In this document: piece after piece, positions 1 through 64,000 of the stretch
How positions within the stretch are numbered: position 1 is the stretch's first letter
Layout: each line of letters begins with the position of its first letter
Source of the DNA: Alphaproteobacteria bacterium
Lineage (GTDB): Bacteria; Pseudomonadota; Alphaproteobacteria; UBA828
Direction: 5' to 3'
Length of the DNA stretch: 64,000 nt
Assembly (NCBI GenBank): GCA_963422645.2
Contig: CAXXVO010000004.1
Span: forward strand, 192,001 to 256,000
Position numbers and translations under genes: made by a program
The notes under the pieces: generated by a model
Told to the model about the DNA's origin: nothing
The model's input: only the letters and a program-made list of their open reading frames with translations
Database searches by the model: none

Positions 1-313
1 TGGAAAGCAGGCTGTCCATGCCCTTCAGGCTCTTGCTCTCGACCGGGACGCCGATGACGGGCAGCGGCGTCATCGAGGCGGTCATGCCGGGCAGATGCGC
101 AGCCCCGCCCGCGCCCGCGACGATTACCTTGAGGCCCCGCGACCGCGCTTCCTCGGCGTACGCAACGAGCCGCTTGGGCGTGCGGTGAGCGGAGACGATG
201 CGCGTTTCGACCGGGACGCCGAGCGCTTGCAGGGTCTCGGCCGCATGGCGCATGGTCTCCCAGTCCGACTGGCTTCCCATGATGATCCCGACCGCTGCGG
301 TGGTCTCGCTCAT
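1..313 (-). CDS. purE: N5-carboxyaminoimidazole ribonucleotide mutase (runs off the window edge)
   Basis: Manual translation from ATG at 313: [25 protein letters not shown]...IVSAHRTP...[14 protein letters not shown]...LPVIGVPV; these are PurE signature motifs. Not in the ORF track. Confidence 0.95.
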
Positions 314-477
314 GGCGCTCTCCCTTTCCGGCTCACAAAACCTGGCGCGGCGTGCTACTTTACTGCCGGCAAGCGGTCGCGGGCAGTGCCCGGGCCGCCT
401 TCACAGCTCCGGTGCGGCGTGCTATAGAGCCGCCCGCCCAGGAATGAAACCCGTCAGCGAGGAAGGGAAACAGTCAT

Positions 478-681
478 TTGGTCCATGTAGTCGTACGCGA
501 AAACAATGTCGATCAAGCGCTGAAAGCCCTCAAGAAGAAGATGCAGCGCGAGGGAATTTTCCGGGAAATGAAGATGCGCCGCCACTACGAGAAACCCTCG
601 GAGCGGCGGGCGCGGGAAAAGGCAGAGGCGGTCCGCCGCGCCCGGAAACTCGCACGCAAGCGCGCTCAGCGGGAAGAATAA
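478..681 (+). CDS. rpsU: 30S ribosomal protein S21
   Basis: 67 aa: [37 protein letters not shown]; TTG start after a purine-rich RBS. Confidence 0.97.
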
Positions 682-683
682 TT

Positions 684-2571
684 GTAACTGCCCAGGTTCT
701 TGCTGTGAAAATTCTCTGGGATTCGGCACAACGCTACCCACGCGACGCCCGTGTGCTCCTCTGTGGTCGCCGGGTTTCACAGCTCACGATGCCCCTCTTG
801 CGGACTGCGACCGGTAAGCTACCCCGATGTGGCCCGAAGTCCGCCCGCGCGACGGGCACCGATTTTCATTCTATGGGGTGGTCCAGCACGGCGTCGACCA
901 TGATCGTTTATGAGAATGGCTCCGCTGTTGGAGAACCCGTGCCAGGTGAGCTTACGCGCACTTGACGGTGGCGATGAGCCGATCCGATGGGCTGGTCAGG
1001 GCTTCGATGATATTCCAGCCCTGCTTTCTGGCGGTGGTGATGACGCTGCGCAGGATGGCGAAGTTCTCGGCCCCCTGCGCGGACCGGAAGCCCCCGGAGA
1101 TCTTCTGGCGCAGCTTCATCATCCGAAGGTCGCGCTCGGCCTCGTTGTTCGTGAACCCGACCTCGAGGTCGATCAGGAACCGGAGCACCGCGCATTTGTG
1201 GTCGCGCAGCCTCAAGGCCAGATTGTGACCGATCCTTCGCTTCCGGCGCTTCTTCCTCTTGCCAGGCGAGAACGGTGGTTGGCTCTCGTGAAAGGCCAGC
1301 GCATCGGCGATGATCTCGTCGTATCGGCGCTCGATCAGCGCCACAAGCCTCGCCGGAACGGCGATATCCTTGTCCAGCGCGATGCGGGCGGCGCGATTGG
1401 CTCGGCGCAGGAGCTGCTGCATCCGCCGGGCCCAAGCCTCCCCTTCGATGTCCACCAGCGCCTGCAACTCCCGCAGGTGATGGGCGTTGCACAGGCCGTG
1501 CTCCACCCCTTCCATCGCGAAGTACGGCTTCCAGTGATCGTGCACGACGATGCCGGAGACACCCGAGAGCAGGGCGCCGCGCTTGCCGCTGACCCGGTAC
1601 GCCGCCAGCAGCGGCGTGCAGATCACATGAAGCCACTGCGTCTGACCGCCGATCCGCAAGCCGGTCTCGTCCATGTGTTTCACCCGCGCCGTGCCCGCCG
1701 CCAGGTCCTGTATGTGCAAGGCCGCGTCCCGCAGCCGCTCGGCCGCCCTCTCGCTCATCGTCGCCAACGTCGCAGCCGTCACCGGCGCGCCGAAGAGCTC
1801 GGCCATCACCTGCGACAGCCGATCCTCCGGCAGGAAGTGAGCGTGCTGAAGGTAGACCGCCACCCCGGCAATGCGCGGGCCGTACTGCACCGGCGCCGAC
1901 ACCCCGTCGGGGAACGCCGCCCGGGTCACCGTCCCGCAATGCCCGCAGCACTTGGCATGCGCCCGGTGCTCGGTCACCTCCAGGGGGCTCGGCTCGGGCA
2001 GATCGAACACCTGGCGGGCGACGGGCGTTCCCGCCCTGGCCGCGTCCGAAAGCGGCGAACCGCATCCCTTGCAGGAAGCCGGGACGTGATCCTTCACCCG
2101 ATCCGGGTGATCGGCGCGGCGCAGCGTCTTGCCCTTGTGGCCGGGCTGGCCACCGGGCTTGCGGCCCGATTTGCCGCGCAGGCTTCGGGTTCGCCGCTTC
2201 GAATTCGGCTTCCTCAGCCCATCGCTCGAAGGCGGCTTGCCGCTGTTGCCGCTGTTGAGGCCGAGACGGCGCTCCAACTCCTCGATGCGCTCGACGAGAC
2301 GCGCGACTTGCTCTTCCAGCCGCGCGTTCTGCTGCCGAAGCCAGGCATTTTCCTCCCGAAGCCGGGCGTTCTCCTCCTCCAGGCGGGCGATCTTCTGCGC
2401 GGGCGTTTCGGGCGCTGCTCCCGTCGAAGGGCCGCGCGGCGACTCGGGATTGCTCATGTCGTTGTTGAGTCATTTCCCGAAATTCCCGTCAAGCCCTTTC
2501 CACCAACTCCGAACGAGAAACGCCTCAATCCACTGGCCCAAAATGACAAATCAGACGACCTGGGCAGTTAC
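684..2571 (-). mobile_element. IS66-family insertion sequence, single-ORF (ISBst12-like), complete
   Basis: Terminal inverted repeats GTAACTGCCCAGGT (684-697) and ACCTGGGCAGTTAC (2558-2571); 8-bp target duplication GAATAATT at 676-683 and 2572-2579. Confidence 0.95.
952..2457 (-). CDS. IS66-family DDE transposase
   Basis: N-terminal coiled coil, NSGNSGKPPSSD, GGQPGHKG, CxxC zinc ribbons, HMDETG, VHDHW, CNAHHLREL, FTNNEAERDLR...QKISGGFRS. Confidence 0.95.
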   Translation of the reverse strand: MSNPESPRGPSTGAAPETPAQKIARLEEENARLREENAWLRQQNARLEEQVARLVERIEELERRLGLNSGNSGKPPSSDGLRKPNSKRRTRSLRGKSGRKPGGQPGHKGKTLRRADHPDRVKDHVPASCKGCGSPLSDAARAGTPVARQVFDLPEPSPLEVTEHRAHAKCCGHCGTVTRAAFPDGVSAPVQYGPRIAGVAVYLQHAHFLPEDRLSQVMAELFGAPVTAATLATMSERAAERLRDAALHIQDLAAGTARVKHMDETGLRIGGQTQWLHVICTPLLAAYRVSGKRGALLSGVSGIVVHDHWKPYFAMEGVEHGLCNAHHLRELQALVDIEGEAWARRMQQLLRRANRAARIALDKDIAVPARLVALIERRYDEIIADALAFHESQPPFSPGKRKKRRKRRIGHNLALRLRDHKCAVLRFLIDLEVGFTNNEAERDLRMMKLRQKISGGFRSAQGAENFAILRSVITTARKQGWNIIEALTSPSDRLIATVKCA

Positions 2572-2672
2572 GAATAATTCCCGACCAGCGTCCGCAATAG
2601 CCCGGAATATCCGGGCCGACCGAGACGCACCTTTTCGATTCCGACGCCTTCGCCGCTCCCTTTCAAGGAAGG

Positions 2673-2708
2673 GGCGGGGCGACGGCGAGGGCCGTCAAGA
2701 CCCCCGCC
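2673..2708. terminator. GC-rich stem-loop between convergent rpsU and iorB
   Basis: GGCGGGGC-GACGGC...GCCGTC-AAGA-CCCCGCC imperfect inverted repeat just past the stop at 2727. Confidence 0.4.
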
Positions 2709-2726
2709 GCCTACCCCTGAGTTCTG

Positions 2727-5021
2727 CTACGCAGACTCGAGCTGATCGCCGATCGGCAGGTTCCGAATGCGCTTGCCGGTGGCGTTGTAGATCGCGTTGA
2801 CCAGCGCCGGCGTGTAAGGCGGCACACCGGGCTCCCCGACACCGCAGGGACGCAGATGCGTGAAGTCCTCCACGATGTGCACGCGCACGTCGAGAGGCGC
2901 ATCGTCCATGCGGGTGATCGTGTAGTCGTGGAAGTTGCTCTGGTCGACCGCCCCCTGGGTGGTGGTGATCTGCCCATGCATCGCGACCGAATGGCCGTAG
3001 ATGGCCGCCCCTTCCATCTGCTTCCGCACACCCTCCGGATTGACGTAGCGGCCGCAGTCGATCGCCATGTCGACCTGGGGGATGTGAAGCGAGCCGTCGT
3101 CCCGCACCACGACGTGCACGGCCGTTCCCACGTAGCTGTGGAAGCTGCGGTGACACGCGATTCCCAGGCCGTGACCGGCAGGCAGCGCCTTGCCGTAGCC
3201 CGATTTCTCGGCCACCACCCGCAGCACGTTGGAGAGCCGCTTCGGCATGATCGGCCAGTCTTCGATCGAGTCGCCGTAGTTCCAGTGGCCTTCCACGCCG
3301 TCCTGGGTCAGGTCCATGACGTCCGCATCGCCGATGAGCTCAAGCAGGAACTCGACCGGGTCGCGACCGGCGGCCTCCGCCAGCTCGTTCGCGAAGCAGT
3401 TCATGGCGAACGCGTGCTGGATGTTGTTGACCGAGCGGTACCAGCCGACCCGGATCATGGCGTCGGCTTCGCCGTTCTCGATGCGGAGGTTCGGCACCTG
3501 GTTATAGGGCGTGTCGATGAGGCCGAGCCCGTACTCGAGCGGATGGCCGGTCCGCATCTGAGGCGCCCAGAGCGCGATGAGCGTGGGCCACGCGCCCGAA
3601 TGATGCCACGCCGTGACATTGCCCGAGTCGTTGAGCCCCGCCTTGAGCTTGTGGGCGCTCGCGCAGTGGTAGTAGCCCTGCTGGATCTCGTCCTCGCGGG
3701 TCCACTGCACCCGCACCGGGGCGCCGATCTTGCTGGAAAGGATCGCCGCTTCGCACGCGAAGTCCGGCTTGGACTTGCGACCGAAGCCGCCACCCAGCAG
3801 CGTCACTTCACACTCGACATCCGTCTGCTCGATGCCTAACGCCGCCGCCACGTACTGCCGCACCGAGTTGGGCGCCTGGGTCGAGGTCACGACCTTGACC
3901 GGCATCCGGGTGGCGTCGGCCAACGCGACCGGCGGCTCCATCGGCGTGTGGATGAAGTAGGGCACGAAGTACTCGGCCTCGAGCACTTGAGCCGCCGAGC
4001 CCAGCGCCTCGTCGACGTTGCCCCGGTCGCGGACGACGTGGCCGCCGGCGCGCGCCGAGGCCTTGAGCTCGTCGTTGTACGTGCTCGAGTCGTGCTTGAC
4101 GTTGGGGCCGCCATCCCACTCGATGACGAGCCTGTCGCGCCCCTCCATCACCGACCAGGTGTTGGTGCCGATTACAGCGATGCCGCCGAGGGCGTGGAAC
4201 TCCGCGGGCTTGTCGTCGGGAAGCGCCGGAATCTCGATCACCTGCTCGACGCCCTGAACCTTGAGCGCCTCGCTGGCGTCGAAGGACTTCACCTTGCCGC
4301 GGTACACAGGAGAGCGCGCCACGACGGCGATCTTCATGCCGGGAACGCTGATGTCGGCGCCGTAGGTCGCACCACCGGTGCTCATGTCGTAGTTGTCGAC
4401 CACCGGCATGTCGCGGCCGATGTACTTCCACTGCGATTTGTCCTTGAGCTTCGGCGCGGCGTCACCGGTGGGCACCGCGATGTCGGCCGCTGCATCCACC
4501 ACCTCGCCGAAGTCGAACCACTGGCCCGTGCCGGAGTGGTAGAGGCGATGGTCTTTGGCATAGACCTCGCTGGGATCGACGCCCCACTTCCTGGCCGCCG
4601 CCTGCTCCAGCACATAGCGGCCGGCGGCGCCCAGCTCACGCATGACTTCGAAGTGGTGGCGGGTGCTGCGTGAGCCGTCGGTGTTCTGCTGATCCTTGCC
4701 GGCGGGGTCGAACTTGGTCTCGTCGCCGGGTGCCTGCCAGATCTTGACCCGCTTCCAATCGGCTTCGAGCTCGTCGGCCAGGATCATCGGGATGCCGGTG
4801 CGCACGCCCTGACCCATCTCGGAGCGGCTGCACGTGAGGGTGACCGTTCCGTCGTCCGAAATCTCGACAAAGAGATTGGGCTTGACCGAGTTGCCGTTGG
4901 ACTGGCCGCGGGCCGTCGAGATCAGGGAGCCGGAGGTGGCGTTGGCGCCGAGCACGAAGGCGCCGGTGACGCCGGCGGACTTCAGGAAGGTGCGCCGGCT
5001 GATGTTCTCTATGCCGAACAT
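2727..5021 (-). CDS. iorB: Xanthine dehydrogenase-family molybdopterin subunit (isoquinoline 1-oxidoreductase beta type), Tat-exported
   Basis: Start refined to MFGIENISRRTFLK (twin-arginine); SEMGQG, TDGSRS, LLGGGFGRK, GVGEPGVP; coupled to the 2Fe-2S gene. Confidence 0.88.
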   Translation of the reverse strand: MFGIENISRRTFLKSAGVTGAFVLGANATSGSLISTARGQSNGNSVKPNLFVEISDDGTVTLTCSRSEMGQGVRTGIPMILADELEADWKRVKIWQAPGDETKFDPAGKDQQNTDGSRSTRHHFEVMRELGAAGRYVLEQAAARKWGVDPSEVYAKDHRLYHSGTGQWFDFGEVVDAAADIAVPTGDAAPKLKDKSQWKYIGRDMPVVDNYDMSTGGATYGADISVPGMKIAVVARSPVYRGKVKSFDASEALKVQGVEQVIEIPALPDDKPAEFHALGGIAVIGTNTWSVMEGRDRLVIEWDGGPNVKHDSSTYNDELKASARAGGHVVRDRGNVDEALGSAAQVLEAEYFVPYFIHTPMEPPVALADATRMPVKVVTSTQAPNSVRQYVAAALGIEQTDVECEVTLLGGGFGRKSKPDFACEAAILSSKIGAPVRVQWTREDEIQQGYYHCASAHKLKAGLNDSGNVTAWHHSGAWPTLIALWAPQMRTGHPLEYGLGLIDTPYNQVPNLRIENGEADAMIRVGWYRSVNNIQHAFAMNCFANELAEAAGRDPVEFLLELIGDADVMDLTQDGVEGHWNYGDSIEDWPIMPKRLSNVLRVVAEKSGYGKALPAGHGLGIACHRSFHSYVGTAVHVVVRDDGSLHIPQVDMAIDCGRYVNPEGVRKQMEGAAIYGHSVAMHGQITTTQGAVDQSNFHDYTITRMDDAPLDVRVHIVEDFTHLRPCGVGEPGVPPYTPALVNAIYNATGKRIRNLPIGDQLESA

Positions 5022-5023
5022 TG

Positions 5024-5476
5024 TCAGACCTCCTCTGCCGCTGTGCGGACCGCCGCGAAGATCCGCTGGTAGGTGCCGCAGCGACAGATGTTGCCGGCCA
5101 TGCCGTCCACGATCTCTTCGTCGCTGGGGTCGGGGTTCTCGTTGAGCAGCGCCGCCGCCGACATGATCTGCCCGGACTGGCAGTAGCCGCATTGCGGCAC
5201 ATTGTGCGCGCGCCACGCCCGCTGCACGGGGTGGTTGCCGTCTGCGTCGAGACCCTCGATGGTGGTCACGTCCTTGCCGTCGGCCTCCGATACCGGAGTG
5301 ACGCAGGAGCGGACGGCCTCACCGTCCACGTGCATGGTGCACGCGCCGCAGAGCGCTGCGCCGCAACCGAACTTGCTCCCGGTCAGTCCGAGCTCGTCTC
5401 GGACATACCAGAGGAGCGGCATGCCAGAATCGCCGTGGAATTGGCGACTGACGCCGTTGATCTTCATTGAAATCAT
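5024..5476 (-). CDS. iorA: (2Fe-2S)-binding small subunit, IorA/CoxS type
   Basis: [15 protein letters not shown]...[18 protein letters not shown]. Confidence 0.92.
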
Positions 5477-5538
5477 CGACCGTCTCCCATGCTCGCTGAC
5501 CGCCCCCGAACCGGGCGATCCTACGTGGACGGTAGACT

Positions 5539-5569
5539 AGAGCGTTTCCGTTTCAGACGGAAACGCTCT
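5539..5569. repeat. Perfect 13-bp stem hairpin (terminator or REP/CIR-like repeat arm)
   Basis: AGAGCGTTTCCGT-ttcag-ACGGAAACGCTCT between pntB and iorA. Confidence 0.6.
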
Positions 5570-5693
5570 TGCCTGGATAGCTTTCCGCGGTCACGGCTCG
5601 CGTTTCGTCAAGCCGTTGGATCTGAGGCTCCGAGCGAAGGGAATGGCCGCAACGACCGTTGCGATGTCGAGTTATTCGGATGCGGCACAGGGG

Positions 5694-7076
5694 TCAGAGG
5701 GACTTGACGATTGCCTCGATCATCTTCTTGGCGTCGCCGAAGAGCATCATCGTGTTGTCCCGGTAGAACACCGGATTGTCGATGCCGGCGTAGCCGGGCG
5801 CGAGCGAGCGCTTGACGAAGAGCACTGTCTTGCAGAGCTCCACATCGAGGATCGGCATGCCCGCAATCGCGCTCTGCGGATCGGTCTTGGCCACCGGATT
5901 GACCACGTCGTTGGCGCCGACCACGAAGGCGACATCGGTGTTCGGCATGTCGCTGTTGATGTCCTCGAGCTCGAAGACCTCGTCGTAGGGGACATTGGCC
6001 TCGGCAAGGAGCACGTTCATATGGCCCGGCATTCGGCCGGCTACCGGGTGGATGGCGTAGCGCACGTCGACGCCTTCCTTCTGAAGCATGGCGGCCATCT
6101 CGCGCACGGCGTGCTGGGCCTGAGCCACGGCGAGGCCGTAGCCCGGCACGATCACCACCGAGCCTGCGTTGCGCATGATGAAGGCGGCGTCGTCGGCGCT
6201 GCCCGCCTTGTGGGTACGGTCCGCCGCCGTGAGAGGCTTCGAGGAATCGGTGCCGAAACCGCCGAGGATCACGCTGATGAAAGAGCGGTTCATGGCGCGG
6301 CACATGATGTAGCTCAGGATCGCGCCAGCCGAGCCCACCAGCGCACCGACCACGATGAGCACCGTGTTCTCCAGCGTGAAGCCGATACCCGCGGCCGCCC
6401 AGCCCGAGTACGAGTTCAGCATCGAAATCACGACCGGCATGTCGGCCCCGCCGATGGGGACGATCAGCAGCACGCCGAGGAGCAGGGCGAGCCCGGTCAT
6501 GGCCCAGAACACGCTCTCCTGCTGCTCGGTGGAAAAGACCGCGCCGAGGGCGACGATCGCGATGATGATCGCGAGATTGAGCAGGTGCTGGCCGCGAAAG
6601 ACCAGCGGCGCGCCGGTCATCAACTCCTGAAGCTTGGCGAAGGCGACGACCGAACCGGTGAAGGTGAGCGCGCCGATTACCACGCCGAAGCTCATCTCGA
6701 TCCGACTCACCAGTCTGATGTCGCCGGGCATGCCGATGTGGAAGGTCTCGGGCGCATAGAGCGCGGCGCCGGCAACCAGCACGGCGGCGAGCCCCACCAG
6801 GCTGTGGAACGCGGCCACCAGCTGGGGCATCGCGGTCATGCGGATGCGGAGCGCGATCACCGTGCCGATCAGCCCGCCGACGGCGATACCGACGCCGATC
6901 CACAAGTAGTCCTCGATCCCCGGCTGGCCGAGGGTCGTGCCGATGGCAATCACCATGCCGGCGATGCCGAAGATGTTGCCGCTGCGCGCGGTCGCGGGCG
7001 ATGAGAGGCCGCGCAGGGCCATGATGAAACAGACACCAGCGATCAGATAGAGAATCGCTGCCAAATTGGATGTCAT
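5694..7076 (-). CDS. pntB: NAD(P) transhydrogenase subunit beta
   Basis: MTAMPQLVAAFHSLVG, IGGADMPVVISMLNSYSG, HPVAGRMPGHMNVLLAEA, GANDVVNP. Confidence 0.97.
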   Translation of the reverse strand: MTSNLAAILYLIAGVCFIMALRGLSSPATARSGNIFGIAGMVIAIGTTLGQPGIEDYLWIGVGIAVGGLIGTVIALRIRMTAMPQLVAAFHSLVGLAAVLVAGAALYAPETFHIGMPGDIRLVSRIEMSFGVVIGALTFTGSVVAFAKLQELMTGAPLVFRGQHLLNLAIIIAIVALGAVFSTEQQESVFWAMTGLALLLGVLLIVPIGGADMPVVISMLNSYSGWAAAGIGFTLENTVLIVVGALVGSAGAILSYIMCRAMNRSFISVILGGFGTDSSKPLTAADRTHKAGSADDAAFIMRNAGSVVIVPGYGLAVAQAQHAVREMAAMLQKEGVDVRYAIHPVAGRMPGHMNVLLAEANVPYDEVFELEDINSDMPNTDVAFVVGANDVVNPVAKTDPQSAIAGMPILDVELCKTVLFVKRSLAPGYAGIDNPVFYRDNTMMLFGDAKKMIEAIVKSL

Positions 7077-7088
7077 TGAGCGCGCCGC

Positions 7089-7391
7089 CTACTTCTTCTT
7101 CTTGAACATCGAGAGCATGCGCTGTGTGACCGTGAATCCTCCGAATATGTTGACGGCTGCAAGGCCGACGGCAACTCCACCAAGAATCTTGGCGAGGACG
7201 CTGCCCTCGGCCGGCGTCACGGCCAACAACGCGCCGACGATGATCACGCTCGAAATGGCGTTCGTGACCGAAATCAGCGGCGTGTGCAGCGCGGGTGTCA
7301 CGCTCCACACGACGTAGTATCCGATGAACACCGCGAGCACGAAGACCGTGACCGCGATGACCAGCGGATGCAGCGCGAGCACGTCCTCCAC
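7089..7391 (-). CDS. pntAb: NAD(P) transhydrogenase alpha subunit, membrane part
   Basis: [22 protein letters not shown]...NIFGGF.VTQRML.MF. Confidence 0.95.
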
Positions 7392-7393
7392 AG

Positions 7394-8545
7394 TTAGATA
7401 TCCCCGCCCTCGAGCGCCGGATTCACTACCGCGCCGCCCTTGGTCAGCAAGGCTCCCCGTATCACCTCGTCCTCCCAGTCGATGTCGAGCGAGCGGCTTT
7501 CCTGATTGATCATGGGCTGGATGAAGTTGAACAGGTTACGCGCATAGAGCGTGCTGGTATCGACTGGGACTCGCGCCGGGTAGTTGGCGTGGCCGATGAT
7601 CGTGACCCCGTGGCGCAGGACCACCTGGTCGAAGGCGCTCAGCGCGCAATTGCCGCCGCTCTCGACGGCCAGGTCGACGATTACCGAGCCGGGCTTCATG
7701 TCCTTCACCATCGCCTCGGTGATCAGTTCCGGGGCGGGCTTGCCCGGTATCTGCGCCGTGGTGATGCAGATGTCCTGCTTGGTGAGCGTCTCGTGGATGA
7801 GCGCGGCCTGACGATCCTTGTATACGTCGCCCATTTCCTTGGCATAGCCGCCTGCAGTCTCGGCGTCGCCGGCGTCGGCATCGACCGAGATGAACTTGGC
7901 GCCCAAGCTCTCGACCTGTTCCTTGACGGCAGGGCGCACGTCGAAGGCGGAAACCAGCGCGCCCAGCCGCTTGGCCGTCGCGATCGCTTGAAGACCGGCA
8001 ACCCCCGCGCCGAGCACGACGACCCGCGCCGGAGCCACGGTGCCGGCTGCCGTCATCATCATGGGCAGGATGCGGCCGAAATGGTCGGCGGCGTCGATCA
8101 CCGTCTTGTAGCCCGCGATGTTGCTTTGCGAGGACAGCGCATCCATCGACTGCGCGCGGCTGATGCGCGGGATCAGCTCCATCGCGAAGGAGGTAACGCC
8201 GTGGGCGGCGTAGCGCGCGACCTGCTCGCGCTGCTGCAGCGGGGCAAGCAGCCCCACCAGCACGGCGTCCGGCTTCAACAGCGAAAGCTCATCGGCCGCG
8301 TTTCCGTCACAGAGCGGCGCGCGGACCTTGGTCACGAGATCGGCCTCGCCGTATACCGCCTTCGCGTCGACGACGATGTGGGCGCCCGCTTCTGTCAGCG
8401 CTTCGTCCGACATTTGAGCGCCGGCGCCGGCGCCACTCTCCACCAGCACGTCGACGCCCAGAGCCGTGAATTTCTTGATCGAATCCGGAGACGCGGCAAT
8501 GCGGGTCTCACCCGGGACAATTTCCTTCGGGACCCCGATCCTCAT
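7394..8545 (-). CDS. pntAa: NAD(P) transhydrogenase alpha subunit, NAD-binding part
   Basis: Start refined to MRIGVPKE; [44 protein letters not shown]. Confidence 0.95.
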
Positions 8546-8672
8546 GCGCGCATCGACTCTGACTCTCCAGGAGCGGCGCCACAATGCCCCGCCCGATGCG
8601 GTTTGCCAAGGCTCGGTTCGCGCCTTCTCACGGAAGCTTGAATGGGTGTCGGAGGCGGCGGCGCGGGGGTTG

Positions 8673-10019
8673 TCAGGCGGCCTCGGGCAGGCCGCAATTT
8701 TTCAGCGCAGCGGCCTGACGACGGTTCAGCAGAGCAGTGTCGAAGCCTTCGATCAACGCCTCGTAGAGCTGGTGCCAGTTGAGCTCGGCCTTGAGATGCA
8801 GGTAGACCGAGCCAAGGCCGATCGCCGAGCGGTCGATCAGCACGAACTCGCGCGGCGGCGTGACGCCGCCGAGGCGCCGTATCTCTCGATGGACTTTTGC
8901 CGCAACCGCGCCGCCGTAGCGGGCGTTGCCGGACTCGTCGATCATGCGGGTGCGGTCGTCCAGCAGCGGCCCGTATATGTAGTTGGCCCAAATGTTGAGC
9001 GCATCCACCATCTCGTTCGACAGGTCGGTGAAACCCCAAGTCTCGTAGGCGTGTACTGCAAGTGCGCGATTGTCGTCGCGGACCGCGTGGTAAAGGTCGA
9101 TCACGCCCTGCACGAAGCGGCCTCCGAACACGCGGATGCAGCCGTAATCGAAGAGATTGACCGTGCCGTCGGGGCGCACCGTGTAGTTGCCGAGGTGCGG
9201 GTCGCCGTGGAGCACGCCATAGCGGTAGAAGGGCACGTACCAGGCGTCGAACATGTGGCGCGCGATGGCGTTGCGCTGCTCGGCCGGGGCCTCCTTGAAG
9301 TCGAGCAGGGGGGCGCCTTCGAGCCAGTTCATGGTGAGCAGTCGCCCGGTCGACAGCCCGGCTTCCACCACCGGCACGTGAACGCTCGGATCGTCGCGCA
9401 GCATCTCGGCGTAGAGGGCCATGTGGCGGGCCTCGCGCTCGTAGTCGAGCTCTTCGCGGAGCCGCGCCGCGATCTCGGCGTGGATCTCTCCGGTGTCGAT
9501 GGCCCGGTCGTAACGGGCATAGATGGCGAAGATCAGCTTGAGCTGGCGGATGTCGGCCGCCACCGCCGACGCCATGTCCGGGTATTGCAGCTTGCAGGCG
9601 AGCGGCGCGCCGTCGTGCCCTGTGGCGCGGTGCACCTGGCCGAGGGAGGCGGCGGCGGCGGCTTCCACCTCGAACGCGGCGAAGGCCGAACGCCAGTCGG
9701 GGCCCAGTTCGCTCGCCATGCGTCGCTTGACGAAGCTCCAGCCCATCGCAGGTGCCCGCGATTGCAGGGCGCCGAGCGCGTCGGCGTACTCTTCGGGCAG
9801 GCCTCCGGGGATGGTGGCGAGCAGCTGGGCGACCTTCATCAGCGGCCCCTTGAGGCCGCCGAGGGCGCGCTTGAGCTCTTCGGCGTTGCGTTCCCGATCG
9901 GCGGGCAGGCCGAGGTAGCGCTGGCCCGCCATGCGCGCCGCGATTCCGCCCACCGAGGTACTGACCCGCGCATAGCGGCGCACCCGCCCCGTCAGCCTGT
10001 CGTCTTCGCGATCCGGCAC
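8673..10019 (-). CDS. ABC1/AarF/UbiB-family atypical kinase
   Basis: LKGPLMKVAQ, AAASLGQVHRA, CKLQYP, EELDYEREA, HGDPHLGNY, FDYG. Confidence 0.92.
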   Translation of the reverse strand: MPDREDDRLTGRVRRYARVSTSVGGIAARMAGQRYLGLPADRERNAEELKRALGGLKGPLMKVAQLLATIPGGLPEEYADALGALQSRAPAMGWSFVKRRMASELGPDWRSAFAAFEVEAAAAASLGQVHRATGHDGAPLACKLQYPDMASAVAADIRQLKLIFAIYARYDRAIDTGEIHAEIAARLREELDYEREARHMALYAEMLRDDPSVHVPVVEAGLSTGRLLTMNWLEGAPLLDFKEAPAEQRNAIARHMFDAWYVPFYRYGVLHGDPHLGNYTVRPDGTVNLFDYGCIRVFGGRFVQGVIDLYHAVRDDNRALAVHAYETWGFTDLSNEMVDALNIWANYIYGPLLDDRTRMIDESGNARYGGAVAAKVHREIRRLGGVTPPREFVLIDRSAIGLGSVYLHLKAELNWHQLYEALIEGFDTALLNRRQAAALKNCGLPEAA

Positions 10020-10180
10020 GATTGGCGCCTCTGTGCTTGCTACCCGGCGGTCAGGGCCGCGTTGCGGCGCGCCACCCCATTCGATAAATCATAGCATCGA
10101 CCCTGTTTGCTGGCCGCATGGGTGCGGCAAACGCGGCGCGGGGCGGGGCGGGCCTGGCCCAGGAGCAGCGGGAGAAGCGA

Positions 10181-11194
10181 ATGCTGGAGAAATTCGAACG
10201 CTATCCGCTGACCTTCGGCCCGACGGCCATCGAGAAGCTGGATCGGCTCTCCGAGCATCTGGGCGGCGCGGTCGAGCTCTACGCCAAGCGCGACGATTGC
10301 AATTCGGGCCTCGCCTTCGGCGGCAACAAGATCCGCAAGCTCGAGTACATCGTGCCCGATGCCATCGCCTCCAATGCGGATACCCTGGTCACGATCGGCG
10401 GGGTGCAGTCGAACCACACGCGCCAGGTCGCAGCGGTCGCCGCCAAGCTCGGCATGAATTGCCGCCTGGTTCAGGAGAGCTGGGTGCCCTTCGAGGACGC
10501 CGTCTACGACCGGGTCGGGAACATCCTGATGAGCCGAGTGATGGGGGCGGAGATCGAGCTGGTCGACGAAGGCTTCGACATCGGGATTCGGGAGAGCTGG
10601 GAGCGGGCGCTCGAGGACGTGAAGGCGAAGGGCGGGAAGCCCTACGCCATTCCGGCGGGCGCCTCGGTTCACAAGTTCGGCGGGCTCGGCTACGTCGGCT
10701 TCGCCGAGGAGGTGCGAGCGCAGGAGCAAGAGCTCGGCATCAGGTTCGATTACGTCATCGTCTGCACCGTCACCGGCTCCACCCACGCCGGCATGCTGGT
10801 CGGCTTCGCGAAGGACGGCCGCGCCGACCGGGTCATCGGAATCGACGCGTCGGGAACGCCGGCACAGACCCGCGCGCAGGTGATGGAGATCGCCCGCAAC
10901 ACGGCGGAGCTGGTGGAACTCGACCGCGCCATCGCGGACGACGATCTCGTCCTGCTCGAGGACTACGCCTATCCCGCCTACGGCGTGCCCTCGGCTGAGA
11001 CCAACGACGCGATCCGCCTCGCAGGGCGCACGGAAGGGATGATGACCGACCCGGTCTATGAGGGGAAATCCTTGCAGGGCATGATCGACCTCGTGCGGAA
11101 GGGGTACTTCCCGCCGGGGTCCAGGGTTCTCTACGCCCATCTCGGCGGCGTGCCCGCCATCAACGGCTACAGCTACATTTATCGCAACGGTTAG
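10181..11194 (+). CDS. acdS: 1-aminocyclopropane-1-carboxylate deaminase
   Basis: 337 aa from [15 protein letters not shown]; [21 protein letters not shown]; diagnostic TDPVYEGKS (Glu) and YAHLGG (Leu). Confidence 0.93.
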
Positions 11195-11239
11195 ATTTCG
11201 TCGGCAGCGCTGCCCAACGGTTCCAAGCAGGAGAGTGTC

Positions 11240-12061
11240 ATGGCCGCTCAACGCGTCGGTGCCTATGTCGAGGTCGCCCCCGGCGTCGACATCTACTACG
11301 AGGACGAGGGGGAGGGGCCTGCGCTGGTCCTGATTCCCGGCTGGACCTTCACCACCAGGGTCTTCGACCATCAATTCGCGGCGTTTTCGGATCGCTACAG
11401 GGTGATCTCCTTCGACCCGCGTAGCCACGGCCGCTCGACCGTCACGAGCGACGGCAACAACTACGCCACGCAAGCGGCCGATCTCGCCGTGCTGCTCGAT
11501 CACCTGAAGGTCGAGACTCCGATCCTGGCGGGCTGGTCTGCCGGCTCGTTGACCGCATGGCACCACGTCCGCAATCGCGGCACGGACGGAATTCGTGGCC
11601 TCGTCTCCATCGACATGCCGCCGCTCGGGATGAGCTACGACCAGAGCGACTGGGTCGAAGGCGCGATCGATGCTCTGGCCGGGTTCTTTCAGGGGGTGCA
11701 GACTGCGCAAGGCCAGCGCGGCGTCGTCACTTGGTATGCCGACAACATCATGATCGAAGGCGAGATGTCGCCGGAGGTGACCGCCTGGATTGTCGAGCAG
11801 TCGCTCGCGACGCCGCCGCTCATCGCCGCCAATCTCATCGCCGACGTGTGCTTCGCGAACTACCTGGAGGAGGCGAAGCAGGTGGACGCGAGCATACCGT
11901 CGATCTTCTACGTCGCCGACCACTGGGCCGAGACCGCCAAGCCCTTCCTGGCCAAGCATTGCCCCAACGCGCGCGTCGAGGCCTTCGGCGGGCACATGAT
12001 GTTCTGGGAGTATCCCGAGCGGTTTAACGAGAGTTTTTCGGAGTTCCTTTCAGCCCTCTGA
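11240..12061 (+). CDS. Alpha/beta hydrolase (non-heme haloperoxidase/esterase-like)
   Basis: LIPGW, DPRSHGRS, nucleophile elbow GWSAG, C-terminal GGHMMFWE. Confidence 0.85.
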   Translation: MAAQRVGAYVEVAPGVDIYYEDEGEGPALVLIPGWTFTTRVFDHQFAAFSDRYRVISFDPRSHGRSTVTSDGNNYATQAADLAVLLDHLKVETPILAGWSAGSLTAWHHVRNRGTDGIRGLVSIDMPPLGMSYDQSDWVEGAIDALAGFFQGVQTAQGQRGVVTWYADNIMIEGEMSPEVTAWIVEQSLATPPLIAANLIADVCFANYLEEAKQVDASIPSIFYVADHWAETAKPFLAKHCPNARVEAFGGHMMFWEYPERFNESFSEFLSAL

Positions 12062-12072
12062 CCCCAACGGGG

Positions 12073-12531
12073 CTACCGCTCGACGATGGTGACGTTCCCG
12101 ATCCAGCGCTGCTTGCGGCGTGCGAGCCGGCCGGGGACATCCTCCGCCTCGTAGTCGGCGATGGGGACGGAAGCCCGGTTCACGTCAAGCGGCGGCTCCA
12201 GCAGGTTCGAGTTGAGGACCGAATAGAGGCGCCCCTCCATCTCGCAAACAGCCGCCGCGATCACGCCGCAGCGGCTGCAGACGAGGAAAGTCGCGGTCTC
12301 GTGGCCGAAGGCGTAGCGGCTCACACGGTCGGGCTCGGCCAGCGTGATCGTGAGCCGACCCGATGGTGCGGAGACGTAGAGGCTGCCGTGCTTCTGGCAG
12401 AAGCTGCAGCCGCAATGGCGCGGGGAGAGGGGGGTGTCGTCCTCCACCTCCAGCGCAACCCCGATCGCGCCGCAATGGCAGGCGCCTTCCGAAGTCTTTT
12501 CCACCAAACTCCTCCCTCCCTTCGTCGTCAC
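12073..12531 (-). CDS. GFA/CENP-V family zinc-binding protein
   Basis: GACHCGAI, CGCSFCQKHG, CSRCG. Confidence 0.85.
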   Translation of the reverse strand: MTTKGGRSLVEKTSEGACHCGAIGVALEVEDDTPLSPRHCGCSFCQKHGSLYVSAPSGRLTITLAEPDRVSRYAFGHETATFLVCSRCGVIAAAVCEMEGRLYSVLNSNLLEPPLDVNRASVPIADYEAEDVPGRLARRKQRWIGNVTIVER

Positions 12532-12626
12532 GGCGCATTTGCATCGACCCGCAATGCGTCTCTTGCGTAGCGTCGCGCATTCGCCTTATGCCCGTAAAGT
12601 CGACAATCTCGGACCGGGAGCCATCG

Positions 12627-13469
12627 ATGAGCCGCAACGACACGACGGGCGCGCCGACGCCCACCTACACCATGGGCTACGGCCCCGAGTTCCAAAAAAT
12701 GCTCGAACGCAGGAACGCGGCGGACTGCGCCGCCCATCTGCTGCCGCACCTCGAGCCCGGCATGCGCCTGCTCGACCTCGGCTGCGGCCCCGGTACGATT
12801 TCTGTGGGGCTGGCGGATGCCGTCGCGCCTGGCGAGCTGCGAGGCATCGACATGGAGGCCTCGCAGATCGAGATGGCCAGCGCGGCCGCCAAGGCCGGCG
12901 GCCACGACAACGCGGTCTTTCAAGCCGGGGATGCGACCGAGCTTCCCTTCGATGATGCGACTTTCGACGTGGCCCACTGCCACGCCCTGCTCAACCATGC
13001 TCCCCGCACGCAGGCCGTACTCGCCGAGGTGAAGCGGGTGCTGAAGCCCGGCGGTCTCTTCGCCGCGCGTGAGGTGTTCGGCGACTCGTCGTTCTTCGAG
13101 CCCGCGCGCGATCTGGGCGGCATCAGCGGCGACACGGTGTGGGCGACCTTCCTCAAGCTGCTTGCGGCCAATGGCGGCCATCCGCAGATGGGCCGCGAGC
13201 TGAAGCGCGCCTTCTTTGACGCCGGGTTCACGGACGTGCGCGCAACCGCCTCCTTCGAAACCTACGACACGGCCGGCGACCTCGCCTTTCTTCACGGCCT
13301 GATTGTCGGCTGGTTCTTCTCGCCCCTCACCATGGAAAGGGCGATGAAGCACGGGCTGGCGAGCCAGGAACAGTTCGACCGGTGGCGCAGATCACTCGAC
13401 GCTTGGGTGAACGAGCCCGGCGCATTCGCAGCCTTCGCCTGGGGTGAGGCGATCGGGCGGAAGCCCTAA
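12627..13469 (+). CDS. Class I SAM-dependent methyltransferase (UbiE-like)
   Basis: Start refined to MSRNDTT; LLDLGCGPG, GDATELPFDDATFD, RVLKPGG. Confidence 0.88.
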   Translation: MSRNDTTGAPTPTYTMGYGPEFQKMLERRNAADCAAHLLPHLEPGMRLLDLGCGPGTISVGLADAVAPGELRGIDMEASQIEMASAAAKAGGHDNAVFQAGDATELPFDDATFDVAHCHALLNHAPRTQAVLAEVKRVLKPGGLFAAREVFGDSSFFEPARDLGGISGDTVWATFLKLLAANGGHPQMGRELKRAFFDAGFTDVRATASFETYDTAGDLAFLHGLIVGWFFSPLTMERAMKHGLASQEQFDRWRRSLDAWVNEPGAFAAFAWGEAIGRKP

Positions 13470-13479
13470 CCCTACGCGG

Positions 13480-15540
13480 CTATACCAGCGTCACGCGGTA
13501 GTTGCCGAGCGGGTCGATGACGGCTTCCGCGTCCTCGGGAACGAGGACCGTGGTTGTCGCTTCCTCGACGATGGCGGGGCCCGCGATCGTGGCACCGGGT
13601 GCGAGGTCGTTGCCGCGATAGACCGGTACCGTCTCGGGCGCATCCCGGCCGGGCAGGTGGACTTGGCGCGTGCCGTGGGGCTCGGCCGCCCCCGCCATTG
13701 CCGCGCCTTCCGCCGGTGCGAGATCGGCAGCGGCCGGTCCGATGGCCCGCACCTTCCAGGTGGTGAATTCGACCAGGTCGTTCTCGTTCTTGATCGTGTA
13801 GATGCGCTCGTGCATCCGATGGAAGCCGTCCGCCAGCCCGGCCACGTTGTCGGCGGCGAGCGCGCCGTCCGTTGTTGCGAAGGGCACCTCGATCTCCCAT
13901 GACTGATACTGGTAGCGGCCGAGATAGGCGTACTCGAAGCGCTGATCGGCTTCGGCGATGCCCGCGCGGGCGAGGAAGGCGCGGCCCCGCTCGACCAGCG
14001 TGGCCAGCACCCCGTTGACTCCCTCGACGTCGAAGCGCGCGGCGTCGGTCACCAGCGTCCCGGTCTCCTCCCACACGATGTCGGAGATCAAGCCGCCGAA
14101 GGCGCTTAAGCCGGCCGAGAATTTTGGCACCATGTAGCCCTTGATGCCGAGCACCCGCGCCATCTGGCCCATATGCACGGCGGTCGCCCCGCCGCCGGCC
14201 ACGAAGTAGCTCTCGCGCGGGTCGATCCCCTCCTGCACGGTGATGTCCTCGATGGCGGCGATCATGGTGTGATCGACCGTGCTGGCGATGGTGCCGACCG
14301 CCGCTTCCGCCGCCGCCTTGTCGAGCCGCATCCGGCCGCCGAGGAAGTAGTCGGGGTCGATGATGCCGAGCACCACGTCGGCGTCCGTCACGGTGGGCCG
14401 GGTGCCGCCAAGCCCGTAGCAGGCGGGACCGGGGTCCGCGCCCGCGCTCTCCGGCCCCACGCGGAGCAGTCCGCCCGCGTCCACGTGGGCGATGGAGCCG
14501 CCGCCCGCCCCCACCGAGCGCACGTCGACCTTGGGGATGCCCAGCATGTCGAACTCGGTCAGCATCGCTTCGGGCGATATGACGAGCTGCCCGTCCCGCA
14601 CCGCGGAGACATCGAACGAGGTGCCGCCCATGTCGACGACCACGAGATCGGGCGCGTCTGCGAGCCGCTTGGCCGCGACCGGGGCCAGCGTCGGCCCGGA
14701 CATCACGCTGTAGATCGGCCGCTCGGCGATTTCGTCCGGCGGCATCATGCCGCCCAGGCAATTCGCGATCATCAGCTCGTTGCCGTAGCCGCTCTCCCTG
14801 AGGCCCCCATCGAGCGCGTGGACGTAAGCGCTCACCACCGGCCGGAGCGCGGCGTCGATTGCGGCGGAGACGGCGCGGCGGTACTCGCGGGCGATGGGGT
14901 TGAGCCGGTGGCTGAGGGTCACTGGGATCTCGGGCCAGGCCCTCCGCACAATCTCGCCCACGCGCCGCTCGTGGTCGCCGTTCACCACCGACCAGAGCAG
15001 GCAGACCGCGACCGCCTCCACGCCGATCTTCTGGAAATCCTCGACCGCCGCGAGCACGTCGCCTTCCGCGAGCGGCGTGTGCTCCGCGCCGGCGGCATCG
15101 ATCCGCCCGCGCACGCCGCGCGTCCGAATCCGGGGCACGAAGGGCTCGGGGTAGGTGAGGCGCCAGTGGAAGGGTGGTTTGCGGGGCGCCTCGCGCAGCG
15201 TGAGAATGTCGCGGAAGCCGTGGGTGCAGATCAGCCCCACGGTCGCGTGCTTGCCTTCCAGCAGCGCGTTGGTCGAGACCGTGGTGCCGTGGACGATGCG
15301 CGCCACCCGCGCCATGAAGTCGGGGAGTTCCAGCCCGTAGCCCTCGGCCGCCAGTCCCAGCGCGTTCATGAAGCCCTGCTCGAACGCAGACGGCGTTGAC
15401 GGCGTCTTGAAGATGCGCAGACGCTGGTCCGAATCTGAGCCTTGTTCTCCGCGCGCGTCCTGCGCGACGACGCAGTCGGTAAAGGTGCCGCCGATATCGA
15501 TACAGACCCGGAAATCTCCGGGCGGGGGTGCAGCGGCCAT
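13480..15540 (-). CDS. Hydantoinase A/5-oxoprolinase family, ATP-binding subunit
   Basis: DIGGTFTD, VHGTTVSTNA, DMGGTSFDVS, VGAGGGSIA, GPESAGADPGPACYG, PTVTDA. Confidence 0.92.
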   Translation of the reverse strand: MAAAPPPGDFRVCIDIGGTFTDCVVAQDARGEQGSDSDQRLRIFKTPSTPSAFEQGFMNALGLAAEGYGLELPDFMARVARIVHGTTVSTNALLEGKHATVGLICTHGFRDILTLREAPRKPPFHWRLTYPEPFVPRIRTRGVRGRIDAAGAEHTPLAEGDVLAAVEDFQKIGVEAVAVCLLWSVVNGDHERRVGEIVRRAWPEIPVTLSHRLNPIAREYRRAVSAAIDAALRPVVSAYVHALDGGLRESGYGNELMIANCLGGMMPPDEIAERPIYSVMSGPTLAPVAAKRLADAPDLVVVDMGGTSFDVSAVRDGQLVISPEAMLTEFDMLGIPKVDVRSVGAGGGSIAHVDAGGLLRVGPESAGADPGPACYGLGGTRPTVTDADVVLGIIDPDYFLGGRMRLDKAAAEAAVGTIASTVDHTMIAAIEDITVQEGIDPRESYFVAGGGATAVHMGQMARVLGIKGYMVPKFSAGLSAFGGLISDIVWEETGTLVTDAARFDVEGVNGVLATLVERGRAFLARAGIAEADQRFEYAYLGRYQYQSWEIEVPFATTDGALAADNVAGLADGFHRMHERIYTIKNENDLVEFTTWKVRAIGPAAADLAPAEGAAMAGAAEPHGTRQVHLPGRDAPETVPVYRGNDLAPGATIAGPAIVEEATTTVLVPEDAEAVIDPLGNYRVTLV

Positions 15541-17334
15541 CTAGGCCTCGGCCCCGCCCTTGCGCGCCTGCCGGAACCGTGCGGTCTCCTCCGCGTCCAC
15601 CTCGTGCGCGATGCCGTCGGCGGCGCGGCGCAGCGCAACGGCGTAGACCTCCGTCGCCTTCTCGGGGCTGAGCCAGCCGTTGTCCACCGCGCGCGCGACC
15701 GCTGCCGGATCGCGCCGCGTGGGATCGCCGTAGCCGCCGCCGGCTGTGGTGACGAAGCGGAACATCTCGCCCGGCGCGCAGCGCTCCTCGTGGAAAGAGG
15801 GGAGGGTGACGAGGGTGCCGTCGGCTGTGCGTTTCTGGTTGACCGAGGGCGCGCCGTCGCTGCCGCCGCGCACGCCCTTGGACGGGTAGGTGTCGCCGTC
15901 GCTGCAATAGACCGCGGTCATCTCGCCAGCGACGGGGCCGTATACGGCGAGCGTGCCCGGCGCGCCGTCCCACTCGCCGTGGCCGAGCGTGTCAGTGGCG
16001 AGCTCACGGCACTCGAAGTGGATGGGGAACATGCTTTCGTCCACCTCGGTAGGTGAGAGGATCTGCATGCCGCCGTCTACCGGCCCGCCGTAGGTGACCC
16101 AGCCGTCGTGGCCCGGCAGTCCCGGCCCGCCGCCGAAGCCGATGAACATCTGGTTGACGTAAGTCTGGCCGTCGCGGCGCGGGTCCTCGCCCGAGATCAC
16201 GGCGAGGCCGAGCGCCTGCTGATAGCCGCCCTCGGCCATGCCATGGGTGGGCCCAATCTGGGCGAAGCAGCAGGAGACCGCGTTGACCAGCTGGTCGGTG
16301 ACATTGGTGGTGGCGACCGAGGTGCCGACGGGATAGCGCGGCCGGCCGACGATGCAGCCATCGCGCAGTAGCACCCGGATGCGCCGCGCGCTGCCCTCGT
16401 TATGCGGGATGGTGTGGTCGATGTTGTAGAAGACGCCGGCTCGGCAGGCGGCGATGGAGCAGGTCTCGCTCAGGTTCAGTCCGCTTGGGATGCAGTCGAT
16501 ATTGTCGCGCACATCCACCGTGATCATCGCCTCGTCGGGATCGACCGTCACCTGCGCCCGGACCGGAATCCCCTCGTCGGCGACGCCCGGCAGCGGATCG
16601 TGCCGGTTCTCGTAAGACCAGGTGCCCGCCGGCAGCGTCCTGATTGCGGCGGCGGCGCGGCGCTCGCCATAGGCCATCCAGGCCTCGACGAATTCGGCGA
16701 TGGTCTCCGGCCCGTGTTTCTCGACCAGCTCCTTGATCCGGCGCTCCGCCGTGCGGCAGGCACCTACCTGGGCCAGATAGTCGCCGTACCAGAGGTCGGG
16801 CACCCGCACCTTGATCTTGGCCATGCGGATGATGTCGCGGATCTCCTTGTAGCCCCGCTCCACGCGCACACCGGGGAAGTGCAGCCCTTCCTCGTAGATG
16901 GTCTTGGCGTAAGGCAGGTAGGTCGACGGGATCGGCGCGCCGACATCGGCGTGGTGAGCGCGCGAGACGGTCCAGAAGAGCGGCTTGCCGTTGAAGAACA
17001 CCGGCACGCAGAGCGTCAGGTCCGCGTGGTGCGTGACGCCCGTGTAGGGGCAGTTGTTGAGGAAGGCGTCGCCCTCCTCGATGTCGTCGAAGAGCTCGGT
17101 GAGCGGCCGGGTCGTGAGGTCGATCGCCGCCGCGTGCACCGGGATGCACTCCTCGATGCAGACCAGCCGGTGGTCGTAGGTGAGGATGGCGCAGGACATG
17201 TCGCGCGCGATCTTGATGACGCCCGACTTGCTCGCGCGCAGCACGCCGTTGCTCATCTCGCGCAGGATGGCGCCGAAGCGGCTGGAGAGCACCGAGAGCA
17301 GCATCGGGTCGAAGTCCGGTGCTGCGGCCGACAT
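15541..17334 (-). CDS. Hydantoinase B/oxoprolinase family subunit
   Basis: ARDMSCA, NCPYTGVTHHAD, RAHHADVG, YEEG, TAGGGYGDP; abuts the A subunit; alternative start at 17388. Confidence 0.9.
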   Translation of the reverse strand: MSAAAPDFDPMLLSVLSSRFGAILREMSNGVLRASKSGVIKIARDMSCAILTYDHRLVCIEECIPVHAAAIDLTTRPLTELFDDIEEGDAFLNNCPYTGVTHHADLTLCVPVFFNGKPLFWTVSRAHHADVGAPIPSTYLPYAKTIYEEGLHFPGVRVERGYKEIRDIIRMAKIKVRVPDLWYGDYLAQVGACRTAERRIKELVEKHGPETIAEFVEAWMAYGERRAAAAIRTLPAGTWSYENRHDPLPGVADEGIPVRAQVTVDPDEAMITVDVRDNIDCIPSGLNLSETCSIAACRAGVFYNIDHTIPHNEGSARRIRVLLRDGCIVGRPRYPVGTSVATTNVTDQLVNAVSCCFAQIGPTHGMAEGGYQQALGLAVISGEDPRRDGQTYVNQMFIGFGGGPGLPGHDGWVTYGGPVDGGMQILSPTEVDESMFPIHFECRELATDTLGHGEWDGAPGTLAVYGPVAGEMTAVYCSDGDTYPSKGVRGGSDGAPSVNQKRTADGTLVTLPSFHEERCAPGEMFRFVTTAGGGYGDPTRRDPAAVARAVDNGWLSPEKATEVYAVALRRAADGIAHEVDAEETARFRQARKGGAEA

Positions 17335-17515
17335 GGTGCCGCCGCCGACGGTGATCGTATCGGATGCGGGGGAGGGCAGGTCTTCCATGGCGGCTATCCC
17401 CGAAGGGCCGGCACGGGCTGCGCCGGGCGCTGGCGAGCTTGCCAAATTCTCGCCGCGGCGTCCATCGGGCCAGCCCGCATCCGGGATTCAGCGGGATAAA
17501 ACGGGATCGTGTTGG

Positions 17516-18352
17516 CTAGGTGCGGTGCTCGGTCAGGCCCGTGCCCTGGTAGACGATGCGGCGGTGATTGAGTTCCGTGCGCTTGTGGAACTCGACCGTG
17601 ACCGGGTCGAAATCGCGGGCCGGCGTCGGCTCGTGCTCGAAGTAGCCGAACCTGTCCTCGCCTCTGACCAGGGTCGCGCTGTCCCAGTCGGAAAGAGTCT
17701 GACGCGCGTCGGGCGGCATGTAGCGAATGGCGATCCCGATGCGCCGGTCGTCGCTGCGGTTGGGGTGAGAGGCATGCGCGAGGCGGTACGCGAAGAGCGC
17801 CGCCTCGCCGGTGCCGACCTCCATGTTGACGGCTTCGGCTTCGTCGATCCCCGCGCTGATCTCCTGGCCGCGGGACAGCATGTTGTCGTCGTGCCAGGTC
17901 TCGCGGTGCGGCAGCCTGGGGCCGAGGTGGCTGCCGGGCATGAAGCGCATGCAGCCGCTCTCCACCGTCGCCGGCGAGAGGGCCACCCACGCGCTGACCA
18001 GGTGGTCCGTATCCAGGCCCCAGTAATTGCTGTCCTGATGCCACGAGACGTACTGGGGCGAGTGCGGCTCCTTGATCCACCATTGGCTGGTCCAGCAAAT
18101 GATGTTGGGGCCGATGAGGTCCTCCACCGCATCCAGAATGCGGGGGTTGCGGACCAGGTCCGTCATCCAGCGCAGGAGCAGATGGCCCTTGATGCGAAAT
18201 GTGCCCTTGAGAGGTCCTCCGTGTTCCGACTCCAGGCACTCCAGCGCGCCGCGCATCGCGGCCGCTTCACCCGGCTCGAACAGGCTAAAGGGCTTGCAGT
18301 AGCCGTCCCGCCTGTACTGCTCGATCGCAGCCTGTGTCAGCACCTTGGGCAT
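17516..18352 (-). CDS. Phytanoyl-CoA dioxygenase (PhyH) family Fe(II)/2OG enzyme
   Basis: QYRRDGY, WHQD, SAWVAL...GCMRFMPGSH, HAS.PNRS..RR; start refined to MPKVLT. Confidence 0.9.
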   Translation of the reverse strand: MPKVLTQAAIEQYRRDGYCKPFSLFEPGEAAAMRGALECLESEHGGPLKGTFRIKGHLLLRWMTDLVRNPRILDAVEDLIGPNIICWTSQWWIKEPHSPQYVSWHQDSNYWGLDTDHLVSAWVALSPATVESGCMRFMPGSHLGPRLPHRETWHDDNMLSRGQEISAGIDEAEAVNMEVGTGEAALFAYRLAHASHPNRSDDRRIGIAIRYMPPDARQTLSDWDSATLVRGEDRFGYFEHEPTPARDFDPVTVEFHKRTELNHRRIVYQGTGLTEHRT

Positions 18353-18473
18353 CGCACTTGTTTCTCCGGAATCGGCACGAATGGCAACCCCCACGAACAC
18401 GCGCACGTTCGGCTCCAGCACGGGCCGCCGACGCACAAGGGGTCAGGTCATCGGGCGCGGCAAGGAAGCCGGG

Positions 18474-19829
18474 TCAAAAGACCTTGGGTATGAAGAGGTG
18501 CGGGATCTCCTTGCTGTAGCGATCCCAGTCGGCGCCGTATTTCCTCTTGCAGCGGGCGATGTCGCGGGCCGCGCGATGAAGCAGCATCAGTACGAAGAAC
18601 GCCACGTACAAGTAAGGCAGGAAGTGATCGAAGCCGCAGATCAGGCCCCACGACAGCGCCATGAGTACGTCTGCAGTGTAGTGGGGCTTGCGGGCGTAGC
18701 GCCACCATCCGTCGACGAGCAGCTTTGAACCGGCCTTGGTATCCAGGTAGCGGGGATTTTCGAGCGTGCCCCAGGGCAGCTGCGGGAACGCCTTTCGCCT
18801 CACAAACGAGCCGTTGAGCTGCATGCGGAAGCGATTGCGCTGGCTGTTCGCCGTATCCCACACGTAGTAAGCGCCGATGAGGAGGGCGAAACAGAACGCC
18901 GTGTAGGAAATCGAGAGCTCGAAGGGCGGGCGGGACGCGATGTACATGGCGCTGAAGCAGTAGACGAAAGGCACCCCTGCCAGGTTCCAGAAAACCAGCA
19001 TCCAGCCCCACTTCTCGTGGAAGATGTCCCACGTCGTGGGGATGCACTCCTCGCCTTTCATGCAGGCGTTGGCGTAGAGGAAGTGCGCCACCAGCATGAA
19101 GATCATGGGCGTGCTGACCGTGCCGTAAGTGGCGTGCTGGTGGGCGGCAGCGCTCGCCGTGAGCAGAAAGAGCGTTAGCCACGAGACGCGAATCTCCGCC
19201 CACATCTTCAGGTCGAGCATTCCGATGCGCGGGTTGAGCCACGCCCCCATGAAGAAGTCGTGGAGGACGTTGCCCGCCCTCCGCTCCGCGTTGCCCGTGA
19301 CCCGTGCGCCGACGTAGACGCCGATTGCGATCGCGTTCGCGGTGATCATCGCGGCGACCATGAACGCGCCGAATTGCTCGTAGATCGTCTGCAAGGGGAA
19401 GATGCCCGTGACGTGCAGCACGGCGACGCCGGCCAGCGTCAGCCACCAGGCCGTGATCCCATTGCAACGGTAGACCAATCGCCGGCCGCCGCGCGATGGG
19501 ATCGGCAACCCCTTGATCTCCAGTCCCGGAATGAGGGCGGCCATCAATCCTTCTGTGGCCAGGAACCCCCAATAGATTGCGAACGTGCTCCAGGACGGCA
19601 CTGCGTGCTCAACGATGTGCTCCCAGATTTGCCCGAGGAAGGGCCCCACCTCGGAGAGACTCGCCGGATAGAAGAGGGCGCCGTCGTGAAAACGCCACGC
19701 GACCCAGAGATAGAGCATCAACGCGTGCGAGAGCGTGATGACGACGGCCGCACCGATCGGGCCGCCGAACTCGCGCGCGGCTTCGGTGCTCCTGTCCGCA
19801 GTCGCGGGGCTGGTCGCTGCGTCTGGCAC
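18474..19829 (-). CDS. ERG4/ERG24-family sterol reductase, most like delta24(28)-reductase ERG4
   Basis: EFGG start, multiple hydrophobic segments, DFFMGAWLNPRIG.LDLKMW.E.R, YANAC.KGEECIPTTWD..HEKWGWML.FWNLAGVP, ANSQ.N.FR, LL.DGWW..ARK.HY..D, HRA.RD..RC..KYG.DW..Y. Confidence 0.88.
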   Translation of the reverse strand: MPDAATSPATADRSTEAAREFGGPIGAAVVITLSHALMLYLWVAWRFHDGALFYPASLSEVGPFLGQIWEHIVEHAVPSWSTFAIYWGFLATEGLMAALIPGLEIKGLPIPSRGGRRLVYRCNGITAWWLTLAGVAVLHVTGIFPLQTIYEQFGAFMVAAMITANAIAIGVYVGARVTGNAERRAGNVLHDFFMGAWLNPRIGMLDLKMWAEIRVSWLTLFLLTASAAAHQHATYGTVSTPMIFMLVAHFLYANACMKGEECIPTTWDIFHEKWGWMLVFWNLAGVPFVYCFSAMYIASRPPFELSISYTAFCFALLIGAYYVWDTANSQRNRFRMQLNGSFVRRKAFPQLPWGTLENPRYLDTKAGSKLLVDGWWRYARKPHYTADVLMALSWGLICGFDHFLPYLYVAFFVLMLLHRAARDIARCKRKYGADWDRYSKEIPHLFIPKVF

Positions 19830-19968
19830 GGCTCCCTCTGTGTAGGGGATCTTCTCAACTAGCCGTTTGGCAGAGCAATCTCAATCCGGCCGTTGGCCGC
19901 GCCTGCGTTGCACGATGCCGCTGGCTCCCGGTACGGCTCTCGGCCGTGACCGTGGTGAGAACTGCGAG

Positions 19969-21633
19969 CTAAACCAGGTTGCGGAGGGATGCGAGGTCGA
20001 AGGCGTCGTCTACGTCCAGCCAGTGGCCGGTGACGTAGAGCACGTCGATGGCCGCGCCCTGGGCGATGAGGCGGGCCAGGAGCTCGGGCAGGTCGGCGGC
20101 ATCGAGGCTGCCGTCCTTGCTCATGGCATCGAGCGCGCCCCGCACCAGGGTGGCGCCGGTCTCGGTCAGCCTGGTGAGGCCGATGAACTCGCCGTGGGCG
20201 GACTCAGGCTCCGCTGCATCGCTCCCGATCGCCTCCAGCGTCACGCGGTCGTCGTCTAGATAGCTGCCGGTGAAGGGCCGCGAGCAGCGCACCCAGTCGA
20301 CCGTGCGGTCGGGGGAGCGGGCACTGTCGCTACGGCGCCTGGCATCCACCACCGTCACGATGTCGCCGTCGGCGGCGAGCAGGCCGTCCAGCACGTGCCG
20401 GCGGAAGAGGATGTCGCCGTAGGAGACCAGGCAGGGCCCGCGGAGACTGTTGCGGGCGCAGGCGAGGGAGGCGGCCTCGCCGGTCTCGTCGAAGCGATCG
20501 TTGTCCACCGCCTCGATGCCGGCGAGGTCGATCGCGTCCTTGCGATAGCCGCGCACCACCGTTACGTCCCGCAGTCCGCTCCGGTTCAAGGTTCGCAACA
20601 GGCGTTGAATCAGGGGCTCGCCGCGCACGTCGATCATGCACTTGGGGCGTTGCTCGGTGAGCGGGCCGAGCTTTGCGCCGCGCGAGGCGGCAAGCAGAAT
20701 CGCGCGGGGGCCGCCGCCGGCGGCGAGATAGCGGGCCTCGGCCGCGGCGAGCTCCGCCTGGCCCGTGAGCTCGAACACCTCCCGCACCGGCGCGATCTCT
20801 TCCTCGACGGCGTTGAGCGATTCGCTCTCCTTGATGGCCTGACAGACCGAGCGCATCGCGGAGACCGCTGCGCGCATGTTGTGGTTGGCCCAGATCACCA
20901 TGGAGACGCCGGCGTCGCGGAAGGTCTGCGTCGGCGTGCGGTGATACATGGTCGGCACGATCACCACCGGCGCGCGGCCGCCCCAGGATTCGCAGAAGCC
21001 GGTGATCTCGTCAGCGGTCGCCTTCTTGGAGTGGATCAGCAGCGCGTCGGCGCCGGCCTCGTGATAGGCCTCCGCGCGGCGCAGCGCCTCGTCCATGCCC
21101 CAGCCGGCGATCAGCGCCTCGATGCGCGCGACGATCTGGAAGTCGTCGTCGCTCTGGCTGTCCTTGCCCGCCTTGATGCGGCCGCAGAACTCGTCCACGT
21201 CCGCGAGCGGCTGGTTCTCGCCGATGAAGGAGTTGGTCTTGGGGAAGAGCTTGTCCTCAATGCAGACTCCGGCGATGCCGCGCTGGCAGAGCTTCTTCAC
21301 CAGGCGGCGCACGTTGTTGAAGTTGCCGTAGCCGGTGTCGCCGTCCACGAGGATGGGGATCGTGGTGGCGTCGGCCATGAACTCCAGCATTTCCAGGACC
21401 TGGGTCCAGGAGGCCTCGTTGTTGTCGCGAACGCCGAGCGCCGCCGACATCGAAAGGCCTGAGGCCCAGATGCCCTCGAATCCGGTCTCCTCCACGATCT
21501 TGGCGGAGAGGCCGTTATGCGCCTCCATGATGAAGGCAAGCGCTGGGGCCTGCAGCAGGCCGCGCAGCCCCGCGGCCTTCGAGAGCGGCTCACTCTGCGC
21601 GTCGGCGCTGCCGACGGGTAGTCTTTTCGCCAT
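19969..21633 (-). CDS. aepX: Phosphoenolpyruvate mutase fused to a C-terminal nucleotidyltransferase domain
   Basis: [20 protein letters not shown]-mutase motif [10 protein letters not shown]; C-terminal [32 protein letters not shown]. Confidence 0.93.
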
Positions 21634-21840
21634 GGGAAATCGCCGGTTCGTCGCCGGTTCGTCCATGAACCTGCGGTATCACGATGATATAAAAGGGTAA
21701 CGACAAGCCGGTGCCGATGCAATGCGGCGCCCTGTTCTTGTTCCTGTTTGGGTGCCCGCCACAAGACGATGCACCGGAAGCGACGCGGTCAGAGTCGTCG
21801 CGGGGACGCTCTCCGGTGCGACCAACAGAGACGGAGCCGC

Positions 21841-22995
21841 ATGCCACCGAACGATCGAGACACCAGCCGCGACCCCATCGCCTTCATCGACCTGGGCGCG
21901 CAGTACCGGCGGCTCAAGGCGGATATCGATGCCGGGCTCGCGCGGGTGCTCGAGGACGGCCGCTTCGTCCTGGGCCCGCCGGTTGTCGAGCTGGAGACGG
22001 CGCTGGCCGCGCGCGCCGGCGTCGCCCACGCCCTCACCTGCGCGAGCGGCACCGACGCCCTTCAGATCGCATTGATGGCCGAGGGGATCGGGCCGGGCGA
22101 CGCGGTCTTCGTCCCCGGCTTCACCTTTCCCGCGACGGCGGGCGTGGTGGCCTTGGTGGGCGCATCGGCGGTCTTCGTCGATGTGGTCGAAGAGAGCTGC
22201 ATGATGGATCCCGCCGACCTCGCCGCGCGAATCGCGCGCGTAAGGGCGGAAGGGCGGCTCACGCCGAAGGCGGTGATCGCGGCGGATCTGTTCGGCCAGG
22301 CGGCGGACTACGACGCGCTCGCGCCGCTGGCCGCGGAGCGGGGCCTGCTGCTGATCGACGACGCGGCGCAGAGCTTCGGTGGGGCGAGCGGCGGCCGCCC
22401 GGTGGGCGCGCTGGCACCGGTCACCACCACCAGCTTCTATCCGGCGAAGCCCCTCGGCGGCTACGGCGACGGCGGGGCGCTCTTCACCGGCGACGGGGAG
22501 CGGGCGGCGCGCTGGCGCTCGATCCGCCAGCACGGCCAGGGCGAGGGCAAGTACGACATCGTCCGCGTCGGTCTCAACAGCCGCCTCGATACCCTCCAGG
22601 CCGCGGTTCTGCTGGTCAAGCTCGCCGCCTTCGATGCCGAGATCGACGCGCGCGAGCGGGTCGCGGTGGCATACGAGTCGGTGCTCGCCGGGGCAGTCGG
22701 GTTGCCGGGGCGGCTGCCGGCGCGGCGCTCGACCTGGGCGCAGTACACGATCCGGCTGGAAGGGCGCGACAAGGTTCAGGCGGCCCTCGCGGCGCAGGGG
22801 ATCCCGACCGCGATCCACTACCCCGTTCCGATGCACCTGCAGCCGGCCTATCGTGAGTACGGCGAGGGCCCCGGCTCGCTCCCGGTCAGCGAGCGCCTCA
22901 GCCGGCAAGTGCTGTGCCTGCCGATGCACGCCGATCTCGACGAGTCTACGGCAACGCGCATCGCGCTGGCCGTGCGAGACGCAGCGGCCGGGTGA
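21841..22995 (+). CDS. DegT/DnrJ/EryC1/StrS-family sugar aminotransferase
   Basis: FIDL.AQY, SGTDAL, DAAQSFG, SFYPAKPLGGYGDGG, NSRLDTLQAA, HYP.PMHLQPAY. Confidence 0.93.
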   Translation: MPPNDRDTSRDPIAFIDLGAQYRRLKADIDAGLARVLEDGRFVLGPPVVELETALAARAGVAHALTCASGTDALQIALMAEGIGPGDAVFVPGFTFPATAGVVALVGASAVFVDVVEESCMMDPADLAARIARVRAEGRLTPKAVIAADLFGQAADYDALAPLAAERGLLLIDDAAQSFGGASGGRPVGALAPVTTTSFYPAKPLGGYGDGGALFTGDGERAARWRSIRQHGQGEGKYDIVRVGLNSRLDTLQAAVLLVKLAAFDAEIDARERVAVAYESVLAGAVGLPGRLPARRSTWAQYTIRLEGRDKVQAALAAQGIPTAIHYPVPMHLQPAYREYGEGPGSLPVSERLSRQVLCLPMHADLDESTATRIALAVRDAAAG

Positions 22996-23014
22996 CGGCG
23001 TGCCGACACGTGTC

Positions 23015-24226
23015 ATGAGCCAGGGGCCGGCGCCCGCCGAGGCCACCCGCTGGGACATCGTGCTGATGGCCCTGGGCGCTGGCATCCTCGCCGGCTTTCA
23101 GGTCGGCAAGGTGCCGCCCGCGCTGCCGGTGCTGCGCGAGAGCCTGGGCCTCGACCTCGTCACCGCCGGCTGGCTCACCTCGATCTACTACGGGATCGGT
23201 GCCGCCGTCGCCGTCGCGGTGGGTCTGATCTCCGATCGCGTGGGCCCGCGCCGGCTGATGCTGGTGGGCTTGGCCTTCCTCAGCGTGGGCAGCCTGATGG
23301 GCGGGCTGGTGAGCGGCAGCACCTGGCTGCTGGTCGCGCGCTTCATCGAGGGCTTCGGCTTCGTGGGCATCACGGTGACCGCACCAAAGCTGATCGCCAC
23401 GGCCGCGCGCCCCCGCGATCACGGGCTCGCCTTCGGCATCTGGGGCGCCTACATGCCGATCGGGATGGCGATCGCCATGCTGATCGCGCCGGCGCTGCTC
23501 GATACCATCGGCTGGCGCGGCTTCTGGCTGGTGAGCGCCGTGCTGGTCGCGCTCTTCATGGCGGCGCTCGGCTGGAGCCTGCATCCGCGCCGCTGGCCGG
23601 TCGCCTTCGACGCCCAGGCTCTCGATTGGCCCGGCGTGCGCGAGACCCTGGTGCGGGCCGCTCTCTGGCTCTTCGGTCTCTCGTTCGCCCTCTACACGCT
23701 GCAGTGGTTCGCGATCACGGCCTGGCTGCCGACCTTCCTGATCGAGACGCAGGGGCGCAGCGCGGCTGGAGCTGCGATCTGGGGCGCGATGGTGGTGGCA
23801 GCCAACGCCTTCGGCAACTTCGCTGCTGCCTGGCTGATGTACCGGCGCGCACCGCGCTGGGCGCTGACCGGGATCGCCTTCTGCGCCATGGGCGGCTCGT
23901 CGGCCGGGATCTTCCTCTCGGGCACGTCTGGCGACCTCAAGATCGTGCTCGCCTTCGTGTTCAGCGCGGTCGGCGGCCTGCTGCCGGCGGCGGCAATCGC
24001 CGGTGCCGCCGCCCACGCGCCGCGCGCTGCCTTCGTCGCCATGGCCAGCGGCTTCGTGGTGCAGGGGGCGGCAATCGGCAGCCTCTTGGGTCCCCCGGTG
24101 ATGGCCGCCGCCGTCGAGGGCCTCGGCGGCTGGGCTGCCTCCTGGTGGGTGATGCTCGCGGTCTCGGGCGCCGGTCTCGGCGTCGTGGCCGGTCTGATCG
24201 CAACCGACCGCCGCCCCCGCATCTGA
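23015..24226 (+). CDS. MFS transporter
   Basis: About 12 hydrophobic helices; GLISDRVGPRR motif A; RFIEGFG; start refined to MSQGP. Confidence 0.87.
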   Translation: MSQGPAPAEATRWDIVLMALGAGILAGFQVGKVPPALPVLRESLGLDLVTAGWLTSIYYGIGAAVAVAVGLISDRVGPRRLMLVGLAFLSVGSLMGGLVSGSTWLLVARFIEGFGFVGITVTAPKLIATAARPRDHGLAFGIWGAYMPIGMAIAMLIAPALLDTIGWRGFWLVSAVLVALFMAALGWSLHPRRWPVAFDAQALDWPGVRETLVRAALWLFGLSFALYTLQWFAITAWLPTFLIETQGRSAAGAAIWGAMVVAANAFGNFAAAWLMYRRAPRWALTGIAFCAMGGSSAGIFLSGTSGDLKIVLAFVFSAVGGLLPAAAIAGAAAHAPRAAFVAMASGFVVQGAAIGSLLGPPVMAAAVEGLGGWAASWWVMLAVSGAGLGVVAGLIATDRRPRI

Positions 24227-24350
24227 TCCCGCTCGCTGTAGCCGAAGCCCTCTGCTCGATGCGCCGGCAGGGAGCGGCCGTTGACAGACCCGCGCGCGGT
24301 GTCCATTGATCGCTTTGGCATTCGACGCGACGACGCGACGGGAATTCGAC

Positions 24351-25007
24351 ATGCTGACCTTCACCGAAGAGATACTGCTCCTGCTGCTGGACGACGAGGA
24401 CGGCACCTTCGTGCCGATCTCGAAGGCCAACCTGGGGTGCGCCATTGGCGGTGCCGTATTGATGGACCTGGCCTTCGCCTACCGCATCGACACCGACCCG
24501 CAGGCGCTCGTGGTTACCGACCCGACGCCGACCGGCAACCCCATGCTCGACGGCACCCTGGCAAAGATCGTTGCGCACGAGGGCGACTCGGATACGCGGG
24601 CCTGGATCAGGGTGCTGTCGGTCGAAGATGCGCCCGCCATCCGCGAGCAGGCGCTGGAAAGCCTCGTCGCGCGCGGCATCGTGCAGGTGCGCGAGCAGAG
24701 GGTGATGTGGGCCTTCCGCATGCGCCGCTATCCCACGATCGACGGCAACGTGGAGCAGGAGGTCAAGCTGCGGATCGGGGAGGTCCTGTTCTCCGACGAC
24801 ATCCCCGACCCGCGCGACGTCGCCCTGATCGGCCTGGTGGATGCCTGCGACATTCTAGGCGACATCTTCTCCGGCAAGGACATGGAGCAGTGCCGCCCGC
24901 GCGTCGAGCAGCTGCGCAAGATGGACCTGATCGGCCGCGAGCTAGCGAACGCGATCTCCGACATCGAGCATACCGTGGCGATGGCGCTCTCGGGCGCGCC
25001 CTACTAA
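24351..25007 (+). CDS. GPP34/GOLPH3-family protein
   Basis: MLTFTEEILLLLLDD..G, GAVLMDLA...RI, PTGNPMLD, LVARGI, RYP, PDPRD.ALI.L. Confidence 0.8.
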   Translation: MLTFTEEILLLLLDDEDGTFVPISKANLGCAIGGAVLMDLAFAYRIDTDPQALVVTDPTPTGNPMLDGTLAKIVAHEGDSDTRAWIRVLSVEDAPAIREQALESLVARGIVQVREQRVMWAFRMRRYPTIDGNVEQEVKLRIGEVLFSDDIPDPRDVALIGLVDACDILGDIFSGKDMEQCRPRVEQLRKMDLIGRELANAISDIEHTVAMALSGAPY

Positions 25008-25048
25008 CTCGAAAGATGCACTGACGCGGGGGCCGCCCCGTCCATTCG

Positions 25049-25086
25049 TTGACAACCCTTATTGATACGTTATCTTGTAGCGCAAT
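25049..25086 (+). promoter_or_regulatory. Sigma70-type promoter overlapped by a Zur-like box
   Basis: TTGACA (25049-54)-N16-TATCTT (25071-76); GATACGTTATCTTGTAGCGC partly matches the Zur palindrome; lies upstream of a His-rich outer-membrane protein. Confidence 0.55.
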
Positions 25087-25148
25087 AGTATTTCATATCG
25101 ATCATCCTGCCTTCGGGCGACCGAACCAACCCGCGATGGAGTGGTGAC

Positions 25149-26738
25149 ATGCGCTACAAGATGCTCCTTGCCGCAAGTGCCGCGACTGCGGCCTTCGGGG
25201 CCACCCTGACACCGCCTCCGGCACAGGCCCAATCGGATACCGACACGCCGATGGCGGCCATTCTCGCCGTCGAGATTGCGACGCTGCGGGAGCAATACGA
25301 AGCGCGCATCAGGGCGCTGGAGGAAAAGCTCGAAGCGCTGCAGTCGAGGGTCGGCGGCGAGGCGCCGGACCCTCACGATCATGGCGCCCATGACGCTCAC
25401 GATGATCATGGCGCTCACGACGATCGTGACACTCACGGCCACGGCGAGGAAATGGCCGAGCACGACGACCATGGGGCCATGCTCGAGCCGGAAATCGGCG
25501 CGGTGCTCCGGGGCATGTTCACCTCCTTCTCGGCCGAAGAGTCGGAGATCGCCGGGTTCCGCTTCGGCCACGAGAGCGAGCGCGCGCCGGAAGGCTTCTC
25601 GGTGGGCCATAGCGAGCTGAGCCTGTCAGGCGATGTCGGCAACGCGGCGCGTGCCAGTCTCGTGCTCGGCATTGGCGCTCACCCCGGCGAGCCGGCGGAG
25701 CTCGAGCTCGAAGAGGCCTATGTGCAGACGCTGCCGGGATTAGGCTTGACCGAGAACTTCACCGTGTCGGCGGGCCGCAAGCTGTGGTCGTTCGGCTATC
25801 TCAACGAGCGTCATTCGCACGAAGACGACTTCGCCGACCGCCCCTTGCCCTACCGGGCCTTTCTGGACGGCGCCTTCAACGACGATGGCATCCAGCTCTC
25901 GCTCGCGTTGCCCGGCGCTGTTCGCACGGAGATCGGCGGCGGCCTCTTTCGTGGCGACGATCGTCCCTTCGGCGGGTCCGACAACGGGCGCCGGGCGCTC
26001 TCGGCCTATGCACGGATCGGCGGAGACCTGGGCAGCGACTCGTCATGGGGCATCGGGGCCTCCCTCCTGAGTGGAGAGGTTGTGGGCGGCGGCCACGCGC
26101 ACGACGAGCACGGGCATGACGACGAGCACGACGAGGACATGGATCATCATGATGAGGAAGACCACCACGACGACGAGATGGACGACCACGACGATGAGCA
26201 CGACGGCGAGATGGACGACCACGACGACGAGCACGCTGACGAACACGACCACGACGATGAGATGACCCCGGCGTCGATCTTCTCCGACGGCGTGTTCAGC
26301 GGCGACCGCGCGCTCTTCGGAACCGACATCCGCTTTGCCTGGGCGCCGACGGGCAATGCGAGGCAGAGCGAAGTGATCCTCCAGGGCGAGTATCTCTGGC
26401 AGACCGACGACGGCGTCTACACGCTGGAGGACGATGAGATGGAGGAGCACGAGCTGACCGCCGATGGCAGGAGCGCCGGGTGGTATGCGCAGGCGGTCTA
26501 CAAGTTGGCGCCCCAGTGGCGGATCGGCGCGCGCTATGCGCGTCTTGTCCCGCCGAGCGCGGCGCACGTCGATCACGAACCGAGCGCGCTCGCCGTCATG
26601 GGCGACTGGACCAGCGACCGGTTCGGGCAACTGCGCTTGCAGTACAACCGGGAATCGCTGGCGCACGGCGCGGAGGACGATCAGATCGTCCTGCAATACA
26701 CGGTGAGCCTGGGCGGGCACGGCGGCCACGACCACTGA
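25149..26738 (+). CDS. His/Asp-rich outer-membrane beta-barrel, probable zinc/metal-uptake protein
   Basis: Signal peptide, coiled coil, ELELEEAY, FGYLN.RH.H..DFADRPL, GWYAQAVY, C-terminal LQY.VSLGGHGGHDH; two His/Asp tracts. Confidence 0.75.
   Translation: MRYKMLLAASAATAAFGATLTPPPAQAQSDTDTPMAAILAVEIATLREQYEARIRALEEKLEALQSRVGGEAPDPHDHGAHDAHDDHGAHDDRDTHGHGEEMAEHDDHGAMLEPEIGAVLRGMFTSFSAEESEIAGFRFGHESERAPEGFSVGHSELSLSGDVGNAARASLVLGIGAHPGEPAELELEEAYVQTLPGLGLTENFTVSAGRKLWSFGYLNERHSHEDDFADRPLPYRAFLDGAFNDDGIQLSLALPGAVRTEIGGGLFRGDDRPFGGSDNGRRALSAYARIGGDLGSDSSWGIGASLLSGEVVGGGHAHDEHGHDDEHDEDMDHHDEEDHHDDEMDDHDDEHDGEMDDHDDEHADEHDHDDEMTPASIFSDGVFSGDRALFGTDIRFAWAPTGNARQSEVILQGEYLWQTDDGVYTLEDDEMEEHELTADGRSAGWYAQAVYKLAPQWRIGARYARLVPPSAAHVDHEPSALAVMGDWTSDRFGQLRLQYNRESLAHGAEDDQIVLQYTVSLGGHGGHDH
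26095..26262 (+). repeat. Low-complexity tandem HDDE-type coding repeat
   Basis: Repeated CACGACGA(C/T)GAG units encoding HAHDEHGHDDEHDEDMDHHDEEDHHDDEMDDHDDEHDGEMDDHDDEH. Confidence 0.85.
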
Positions 26739-26818
26739 GGCTTCCCGACGCGCCGCTGGAGGGGGAAGCAGGCATCGTCTAGCATCCGAACGGGACTGAT
26801 CCCGCGCGGAGGCTGGCC

Positions 26819-27673
26819 ATGATCCTTCTGACCGGGGCGACCGGGACGACCGGGACGCCGACGGTCGCGCAGCTGCGCGCGACGGGCCGGCCCTTCCGCA
26901 TCATGAGCCGCGACGTGGCGCGCGCGAGGCGGCAGTTCGGCGAGGACCTCGACTATGTCGAGGGCGACTTCGCGCGGCCCGAGACCCTCGCCGCCGCGTT
27001 CGAGGGGATCGAGACGCTGTCGCTCCTCTGCGCCTTCTCCGAAGCGATGGTCGAGCTTGAGCTGAACGCGGTGGAGGCCGCAAAGCGCGCGGGCATCCGC
27101 CGCATCGTCAAGATGTCGGCGATCAAGGCCGCGCCCGACGCGCCCACCACGATCCGCCGCTGGCACGGCGAAATCGAGCAGCGCATCAATCAGTCCGGCA
27201 TCGCCTACACCCACCTCTGGCCCAATGCCTTCATGCAGAATTTCCGCCGCTTCGCGCCGCTCATCAGGGAGCGCGGCGAGTTCTACGCGCCGGTGGGCGA
27301 CGCCCGGATATCGCTGGTGGAGATCGAGGACGTGGCCGCGGTGACGGTCGCGGCGCTGGCCGACGACGGTCACGAGGGCGAGACCTACGAGATCACCGGG
27401 CCGGAGGCGATCTCCTATGCCGAATGCGCGGCGATCCTCTCGGAGGAGCTGGGCCGGGAGGTGCGCTATGTCTCGGTCAGCGACGAGGACGCGCGGGCCG
27501 CGCTCGCCGAGGCCGGCATCGGGCCGAAGGCGGCGCATGCGCTGGTCGAGATCGACGGCCTCTTCCGCACGGGCTTCGGGGCGCCGGTGACGGACGTGGT
27601 CGAGCGGGTGACCGGGCGCGCGCCCCGCGACTTCCGCACCTTCGCGCGCGAGAACGTGGCGCTCTTCCGGTAG
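26819..27673 (+). CDS. NmrA-like atypical SDR (NAD(P)-binding)
   Basis: ILLTGATGTTG, GDF..P, PNAFMQN, DVA, YEITGPE. Confidence 0.88.
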   Translation: MILLTGATGTTGTPTVAQLRATGRPFRIMSRDVARARRQFGEDLDYVEGDFARPETLAAAFEGIETLSLLCAFSEAMVELELNAVEAAKRAGIRRIVKMSAIKAAPDAPTTIRRWHGEIEQRINQSGIAYTHLWPNAFMQNFRRFAPLIRERGEFYAPVGDARISLVEIEDVAAVTVAALADDGHEGETYEITGPEAISYAECAAILSEELGREVRYVSVSDEDARAALAEAGIGPKAAHALVEIDGLFRTGFGAPVTDVVERVTGRAPRDFRTFARENVALFR

Positions 27674-27686
27674 GGGCGGCGAGGCG

Positions 27687-28598
27687 ATGACCGACACCTC
27701 CTATCCCCGCGACATGGCGGGCTACGGGCGGCACCGCCCGCATCCCCGCTGGCCCGGCGACGCGCGCATCGCCGTGCAGTTCGTCATCAACTACGAGGAA
27801 GGCGCGGAGAACAGCATCCTCCACGGCGACGCCGGCTCGGAGACGCTGCTGACCGAGTTCGGCTTCGCCGAGTCCCGCGTCGGCGAGCGGGCGCTCCCCA
27901 TCGAGTCGATGTACGAGTTCGGCAGCCGCGTCGGCTTCTGGCGCCTGCATCGGCTCTTCACCGAGCGCGGGGTGCCGGTCACGATCTTCGGCGTCGCCAT
28001 GGCGCTCGCCCGCAACCCGGACGCGGTCGCCGCGATGGTGGAGGCGGACTGGGAGATCGCGAGCCACGGCTATCGCTGGATCGACTATCACGCCCTGCCC
28101 GAGGCCGAGGAGCGCGCGCACATCGAGAAGGTCATCGCGATCCAGCAGGGGCTGACCGGCACGCGCCCGCTCGGCTACTTCCTCGGCCGGCGCAGTCCCA
28201 ACACAGTGCGCCTCGTGGCGGAGGAGGGGGGCTTCCTCTACAGCCAGGATTCCTACGCCGACGAGCTGCCCTACTGGGTGGAGGAGGCCGGCCGGCCCCT
28301 GCTGATGATCCCCTACACGGCGGACCACAACGACCACCGCTTCGCGACAGCGCCGGGCTTCGACTGGGGCGAGCCCTTCTTCGCCTACCTGCGCGACGCC
28401 TTCGACGTGCTCTACGAGGAGGGCGCCGAACAGCCCGGCATGATGAGCATCGGCCTGCACAGCCGGCTGGTCGGCCGGCCCGGCCGCTTCGCCGCGCTCA
28501 GGCGCTTCGTTGACCACGTGCTCGCCCACGACCGCGTCTGGCTCTGCCGCGGAATCGACATCGCCCGCCACTGGCGGGAGCGGGGGGACGGGCCGTGA
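27687..28598 (+). CDS. puuE: Polysaccharide deacetylase family, allantoinase PuuE-like
   Basis: YPRDM.GYG, QFVINYEEG.E, ESMYEFGSRVGFWRL, SHGYRWIDY, DSYADELPYW, MSIGLH.RLVGRPGR. Confidence 0.8.
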   Translation: MTDTSYPRDMAGYGRHRPHPRWPGDARIAVQFVINYEEGAENSILHGDAGSETLLTEFGFAESRVGERALPIESMYEFGSRVGFWRLHRLFTERGVPVTIFGVAMALARNPDAVAAMVEADWEIASHGYRWIDYHALPEAEERAHIEKVIAIQQGLTGTRPLGYFLGRRSPNTVRLVAEEGGFLYSQDSYADELPYWVEEAGRPLLMIPYTADHNDHRFATAPGFDWGEPFFAYLRDAFDVLYEEGAEQPGMMSIGLHSRLVGRPGRFAALRRFVDHVLAHDRVWLCRGIDIARHWRERGDGP

Positions 28599-28725
28599 GT
28601 GGTATTGCCCCAACTTCGTCTAAGATCGGGCTGCCAGTTGCAACATCAGCGGTGCGTCGGTATCAATGACACATCCTGAGCAGTAAGTGTCTAGGAATCA
28701 TTGAAGCGACACGTCGGAACTAATC

Positions 28726-29070
28726 ATGATTGATCCAGGAACTTCTGTCGGTATTGCTATTGGGGCTTTTGCAGCCAAAGACGTGATAACGAAATTATTG
28801 GGTCCAACCGCGGAATATTTCGGTGAAGGGCTCCGCGGAATTGTAGAAAAAAGAGTCGAGACACTGAACATAATTCTCTCTCGAGCAGTTGAGAAATTGG
28901 GAAGCAAAATTGAGGAGCCGGGCGTAGTACCTCCGAAAATTCTCAAGGAAGTGATTTCTGATGGCTCATTTGCCACTGAGCAGGTAGAAATTGAATACTT
29001 CGCGGGTATACTCAGACTTCCTGACCTCGTGATGCTGGCTGTTCTGGGCAGCGTGCCGGGAACTCCTTGA
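28726..29070 (+). pseudogene. Low-GC hypothetical gene fragment (possibly Abi-alpha/DUF4393-like N-terminus)
   Basis: AT-rich ORF KLLGPTAEYFG...VPPKILKEVI..GS......EYFAGIL followed by an apparently junk tail; sits just left of IS21; family assignment tentative. Confidence 0.4.
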
Positions 29071-29318
29071 ATTCTGATACATTTCGGTTGTTTCAGGCGG
29101 TTTTTCGCTGGGTGTCGCGCCCGAGGTCTGATATTATAATTTGATACCAATTGCACGGTCTCAACCATGCCCAGTACCCTCCCAATGTGCCCTCCAGAGT
29201 GTTGTTAAGCGTGGAAAAGTGACCCCCTATTGGGGGTGATCGGCGTCCAAAATTGACCCCCTTGGATTTGTGTCCATGAACACACCTCGTCGTTTGGACG
29301 GACGGGGTGGTGGGGGAG

Positions 29319-30833
29319 ATGCTGGTTGTGGAAACGATCGCGAAGATCCGTCGGGATCATCTGGTGAAGGGCGTTCCGATCAAGAAGCTCGCCCGGGATT
29401 TGAGGGTTTCCAAGAACACGATACGCAAGGTGGTGCGGGGCGATGCGACCTCGCACAGCTACGAGCGCAAGATCCAGCCGATGCCGAAGCTTGGGCTGTG
29501 GGTGGAGGAGCTTGAGCGCCAGCTGAAGGCCAACGAGAAGAAGGCACGCAAGGATCGGCTGTCTCTTCTGCGGATTCATGAAGACCTTGTGTCGCTGGGC
29601 TACAAGGGCGGCTATGACGCGGTTCGCCGCTATGCCAGGGCCTGGCGGCGCCGGTGGCGGCTGTTGTCGCCGGCGCAGGCCTATGTGCCGCTGATCTTCG
29701 ATCCCGGCGAGGCCTACCAGTTCGACTGGAGCCACGAGTACGCGCGTCTGTCGGGCGCGACGACCAGGGTGAAGGCGGCGCACATGCGGCTGTGCCACAG
29801 CCGGATGTATCTGGTCCAGATCTTTCCCCGCGAGAGCCAGGAGATGGTCTTCGAGGCGCACGAGCGTGCCTTCCGCTTCTTCGGCGGGGTCTGCCGGCGG
29901 GGCATCTACGACAACATGAAGACGGCGGTGAGCACGATCTTCGTGGGCAAGAAGCGGGACTACAACCGCCGCTTCCAGGAGCTGTGCTCGCACCATCTGG
30001 TGGAGCCTGTGGCGTGCACGCCAGGGGCTGGCTGGGAGAAGGGGCAGGTCGAGAAGCAGGTGGGTGACCTTCGCGGCCGCCTGTTCGTGCCCATCCCGCG
30101 GGGCCGCTCCTACGCCGAGATCAACGAGTGGCTGATGGATCGGTGCATCGAGGACGCCAAGAAGCATCCGCATCCGACAATCCCGGGCAAGACGGTGTGG
30201 CAGGTGTTCGAGGAGGAGCAGCCCTTCCTGATGGCGTATCGCGGCCCCTTCGACGGCTTCCATGCCAGCGAGGTGTCGGTCTCGAAGACCTGTCTGGTGC
30301 GCTTCGACAACAACCAGTACAGCGTCGCGGCCCGCGCCGTCGGCCGGCCGGTGGACGTGCGGGCCTATGCCGATCGGATCGTCATCCGCCAGGACGGCGA
30401 GACCGTTGCCGAGCACCCCCGCAGCTTCGGGCGCGGCCGGTTCGTCTACGATCCGTGGCATTACGTGCCGATCCTGACGCGGAAGCCCGGCGCGCTACGC
30501 AATGGCGCGCCCTTCAAGGACTGGCAGTTGCCCAACGCGCTCGGCCGCCTGCGAACCCGGCTCGCGGGCCACGACGACGGCGACCGGCAGTTCGTCAAGG
30601 TGCTCGCGGCGGTGCTGGAGGACGGACTGGAGGCGGTTGAGGCGGCCTGTGCCGAGACGCTCGACTGCGGTGCCTGCAGCGCCGACGTGGTGCTCAACAT
30701 CCTCGCCCGGCAGCGCCAGCCGGCACCGCCGGCAATCATCCCGACGCCCGAGGGCCTGCAGCTTCGCCACAAGCCGGTAGCCGACTGTCAGCGCTACGAC
30801 AGCCTGAGGGAGGCCGGTCATGGAGCGTCATGA
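29319..30833 (+). CDS. istA: IS21 transposase
   Basis: N-terminal [48 protein letters not shown]. Confidence 0.95.
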
Positions 30834-31548
30834 TGTGCTGGAGATGATGACCCAGCTGAAGCTCGCAGGTATGCGCGCCGCTTACGACGACATCCTTGCC
30901 GACGGGCTCAAGCGCCGCCATCCGGTGCAACAGATCATCGGTACGCTGCTGCAGGTCGAGATCGCCGACAAGAGGGCCCGCTCGATCAAGTACCAGATGG
31001 CCTCCGCCAAGCTGCCGACGGTCAAGGAGCTGGCCGACTTCGACTTCGCCGCCTCGCCGGTCAACGAGCCCCTGATCCAGGAGCTCGCCGGCGGCGGCTT
31101 CCTCGAGGGCAAACGCAACATCGTGCTGGTCGGCGGCACCGGTACCGGCAAGACCCATCTCGCCGTCGCCATCGCGCGGTCCTGCATCCGCAAGGGCGCG
31201 CGCGGCCGGTGCTACAACGTCGTCGACCTGGTCAACCTCCTCGAGGCCGAGCTTCGCGCCGGACGCCAGGGCCGCACTGCAGACCAGCTCGTCCGCCGCG
31301 ACTTCGTCATCCTCGACGAGCTCGGCTACCTGCCCTTCGCCCAGGCCGGTGGGCAGCTGCTCTTCCATCTGATGAGCCGGCTCTACGAGCGCACCTCGAT
31401 CGTCATCACCACAAACCTCGCCTTCGGCGAATGGCCATCCGTCTTCGGCGACCCCAAGATGACCACAGCGCTGCTCGATCGCCTCACCCATCATTGCGAG
31501 ATCATCGAGACCGGCAACGAGAGCTGGCGCTTCAAGAACCGCTCCTGA
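30820..31548 (+). CDS. istB: IS21 helper AAA+ ATPase
   Basis: [38 protein letters not shown]. Confidence 0.96.
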
Positions 31549-31575
31549 CCCGCCGCCGGCCTCCCTTGCGGCCCG

Positions 31576-31680
31576 GTTGCCCCGGTGGGCCAACAGGGAC
31601 CCCCCACGCGGCTTCGCTCCGCGTAGCGCAGGGCGCCACACGAAGCCGCGCGGGTCCCCCCTATTGGCTACCGGGACAAC
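31576..31680. repeat. Long imperfect palindrome (~105 bp) inside the IS21 right-end region
   Basis: GTTGCCCCGGTGGGCCAACAGGGACC...CGCGGCTTCG pairs with CGAAGCCGCG...CCCTATTGGCTACCGGGACAAC. Confidence 0.8.
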
Positions 31681-31750
31681 CTCCGCCGTGCCACTCAGGG
31701 GGGTCAATTTTGCACGCCGATCGGGGGTCAGTATTGAAAGCCGATTGACA

Positions 31751-32836
31751 GACCGGCAAGGCGCGCCCGCCTGTCGGCAGGTCTTCGACGTACCCGAGCC
31801 GCAGCCTCTCGAGGTCACCGAACACCGCGCCCATCGCTGCCTCTGCGGCGCATGCGGCACGCTGACACGAGCCGCCTTCCCGCCGGGCGTCACCGCCCCG
31901 GTCCAGTACGGCCCTCGCATCACCGCTTGGGTGAGTTACCTGCTGTACGCCCAGTTCGTGCCCGAGAAGCGTCTGGCCGAACTCATGAGCGACATCTTCG
32001 CGGTGTCCATCTCCACTGCCACGATCGCCGCCATGGGCCGGCGCACAGCGCAGCGCTTCGAGGGCTTCCTCGACCATGTCGCCGATCTGATCCGCACGCA
32101 GGCGCCGGTCAAGCACCTCGACGAGACCGGCCTGCGTATCGCCGCCCGTACCCGCTGGCTCCATGTGCTGTGCACCCCGTTGCTCACCGTCCTGCGCATC
32201 GGCGAGGGACGCGGCGATGTCGAAAAGAACCTGAAAGGCATCCTCGTCCACGACGACTTCGCCCCCTACTTCACCATCAAGGGCGTCCGCCACGGCGCCT
32301 GCAACGCACATCACCTGCGCGAACTCCAGGCCCTGATCGACATCGAGAAGGAGGAATGGGCGGCGAGCATGCACCGCCTGCTTCAGCGCGCGCGCAGGGC
32401 CGCCCGCTTCGCCCGTGAGAAAGACCGTCAAGTCCCCGCCTCCCTGGTGGCCCGCATCTCAAGGGCATGGGACCGTATCCTCGAAGAAGCCATCGCCTTC
32501 CATGAGGCCCAACCGCCGCTCCAGATCGCAAAGCGAGGGCGAAAGAAACGCCGCATCGGCCACAACCTCGCGCGCCGCCTTCAAAAGCATAAGGAGGGCT
32601 GCCTGCGCTTCCTCACCGACCTGCGCACGCCGTTCACGAATAACGAGGCGGAGCGTGACATCCGTATGAACAAAGTGCATGAGAAGATCTCAGGCGGCTT
32701 CCGCTCCCTGCAAGGCGCCTGCAACTTCGCCGGAATGCGCAGCGTCATCGTCACCGCTCGAAAGCAAGGCTGGAACATCCTGCAAATCCTGGCGCACCCG
32801 GAACCGATGCAGCTGATCCCTATACTGCGCTCCTGA
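31751..32836 (+). pseudogene. 5'-truncated IS66-family transposase
   Basis: Begins abruptly at the IS21 end with ...RQVFDVPEP.PLEVTEHRAH; HLDETG, CNAHHLREL, FTNNEAERDIR; lacks the coiled-coil and NSSKPPS region present in the 952-2457 copy. Confidence 0.9.
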
Positions 32837-32911
32837 ACTTCTCCGGCTCATCCTGAGTATCGCTGTCCTCTCATCTTGTTCGCGACGCGGCGTTCATCAT
32901 CCTCTCGCGCT

Positions 32912-33091
32912 CAAGAGAGTAGGCACCCCCGCGGCGTGGGGGCGTTGACGCAAAAGGAACTGGCTTGTTCCATAAGAGAGAGGGGGTACCTGGGCAGTTA
33001 CCAAGAGAGTAGGCACCCCCGCGGCGTGGGGGCGTTGACGCAAAAGGAACTGGCTTGTTCCATAAGAGAGAGGGGGTACCTGGGCAGTTAC
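32912..33091 (+). repeat. Perfect 2 x 90-bp tandem duplication, each unit ending in the IS66 terminal repeat
   Basis: 32912-33001 equals 33002-33091 (CAAGAGAGTAGGCACC...GTACCTGGGCAGTTAC). Confidence 0.95.
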
Positions 33092-33207
33092 GATAGTTCT
33101 CCCTTGTGTGGGTCAAGTTTAATGCTCCATGTTCTGCAGAACCGCAAAGCATACAGCCAATGGGTAACGGTCGTTCTTGAAAGCACTGAAAACCTCCCTT
33201 GTGTCGT

Positions 33208-34404
33208 TCAAGTGTCAAGTTTCATGCTTTGCAAAACTTCAAAGCATGCAGCCAATGGGTGATAGTCCGTCTTGGACGCCGGGCTCTTTTCGTTGCTGTT
33301 TTTTTGGCCGTCACTATTCAAAATGCGGTACCAGGCGCCGTACTCGTGATCCACAAAGTGCTTGTCGGCATAGCCCCAAACACGGTCGTACCAGTCCCAG
33401 TACTTGTCGAGACCGGTTGCGTTGGCCAGAAGGGCCGACGCCGCAAATGATTCGGAAAAGACCCAATAATACTGGTCGGTGTCGAGGATCGTACCGTCGG
33501 GCGCAAATGTGTAGTTGATTGCCCCGGTTTCCGACGCATACGCTCGCTCCATCGCAGCGTCAAAGAGCATCTTGGCTTGCGGGACCAGCCAGTCGGACGG
33601 GCGGTGCCGGTTGAGAATCAAGAGCAGCTTCGACCACTCGGTAAAATGGCCGGGAAGATAGCCGTAGGGCCGGAAGAGATTCTTCGGATCGTCCTTGTTG
33701 TAGTTCCAGTCGTGCGTCCAGTCGGTCTTGTAGTGTTCCCAAACGAGACCGTCGGCCTGCGCCGCCAAATCCTGGCAAATGCGCCGCGCCAACAACGCCG
33801 CGCGGTCGAGATAGCGTGACTCTCCGCTTGCCTCCCACGCCGACAGCATCGCTTCGCACATGTGCATGTTGGCGTTCTGGCCGCGGTAGGCATCGACCTT
33901 CGTCCAGTCCCCCGCCGCGATCTCGTCCACGTAAAGCGATGCGTCCGGGTCCCAGAAGCGCGCCTCCAGCAGGTTCCAGATGTCATCCATCAGGGCGGCC
34001 GCACCCTCGGCGCCCGCCTTACAGGCTCCGGCGGCGGAGAGGAGCACGAATGCATGTCCGTAGCAATGATATGTGCCATCCACGACCTCCTGCCCGGAAA
34101 GCACCCAGGCATAGCCGCCGTCTTCGCGTTTGTGATGCTCGCGTAGGAACCGGACTCCGTGAGCGGCCGCCGCACGATACTCGTCGGCGCCCAGGACCAG
34201 ATGTGCAAGCCCGTAATTGTACGTGAAGCGGCAGGTCCCGACGAGGTGCTTCGTCATCCGGTCGAAAACGGTTCCGTCGTCAAGCATCTGATTGATGAAG
34301 CCGCCATATTCGTCATCGATGCACCGGGGGTGATAGAAGCCGATGATGTCGGCAATATGCCGCTTGAGAAAGGCAGGGTCTCGGAAATCCGATCGGTCAG
34401 ACAT
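33208..34404 (-). CDS. AGE-family epimerase/isomerase (mannose isomerase/YihS-like)
   Basis: Start refined to MSDRSDFRD; HLVGTCRF, YGHAF, YRGQNANMHMCEA, FRPYGYLPGHFTEW, YYWV..E, KTDYH. Confidence 0.88.
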   Translation of the reverse strand: MSDRSDFRDPAFLKRHIADIIGFYHPRCIDDEYGGFINQMLDDGTVFDRMTKHLVGTCRFTYNYGLAHLVLGADEYRAAAAHGVRFLREHHKREDGGYAWVLSGQEVVDGTYHCYGHAFVLLSAAGACKAGAEGAAALMDDIWNLLEARFWDPDASLYVDEIAAGDWTKVDAYRGQNANMHMCEAMLSAWEASGESRYLDRAALLARRICQDLAAQADGLVWEHYKTDWTHDWNYNKDDPKNLFRPYGYLPGHFTEWSKLLLILNRHRPSDWLVPQAKMLFDAAMERAYASETGAINYTFAPDGTILDTDQYYWVFSESFAASALLANATGLDKYWDWYDRVWGYADKHFVDHEYGAWYRILNSDGQKNSNEKSPASKTDYHPLAACFEVLQSMKLDT

Positions 34405-34409
34405 TCCAT

Positions 34410-35216
34410 CTACTCCGGAAGAATAACCCCGAGCTTCGACAGGAGGCCGCCATCGACCTTGATGTCTGCGCCCGTCATGAATGGACAGAGGTCGCTGGCA
34501 AGGAACGCCGCAACCGCAGCCACCTCCTCGATGGACCCGACGCGACCGACGGGATGTCCCTTGCCCCAGTCGGCGATTGTGGCTTCGACCGTGTTTTCGC
34601 CCTTCCAGAGGTCCGCCGCCCAACGCAACATAGGCGTATCGATCGCCGCCGGGCAGATCGCGTTTACGCGAATTCCGGCATCGGCGTGATCGAGAGCCAT
34701 GGCGCGGGTCAAGGCAAGAATTGCGCCCTTCGACGCTGTATAGGCCGCAACATTCGACTGAGACGCGAATGCCTGTACCGAGGCGAGGTTGATTACGGAT
34801 CCGCCGCCGGCCTCCTCGATGTGCGGGATGGCGTAGCGGGACGCCCAGTAGAGTCCCTTGAGATTTACCGCCATCACTTCGTCCCACGTCTCTTCTGGGG
34901 TGTCGGTGATGGTGCCGTAGCGCTGTATTCCGGCGCAATTCACCAGAACATTCAGGCCGCCGAACTGGCCAACCGTCTGCGCAACGGCGTCTTTGACATT
35001 GTCGCCGCGCGAAACGTCGGCCTCGATGGCCAACAGATCGTTGCCGGCGTCGAGCGCGGCCTGCGCTTGCCCAAGCGACTCCGGCTCGTTCGAACATATC
35101 GCAACCCTCGCGTTGCAAGCGAGGAACGCCCGAGCGATCCCGAAGCCCATACCCTTCGATCCGCCGGTTACGAAGGCGCTCTTTCCGGAAAGATCAATTT
35201 GCGCAGGACTTGCCAT
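34410..35216 (-). CDS. Short-chain dehydrogenase/reductase
   Basis: TGGSKGMG, NCAG, Y..SK (YTASKG), NAICP, VDGG. Confidence 0.93.
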   Translation of the reverse strand: MASPAQIDLSGKSAFVTGGSKGMGFGIARAFLACNARVAICSNEPESLGQAQAALDAGNDLLAIEADVSRGDNVKDAVAQTVGQFGGLNVLVNCAGIQRYGTITDTPEETWDEVMAVNLKGLYWASRYAIPHIEEAGGGSVINLASVQAFASQSNVAAYTASKGAILALTRAMALDHADAGIRVNAICPAAIDTPMLRWAADLWKGENTVEATIADWGKGHPVGRVGSIEEVAAVAAFLASDLCPFMTGADIKVDGGLLSKLGVILPE

Positions 35217-35911
35217 CACACCGCCTCGTTTTCCGCTTCAGCCGAGCCCTCGAAATACTCCGGATAAGTGGCCATCAGTTCATCGATCTGTCCCATCACA
35301 CGCCGAAGGTGCTGCTCCATCACAGTGCGGGCGCGGGCCGTGTCATGGCTTTCAATCGCCTTGAAAAGCTCGTCATGATCCTTGAGCAACAGGTTCAGGT
35401 CGATCTTTTCGAGGCTGAGCAAGCGCACCCGGTCCATGTGTTTTTTCGCGTCCGAGATCACCGACCAGACAAGTGATCGACCCGCCATCTCGGCAAAGGA
35501 TTGGTGCATTCTCTCGTCGGAAGCAAAGAACATTGCGATATCGGCTTGTTCGATCGCGAAACGCTGTTCTTCGATGGCCTGCCGCACTTTGAACCTGAAG
35601 CGCTTGGTGTTTCTTGCCGCGGCCTCTTCAATAATGGATACCTCCAACTTCTCGCGCACGAACTGCGCGGAACGCACCGCGTCGATGCGGATCGGCGCGA
35701 CGATCGTTCCCGCGCGCGACCGAAAATCCACCAAGCCCTCGGCTTCCAGGCGGGACAGGGCCTCGCGAACCGGTGTTCGGCTGACACCCATAGACGCGGC
35801 GAGATGGGATTCCGCGATCGCTTCATTCGGAGCGAACTCCATCGATACGATCTTCTTTCTGATCGTTCGGTAAGCTCGCTCTCCCGCCAAGAGAGCCTTG
35901 ACCTGCTGCAA
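35216..35911 (-). CDS. GntR/FCD-family transcriptional regulator
   Basis: LA..MGVSRTPVREAL.RL..EGLV HTH; FCD-type D..MH and H; TTG start at 35911 inferred from an upstream GAGGA. Confidence 0.87.
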   Translation of the reverse strand: MQQVKALLAGERAYRTIRKKIVSMEFAPNEAIAESHLAASMGVSRTPVREALSRLEAEGLVDFRSRAGTIVAPIRIDAVRSAQFVREKLEVSIIEEAAARNTKRFRFKVRQAIEEQRFAIEQADIAMFFASDERMHQSFAEMAGRSLVWSVISDAKKHMDRVRLLSLEKIDLNLLLKDHDELFKAIESHDTARARTVMEQHLRRVMGQIDELMATYPEYFEGSAEAENEAV

Positions 35912-36112
35912 GCGCAATTCCTCACTGTATTCTTGTATACACGCATGCAGTCCAAATCGCGTCAAGCTCCACGTTTCATATGACGAGCGCTGCATCATCG
36001 AACGGTTGGCGCGGGAGCGCAAAGTGTTGGCGGCGGCGTCATGAGGTGGCTTTGCTCACTCGGACCTCCTGGCGGCAGAGTCGGAGCGTGACCTTGTCGT
36101 TCTACGATCGCG

Positions 36113-36210
36113 GTCGAGTGGCTCGGTCATTCGGCTTTCGCCCTCGCGGGTCCGAACGTGCGGCTCTCCCGCACCCGGCCGCTCCCAAGGGTGACCCGCC
36201 TCATGCCCGA
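36113..36210 (-). ncRNA. Group II intron 3'-end remnant (domains V-VI)
   Basis: Minus strand reads GAGCGGCCGGGTGCGG-GAGA-GCCGC-AC-GTTCGGACCCGCGAGGGCGAAAGCCGAATGACCGAGCCACTCGAC: DV-like hairpin with GNRA loop and AC bulge, then a DVI-like region ending in AC; no RT gene nearby. Confidence 0.7.
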
Positions 36211-36223
36211 CGCAGCGGTCAAG

Positions 36224-37270
36224 TCACTCCAATCCACCTGTCCGACCTCTGGGCTCCACGTCGGAACCGGTGGCGACGGCGACCGGGCGGTTCTCCTCGA
36301 GCGATGCAAAGAGCGCGTCGAGCACCCGCACCGCGGCAAGCGCTTCGCGATAGTCCTGAACGAAGGGCGCGGAGGTCTGGACGGCCTCGGCGAAATGCAT
36401 GAGTTCGTCACGCAGATCGCCCGTTATCCGGCCGTTTATCTCTGGCCAGAGGTGCGTGTCGGCGGCTGTCGAGCCTTCCGCCGTGATGACCTGGAAACCC
36501 TGGTCGCGCACGTCCAGCAGGGCAGCGCTCTTCGTGCCAATCACCTCGAACGCGGCGTGGTAGCCCGCCGGCAGGCCCTCCGGCCATGCCCAGCTGTAGT
36601 CGAGGGTCCCGATGGCGCCGTTGGCGAAATTGACGACCGCGTAAAGCGCGTCCTCGTTGCCGTTCGACAGCTTGCTGACCTTCTGGGCGTATACCCGAAT
36701 GATGGGAGACCGGGAGACCCACTGCATCGCGTCGATGTCGTGGACACCCAGCTGGCACAGAATTGACGAATCGGCGCCGATTCTCTCGGCCAATGTGCGG
36801 ATCGTGTTGCGCTTGGCACGAAGATGGATCGGCTCGCCCAGGCGGTCGGGATGCGCTGCGGCCTGGAGCTGGACGTAGCGCGGGTCGAAGCGAAGCACGT
36901 GGGCGACCATCAGCCGGACCCCCGTCTCCTCGACCGCACGGGCGATCGCCTCGGCCCCCTTGGCATCGTGCGCCATGGGCTTTTCCAGCAGGATGTGCTT
37001 GCCGGCACGGGCGGCTGCGGTCGCCGACTCCACGTGGAGCCGGTCGGGGGTCGCGATGCTGACCGCGTCAATGTCGTCCCGTTCCAGAAGGGAAGCCGGA
37101 TCGCGGTGATAGTCCGCCCCCAGATCGTCCGCCAGTCCCCTGCAGGCCTCAGCGTCCGGATCCGCGACCGCGACGAGCCGCGTGTTCGGAAGCTGGCTCC
37201 ACACCCTGGCGTGGAGGCTTCCCATGAAGCCGACCCCAATCACACCCAGGCGCAGCCCTTCACTCGTCAT
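36224..37270 (-). CDS. Gfo/Idh/MocA-family oxidoreductase
   Basis: GVIGVGFMG, IATPD..H, GKHILLEKP, RFDP, GVHDID. Confidence 0.92.
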   Translation of the reverse strand: MTSEGLRLGVIGVGFMGSLHARVWSQLPNTRLVAVADPDAEACRGLADDLGADYHRDPASLLERDDIDAVSIATPDRLHVESATAAARAGKHILLEKPMAHDAKGAEAIARAVEETGVRLMVAHVLRFDPRYVQLQAAAHPDRLGEPIHLRAKRNTIRTLAERIGADSSILCQLGVHDIDAMQWVSRSPIIRVYAQKVSKLSNGNEDALYAVVNFANGAIGTLDYSWAWPEGLPAGYHAAFEVIGTKSAALLDVRDQGFQVITAEGSTAADTHLWPEINGRITGDLRDELMHFAEAVQTSAPFVQDYREALAAVRVLDALFASLEENRPVAVATGSDVEPRGRTGGLE

Positions 37271-37603
37271 GGGGATCGCTCCTTCTCGCGTTCGGGATGG
37301 GGAAGGGCCTGCCCTGCCTCATCGAACAGCAGAGCATAAAAGGGATCGGCTGCTGCATTGCCCGATGCATAGGGTCAAATTCCCGATTGCACAAAGCTGC
37401 CGTTCTCCCGCCTGACCGGCTTGCCACGTGGGTCGGTCGCGGCCGCAACAACCCGACCTGCACCGACGAGGCGCTTGCGCTCTACGTCGGCGACAGCATC
37501 CTGAAGAATATCGGCAACCTTTTTGACTAATGGACGCGACATGACCAGCCAACCGAAAGCAGCCGCGGCCGAGGCCAGCCCTGAGCCGGCAGACCGTTCC
37601 CGC

Positions 37604-38768
37604 ATGAAGATAACCAGGATCGCGAGCCACGTGCTGCAGTACGACATGCCGGAGGAGCTGGGCTACTCCCAGCAGTTCTACAGCAAGCGCACGGCACATA
37701 TCGTCGAGGTCGAGACCGACGCGGGCATCACCGGCTGGGGCGAGTGTTTCGGGCCGGGAAGCGTGGCGCTGGCCAACCGGGCCATCGTGGAGCAGGTCAT
37801 CCAGCCGATGGTGCTGGGCATGGACCCGCTGGACCGCGATGCGATCTGGCACAGGGTCTACAACCTGTTGCGCGATCACGGCCAGAAGGGGATGCCGCTG
37901 CAGGCGCTCTCCGGCGTCGACATCGCGCTTTGGGACATCGCCGGCAAGGTCGCCGGACTGCCCGATCCACAAGCTGATCGGCGGCGCCCATCGCCATTCG
38001 GTGCCGGTCTACGGCTACGGCATGATGCTGCGGCGAGAGGATGCAGCCTCGCTCGCCGCGCGCTTCGCCGACGAGGCGGCCGCGATCAAGGCGAATGGCT
38101 TCGTCGCCACCAAGATGAAGGTCGGGCTCGGGTCCAAGCACGATGTGGTGCTTGCCGAGGCGGTCCGCCGCGCGGTGGGCGACGACTTCGACTTCATGGT
38201 GGATGCCAACCACTGCTACACCGCGGCGGACGCCTTCCATGTCGGGCGCGCGCTGGATGAGCTGGGCGCTTACTGGTCCGAGGAGCCGGTGGCGCCGGAA
38301 GACCTGGATGGGTACGCGGCCTTGCGCGCCGGCCTTGAGGTGAATATCGCCGGCGGCGAGGCCGAGTTCAGCCGCTGGGGCTGGCGGTCGCTGCTGGAGA
38401 GCGGTGGGCTCGACATCGCCCAGCCGGAGGTCTGCTCCCTCGGCGGCATCAGCGAGTACCTGCGGGTACTCGCGCTCTGCCACGCGCATTTCACGCCGGT
38501 GGTGAACCATGTCTGGGGCTCGGCCATTGCCGTCGCCGCCAACCTGCAGCTGCTGGCGGCGATGCCGCCGCTGCCGGGCGGGCTCTTTCCGCGCGAGCCG
38601 ATGCTGGAATTCGACACGACCGAGAACAGGTTCCGCGACGACTTGCTGACGGAGCCGCTGGACATTCAGGGTCAGGTTGCCCGCAGCGGTGGCTGCGCCT
38701 CGATCCCCGATGGGCCGGGCCTCGGCGTCGAGCCCGACCGCACTTTCCTGAGACACTACGCGGCGTAG
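37604..38768 (+). pseudogene. Mandelate racemase/muconate lactonizing family enzyme (Gci-like), frameshifted
   Basis: N-half (MKIT..., GWGECFG, ALSGVDIALWDIAGK) and C-half (PIHKLIGG, KMKVG, VDAN, EEP, GGE, NHVWG, GPGLG) lie in different frames; one extra C at about 37961-37963. Confidence 0.85.
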
Positions 38769-38848
38769 TGGACGCTCTCCTGCACCGACGGCCGGAGAGC
38801 ACCGCGCGGACCATGACCTCGGTGAGACATGCGGGTTAGAGTGCGCCC

Positions 38849-41020
38849 ATGGTCCATTCGGTTGACGTGGTGGAAAGCGCGGAAGGGGTACGTCCGGCGC
38901 CCGTAGTCGGCGGCGGCGCGTTCGAGATCGTCTCCGCGTTCGAGCCGGCGGGCGACCAGCCCGAGGCGATCGCGCAGCTGATCGAGGGTGTGCGCGCGGG
39001 CGAGCGCGACCAGGTGCTGCTGGGCGTCACCGGGTCGGGCAAGACCTTCACCATGACCCATGTGATCAAGGCGCTCGGCCGGCCCACGCTGATCCTCGCG
39101 CCCAACAAGACCCTCGCCGCCCAGCTCTACGGCGAGATGAAGGAGTTCCTGCCGAACAGCGCCGTCGAGTATTTCGTCTCCTACTACGACTACTATCAGC
39201 CGGAGGCCTACGTCCCGCGCTCGGACACCTATATCGAGAAGGACGCCTCGATCAACGAGCACATCGACCGCATGCGCCACAGCGCCACGCGCGCGCTGCT
39301 GGAGCGCGAGGATGTGGTGATCGTGGCCTCGGTCTCGTGCATCTACGGTATCGGCGCGGTCGAGACCTATTCGTCGATGGCGGTCTCGCTCGCGCTGGAG
39401 GGGCGGGTCGACCAGCGCGCGCTGATCCGCAAGCTGATCGATTTGCAATACCGCCGCACCAACCAGTCGCTTGAGCGCGGCAGCTTCCGTGTGCGTGGCG
39501 ACGTGATCGAGCTGTTCCCGGCCCATTCCGAGGACCGTGCCTGGCGGATCTCGCTCTTCGGTGACGAGATCGAGGAGATCATCGAGTTCGATCCGCTCAC
39601 CGGCACCAAGACCGACAAGCTCGTGCGCGTGCGCATCTACCCCAACAGCCACTACGTCACGCCGCGCCCCACCGTGCGCCAGGCGATCAAGCAGGTCAGG
39701 GTCGAGCTTGCCCAGAGGCTGGAGGAGTTCAACGCGCAGGGCCAGCTGCTGGAGGCCCAGCGGCTGGAGCAGCGCACGCTCTTCGACCTGGAGATGATGG
39801 AGGCGACCGGCAGCTGCGCCGGCATCGAGAACTACTCGCGCTACCTGACCGGCCGCAATCCGGGCGAGCCGCCGCCGACGCTCTTCGAGTATCTGCCGGA
39901 GAACGCGCTGCTGATCGTGGATGAGTCCCACGTCACCGTGCCGCAGTTGGGCGGCATGTTCCGCGGCGACTTCAAGCGCAAGTCGACGCTCGCCGCGTTC
40001 GGCTTCCGCCTGCCTTCGTGCGTCGACAACCGGCCGCTCAAGTTCGAGGAGTGGGACGCCATGCGGCCGGAGACCGTCTTCGTCTCCGCGACTCCGGGGC
40101 GGTGGGAGCTGGAACGCACCGGCGGGGTCTTCGTCGAGCAGGTCATTCGCCCGACCGGGCTGATCGACCCGGTCTGCGTGGTCCGCCCGGTCGAGCAGCA
40201 GGTCGACGACCTGATCGCGGAGTGCAAGGACTGCGCCGCCAGGGGGCTCCGCGTGCTGGTCACGACCCTCACCAAACGCATGGCCGAAGACCTGACCGAG
40301 TACCTCCACGAGGCCGGCGTGCGCGTGCGCTATCTGCATTCCGACATCGACACCATCGAGCGCATCGAGATCATCCGTGACCTGCGCCTCGGCGCCTTCG
40401 ACGTGCTGGTGGGCATCAACCTCCTGCGCGAGGGGTTGGACATCCCCGAATGCGGGCTGGTGGCGATCCTGGACGCCGACAAGGAGGGCTTTCTGCGCTC
40501 CCAGACCTCGCTGATCCAGACCATCGGCCGAGCCGCGCGCAACATCGACGGCCGCGTGGTTCTCTACGCCGACCACATGACAGACTCGCTCAGCAACGCG
40601 CTGGCGGAGACCGAGCGCCGGCGCACGCGCCAGCAGGCATACAACGTCGCCAACGGCATCACGCCGGAAAGCGTGCGCAAGTCGATCAACGACATTCTGG
40701 AGAGCGTCTACGGCGGCGACCACGTCACTGTCGAGACCGGCGACGAGGCGACGCCCCACCTGATCGGCCACAACCTGGAGGCCCACCTCAAGGACCTGGA
40801 AGCGCGCATGAAGGCGGCGGCAGGAGAGCTGGAGTTCGAGGAGGCAGCGCGGCTCCGCGACGAGATCCGCCGGCTCAACGAGCAGGACCTGGGCCTCAAG
40901 GGCGCCCGGGGCGACGGCAGCGGCGGAAGCCACGGGCGGAGCAGCAAGGGCGCGCCCGGCACGTCGGCCCGCAAGCGCGGCAAGAAGAAGGCCCCGCGCC
41001 GCCGCAGCGCGTTCGGCTGA
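38849..41020 (+). CDS. uvrB: Excinuclease ABC subunit B
   Basis: [59 protein letters not shown]-terminal UVR domain. Confidence 0.98.
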
Positions 41021-41042
41021 GGCGAGACGCGGCGCCCGGCCC

Positions 41043-42062
41043 ATGGTCGCACTCTCGGTCCTCGATCTTTCGCCGATTCCCGAAGGCGCGGACGCGGCGC
41101 AGGCCTTCCGCAACACGGTGGAGCTCGCGCGCCACGTCGAGCGCCTGGGGTTCCGCCGCTATTGGCTGGCCGAGCATCACAACATGGCCGGGATCGGCAG
41201 CGCCGCGACGGCGGTGCTGATCGGCCACGTCGCGGGCGCCACCGAGACCATCCGCGTCGGTGCCGGCGGCATCATGCTGCCCAACCACGCGCCGCTGGTG
41301 ATCGCCGAGCAGTTCGGCACCCTGGAATCGCTCTATCCGGGACGGATCGACCTCGGCATCGGGCGCGCGCCGGGGACCGACCAGATGACGTCGCACGCGC
41401 TCAGGCGCACGCTCACCGGCGACGTCAACGACTTCCCGCGGGACGTGGTGGAGCTGCAGAGCTACTTCCAGCCGCCGGAACCGGGCAGGCGCGTGCGCGC
41501 CGTGCCGGGGGCGGGCCTCATCGTGCCGATCTGGATTCTGGGCTCGAGCCTCTTCGGCGCCCAGCTCGCCGCCGCGTTGGGGCTGCCCTACGCCTTCGCC
41601 TCGCACTTCGCGCCCGCCGCGCTGATGCAGGCGATCCAGGTCTACCGCGAGCAGTTCCGCCCCTCGGAGCAGAGCGCCACGCCTTACGTGATGGCAGGGT
41701 TCAATGTCTTCGCCGCCGACAGCGAGGACGAGGCGGCTTACGTGCGAAGCTCGGCGCAGCAAGCGGTGCTGAACCTGCACCGGAACTCTCCCGGCCCGCT
41801 GCCCCGCCCCGTGCGCGGCTTCGAGGCCACCCTCGATGCGCAGGAACAGACCATCCTCGCACGCTGGTTCACCTGCGCGGCTTCGGGCACGCCGGAGACG
41901 GTGGCGCGGAGCCTGGCGGCCTTCGCCGAGCAGACCGGCGTCGACGAGATCATGGTGACGTCGAACATCCACGACCACGCCGCCCGGCTGCGCTCCTACG
42001 AGATCACGGCCGAGGCCGGCGCCCAGTTGGCTCGCCAGACGGCGGCACAGGGGGCGGGCTAA
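41043..42062 (+). CDS. LLM-class flavin-dependent oxidoreductase (luciferase-like)
   Basis: [51 protein letters not shown]. Confidence 0.92.
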
Positions 42063-42110
42063 CCGGCCTGCCTGCGAGCCCCTTACCGGGACGGCGCCGT
42101 CAGGCGGCAA

Positions 42111-42818
42111 TCATTCGGATGCGGACTCGGCTGCGCCGGCGCTCTTCAAACCCCGACACGGCATCGGATAGGTGATCGTTCCCGGCGCGTACTCTTTGCT
42201 CTTGTCGAAGCATGTGACTCGAAGGGGACCGTCGGCCCACAGGCGGTGAGGATTCATCGATCTATTCCAATCCTCCAGGAAGTAGGCGTCGCCCCAGGCC
42301 GACTCTTTGTTCAATCGCCTCTCGCTCCCGAGTAGCAAACGCAGATGTCGTACGCCTGCTGGGCAGCCGAACGCAGGACGATTGTCGCCGAGGCGCGCAA
42401 TGAGCTCGCCTCGCGACACGGTCTGCTCCTTTTCGACAAGAACGTCGGCGACACGGCCGTACAGCGCGATCATCTTTCTGCCGGATTTGGTCGTGCCATG
42501 ATCGACCGCGATCGTCGGTCCCTTGCACTTCTCGGCACGAATCTCGACGACCCGACCATCAGCGATGGCGATGATCGGCTGACCGGCAGGACCCGAGATA
42601 TCGATGCCCTGATTCCTGCCGGAGCGACGCGTCCCGTCCAGACCGATCCGGCTATGAAAGTCGGAAATGATCCGTTTGCCCGAAGCAATTCCGGGCGCAT
42701 AGCTCAAGTCCCACTTGGGGCCGGTATCGATCGGCGCACAAGCGGCCAGCGCCGCCACCGCGCAAGCGGTGACCGCGACCATTGCCAAGGCATGGAGCGG
42801 TATTCCTCGGATGCTCAT
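42111..42818 (-). CDS. M23 peptidase-like lipoprotein with degenerate zinc ligands
   Basis: Lipobox LAAC; GIDI.G..GQPIIAIADG.V, V..G..IA.LG; HxxxD reads NQGID and HxH reads HLR. Confidence 0.7.
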   Translation of the reverse strand: MSIRGIPLHALAMVAVTACAVAALAACAPIDTGPKWDLSYAPGIASGKRIISDFHSRIGLDGTRRSGRNQGIDISGPAGQPIIAIADGRVVEIRAEKCKGPTIAVDHGTTKSGRKMIALYGRVADVLVEKEQTVSRGELIARLGDNRPAFGCPAGVRHLRLLLGSERRLNKESAWGDAYFLEDWNRSMNPHRLWADGPLRVTCFDKSKEYAPGTITYPMPCRGLKSAGAAESASE

Positions 42819-42924
42819 TTCCTGACCTCCCAGCAGCCCTCCGGTGGATCTCTCGAAACGATCGCAACGCGAAAAGGGTATGCTGACGGGCGGCCGCTGA
42901 CCGAGCCCCGGCGGTGTCAGGCGT

Positions 42925-44790
42925 TCAGGCCCCCAAGGCGGCGCGGCGGCTGCGGTTGGCCTCAGCGGCGGCGGCAAGCTCGTCCTCGCTTGCATTGGCC
43001 CAGTAGCAGGCGCTGATGCGGCCGTCGCCCCGGCTCTCCAGGCCCGGCTCGTCCGTCGTGCAGCGCTCGAACGCGAGCGGGCAGCGCGAGTTGAAGCTGC
43101 ATCCGGGCGCAATGCCGATGGGGCTCGGCGGCTCGCCCTCCAGCAGGTTTTCCTCGGCGTCGTAGCGGCGCTCCTCGATGGTGGGCACCGCGCTCAGCAG
43201 CGCCTTGGTGTAGGGGTGGCCGGGGTCGAAAAAGACCGTGTGGTTGTCGGCGAGCTCGACGATCTTGCCGAGATACATCACGGCGATCCGCGTACACGCC
43301 CGACGCACCATGGCGAGATCGTGGGAGATGAAGATGTAGGTGAAGCCGTGCTCGGCCTGGAGCTTGTCGAAAATCTCCAGCAGCCGCGATTGCTCCACCT
43401 GGTCGAGCGCGGACAGCGTCTCGTCCAGGATCAGGAGGCGAGGCTCCAGCACCAGCGCGCGGGCGAGGTTGATGCGCTGACGCTGGCCGGCGCTGAGCCC
43501 GATCTGCAGGTGGTCGTAGATGTCGGCGGGGAGACCCACCTCGTTCATCACGTCGAGCACGCGATCGCGCATCGCGCGGCGCCCCATGCCGCCGTGGATC
43601 AGCAGCGGCTCCAGGATGGTGCGGCCCACCGGCATGTGCGGTGGCATGGCGTTGTAGGGGTCCTGGAGCAGGAGCTGGAAGCGGTGCCGGAGCCCGAGCA
43701 GCCGGCGCCGGTTCATCTTGGCGACGCTCTCGCCCTCGAAGGAGATCGAGCCCTTGTCGGGCGCCTCGATCCAGCTCAGCAGGCGCGAGAGCGTGGACTT
43801 GCCGCAGCCCGATTCGCCCACGATGCCGAAGTTCTCGCCCGCCTTCACGTCGAAGGTGACGCCGCGCACCGCTTCCACGTCGTTGTGGCCGAAGAAGCGG
43901 GTCGGGTCGTTGACGCGGTAGGTCTTGTAGACGTCGTCCACCTCCAGCAGCGCGGCCTCGCCCTCGGTCTTGGGCTGGGCGCGCTCCTCCACCGCCCAGA
44001 TGCGCGGGATGCGCTCCAGCAGCCGCTTGGAGTAGTCGTGCTCGGGCCGGTTGACGATGGCCTCCGGGGTCGAGCGCTCGATGATCCGCCCTTCCTGCAG
44101 GACGATGATTTCGTCCGCGATCTCACGCACGATGGCGAGCGACGACGAGATGAAGATGATCGCCGTGTCCATCTGGTCGCGCAGGTCGTGCATCAGGCGG
44201 ATGATCTGGGCTGCGACGGTGACGTCGAGCTGCTGGGTGACGTTGTCGGCGATAAGGAAGGTGGGGTTGCTGACCAGGGCGTCGACGATCAGCGCGCGCT
44301 GCATCATGCCGCCGGAATACTGGAAGGGGAACTCGTCGAAGCGCTGCTCGGGGCGCGGCATGCGTACCGCGCTCAGCACCTCCAGCGCGCGCTCGCGCGC
44401 GGCCGCCTTCGACATGTCGGGCTGGACCGCGCGCAGCTTCTCCACGATCTGATGGCCGACCGGGATGGTCGGATCCAGGGCGCTGCCGGGGTCCGAGCCG
44501 ATATAGCCGATCTCGCGACCGCGCAGCGCCTGCATCTCGGCCGCGGGTATGGTGAGCAGGTCCCGCCCGTGATAGCCGACGCTGCCGGCAGTGATCTTGA
44601 GCGGCTCCGTGATCGCATTGCAGAGCACGCGGCTCAGCACGGTCTTGCCCGAGCCGCTTTCGCCGATGATGCCGAGCACCTGGCGCTCGCGCAGCTGGAA
44701 GCTCACGTCGCGCAGGATCGGCTCGCTCACGCCGCGGCGGACGAGGTCGACCGAAATGCCCTGCGCGTCGAGGAGCGGCGGTGCCGACAT
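42925..44790 (-). CDS. Peptide/nickel ABC transporter ATP-binding protein, fused double domain
   Basis: Two Walker A motifs (GESGSGKT, GESGCGKS), SGGMMQR and SAGQRQR, HPYT..LL, C.F..RCP. Confidence 0.93.
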   Translation of the reverse strand: MSAPPLLDAQGISVDLVRRGVSEPILRDVSFQLRERQVLGIIGESGSGKTVLSRVLCNAITEPLKITAGSVGYHGRDLLTIPAAEMQALRGREIGYIGSDPGSALDPTIPVGHQIVEKLRAVQPDMSKAAARERALEVLSAVRMPRPEQRFDEFPFQYSGGMMQRALIVDALVSNPTFLIADNVTQQLDVTVAAQIIRLMHDLRDQMDTAIIFISSSLAIVREIADEIIVLQEGRIIERSTPEAIVNRPEHDYSKRLLERIPRIWAVEERAQPKTEGEAALLEVDDVYKTYRVNDPTRFFGHNDVEAVRGVTFDVKAGENFGIVGESGCGKSTLSRLLSWIEAPDKGSISFEGESVAKMNRRRLLGLRHRFQLLLQDPYNAMPPHMPVGRTILEPLLIHGGMGRRAMRDRVLDVMNEVGLPADIYDHLQIGLSAGQRQRINLARALVLEPRLLILDETLSALDQVEQSRLLEIFDKLQAEHGFTYIFISHDLAMVRRACTRIAVMYLGKIVELADNHTVFFDPGHPYTKALLSAVPTIEERRYDAEENLLEGEPPSPIGIAPGCSFNSRCPLAFERCTTDEPGLESRGDGRISACYWANASEDELAAAAEANRSRRAALGA

Positions 44791-44793
44791 GGG

Positions 44794-45702
44794 CTAGACG
44801 ATCCCTTGGAAGAGCTTGTTGCGGGCGCGCTCCAGCGAGGCGCCCATCAGGTTGATGCTGATGAGCGTGAGGATGAGGAAGACCCCGGGCATCGTCGGGA
44901 TCCACCAGCTGTTCACCAGGTACTTGTAGCCGTCGGCGATGATGTTGCCGAAGGTCGGCGTCGGCGGCTGGATGCCGATGCCGAGGAAGCCGAAGAGCGC
45001 CTCGAAGATCATCATGCGAGCGATGTCGAGCACGGCGACGAAGGCGATGGGCGGCAGGATGTTGGGCGCGATCATGAGCGTGGCGATCCTGAGGTCGCTC
45101 GCACCCAGAATCTTCGCCCCCCTTACATATTCGCGCTCGCGCTCGGCGAGCGCGATGCTTCGCACCACGCGGGCATAAATCGGCCACCCCGCCAGCACCA
45201 GCACGGCGGTCACCGTGAAGGGGTTGGGGCGGCTCACGCTAAGGATCGTGATCGCCAGCACGATCACCGGGATCGAGAGCTGGGCGTCGGTGATGCGCAT
45301 CAGGATGATATCGACCCAACGGCCCCAGTAGCCGGAAATCACGCCGAGCGTGCAGCCGACGACGAACATGATCGCAACCGCCGCCGCGGCGATGCCGAGC
45401 CCGTTGCGGAGTCCCACCAGCGAGCGCACGAAGAGGTCTCGGCCCAGTTGGTCCGTGCCGGCAATATGGGCCCAGGTACCGCCCTCCAGGAAGATGGGCG
45501 GCAGGAAACGCTCGCGGACGCTGATCTTCATGGGATCGTAGGGCGAGAGTTCCGGCCAGATGATCGCGGCGCCGACGAGCAGGGTGAATACGCCGAGCCC
45601 GATCTTGAAGCTCATCATCTCCCAGGCGAGGCGGAACATCCGCCGGGTGACGGATTCACCCCGTCCCCGCGGGGCGCTGCTTGTTCCGGTCTCGGCAGCC
45701 AT
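44794..45702 (-). CDS. Peptide ABC transporter permease (DppC-like)
   Basis: GTDQLGRD, EYV.GA..LGAS, FLGIGIQPPTP. Confidence 0.92.
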   Translation of the reverse strand: MAAETGTSSAPRGRGESVTRRMFRLAWEMMSFKIGLGVFTLLVGAAIIWPELSPYDPMKISVRERFLPPIFLEGGTWAHIAGTDQLGRDLFVRSLVGLRNGLGIAAAAVAIMFVVGCTLGVISGYWGRWVDIILMRITDAQLSIPVIVLAITILSVSRPNPFTVTAVLVLAGWPIYARVVRSIALAEREREYVRGAKILGASDLRIATLMIAPNILPPIAFVAVLDIARMMIFEALFGFLGIGIQPPTPTFGNIIADGYKYLVNSWWIPTMPGVFLILTLISINLMGASLERARNKLFQGIV

Positions 45703-46721
45703 CAGAACTTGAGCCTGCGGTCGATGAAGGTCGATGCCAGGTCGACCATGATGTTCGCGAGCACGAGTATGCTCGCCGCCAGGATGGCGACGCCCTGAAT
45801 CACCGGGAAATCACGCTGCAACACCGCCTGCACGGTGGTGCGCCCGACACCGGGATAGTCGAACACGAACTCGGTGACGAAGACCCCGCCCAGCAGCAGA
45901 CCGCCGATCTGCACGCCGAAGAGGTTCAGCATGGGGATCGACGAGTTGCGCAGCACATGACGAACGATGATCTGCCGCCAGGGCAGGCCGCGCACAATGC
46001 CGCCGGAGACATAGCCGGCCTGAAGCGCCTGGGCGATCGACATCGAAAGCCCGCGGATGATGATCGGCGCGAGCTCCACGGCGAGCACGATGGCGGGCAG
46101 GATGACGTAGGCGAAGTTCTTGTAGCCGATGGAGGGCAGCAGGCCGGCGCGTGCCGTGATCAGCAGGATCAGCACCAGCGCGAGCCAGAAGTTGGGTAAG
46201 GATATGAAGACCGAGCCTATGAAGAAGGCTAATCGGTCCTGCCACTTCTCCTGATTGAGGCCGGCCGCAATTCCAAGCGGCACCGCCAACACCAGGGTGA
46301 AGAGCAGGCCGAGGCCCGCCAGCATCAGTGTATAGGGCAGACCGTCCCCTACGACCTTGAGCACACCGGCGCGCGTCATCTTCGCCTCGCGCTGCTCGGT
46401 GACGGTATCCTGCCCCTTGCCGCCGGAGACGTTCTGCACCGTGAGTGCGATGCCGGTCTCGCCGATGAAGTAGGATTCGCCGAAGTCCCCCTGCACCGCC
46501 TTGGCGATGTAGCGGACGAACTGCTCGGGGATGGAATCGCGTAAGCCCAGCTCCTGCGCGCGGGCCTCGACCACCGCCTGGGTGGTGCTGGGCCCCAGCA
46601 TGATGCGCACCGGATCGCCCGGAATGACCCGCAGCAGGGTGAAGATCAGGAACGTCACCAGCAGCACGATGACCACGCCCTGGGCAAGGCGCCGGATCAG
46701 GAACGTGAGGACGAAGGCCAT
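45702..46721 (-). CDS. Peptide ABC transporter permease (DppB-like)
   Basis: IPGDPV, GDFGES, PNFW, RGL...I..RHVLRN, E.VF.YPG.G, RDFPVIQG. Confidence 0.92.
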   Translation of the reverse strand: MAFVLTFLIRRLAQGVVIVLLVTFLIFTLLRVIPGDPVRIMLGPSTTQAVVEARAQELGLRDSIPEQFVRYIAKAVQGDFGESYFIGETGIALTVQNVSGGKGQDTVTEQREAKMTRAGVLKVVGDGLPYTLMLAGLGLLFTLVLAVPLGIAAGLNQEKWQDRLAFFIGSVFISLPNFWLALVLILLITARAGLLPSIGYKNFAYVILPAIVLAVELAPIIIRGLSMSIAQALQAGYVSGGIVRGLPWRQIIVRHVLRNSSIPMLNLFGVQIGGLLLGGVFVTEFVFDYPGVGRTTVQAVLQRDFPVIQGVAILAASILVLANIMVDLASTFIDRRLKF

Positions 46722-46795
46722 GCGCGGTCCGTGCTACGCGGTAGGGTGAAGTGAGGCGGGGGCTCCGCCTGCCCGGAGCCCCCAAGGATGATCGG

Positions 46796-48358
46796 TCAGG
46801 ACTTGAGTGTCGCGTTGACCTTGTCGACCGGCCCGTTGGGAAGGAAGTAGATCCCCTCGATGGCCGGATGGTGGGCGTGGATCAGCACCGAGGTGAAGAG
46901 CCCGAAGCTCGGCAGATGCTCGGCCAGCGCCGGCATCAGCTCGTTCTGGATCGACGCGCGCCGCGCGTCCACGTCGGTGATCGTCTGCTGCTTCTCGATC
47001 GCCGCGTCGACCGTGTCACTGCCGCAGTTGGTCAGGATCAGGCCGTCCGAGTGCCACATGGGCCGGAGCACCAGGTTGGGCTCGGGCGAGCCGGTCATCC
47101 AGCCGGTGTCGGCGAGTTGCGGCGCGGTCTCGTCACGGGTCAGCACCCGCTCGATCCAGGACGCGACCTCCATCACCGTGAGCTGTACCGGGAAGCCCTG
47201 CTCCTGCAGGAGCGCGGTGATGACCTCGCCGTACTCCTTGGTCTTCGGGTAGAAGCCCTGGGAGGTCAGGTACTCGATCTGCGGCAGGCCGTCGCCGCCG
47301 GGATAGCCGGCCTCGGCCAGCAGCTCCTGGCAGCGCTCGGGACTGTACTCCGGCGAGTTCGGAATGCTGTCGGTGTAGCCGAACTTCACCGAGGAGAGCT
47401 GCCCCACGGTCGGATGGCCGGCCGGCCCCATCAGCTCGAGGATGAGGTCGCGGTCGATGGCATGCGCCGCAGCGTGGCGCAGCCTGACGTCGTCGAAGGG
47501 CGGCTCGTAGCAGCGGAAATGGAGGTACTTGTTCTCGGTCGAGACCGTGCGCGAGGTCGTGACGTTCTCCTCCAGCAGGGTCTCGTACTGCTCGGGCTCG
47601 ACCCGTTCGATGATGTCGAGCTCGCCGCTGATCAGGCTCACCAAACGCGTGCTGGCATCGGGCACGAACTGGTAGACGACCTCTTCGATCTCGGGCGTGC
47701 CGAGAATGTAGTCGGGGTTGGCGTTGAGGATGGTCGTCGGCCCGTCACGGCTGATGAACTTGTAGGAGCCCGCGCCGTTGGGGAACTCGTCGATGGCCTT
47801 GGTGTCGATGTCGTCCATGGACAGGATCGGCAGGAAGCCAGCGAGAAACCAGAACAGCGAGCCCGGATAGGAGCCGCCTTCGCCGCGCACCCGGCAGGTG
47901 TAGTCGTCGACCACCTGAACCTCGGCCTGACCGGGATACCAGGTGCCGGACGGCCGTTCGGGATTGGACGCGTACTCGAAGGTCGCCTTCACGTCGTGCG
48001 CCGTGAAGGGCTGGCCACGATGGAACTTGATGTCCTTGCGCAGCGAGTACTCGAGCCAGCCGTCCTCGACCACGTTCTGGCTGGTGGCCATCTCGTAGAC
48101 GATTTCGTCCGGCTGTGCCTGCGACATCGGCGTGCGGATGAGCTGGCCGAACACGTCATAGTCGAAATAGATCTGCGCCAGGATGGTGTGGCTGCTCGGG
48201 TCCCAGCTCGACGTGAAGGGCTCGGTCTGCCCCCACACGACGCTCTTCTTCCCCTGGCCCAGCGCCTTCTTGAAGAAAGGCGCCTGTCCGCCGAACGCGG
48301 CGATCGTGCCGGCTGCGGCGGTGCCTTTCAGGAAATTGCGCCGTGTCGTCTTGGTCAT
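46796..48358 (-). CDS. ABC transporter substrate-binding protein, family 5, Tat signal
   Basis: TRRNFLK, LR..IKFH.G..FTA.DVK, G.G.YK, DVRLR.A...AIDR, LL.EAGY. Confidence 0.92.
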   Translation of the reverse strand: MTKTTRRNFLKGTAAAGTIAAFGGQAPFFKKALGQGKKSVVWGQTEPFTSSWDPSSHTILAQIYFDYDVFGQLIRTPMSQAQPDEIVYEMATSQNVVEDGWLEYSLRKDIKFHRGQPFTAHDVKATFEYASNPERPSGTWYPGQAEVQVVDDYTCRVRGEGGSYPGSLFWFLAGFLPILSMDDIDTKAIDEFPNGAGSYKFISRDGPTTILNANPDYILGTPEIEEVVYQFVPDASTRLVSLISGELDIIERVEPEQYETLLEENVTTSRTVSTENKYLHFRCYEPPFDDVRLRHAAAHAIDRDLILELMGPAGHPTVGQLSSVKFGYTDSIPNSPEYSPERCQELLAEAGYPGGDGLPQIEYLTSQGFYPKTKEYGEVITALLQEQGFPVQLTVMEVASWIERVLTRDETAPQLADTGWMTGSPEPNLVLRPMWHSDGLILTNCGSDTVDAAIEKQQTITDVDARRASIQNELMPALAEHLPSFGLFTSVLIHAHHPAIEGIYFLPNGPVDKVNATLKS

Positions 48359-48504
48359 CGGTGTCTCCCCTGTGCGTCTCGTGCGTTCTTATCGATAAGG
48401 GATGCTAATACAGCCTTGGCTTAAGTGTACAGCCCGACTATCGCCGTCGGTTGCCGGGCGCTTCCCGCCGGCGATAGGATGCCCGAAGAGCCGGGGGGAC
48501 TGGA

Positions 48505-49560
48505 ATGGCGGTGGCTGAGGCACATGCGGAGGCAGCGGTGACGAGGGACGAGCTCGCCGCCCGGCTTGCCGTGCATCCGCGCATCCGGCTCGCGCATCTG
48601 CCGACACCGCTCGATCCCTGCCCCCGTCTTGCCGAGGCGATCGGCGTGCGCGCCCTCTACATCAAGCGGGACGACCTCACGGGGCTGGCCTTCGGCGGCA
48701 ACAAGACGCGCCATCTGGAGTTCACCTTCGCCGAGATCCTGAAGTCGGGCGCCGACACCGTGGTCGCGGGCGCCTACACGCAGTCCAACTGGTGCCGGCA
48801 GATCACGGCGGCGGCGTGCAAGCACGGTCTCGCGGTTTCGCTGGTGCTGATCCACGGCGTCAAGGGGCCGAAGGTGCAGGGCAATCTGCTGCTCGACCGG
48901 CTGATGGGCGCCGACGTGACCGTGGTCGACATCGACAGCATGGAGAAGATCCAGCCGCTGCTTGACGAGAAGGCCCGCACGCTGAAGGCAGCCGGCCGGA
49001 AGCCCTTCGTGATCGCGCCCTTCGCCCTCGATCAGCAGGTTCTGGCGGCGCTCGGCTACGTCGGCACGGCGATCGAGCTGGATGCCCAGTTCGAGGAGGT
49101 GGGGATCGACCCCACTCAGGTCTTCATCTGCGGCGCCAACAACACGCCGGCGGGCCTCGTCACCGGCCTGCGGGCGCTCGGCCGCCGGGCGCGCGTGGCG
49201 GCGATCAGCCCGATCCGCTGGGAAGAGCCCAGGGAGCTCGACATCGCACGGGTCGCCACCGCAACGGCCCGCGCGCTCGACCTCAATCTCGCGATCGACC
49301 CCGCCGACTTCGTCGCCGACGAGAACCATATCGGCGAGGACTACGGCGTGCTCTCTCCTGAGTCGCGCGCCGCCATCGGGCTCGTGGCCGAGACCGAGGG
49401 CATACTTCTCGACCCCGTCTATTCCGGCAAAGCCATGGCCGGGCTCATCGATCACGCGAAGCGCGGTACGGTCGGCGCGGACGAGACGGTGGTCTTCGTT
49501 CACACCGGCGGCATGCCGGCGCTCTTCGCCTACGCCGAGGATCTGATCGATGACGGCTGA
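48505..49560 (+). CDS. D-cysteine desulfhydrase-family PLP enzyme
   Basis: [36 protein letters not shown] (Ser) and FVHTGG (Thr), the non-ACC-deaminase signature. Confidence 0.88.
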   Translation: MAVAEAHAEAAVTRDELAARLAVHPRIRLAHLPTPLDPCPRLAEAIGVRALYIKRDDLTGLAFGGNKTRHLEFTFAEILKSGADTVVAGAYTQSNWCRQITAAACKHGLAVSLVLIHGVKGPKVQGNLLLDRLMGADVTVVDIDSMEKIQPLLDEKARTLKAAGRKPFVIAPFALDQQVLAALGYVGTAIELDAQFEEVGIDPTQVFICGANNTPAGLVTGLRALGRRARVAAISPIRWEEPRELDIARVATATARALDLNLAIDPADFVADENHIGEDYGVLSPESRAAIGLVAETEGILLDPVYSGKAMAGLIDHAKRGTVGADETVVFVHTGGMPALFAYAEDLIDDG

Positions 49561-51169
49561 GGCAAGGCCGTTGCCGCATGCGCCCCCGCTTGCCGACGAC
49601 GAGGCTCTGCGGCGGCGGATCGCGGCGCTGGAACAGGCGCTGGCCGAGGCCAGGCGCGCCCGGGACATCGGCCGCACCTCGGAGGACAGGTTCCGCTCAC
49701 TCTTCGACATGAGCCGGGACGGGATCGTGTTCGTCGATCTCGAAGGCCACATCGAGGAGATGAACCAGGCCTATCTCGACCTTGTCGGCTACGGCCGAGA
49801 CGAGATCTCCACGCACACCTATCAGGACCTCACGCCCGAGAAGTGGCGCGCCGGCGAGGCGGAGATCATCGAGACGCAGGTGATGCAGCGCGGCTTCTCG
49901 GACGAGTACGAGAAGGAATACGTGCGCAAGGATGGCTCCATCGCGCCGATCAGCCTGCGCACCATCCTGGTGCGGGACCTGGACGGGCGGCCGGTCCGCT
50001 TCATGGGCATCGTCCGCGACATCACCGAGCTGAAGGAGAAGGAGGAGGCGCTCAGGGCGTCCGAGAAACGCTATCGGAGCCTCTTCGACCTGAGCCACGA
50101 CGGCGTGGTCTTCGTCGGCCTCGACGGCCCCATCGAGGAGGCGAACGACGCCTACCTCGACATGGTGGGCTATGACCTCGACGAACTCATCGGCGTGACC
50201 TATCAGCAGCTCACACCGGTCCGCTGGGCGGCGATGGAGGCCGAGATCGTCGATCAGCAGCTCATGTCGCGCGGCTACACCGACGAGTACGAGAAGGAGT
50301 ACATCCGCAAGGAAGGCTCGGTTTTCCCGGTCGCCGTCCGCTCCATCCTCGTGCGTGACGACGCGGGCACGCCGGTGCGGATCATGGGGATCGTGCGCGA
50401 CATCACCGAGCAGAAGCAGGCCAAGGAGGCGCTGGAGCGCCATGCGCGCGACCTCGCCCGCTCCAACGAGGAGCTCGAGCAGTTCGCCTACGTTGCCTCC
50501 CACGACCTGCAGGAGCCGCTGCGCAAGATCAGGGCCTTCGGCGCCCTGCTCGCGGAGGAGAAGCAGGAGAGCCTGGACGAGGAAGGGCGCCAGTACATCG
50601 ACTTCATGACCGATGCGGCGGCCCGGATGCAGACCCTGGTGAGTGACCTTCTGGCCCTCTCTCGGGTCACCACGGCGGCGCAGCCCTTCAAGGACTTGCC
50701 TCTGAGCAAGGTGTTCGACACCGTGCTCTCGGATCTCTCCGTGTCGCTGGACGAGGCCGAGGGCCATGTAGAGGTCGCCGAGGTGCCGACGATCGAGGCG
50801 GACCGCACCCAGATGGATCAACTCTTTCGCAACCTCGTTGGCAACGCGCTGAAGTTCCGCAAGCCGGGCGTCGCGCCGCGCGTCACTGTCCGCATGGCGG
50901 TCGAGGCAAAGCCGCTCCCCGCGATCCCGGGGCCCGCACACACCATCGTCGTGGCAGACAACGGCATCGGCTTCGAACCGTCGCAGGGCAGCAAGCTCTT
51001 CCAGCCCTTCAAGCGGTTGCACGCGCGCCACCAGTACGAGGGTGCCGGTATCGGCCTTGCGATCTGCGAGAAGATCGTCCTGCGCCATCACGGCCGGATC
51101 ACCGCGGCCGGCACACCGGGCGAGGGCGCCACCTTCACGGTGACGCTGCCCCGCCGGCAGCCTCGATGA
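49550..51169 (+). CDS. Cytoplasmic PAS-PAS sensor histidine kinase
   Basis: Two PAS/PAC repeats ending RDITE; H-box YVASHDLQEPLR; NL.GNALKF, DNGIGF, F.RLH, GIGLAIC. Confidence 0.94.
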   Translation: MTAEARPLPHAPPLADDEALRRRIAALEQALAEARRARDIGRTSEDRFRSLFDMSRDGIVFVDLEGHIEEMNQAYLDLVGYGRDEISTHTYQDLTPEKWRAGEAEIIETQVMQRGFSDEYEKEYVRKDGSIAPISLRTILVRDLDGRPVRFMGIVRDITELKEKEEALRASEKRYRSLFDLSHDGVVFVGLDGPIEEANDAYLDMVGYDLDELIGVTYQQLTPVRWAAMEAEIVDQQLMSRGYTDEYEKEYIRKEGSVFPVAVRSILVRDDAGTPVRIMGIVRDITEQKQAKEALERHARDLARSNEELEQFAYVASHDLQEPLRKIRAFGALLAEEKQESLDEEGRQYIDFMTDAAARMQTLVSDLLALSRVTTAAQPFKDLPLSKVFDTVLSDLSVSLDEAEGHVEVAEVPTIEADRTQMDQLFRNLVGNALKFRKPGVAPRVTVRMAVEAKPLPAIPGPAHTIVVADNGIGFEPSQGSKLFQPFKRLHARHQYEGAGIGLAICEKIVLRHHGRITAAGTPGEGATFTVTLPRRQPR

Positions 51170-51176
51170 GACGTCG

Positions 51177-52100
51177 ATGAGCGCCCCGCCCGGCACCAAG
51201 CCGGTCCTGATCCTGATGGCGGACGACGATCCCGAGGATTGCCTGCTCACCAAGAAGACATTGCAGAAGGCGCGGCTCGGCAACGAGCTGCGCTTCGTGC
51301 AGGATGGCCAGGAGCTGCTGGATTACCTCGGGCGGAGCGGCAAGTTCTCCGGTTCTGCTTCCTCGCCGCGCCCGGACCTGATCCTGCTCGACCTCAACAT
51401 GCCCAACATGGCGGGGCTCGACTCGCTCTGGGAGATCAACCTCAAGCCGGCGCTGAGAAAGATACCGATCGTCATTCTCACGGCCTCCGAGGCCAGCCTG
51501 GATATCTCCGACAGCTACAATCTCGGCGCCTACGCCTATCTCGTGAAGCCCGTGACCCTCGCCAAGCTGCACGAGGCCGTGCTGCGGCTGAAGAGCTGCA
51601 GCTACGAGCTAGCGGTGCCTGCGGGCCCGGGCGACGCGGTGCGGCCTGCGGTCATCGTCATGGCGGACGACGACCCGGAGCATTGTCTGCAGGCGACCAA
51701 GACGCTCCAGGCTGCGGGCCTCGGCAACGCGCTCACCTATGTGACCAATGGCGCCGCGCTGTTGAACCAATTGCACGGACGGCATGTCCGCGGCGACGGC
51801 ACGCCCGCACCGCGGCCGGATCTCGTCATTCTCGACCCCGGCCTGCAACAGACGGAAGGACGCCATGCGCTCGCCGAGATCGCCGACACGCCGGCGCTCC
51901 GCGACCTGCCGGTGATCCTGCTGGGAGGGTCCAAGGGCGACCGTGCCGGCCTGCCCTGGGCGGGGACGGTGGAGCCGGTCTTCATCGACCAGCCGATCGA
52001 TTTCATCGCGTTCGCAGGTGCCGTCGCGGCCTTCCCGTCGCTTGCGCTGCGACTCGTGACCAAAGCCGAGGGGCCGGCCGGCACAGCCGGCGCCGCCTAG
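51177..52100 (+). CDS. Tandem receiver-domain response regulator
   Basis: REC1 ADDD/LLDLNMP/LT.S/KP is intact; REC2 ADDD/ILDPG lacks the conserved T and K. Confidence 0.85.
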   Translation: MSAPPGTKPVLILMADDDPEDCLLTKKTLQKARLGNELRFVQDGQELLDYLGRSGKFSGSASSPRPDLILLDLNMPNMAGLDSLWEINLKPALRKIPIVILTASEASLDISDSYNLGAYAYLVKPVTLAKLHEAVLRLKSCSYELAVPAGPGDAVRPAVIVMADDDPEHCLQATKTLQAAGLGNALTYVTNGAALLNQLHGRHVRGDGTPAPRPDLVILDPGLQQTEGRHALAEIADTPALRDLPVILLGGSKGDRAGLPWAGTVEPVFIDQPIDFIAFAGAVAAFPSLALRLVTKAEGPAGTAGAA

Positions 52101-52117
52101 ACGCCGGGAGAGGGAGG

Positions 52118-52570
52118 ATGGCGAGAGCCGAGACAAGCGAGCGCACCGTCCTCCTCATGGCAGACGACGACCCTGCCGACTGCCTGCTTACCGAGAAGGC
52201 GCTGCGCCGGGCGGAGGTCACCTGCCCGCTCTATGTCGTCCACGACGGCGCCGAGTTGCTGGACTATCTCAAACGCCGCGGCGACTACGCCGACCCGGAA
52301 GCGGCCCCCCGGCCGAGCCTTATCCTGCTCGACCTCAACATGCCGAAGATCAACGGGACCGAGGTGCTGGAGCAGCTGCGCGACGAGCCGGAGCTCCGCC
52401 ACATCCCTGTGGTGGTGCTCACGACCTCCGACGAGGAGCGGGATATAGCGGCGAGCTACGCGCTCGGCGCCAACGCCTACCTGGTCAAGCCCTCGGCCTT
52501 CGACGAGATGGTCTCGGTGGCGCAGATCGTAAAGGCCCACTGGCTGGAGACGGTGCGCCTACCGCCTTGA
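52118..52570 (+). CDS. Single-domain response regulator (Rcp1-like)
   Basis: GGGAGG RBS then MARAETSERTVLLMADDD, LLDLNMPKING, LTTS, SY.LGANAYLVKP. Confidence 0.92.
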   Translation: MARAETSERTVLLMADDDPADCLLTEKALRRAEVTCPLYVVHDGAELLDYLKRRGDYADPEAAPRPSLILLDLNMPKINGTEVLEQLRDEPELRHIPVVVLTTSDEERDIAASYALGANAYLVKPSAFDEMVSVAQIVKAHWLETVRLPP

Positions 52571-52782
52571 GCGATCGCCGCCCTCGTCCAGTTCCTCTTC
52601 AAGTTCGGCGAGGCGTTCGAGTATCCGGCGAACGTAGCCGGCTTCGATCATGTGGCCCCACCAGCCATCGCTGAAGCGTTGGCCCCGCAGGACGCAGGAG
52701 AGCGTGGCCCGTACCTGCGGCAGGGTTGCGGCCGTGATCGCCTCCTCGCTCTCGATCAGTTTCTTCGCGTCTTCAGGCACAT
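52559..52782 (-). pseudogene. DUF6508-like gene, 5'-truncated at the element end
   Basis: LRGQRFSDGWWG.MIE.G.VRRILERL resembles DUF6508; host sequence stops at the TG end at 52783. Confidence 0.55.
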
Positions 52783-53524
52783 TGTAGCCGGCCGAAAGTC
52801 TTTGCGAATCGCGGCCGGAAGTCTTTGCGAATGGCCTGGAAAATCGGCTGGTTTTCGGGGCTGAACCGGGCTGGAAAAACCGGCCTGTGCATGGGCCATG
52901 AAGGAGCGCTGCGCGGGGGGTTCAGGGCCCGTGCACGGGCGGTGCGTGAGGGTTTCAGGCGCGGTCGGGACCGGGGCGGGCGCCGGGGCGGCACGGGCGT
53001 TCGAGTTCGGCCTTCCACCATTCGGGGTCTTCGACGGCGCGTTCTGCGGCGTCGTATCCGTCGTGACCGGTCCATCTTCCGGGGTCGGCGTCGGCGTACC
53101 ATCGGCCTGCGCCGCGGTGTCGTTCGAGGGCGTCGTCGATGCGGGCGATCCCGTCCGCCGGGCGTCCCCGGCAGAAGCGCTCGAAGAAGGCGTTGAGGCG
53201 GCATCGGGGGCAGCGTCCGCAGGGCTCTGCCGCGACGGTGCATCGCCAGGTGAGCGCCTCCAGCCCGGGCGGGAGCAGGGCCTGGAGCATGAAGCGCCCG
53301 GCGACGGGTCCGAAGGGGTCGTCCCGCGACGGCGGCCACTGCGCGCCGTCCTCCCAGCCGGGGAAGAAGGGGAGTTCCATGGGGACGGCGGTGCGCGCGC
53401 GGTAGGCCGGATGCCAGTACATGCGGTGCATGTCGTCGGCGGTGTCCCACGAGGTGATGCCGAGCATCACCCGGTCGGCGCGGTGCCGTTCGGCCTCGTC
53501 GGCGTGGGTTGCGTACCGGTCGAG
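52783..53524 (+). repeat. Left arm of ~740-bp inverted repeat
   Basis: Reverse complement of 59428-60171 with scattered substitutions and a small indel; contains the terminal sites and the 3' two-thirds of the QueC-like gene. Confidence 0.95.
52789..52832 (+). promoter_or_regulatory. Tandem putative transposase-binding sites
   Basis: CGGCCGAAAGTCTTTGCGAAT (52789-52809) and CGGCCGGAAGTCTTTGCGAAT (52812-52832), 23-bp period, 6 bp inside the terminus; mirrored at about 60122-60165. Confidence 0.7.
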
Positions 53525-53839
53525 GCCCCAGGGACCGAAGGTGGGGTCGCAGACGCCCTCCCACCCTCTCCCGTCCCTGATCGGGTATCCGGCGCCGGCG
53601 TCGAGGTCGAGGCGCAGGGCGTCGCGCGACACGTGGCGCACGGGCCGGACGTTGCGGGAGAGCCAGTCTGCGACGGCCTCGCTTGCGGCCTGCCCGCGGG
53701 CGATGCGCTCCGGCAGCTCGCGGGCGGGTTCGCGGTAGCAGGAGAGGACGACCTCGTCTTCGGTCTCGCGCAGGACGAGGAGGGCGAGGGCGGTGCTGTC
53801 GATGCCGCCGCCTGCGGGGACGAGGGTGCGTCTTGGCAT
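52955..53839 (-). CDS. QueC-like PP-loop ATP pyrophosphatase-family protein
   Basis: N-terminal TLVPAGGGIDSTA (SGGxDS variant), central ADRVMLG, C-terminal TWRC-x6-CGRCPRC zinc cluster as in QueC. Confidence 0.72.
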   Translation of the reverse strand: MPRRTLVPAGGGIDSTALALLVLRETEDEVVLSCYREPARELPERIARGQAASEAVADWLSRNVRPVRHVSRDALRLDLDAGAGYPIRDGRGWEGVCDPTFGPWGLDRYATHADEAERHRADRVMLGITSWDTADDMHRMYWHPAYRARTAVPMELPFFPGWEDGAQWPPSRDDPFGPVAGRFMLQALLPPGLEALTWRCTVAAEPCGRCPRCRLNAFFERFCRGRPADGIARIDDALERHRGAGRWYADADPGRWTGHDGYDAAERAVEDPEWWKAELERPCRPGARPGPDRA

Positions 53840-53840
53840 C

Positions 53841-54527
53841 CTAGCCCCACTCGATGACGATATAGCCGGCGGAGACCGGGGAGGGCACGGTGAGCTGGGT
53901 GTGTCGGCTGACGCCGCTTGCGCCGGCGGGGGCGGAGGAGGTTCCGTCTGCGCCGTCTGCGCCGTTGCGTCCGTAGACCGCTCTCTTGCCGCCCTTGCCG
54001 CCGCGCGCCGTGCCGCCGAGGACGGCGGTGTTGCTGCCGTCGCCGCCGTCCCTCAATCGCGCTCCGTCCACGCCGTTGTCTCCCACGGTCAAGCTGTAGG
54101 AGGTGCCCGGCGAGACCGCGATCTCGAAGTAGATGAAGCCGCCGTCGCCGCCCCGCAACTGCACGCGCACGCGGGTCACGCCCGCGGGCGCGCGCCAGTA
54201 CCCGGAGCCGGGCGTGGTGAAGGTCTTGCGCCCGCGCGGCGTGGGCCGGGGCGCCGGCTCGGGCGCGGGACGCGGCGGCGCCGTGCGCTCGCTGAGGTTG
54301 GCCAGCCGCGTGCGCTCGGCCGCGCTGAACACCTCGCCCCGCATCTGGCGGAAGGGGTGCAGGCCGGAGCCGTCGAGGGTGGCGACGCCGCCCGGATCGC
54401 CGAAGGCGTCGATCATGGCGTTGATTGTGTCGGCCATGGCCTTGATGGCGGCGCGGGCGTGGGCGGGCGAATCGCTGCCCTGGTCGAGGTGGGTGGTGTC
54501 GATCTTCCGGGTGGGCCATGCGGTCAT
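53841..54527 (-). CDS. Putative phage tail fibre protein with glycine-rich C-terminal domain
   Basis: Follows the tail-tip gene; MTAWPT..IDTTHLD.GSDSP..AR..IK, GVATLDGSG, TFTTPGS..W..PAGVT.V.V, AVSPG.SY.LTVG, G...IEW. Confidence 0.6.
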   Translation of the reverse strand: MTAWPTRKIDTTHLDQGSDSPAHARAAIKAMADTINAMIDAFGDPGGVATLDGSGLHPFRQMRGEVFSAAERTRLANLSERTAPPRPAPEPAPRPTPRGRKTFTTPGSGYWRAPAGVTRVRVQLRGGDGGFIYFEIAVSPGTSYSLTVGDNGVDGARLRDGGDGSNTAVLGGTARGGKGGKRAVYGRNGADGADGTSSAPAGASGVSRHTQLTVPSPVSAGYIVIEWG

Positions 54528-54548
54528 GGAGCTTCCTTTCGCGATCGC

Positions 54549-57500
54549 TCAGCCCGCCGGCGCGGCGATATGGGCGCGGGCGAGGCCGAAGCAGAGGTAT
54601 CTGACGGTGGGGAGTTGCCCGCGCTCCCAGGTCCAGGTCCACTCGACCTGGACCATGCGTCCTGCAATCCCGTCCCCGGCGGCGTAGCCGGTCCAGGCGG
54701 CGGAGGCGAGGTCGTCTCGGAAGTCGGCGGCGCGCACGCGCACCGTCGGCTGGACGGCGGCGTCGGAGTCCCAGGCGAGCACCGAGACGACGCCGTCCTG
54801 GCCGAGGTCTGCCGGCATGGAGGTGTAGACGGTGGGCTCGGCCGCCCAGGCCGCGCCGGGGAGCGCCCATCCGGTCCAGGCGTCCCAGGTGGTGAGGCCG
54901 CGCCAGGCGTAGTCGGCGGCGCCGGTGGCGGGATCGGCCCAGGAGAAGTCGAGGGCCGCGCCGGCGAGCGTGCCGCGGGTCCATCCCTCGGCGCTGGGGC
55001 AGGCCCAGAACAGGCTCTCGCCCCGGCGCTGGGCGCCGAGGCGCGCGGTGACGCGGCTCTCGGGGCCGTAGCGCCCGCCGGTGTCGAGGGCGCGGAAGGA
55101 GAAGAGCCAGTCGCCGGCGGCGGGCTCGACGGCCTCCCAGGGGCTTGCGGTGAGCCATCCGCGGTGGATCGCGCGCAGCTCTTCCCACGGCGTGCCCGGG
55201 TCTGCGGGATACGCCGGCGCGGGTCCGTATCTGATGCGGACGCCGAGCAGGTCGGGGTCGGCCGGCTCGGCCCAGCGGAAGCGCCGGGTTCCGTCGCCGA
55301 GGCGCTCGACGTGGGCCTCGCCGACGGCGCCGGGGGGCGTGCGCAGGCCGCGGATCGTATATGCGATGCGGTGCCGCGGGCCGCCGCCGCGGGGCAGGAC
55401 GACGATCTCGATCCAGCCCTCGGGCGGGCTGGTCCAGCGCGCCTCCGTGTCGCCGCCGTCGAGGCTGGCGACGGTGCGCATGGGCCGGCGCTCCCACGAC
55501 GCGCGGACCTCGGCGCCGCGCCAGTCGCCGGCGACGGTGAGGGAGAGCGCGATCTCGACGAGGAAGGCGGCGCCGACGCGGATCAGGGTCTCGGTGACGG
55601 TGGCGTGCAGGACCCGCGGCAGATTGCGCCGTATCTGCGGCAGATCGACCGAGAGGTCGGCGGTGGCGGCAGCGTAGTAGGCGCCGAGCTCGTCGACGGC
55701 CTCGAGGCGCACCCGGTCCCCGGATCTGGGGCTGACGCCCACGACCTTCACCCTCGCCGGCCCGGCGCCTGCGGGATAGAGGCGCCAGAGCGTGTCGACG
55801 GGCTCGCCGATTCCGTCCTCCGGCGCGGGTGTCGTCCACACGCGGGCGGTTTCGGCGCCGTTCGCGCGCGCGCCGGAGCCGGGCGGGCCGGCATGGGCGC
55901 GCACGGTCTCGAGCGCCCCTTCGGGCCGGCGCAGCATCAGCCAGTCGGTCCCCGCCGCGCCGGCGATCCGCACGGCGCGGTCGAGGGTGCATCCGTCGTC
56001 GTGCAGGGCGACGAGCCGGCCCGTGCGGCCCCCGTCGAGCAGGCCGTGGCTGAGGTGGACCACGTCGCCGCGCCTGATGGAGAGGCCTTCCGGCCCCGTC
56101 TCCCAGGCGATCCGCCGCCGGTGGTAGCGCTGGCGCGCGGCCTGGAGGTTGCACTCCAGGGCGGCCTGTTCGCGCGTCGTGACCCCGGCGAGCGTGAGCG
56201 TGGCGGTGGACGCGGGCGGGTATTCCGCGTCCGGCACGGTGCGGCGCACGGTGTTCCACTGCCAGTCGAGATCGGGGTCGATATAGCGACAGGCGATCTC
56301 GTCCGCGCCGCGGCCTGCGGCCCAGTCCACCTCGAGGGAGCCTGCGACGATGTTGCCGGGGGTTATCATGGCCGTCGCCGGCCTGTCGGCGGCGTCCCAC
56401 ACGACGCCGAGCCGGCCCGACTGCCAGGAGGGCGCGGCGCGGCCGCAGCGGGCGATCGTCTCGATCACGCGGGCGTGGCCGATTGCGCGGTCCAGCACCA
56501 GGTCGCAGCGCAGCGGCGGGTCGTGGGCCGCGATCCAGTCGTGCCAGGCGCCGAGGCCGGCGAGGTCGATGCGGGCGTCGGGCAGGCCGACCCCGGCCAC
56601 GACGCGGCCGTGCACGCGGATGCCGCGCAGGTAGAGCAGCATGAGGGCGGCGGGGTTGGAGGAGTACGCCGCGGGCGCGGCGGACCAGGCGCGCCCGTTC
56701 CAGCGGGGCGCCTTCTGGCGCACCAGCGCGCTCAGCCGGTCGACGGGGCCGGAGAACTGGCCCGAGGCGCGGATGCTCAGGCCCAGCCGCCGCTGGCCGG
56801 TGTAGTCGGTCGCGTCCCTCTGGTAGCTCCTGAGGGCCGCCCAGGTCAGATCGTCGCCCGAGCGGTCGTCGTCCGCCGGCGGGGAGGTGCGGCGCACGCG
56901 GACCTCCCAGCTGCCGTCGCCCGCGAGATCCCAGGCCGCGCCCCAGCGGAATGGCGCGGTCTCGTCGTGGCCCAGCGTCTCCGCGCCGAGCCGCGTCCAG
57001 GCGCCGCCGCCGGCGCGGCGGGCCTCGACGACGATATCGACCTCGCGCCGCTCGGGCCTGCCCTGCCCGTCGAAACCGTAGAGCGCGCCGGCGATGTCCA
57101 CGCCGACCCGGTAGGTGTCGTCGGCGGTGGTGCGCGTCACCCACCCGTCGTCCGCCCCGAGGTCGTCGGCGGCCACCGGCGCGCCGCCGTCCTCGGGCCA
57201 GGCGAGCGCGCCGCCGGCCTCGGTGTCGACGTTGCCGGCGATGCCGTGGACCTCGCCGCCCGGGCGCCAGTCGATCAGGCCGCGGGCGTCGGCCGGCGGC
57301 GCGAGCGTCAGGTGCTCGTAGTCCGTGATCGGGGTGTCGCCGATGCGGAGATCGGCCTCGGCGACCTCGATCGCGCCGAGGCCGAAGTGGAAGATCTGGC
57401 GCAGGATGTGGTCCGGCAGGGCGTCGGCGCCGGAGACGTACTCGGTGTAGGGCCGGGAGCCGAGGTCGGGGAAGATGCGGTGCTCGCCGAGGACCAGCAG

Positions 57501-58075
57501 GAAGGGCTGGTAGGGGCGCTGCGGGTTCCGCCCGCCCGAGATCGAGTAGACCGGGTCGGGCCGGGCGAGGGAGGCCCGGGTGACCTCGGGGATCGCGGGC
57601 GGCACGAGCGCATTCACCAGCAGGGTGCCGCCCACCATGATCAGGGAGCTTCCGAGCGCGGTGGACTGGGCCGCCGTCAGGCCGAGGCCGAGGGCGTCCG
57701 AGATGAAGCCGCCGACCGCTGGCCCGGCCCAGACCGCTGAGCCGGGATCAGGCGGAGCGTGACGATATCGCCGAGGCGGAGCGGGGTCGCGGGCCACGCC
57801 GCGCGCGGGACGGGGGTCCCGTTCAGCTCGACGGCGACCAGGGCGGGGTCGAGCCCGAGCCTGCGCGCCTCGGCCCCGGCGAGGCCGGCGAGGGTCTCGC
57901 CGGGGCGGATCGAGACCCGCCGGGTCTCGCGCCCCTCCGAGGTCAGCGGGTGCGGCCAGGCGTCGAGGGTCACGCCCGCGTGCGCGCGGTCGCGCGATGC
58001 AGGGGCCGTGACCGGGCCGTTCACGGGCGGTGCAAGGGTCGTGCGCGGCCCCTGCACGGGCGGTGAATCGCTCAT
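54549..58075 (-). pseudogene. Phage tail-tip/host-specificity protein (ubiquitin-like I domain plus J-like), frameshifted
   Basis: N-terminal MoaD-like segment (RPGETLA...VELNG.PVPR..W....LRLGDIVTLR) from the ATG at 58075; frame change near 57740; then Y.ISGGRN..RPYQP..LVLGEHRIFPD, IRASGQFSG, SSNPA, CRYIDP...WQ, L.GVT, GDVV.LSH. Confidence 0.8.
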
Positions 58076-58521
58076 ATCCAGATCGTCCACCGATAGATCC
58101 CCGTGGCTTCCAGGCCGCGCGCCTCGAGGCCGCGCAGCGGGTGCAGGACGGTGCCGAGCCCGGCCTGGCAGTGCAGCACGCTCGGCTCGCCGGCGGGCGC
58201 GCACCAGAGCCCGATATGGTGGCCCGCGAGGCGGCGGCGTCCGGCCATGCGCATCAGCACCCCGTCGCCCTCTTCCGGCGTCTCGCCGGCAGCCAGCGTC
58301 CGGGCGTGCTCGCAGGCCAGTGCCCGGACCTGACGGTCGCGGCCGCGCACGCCAGCAGCGCGCGGCGGCGGCTGCCAGGCGCGGCCGAACTCGGCGGCCA
58401 GCACGCAGACCACCAGGTCGACGCAATCGTGGCGGCCCTCCACGTGAGGGCGGCCGAGATAGCGCTCCGTCCAGTGGGTCATGCCAGCCATGCGCGCCGC
58501 GCAGGAGGAATGGCGACGCAT
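58072..58521 (-). CDS. NlpC/P60 phage tail assembly protein (lambda K-like)
   Basis: W.ERYLG.P...G..DC..LV, EGD.VLM, HIGLW, VLHC; overlapping start/stop coupling with both neighbours; alternative start at 58482. Confidence 0.82.
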   Translation of the reverse strand: MRRHSSCAARMAGMTHWTERYLGRPHVEGRHDCVDLVVCVLAAEFGRAWQPPPRAAGVRGRDRQVRALACEHARTLAAGETPEEGDGVLMRMAGRRRLAGHHIGLWCAPAGEPSVLHCQAGLGTVLHPLRGLEARGLEATGIYRWTIWI

Positions 58522-59430
58522 CAGAACAGGCCCGGGCTGGTCTGGGGGTCGTGACGCATGAGCACGGCCGGTCTGTCCAGGAGCGGATCGAAGCCCAGGC
58601 GCACGGTGACGCGCTCCTGGTCGACGCGGACGTGGAGCACGTCCAGCGTCACCTCCCACTCGATGCTGCGGGTCGCACGCACGCACTGCATCACGCGCAC
58701 CGTGGCGCCCGCGCCGCCGCCGGCCGCCTCGATCCACTGGGTGAGGTCGCGGCCGACGTTGTCGATCCAGAGCTCCGCCGCCGGCTGGCGGCCCTCCACG
58801 TCGTCGGCCAGCCGCGCGCCGAATCGGAGCGCCGCGTAGCGCCGCCCGTCGATCTCGAGGTCGACGGCGTCGTTCACGACGCGCAGCGCGTCGACCAGCA
58901 GCGGGTGGCGGATCTCCAGGCAGGCCACGACGACGTCCCGGGGCGAGGCGGCCCGCTGCGCGAGCGCGTAGCGCATGGCCGGGGTGACGATCCTCTCGGG
59001 CGTCGCCGAAACCTCGTCCGACGCCGCGCCGGGGCCGCCTGCGCCCACCATGCGGAGGCGGAAGGCCCAGGCCCGCCCGTTGCGCAGCCCCGTTACGGTG
59101 TGGCCCGTCGTGCCGGCGCCGCTGCCGGGGATATCGGTCCAGGCGCTCCAGGCGCCCGCGCCCGCCCGGTACTGCACCTGCCAGCCGGCCAGGGTGGCGA
59201 TGCCCGGATCGTCCCAGGAGAGCGCGACCTCGCCGTCGCCGGCGACGGCCGCGAGGCCCGCGGGCGCCGGCAGAACCGGCGGCGTCGCCGAAACCTCGGC
59301 AGACGCCGCGCCGGGGCCGCCCGCGCCCACCATGCGGAGGCGGAAGGCGTGGGCCCGCCCGTTCCGCAGCCCCGTTACGGTGTGGCCCGTCGTGCCGGCG
59401 CCGCTGCCGGGGATATCGGTCCAGGCGCTC
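58521..59430 (-). pseudogene. FN3-repeat/DUF1833 tail protein fusion, 5'-truncated
   Basis: About 1.5 FN3 domains (PAPAGL.A.AGDGEV.LSW...WQVQYR...HTVTGL.NG....FRLR) in frame with LEIRHP...LRVVND..DL...G..Y...F...L.IDNVGR.L..WIE...PGLF; no start, cut at 59430. Confidence 0.78.
58999..59430. repeat. 150-bp near-identical direct repeat, 282-bp period (FN3 duplication)
   Basis: 58999-59148 matches 59281-59430 (GGCGTCGCCGAAACCTCG...GGTCCAGGCGCTC). Confidence 0.93.
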
Positions 59431-59997
59431 GACCGGTACGCAACCCACGCCGACGAGGCCGAGCGCCACCGCGCCGACCGGGTGATGCTCGGCATCACCT
59501 CGTGGGGCACCGCCGACGACATGCACCGCATGTACTGGTATCCCGTCTACCGCGCGCGCACCGCCGTCCCCATGGAACTCCCCTTCTTCCCCGGCTGGGA
59601 GGACGGCGCGCAGTGGCCGCCGTCGCGGGACGACCCCTTCGGACCCGTCGCCGGGCGCTTCATGCTCCAGGCCCTGCTCCCGCCCGGGCTGGAGGCGCTC
59701 ACCTGGCGATGCACCGTCGCGGCAGAGCCCTGCGGACGCTGCCCCCGATGCCGCCTCAACGCCTTCTTCGAGCGCTTCTGCCGGGGACGCCCGGCGGACC
59801 AGGTCGCCCGCATCGACGACGCCCTCGAACGACACCGCGGCGCAGGCCGATGGTACGCCGACGCCGACCCCGGAAGATGGACCGATCACGACGGATACGA
59901 CGCCGCAGAACGCGCCGTCGAAGACCCCGAATGGTGGAAGGCCGAACTCGAACGCCCGTGCCGCCCCGGCGCCCGCCCCGGTCCCGACCGCGCCTGA
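59428..59997 (+). pseudogene. Second, 5'-truncated allele of the QueC-like gene
   Basis: LDRYATHADE...TWRC...CGRCPRC...GPDRA*; lacks the PP-loop; differs from copy 1 (WGT/WDT, YPVY/HPAY, DQVA/DGIA, TDH/TGH). Confidence 0.88.
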
Positions 59998-60171
59998 AAC
60001 CCCCACGCACCGCCCGTGCGCGCGCTCACCGAAACCCCCGCGCAGCGCTCCTTCATGGCCCATGCACAGGCCGGTTTTTCCAGCCCGGTTCAGCCCCGAA
60101 AACCAGCCGATTTTCCAGGCCATTCGCAAAGACTTCCGGCCGCGATTCGCAAAGACTTTCGTCCGGCTACA
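59428..60171 (-). repeat. Right arm of ~740-bp inverted repeat
   Basis: Matches 52783-53524 in reverse complement; ends CCGGCTACA. Confidence 0.95.
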
Positions 60172-60665
60172 CCCTGGATCGGTCGCTCCAGCGCCTCCAG
60201 CATCGCCACGGTCGGCTGCAAACGGGTCTCCGCCGTGGTCGGCAGCAGCACGGGCTCAAGCCCGAGTGCCTGCAGCGTGTTGCGGTAGGCCGGGTAGCCG
60301 GGATTGGCCAGCGCCACCCGGTCGCCCACGTCGAAGGCGGCGAGGAAGGCAAGAATTATTCCGGCCGAGCCCCCGGTCGTGACCACGATGCGTTCGACCG
60401 GTGGAGCGAAGCCGTAGCGCTCGCCGTAGAACGCAGCGGCGATGCGTTCGAGCAGGGGCAGCACGCCGTCGGCCTCGGTGTAGCCAATTTTGTCGCCGGC
60501 CAGGGCCGCCTGCGCGGCATCGAGCACCCGTTGCGGCGCACCTGAGCCGGGCTCTCCGGTCTCCATGTGGAAGACCGGGGCTCCCGTCGCCGCACGCTCG
60601 GTCGCGGCCTTGAGGATTTCCATCGCGAAGAAGGGCGCGACCGCCGCGCGCCGGGATGCCGCCAT
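60172..60665 (-). pseudogene. Class I/II PLP aminotransferase, 3'-truncated by the element end
   Basis: PFFAME, HMETGEP, GYT...G, VTTGGSAG, NPGYPAYRN, QP; homology stops at ...RPIQG where the end begins, before the expected SPxNPTG and PLP lysine. Confidence 0.88.
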
Positions 60666-60674
60666 CGCCGTGCC

Positions 60675-62153
60675 TTAGGGGTTGCCGTCCGCAGCAACAC
60701 CCAATTTGCGGCTGTCGCTTGTGTGGTTGCAGCTCTCCGAATTTGGCGGCAACCCACCCGGGCAGTGGATCGCATTGACCCTTCCGACCGCTGGCAACTG
60801 GACAATCCGATAGCCAAGCTCAGTGAGCGCCGACCGAGCTTCGGCGCCAATTGCTGGCTCGACGTCCAGCTGATCGGACGCGCCGCCCGCATGCACCCTA
60901 GGCACAGCCGACGCTGCGGCGAGCGGCTGATCGCGGTCGAGCAGTTCCAGCAGTACTGTTGCCAGTGCGCTCGGCGCCGCCCTGCCCCCGCTGGCAGCCG
61001 CCGTCAGAAAGACTTGCTGGCTGTTCCGGTCGACCAGCATTGCCGACGCGAGCGGTAGAGCAAGATCAGGCTCCGGCGCAGCCGCGAGAACTATCCCCGT
61101 TTCCGGCGCGACCCGACCCGCGCCGAATGGGCCGTTCATCGTGAGGCCACACGCGACCGCCATGCCCCGCCGGTCGACAACCACGAAACTCGTGGTGGGC
61201 GCGTCGCCGACTGGGGTGGCGAATCCCTCCTTCTCAGCATCAACCAGCAGTTGCAGACGCTTTGCTCCATCGGCCTCGCTGTAGCGGTATTCGGCGTTGG
61301 CCGTGTTCCAGATCGTGGCGGCAACTTCCCCGCCGCTACCCGGTATCATGTGCAGTTCTTTACCGTCGATGGGCAAGAACGCGGTGCCGCGCCAGCGCGC
61401 CTGATAGCCCGCCAAATTCTCTGCCCCGAGCGCCTCGCCTGCTGGGGCGATTGAGTCTTCCAGCAGGCGTGCCGTGCGCCCGGTATAGAAGTCAGTGGCA
61501 CCACTGCGCCGCAGCCGCGAGATCAGCGCGGCGAGATCGCGTTGAACAAAGGTCTCGCCCCGGCCGATCGGCTGGCCATCGCTTCCACCGAAGAGGGCGC
61601 GTGCGGCGGGATCTCGAAATAAGGCTTCGGTCCCGGCCGCGAGATCCTGCGCCAACACTCGCGACGTTGGATGACCATGCCGCGCCAACTGCTCCGCCGC
61701 ACCAAGCGTACGGGACCAGAACAGTCTTCCGAAGCGGGTCTGCAGGGCATCCATGCCGCGCACCGTCCCCGGCACGGCAATCGCTGACCCACCGCCGGCT
61801 GACGCAGTCGCTTGCGCCGGTAGGAAATCGAGGGCCTCGATGGTGTCACCCGACTGATGCGGTCTGTAGACGAGGCATTGGCCGCCACCGCCGAGGCTGG
61901 CTACGGATGGATAGGTCACCGCCAGCACGAAGGTCAGAGCCACCGCGGCGTCGGCCGCTGAGCCCCCTGTCGCCAGCATCTCGCGAGCCGCGATCACGGC
62001 GAGCGCTTCGTCCGCGACGATCGCGCTTGAAAACTTCGCGTCTTCACTGAGCTTGCTGGGAATTGGGGGTCCCCCCGCCTGGCATCCCGCGAGCGCCACA
62101 AGTGTCGCGAACGCGAGGAGGGCTGGCCATTGACGGAGGCGTGCAAGCGGCAT
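60675..62153 (-). CDS. ggt: Gamma-glutamyltransferase-family lipoprotein
   Basis: Lipobox LAGC; GGSAADAAVA, SLGGGG, AVPGTVRG, TTSFVVVD..GMAV, FGAG...TG. Confidence 0.85.
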   Translation of the reverse strand: MPLARLRQWPALLAFATLVALAGCQAGGPPIPSKLSEDAKFSSAIVADEALAVIAAREMLATGGSAADAAVALTFVLAVTYPSVASLGGGGQCLVYRPHQSGDTIEALDFLPAQATASAGGGSAIAVPGTVRGMDALQTRFGRLFWSRTLGAAEQLARHGHPTSRVLAQDLAAGTEALFRDPAARALFGGSDGQPIGRGETFVQRDLAALISRLRRSGATDFYTGRTARLLEDSIAPAGEALGAENLAGYQARWRGTAFLPIDGKELHMIPGSGGEVAATIWNTANAEYRYSEADGAKRLQLLVDAEKEGFATPVGDAPTTSFVVVDRRGMAVACGLTMNGPFGAGRVAPETGIVLAAAPEPDLALPLASAMLVDRNSQQVFLTAAASGGRAAPSALATVLLELLDRDQPLAAASAVPRVHAGGASDQLDVEPAIGAEARSALTELGYRIVQLPAVGRVNAIHCPGGLPPNSESCNHTSDSRKLGVAADGNP

Positions 62154-62184
62154 ATCCAGACGTGAACCTCTTGGACTGTGAGCG

Positions 62185-63543
62185 TTGGTCATCCGTCTCG
62201 CACGCGCAGCGGCAGTTGCCAGCTTAGCATTCTCATTGATCCTGGCAGCAGCGACGCCAGCGAAGCCGCAGGGCGTTTCGCTGATCCGCGACGCGGAGAT
62301 CGAAGATACCATCCGGGCCTATGCCGCACCATTGCTGGAGGCTGCGGGCCTAGGCAAGGACGCGGTCCGGCTGCACATGGTCAACGACCCCAGCATCAAC
62401 GCCTTCGTCGCCGGCGGCCCCAATCTCTTCCTGAGCAGCGGCATGCTGACCGCCGCCGAGGAGCCCGGCGAGATCATCGGCGTGCTCGCACACGAGATCG
62501 GCCATATCGCCGGCGGCCACTTAGTCCGCACGCGGGACGCGATGGAGGATGCCTCCGCCGAGATGATCCTGGCGACGGTGCTGGCGGCCGGCGCTATCAT
62601 CGCGGGCGAAGGCGAGGTCGGAAGCGCCATCTTGAGCGGCGGCCAGGCGATCGCGCAGCAATCGTTCCTGCGCTACAGCCGTACGCAGGAGCAGAGCGCT
62701 GACCAGGCAGCCGTGCGCCTCCTTGAGCGCACCGGACAGTCGGCTGCGGGCCTGCTCCGCATGTTCCAACGGCTCGAGGAGCGCGAGCGGCTCGCTATCA
62801 GCGAGGCGAACAGCTACGCAAGCACTCATCCGCTCACGCGCGAGCGCATTCGCTTCATCCGCGACCATGTGGAGGGGGAAGACCGCACTTCAGGTGGTGC
62901 CCCGGACGCGCACATCACCGCCCACCGCCGCATGGTGGCGAAGCTCAAGGGGTTCCTCGACCCGCCGGAGGAAACCTTCCGCGCCTACCCGGACGAGGAC
63001 CGGTCGACCGAAGCACGTTACGCCCGCGCCATTGCCTACTACCAAATCCCCGACCTGGAGCGCGCGCTTGCGGTGCTCGATGCCCTGCTGGCAGACCACC
63101 CGGACGACCCCTGGTTCCACGAGCTAAGAGGGCAGGTTCTCTTTGAGAACGGCCGTGTCAGAGAGGCGATCGCGCCCTACGAACGGGCGGTCGCGCTAAA
63201 GGACGACGCCGGGCTGCTGCGCCTCGGCCTCGCCCGCGCACAAATCGAGACCGGCGATGCCGCGTTGCTCGCGAGCGCCATCGAGAACCTGGAAGCGGCG
63301 ACCCGGCTGGAGCCGAAGGTGCCCCGGCACTGGTATCAACTGGGCATCGCACGGGGCCGCGCCGGCGAGCGCCCGGGCTCTTCCCTCGCGTTCGCCGAGG
63401 CGGCCTATCTAGGGGGTGACGCGGAGCGGGCGCACTACCACGCGACCTTGGCGGCAGACAACCTGCCTCACGGCAGCGCGGGGTGGCTCAGGGCCGAAGA
63501 CATCCTCAATGCCGCCAAGCTAGCCGCGCGAAAGAGACAATGA
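62185..63543 (+). CDS. bepA: M48 metalloprotease with TPR repeats (BepA/YfgC-like)
   Basis: LIRDAEIE, INAFVAGG, VLAHEIGH, YSR.QEQSAD, STHP...ERI, TPR-like C-terminus. Confidence 0.9.
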   Translation: MVIRLARAAAVASLAFSLILAAATPAKPQGVSLIRDAEIEDTIRAYAAPLLEAAGLGKDAVRLHMVNDPSINAFVAGGPNLFLSSGMLTAAEEPGEIIGVLAHEIGHIAGGHLVRTRDAMEDASAEMILATVLAAGAIIAGEGEVGSAILSGGQAIAQQSFLRYSRTQEQSADQAAVRLLERTGQSAAGLLRMFQRLEERERLAISEANSYASTHPLTRERIRFIRDHVEGEDRTSGGAPDAHITAHRRMVAKLKGFLDPPEETFRAYPDEDRSTEARYARAIAYYQIPDLERALAVLDALLADHPDDPWFHELRGQVLFENGRVREAIAPYERAVALKDDAGLLRLGLARAQIETGDAALLASAIENLEAATRLEPKVPRHWYQLGIARGRAGERPGSSLAFAEAAYLGGDAERAHYHATLAADNLPHGSAGWLRAEDILNAAKLAARKRQ

Positions 63544-63555
63544 GCGCGGCTCTCC

Positions 63556-64000
63556 TTAGATGAGGCCGCCGAGCGGGGACGACGGGTCGGCGTAGCGTTT
63601 CTTTGCCATGCGGCCGGCAAGATAGGCGAGCCGGCCGGCCTCCACCGCGTGGCGCATGGCGTGCGCCATCAGCACCGGGTCCCTGGCGGCGGCGATGGCG
63701 GTGTTCATCAGCACCCCGTCGCAGCCGAGTTCCATCGCCACGGCGGCGTCGGAGGCCGTGCCCACGCCGGCATCGACCAGAACAGGCACGCCGATGCGCT
63801 CGATGATGATGCGGATGCCGACCGGATTCTGCACGCCGAGCCCGGAGCCGATCGGCGCCGCTAGCGGCATGATCGCGGCGCAGCCCATGTCCTCAAGCCG
63901 CTTGGCCATGATCGGGTCGTCGCTGCAGTAGACCATGACCTCGAAGCCGTCCTTGATCAGGATCTCGGCGGCGCGGAGGGTTTCCGGCATGTTGGGGTAG
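63556..64000 (-). CDS. thiG: Thiazole synthase (5' part outside window)
   Basis: [41 protein letters not shown]. Confidence 0.96.

Follow-up and report, generated by a model that had tools for sequence, protein, structure and literature searches.

A QueC-like PP-loop enzyme gene that follows a tail fibre gene and closes the right end of a Mu-like transposable phage element

The locus described here raises the question of what an enzyme related to QueC does as the last gene of a phage element, directly behind a tail fibre gene. The window (the whole stretch of DNA analysed, 64,000 nucleotides of contig CAXXVO010000004.1 from the alphaproteobacterial assembly GCA_963422645.2) carries a 294-aa open reading frame for which a preliminary description, made from the sequence, had reported a variant PP-loop and a cysteine cluster, C-x6-CGRCPRC. 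Both are present: the PP-loop, AGGGIDST, occupies residues 9-16 (family consensus SGGxDS), and the Cys4 cluster reads C200-x6-C207-G-R-C210-P-R-C213. The reported position was also accurate: the stop codon of the fibre gene (53841-53843) is separated by 1 nt from the ATG of the QueC-like gene (53839-53837), and the terminus of the repeated element, at 52783, lies 172 bp past the QueC-like stop codon (about 170 bp in the preliminary description). The QueC-like gene is translationally coupled to the fibre gene and closes the late tail operon, immediately inside the right end (Table 1). The reading frame is not simply one left open by chance in DNA of 75% G+C, as judged from G+C content at the three codon positions (0.76, 0.58 and 0.89 in a near-identical copy of the gene), from 35 distant relatives which retain the motifs, and from the predicted fold.

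Table 1. Features of the phage remnant in the window, with positions, strand and the basis of each assignment.
Feature	Position	Strand	Basis
Right-end terminal non-coding stretch	52783..52954	-	Arm alignment start at 52783
QueC-like PP-loop ATP-pyrophosphatase gene	52955..53839	-	PP-loop 9-16, predicted Cys4 zinc site 200-213, additional C-terminal helical region (about 211-294)
Simplified tail fibre/receptor-binding protein, 228 aa	53841..54527	-	PF21722, paralogue comparison, Pam3-like model match
TipJ/lambda-J-like central tail fibre (host specificity) gene	54549..58253	-	NF040662 (E 6e-56), phrog_31 (E 4e-84)
DUF1833 minor tail protein, two fn3 repeats	58521..59427	-	PF08875 (E 3e-20), PF00041, phrog_396
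Inverted partial right-end copy	59428..60171	+	3' 570 nt of the QueC-like gene and the 172-bp terminus

The element carrying the QueC-like gene is transposable and Mu-like. Its termini start with TGTAG and contain repeated motifs of 14-24 nt; at the right end in the window, these are two 14-nt direct repeats (52796-52809 and 52819-32) spaced 23 nt apart. This right-end terminus occurred 41 times in the genome, and perfect 5-bp target duplications flanked 15 of the 17 two-ended copies; the window copy itself had no target duplication. A weak terminator-like hairpin was located at 52898-52881 (2 found versus 1.1 expected), and no Rfam family was matched between 52000 and 61000. The preliminary description had called the gene a terminal phage gene: it is indeed the last gene before the right end, but what the window holds is a 7.4-kb rearranged remnant (52783-60171) and not a prophage. 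The TipJ gene, continuous in the copy on contig 15, is broken here into two frames (54549-57797 and 57677-58426); the 5' end of the DUF1833 gene was removed by the inverted arm; and the inverted repeats measure 598 nt (98% identity) and 152 nt (95%). The second QueC-like copy (59428-60025, forward strand) is a 5'-truncated pseudogene fragment starting at about codon 106. The left flank of the window and an L end at C6:164266 showed the same 5-mer; a 49-aa fragment of this flank gave no match to DUF6508, so a continuation at C6:164266 was not supported.

Other repeated modules of this genome were also considered. A 13.9-kb copy of the element contained an HTH+rve pair of reading frames together with an AAA_22 reading frame, and since over 20 nearly identical copies of this module were found, in both orientations, it might be a transposon in its own right. 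Searches with PF09299 gave no match anywhere, controls included. A 1.45-kb repeat was evaluated as an insertion sequence carrying the transposase and rejected: its reading frame was Mu-F-like and no transposase domain was found in it.

The QueC-like protein belongs to the PP-loop superfamily (adenine nucleotide alpha hydrolases), in the branch that also holds QueC. Its AlphaFold (AF2) model (pLDDT 87.4, pTM 0.88) aligned best with QueC (VIA-align Z 14.7 and 14.0), followed by Cap9 (13.5), ThiI (13.2) and QatC (11.6), with LarE and ThiI in the range of 12-13; Z was at least 8 for 248 of the 1000 re-aligned PDB chains, and those listed were PP-loop enzymes. ThiI, MnmA, TilS, GMP synthase and YcfA were among the fold matches. 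The preliminary description had staked its proposal on an adenine-nucleotide alpha-hydrolase fold, and this is the fold obtained, closest to QueC, Cap9 and ThiI. Profiles agreed with the model: that of the family matched QueC 2pg3 (E 2e-7) and, in hhalign, a set of 8 canonical QueCs (probability 97.1, E 7.5e-11, 199 columns). The window protein taken singly matched no Pfam family at E <= 0.1, missing the gathering threshold of PF06508 (QueC), no NCBIfam model and none of the PADLOC defence HMMs; its best PHROG score was PHROG 1550 (E 0.007) and its best PDB phmmer match had an E of 1.9. Weak matches appeared among the 33 aligned family members, 16 of them to Pfam QueC (best E 1.5e-4) and 8 to the generic PADLOC 'QueC' model (best E 8.5e-5). 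C200, C210 and C213 were retained in at least 90% of these 33 sequences, and the site aligned with the QueC zinc site in hhalign.

The protein is nevertheless not a canonical QueC, by Pfam threshold, signature motifs and gene context, and in this the preliminary description, which had proposed a stand-alone, non-canonical QueC, was right: the gene is not part of a que operon. As described in the sections of PMC13329287 on these enzymes, QueC has a C(x)8CxxCxxC zinc site and a substrate-side signature made up of YxQxHxxE, VPxRN, YPDC and Tyr189. In the hhalign alignment these signature columns faced non-conserved or different residues of the family, and only an Arg close to VPxRN and an Asp/Asn close to YPDC lined up. 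Motif loss alone is little proof against the use of 7-carboxy-7-deazaguanine (CDG), because QatC, according to the same sections, has lost the canonical QueC motifs and still uses CDG (PMC13329287); the QatC-specific motifs given there include D(x)4R(x)7WxR and C(x)19CGxCxxRR. The argument for another substrate rests instead on the absence of que genes. The preliminary description had found no queD, queE or dpdA in the window, which holds for the wider search: no QueC, QueD, QueF or QueE (TIGR04508) was found in the whole host genome (99.6% complete), where the search for TGT/DpdA returned a single canonical Tgt, on another contig. QueD was likewise absent from the four further genomes carrying the family (0 of 5 with the host included), and their Tgt genes lay far from the prophages. 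CDG is therefore, from missing motifs and gene content together, unlikely to be the substrate.

A true 7-deazaguanine enzyme, whether a QueC, a protein deazaguanylase like Cap9/QatC or a counter-measure to such a defence, would account for QueC being the nearest solved fold and profile match, for the QueC-like Cys4 site, for the weak Pfam and PADLOC matches within the family, and it has in QatC its precedent for CDG use after motif loss (PMC13329287, in the part on QatC). We consider it very improbable, since the five genomes have no QueD and the host neither QueC, QueE nor QueF, since the window protein falls short of the Pfam threshold and of any PADLOC match, and since the CBASS type IV and QatABCD partners (CD-NTase, Cap10, QatABD) were absent from all five contexts in which the family was inspected, the neighbours being tail, lysis or host genes. 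The action against QueC-based defence put forward in the preliminary description is unlikely for the same reason, the lack of QueD in all five host genomes.

The family is a rare one, with 35 representatives in 1.84 billion. With tblastn, the window protein had no match in 50,697 phage records or 72,556 plasmids, and neither had the family member P0016 in the same phage records; viral contigs searched with member P0002 and with the family alignment returned nothing. The family alignment gave one weak partial match in metagenome contigs and two usable loci, L045 and L046, in genome contigs. A class-level search of 400 other genomes produced four matches, restricted to profile positions 13-99, which were discarded as other PP-loop proteins outside the family. 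The nearest ESM-Atlas clusters were all viral, and the best BFVD folds were uncharacterised marine-virus proteins (E 6e-14). Family members are mostly acidic (median pI 5.9), and no nucleic-acid-binding domain was recognised in them with Pfam.

Sixteen full-length copies of the QueC-like gene, that of the window included, were present in the host genome, 13 of them intact and 3 frameshifted. Among 12 intact copies the median dN/dS was 0.48 (calculated on the 60 pairs, out of 66, whose dS exceeded 0.02), only moderately below 1. The preliminary description had read synonymous differences between the two window copies as a hint of purifying selection; this reading did not survive, as the second copy is a fragment and, of 188 compared codons, 9 differ, 6 non-synonymously and 3 synonymously. 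The gene might be a degenerating relic that has no current role in this genome and is carried along beside the transposition end, as could be suspected from the location of all copies in defective elements (deletion derivatives), from the three frameshifts and the dN/dS value, and from the split J gene of the window. We think this quite improbable, given that the PP-loop, the Cys4 site and some ten further positions are kept across 33 proteins at 24-49% identity and that the family is also present in other genomes whose prophages are more complete; these same observations argue that the gene is functional in the phage lineage, even if idle in this host. The host genome has undergone an unusual burst of deletion derivatives of the transposable phage, which form a natural series for asking which phage ends and genes survive.

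The protein encoded immediately upstream has a conserved helical part at its N-terminus, followed by a linker rich in Pro and a domain, TNF-like and glycine-rich, whose centre is hypervariable. PF21722 was matched at E 0.002 in the window fibre and at E 2.7e-9 in a paralogue; 13 diversified relatives were found (57-94% identity); and the model (pLDDT 69) had as its best PDB match the fibre of cyanophage Pam3 (7ypx, E 4.5e-5). A putative receptor-binding tail gene stood directly before the QueC-like gene in four of the five contexts: the Pam3-like glycine-rich fibre gene in the window, a reading frame with a glycine-rich domain (13 nt upstream) in L045, a 1608-aa TipJ with a fibre-like extension (14 nt upstream) in L046, and a gene for a 422-aa fibre-like protein in G047. 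The exception was G029, with a 300-aa uncharacterised protein. In four host loci the fibre gene is duplicated in tandem, and 100 nt left over from the 5' end of the QueC-like gene lie between the two fibre genes; fibre and enzyme were therefore duplicated as a unit. Apart from the QueC-like gene itself, no chaperone-like gene was seen among the window reading frames between the fibre gene and the terminus. The context in four of five loci favours a link of the QueC-like enzyme with the receptor-binding protein.

We infer, as the preferred reading and with a probability of roughly 0.35, an enzyme that adenylates its substrate and forms an amide, and that acts on the receptor-binding fibre or on its behalf. 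The enzyme keeps the loop for ATP binding and the Cys4 zinc site of the QueC branch; by analogy with the superfamily, ATP would be used to adenylate an oxygen of a carboxyl or carbonyl group, and its displacement by an amine would leave an amide or amidine, on a substrate other than CDG. The target would be the receptor-binding protein translated just before, whose conserved part would undergo an ATP-dependent covalent maturation or modification, and the enzyme would fill the slot of the chaperone behind simple fibres such as Pam3 gp24. A precedent is offered by Cap9 and QatC, members of the QueC family which, in the part of PMC13329287 dealing with them, ligate a carboxylate onto the N-terminus of a protein encoded next to them. 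A more detailed version, in which a PP-loop enzyme of QueC lineage installs an amide-type modification or cross-link on the fibre from a non-deazapurine carboxylate, replaces the chaperone, and forms a fibre-plus-enzyme cassette at the ends of transposable phages, is put forward as a rather unlikely refinement. Several observations speak against the fibre as target: the proteins upstream in the five contexts share no homology apart from TipJ and no visible common target motif, G029 is an exception, and residues 76-85 of the enzyme, a variable block, showed no co-variation with the fibre variant among host copies. The dN/dS value, only moderately below 1, points the same way.

Genes at prophage ends beside receptor-binding genes are often morons which mask the receptor. 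The enzyme may serve lysogenic conversion or superinfection exclusion: if it changed a surface-receptor precursor in the cytoplasm, for instance a nucleotide-sugar turned into an amide or amidine, the lysogen would hide the receptor of the adjacent fibre. The position typical of morons and the 13 of 16 full-length copies left intact in elements which are all defective would fit this, as would the PP-loop sugar amidotransferases such as WbpG, N-acetyl-sugar amidotransferases placed in the same superfamily in the portion of PMC13329287 that treats it. Right-end-proximal genes, however, persist in defective copies for structural reasons, because the deletions are internal; the sugar amidotransferase models of NCBIfam gave no match at E up to 1; and expression from the prophage state is doubtful because the 1-nt spacer leaves no space for a promoter of its own and no promoter-like site was found upstream. 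We regard receptor masking through such a change of surface glycans as a live alternative of low probability.

In phage Mu, the last gene before the right end, in the late region, is the DNA-modification gene mom. The preliminary description had placed the QueC-like gene at the mom position; the positional analogy is fair (a Mu-like element with 5-bp duplications), but the fold is unrelated to Mom and position is silent on function. A late, mom-like modifier, adenylating a base carbonyl in phage DNA or in a nucleotide precursor to yield an amino or amidino group and so protect against restriction, would agree with the terminal position of the gene at the right end of the element, with the late operon (co-expression with tail genes is compatible with such a modifier as well), with PP-loop relatives acting on tRNA bases or nucleotides (ThiI, MnmA, TilS, GMP synthase, YcfA), and with the 2OG-Fe(II) oxygenase which occupies the slot of the QueC-like gene in a related right-end type. 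Against it, the five contexts contained neither a DpdA transglycosylase nor another DNA-handling partner, domains that bind nucleic acids were not recognised, most members of the family are acidic, and the gene found consistently alongside is one for receptor binding rather than for replication or packaging. A DNA modifier is, in our view, likewise a live alternative of low probability.

The fixed place behind receptor-binding genes points to ATP-dependent fibre maturation, receptor masking or DNA protection, and to our knowledge none of these is known for the PP-loop/QueC fold in phages. Fibre maturation by the QueC-like enzyme, if true, would be a new kind of virion-protein maturation. The enzyme is small, soluble and easily expressed, and its candidate partner is encoded 1 nt upstream, which makes the question directly testable. 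Anti-phage defence was recently shown to have turned the QueC scaffold to the modification of proteins, in Cap9 and QatC (PMC13329287, in its account of these two proteins). The gene described here is a rare, phage-borne further branch of this scaffold, probably with a new activity, because the hosts cannot make the normal substrate of QueC.

Compared with QueC (PF06508 cluster 1), the best structural and profile match, the window protein shares the PP-loop Rossmann fold, the N-terminal SGGxDS-type loop and a C-terminal Cys4 zinc site containing CxxCxxC, but identity is about 16-18%, below the Pfam threshold, the first cysteine spacing is x6 instead of x8, two loops are inserted (about residues 74-100 and 150-185), a helical C-terminal region of about 80 residues is added, YxQxHxxE, VPxRN, YPDC and Tyr189 are not kept, and there are no que-gene neighbours, the hosts lacking QueD. 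Cap9 (type IV CBASS) and QatC (QatABCD) belong to the same fold branch and are likewise encoded beside a possible substrate protein, and QatC has also lost the canonical QueC motifs; in contrast to both, the gene described here is phage-borne in a tail operon, without defence neighbours, and CDG should be unavailable in its hosts. With WbpG-type enzymes, LarE, ThiI, GMP synthase and asparagine-synthetase-like proteins it shares the ATP-pyrophosphatase core and the expected adenylation chemistry, but not family-model matches or gene context, and its Cys4 pattern is of the QueC type and not of the Fe-S type of LarE or TtuA. The likeness to Mu Mom is one of position alone (both close the late region of a transposable phage at its right end): fold and chemistry are unrelated, no Pfam family indicated homology to Mom, no com-like partner was seen, and DNA as a substrate is unsupported. 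Like the fibre chaperones Pam3 gp25 and Mu Tfa, the QueC-like protein is encoded downstream of a fibre gene, here a Pam3-gp24-like glycine-rich one, but those chaperones are small proteins of a beta-sandwich plus a trimerising helix, whereas the core of the window protein is an ATP-dependent enzyme fold.

The open reading frame, PP-loop variant and cysteine cluster reported for the QueC-like gene in the preliminary description were real (see the table). The ATG lay one nucleotide past the stop codon of the 228-aa fibre ORF, to which the gene was translationally coupled, and 172 bp separated its own stop codon from the element terminus at 52783; it was the last late gene. Sixteen full-length copies, 95-100% identical, were present in the host genome (13 intact, 3 frameshifted), and codon-position G+C in a near-identical copy (0.76/0.58/0.89) followed the pattern of a real gene.

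Features of the QueC-like gene and its tail neighbourhood (window positions, or host genome G000 contig and position)
Feature	Position	Strand or place	Remarks
QueC-like gene	52955-53839	-	294 aa; AGGGIDST residues 9-16, C200-x6-CGRCPRC
Simplified tail fibre	53841-54527	-	228 aa; PF21722 paralogue matches, Pam3-like model
TipJ/lambda-J-like gene	54549-57797 + 57677-58426	upstream of fibre	split into two frames in window copy
NlpC-like region		window, further upstream of fibre	
DUF1833 minor tail gene		window, further upstream of fibre	
100-nt QueC-like remnants	G000:C8:585270-585369, C10:464016-464115, C7:155192-155291, C8:148343-148442		

Taken alone, the sequence of the window protein gave no convincing match: no Pfam family at E ≤ 0.1, no NCBIfam at E ≤ 1, PHROG 1550 (“QueC-like”) at E 0.007 and B. 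subtilis QueC at E 1.9. When 1.84 billion representatives were scanned exhaustively with HMMER, no more than 35 relatives emerged at E ≤ 0.001, 17 of them at ≤ 1e-10; the ten looked up were unnamed metagenomic singletons. Across an alignment of 33 members, 24-49% identical to the window protein, the SGGxDS loop, Arg65 and Leu193 (both invariant), Pro157, C200/C210/C213 and Gly245 were kept. The PDB matches of the family profile were headed by QueC (2pg3, E 2e-7; 3bl5, E 2e-5), followed by GMP synthase, TilS, Cap9 and LarE. The AlphaFold2 model built with the family alignment was confident (pLDDT 87.4, pTM 0.88), and Foldseek placed two QueC structures on top (E 1e-4); re-alignment gave Z values of 14.7 and 14.0 for QueC, 13.5 for Cap9, 13.2 for ThiI, about 12 for LarE and 11.5-11.6 for QatC and YcfA, the top rows being nearly tied. 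These profile and structure matches bore out the fold proposed earlier: the window protein is a PP-loop enzyme of the QueC branch. Its best predicted viral structures were three uncharacterised uncultured-virus proteins (E 6e-14 to 5e-11, TM about 0.6-0.66), with annotated phage QueCs ranking well behind (from E 2.5e-6 on), and the nearest ESM-Atlas clusters were all viral. Extra domains, unmatched in Pfam, were present in two family members, P0020 (454 aa) and P0031 (404 aa): 170 additional residues at the N-terminus and 130 at the C-terminus.

The hint of purifying selection drawn from the two window copies did not hold, 6 of the 9 differing codons (188 compared) being non-synonymous. Twelve intact copies were compared in register, leaving aside one intact copy that had an indel and the three broken ones; among their 66 pairs, the 60 with dS > 0.02 had a median dN/dS of 0.48, which corresponds to mild constraint, or to past constraint mixed with recent decay. 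Constraint at the family level was clear from the survival of the motifs at 24-49% identity. A surface loop (residues 76-85, window about 53585-53614) existed as two sharply differing alleles, in 10 and 6 copies; these were distributed independently of the fibre variant, suggesting mosaic recombination.

The terminus at 52783 was the end of a phage-derived transposable element multiplied in the host genome, where a pattern search found 41 right ends (the end next to the QueC-like gene) and 22 left ends. Seventeen elements were two-ended (right and left ends facing outward within 14 kb); perfect 5-bp direct repeats flanked 15 of them. They measured 0.8-13.9 kb and were internal-deletion derivatives: the right side kept variable stretches of the tail module, the left side a Mu-F-like gene. 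The genome yielded no complete prophage of this type. An HTH+rve ORF pair and an AAA_22 ATPase lay within the largest element (13.9 kb). They belong to a module, also comprising AAA_25 and DUF3991/Toprim genes, that occurred at 6532-13064 of a locus on contig C8 (L014) and in more than 20 other places. Its copies were 99-100% identical and lay either way round with respect to the phage ends, so it may be a separate, very active transposon, or else the element's own transposition/replication genes.

The Mu-like phage end with a gene in the “mom position”, as first described, was thus supported by the 5-bp repeats and the end gene, but the window copy itself was a rearranged remnant. Sequence from 52783 recurred inverted at 60171 (arms 52783-53524 and 59428-60171, detected in two pieces: 152 nt, 95%, and 598 nt, 98%), the second boundary being an inverted 742-bp right-end fragment, and no target duplication was found at 52783-60171. 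G+C was 70-76% between the termini vs. 66-68% on both flanks. On the right (60172-60665), an aminotransferase gene was cut at 60171; the left flank (52559-52782) held a C-terminal DUF6508 fragment. An outward promoter-like site (52808-52781, minus strand) crossed the terminus into the flank (1 found vs. 0.0 expected in shuffles). The 5-mer flanking a left end at C6:164266 was identical to the one at the right end in the window, a hint that element copies have recombined; DUF6508 was not matched by the 49-aa flank at C6.

Paralogues of the fibre matched the Pfam glycine-rich domain PF21722 (E 2.7e-9). Thirteen relatives, 57-94% identical and mostly encoded in the host genome, had the N-terminal part and C-terminal end in common around a strongly variable glycine-rich centre. 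The fibre model (pLDDT 69, moderate) best matched the cyanophage Pam3 fibre 7ypx (E 4.5e-5), then the tail tip of mycobacteriophage Bxb1 and the glycine-rich domain of ALK. In the Pam3 fibre, an N-terminal helical domain is combined with TNF-like and glycine-rich receptor-binding domains, and the following gene encodes its chaperone (PMC9608196). On contig 15 the TipJ gene was continuous, and its ThiS/ubiquitin-like N-terminal part matched PF02597 weakly. In the DUF1833 gene, two fn3 domains corresponded to a direct repeat of 150 nt (95%; 58999-59148 and 59281-59430). Fibre genes were duplicated in tandem at four loci, with 100 nt of the QueC-like gene's 5' end remaining between the two copies, and fibre paralogues ranged from 53 to 100% identity, whereas the enzyme held 95-100% nucleotide identity.

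The family was sporadic, occurring in 2 of 48 other genomes of the order, with no full-length member among 400 other genomes of the class. All four foreign contexts were prophage-like. The gene lay 14 nt past a 1608-aa TipJ as the last phage gene (L046), 13 nt past an ORF with a glycine-rich C-terminal domain (L045), between a 422-aa fibre-like protein and lysis genes (G047), and, downstream of the tape measure, after a 300-aa protein of unknown kind (G029); a putative receptor-binding protein gene was directly upstream in 4 of the 5 contexts.

The deazapurine pathway was absent. Models for QueC, QueD, QueF and QueE, each positive in most control genomes, had no match in the host genome (99.6% complete), which encoded one canonical Tgt on another contig and is presumably a queuine or preQ salvager. 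QueD was not found in the four other family-carrying genomes, their Tgt genes lay far from the prophage, and none of the five contexts held a DpdA-like gene. Judged by gene content, family-carrying cells would be unable to make 7-carboxy-7-deazaguanine (CDG), which counts against preQ0 synthesis and protein deazaguanylation as well as against the earlier suggestion of interference with QueC-based defence. For the window protein there was no PADLOC match either. Among the 40 other members of the class that were sampled, only 8 had a full-length QueC; this tally includes the unpublished genome G088, which gave weak partial matches only and bears on no other claim.

The enzyme has a PP-loop ATP-pyrophosphatase fold in which the ATP loop is intact, and a Cys4 site. 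It would adenylate a carboxyl or carbonyl group in an ATP-dependent step, an amine then attacking that group, and its substrate would be something other than CDG. The favoured target (rough probability 0.35) is the receptor-binding protein or the maturation of that protein, for four reasons: receptor-binding genes recur next to the enzyme gene; this gene takes up the chaperone slot and no further chaperone-like gene is present; the fibre-plus-enzyme cassette was duplicated and left four remnants; and, as a precedent, Cap9 and QatC act on the N-terminus of a protein encoded by the neighbouring gene, which they modify (PMC13329287). Against this target, the upstream proteins were mutually non-homologous, TipJ excepted, and enzyme and fibre variants did not co-vary among host copies. 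A mom-like DNA modifier, which the end position recalls, is a less likely rival; the family is mostly acidic (median pI 5.9), weak evidence against a nucleic-acid substrate. In a second right-end type (L015 283-3824, G000:C15:40283-43824, and about 11 similar copies), with the first 118 nt in common (91% identity), a 2OG-Fe(II) oxygenase (PF13640) and a 146-aa ORF replaced fibre and QueC-like enzyme downstream of a 45%-identical TipJ. The slot therefore holds swappable modifying enzymes, which does not tell their targets; a modifier of a sugar precursor that would mask the receptor is a rival about as likely as the DNA modifier.

A 2026 survey grouped PF06508 enzymes into QueC, QatC, Cap9, LarE, a PfkB-linked group, WbpG-like enzymes and GMP synthase, and gave the canonical QueC signature as SGGxDS, YxQxHxxE, VPxRN, YPDC, Tyr189 and C(x)8CxxCxxC, function being abolished by mutation of Y35, R99, Y131 or Y189 (PMC13329287). 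The words “prophage” and “tail” were absent from its main text, the listed titles and abstracts on QueC-like proteins, tail fibres and prophages described no such gene, and the literature on the glycine-rich domain yielded fibre papers only; we therefore rate the family as a new, rare, phage-borne branch of QueC-like PP-loop enzymes, its substrate probably not a deazapurine. QatC likewise lacks the canonical motifs and still uses CDG (PMC13329287), so motif loss alone proves little, and the metabolic argument against QueC identity is the stronger. The window protein is not a canonical QueC. Against eight canonical QueCs from same-class genomes (hhalign probability 97.1, E 7.5e-11, 199 columns), only the PP-loop and the Cys4 site corresponded, whereas the three substrate-side motifs and the tyrosine of QueC were absent from the family.
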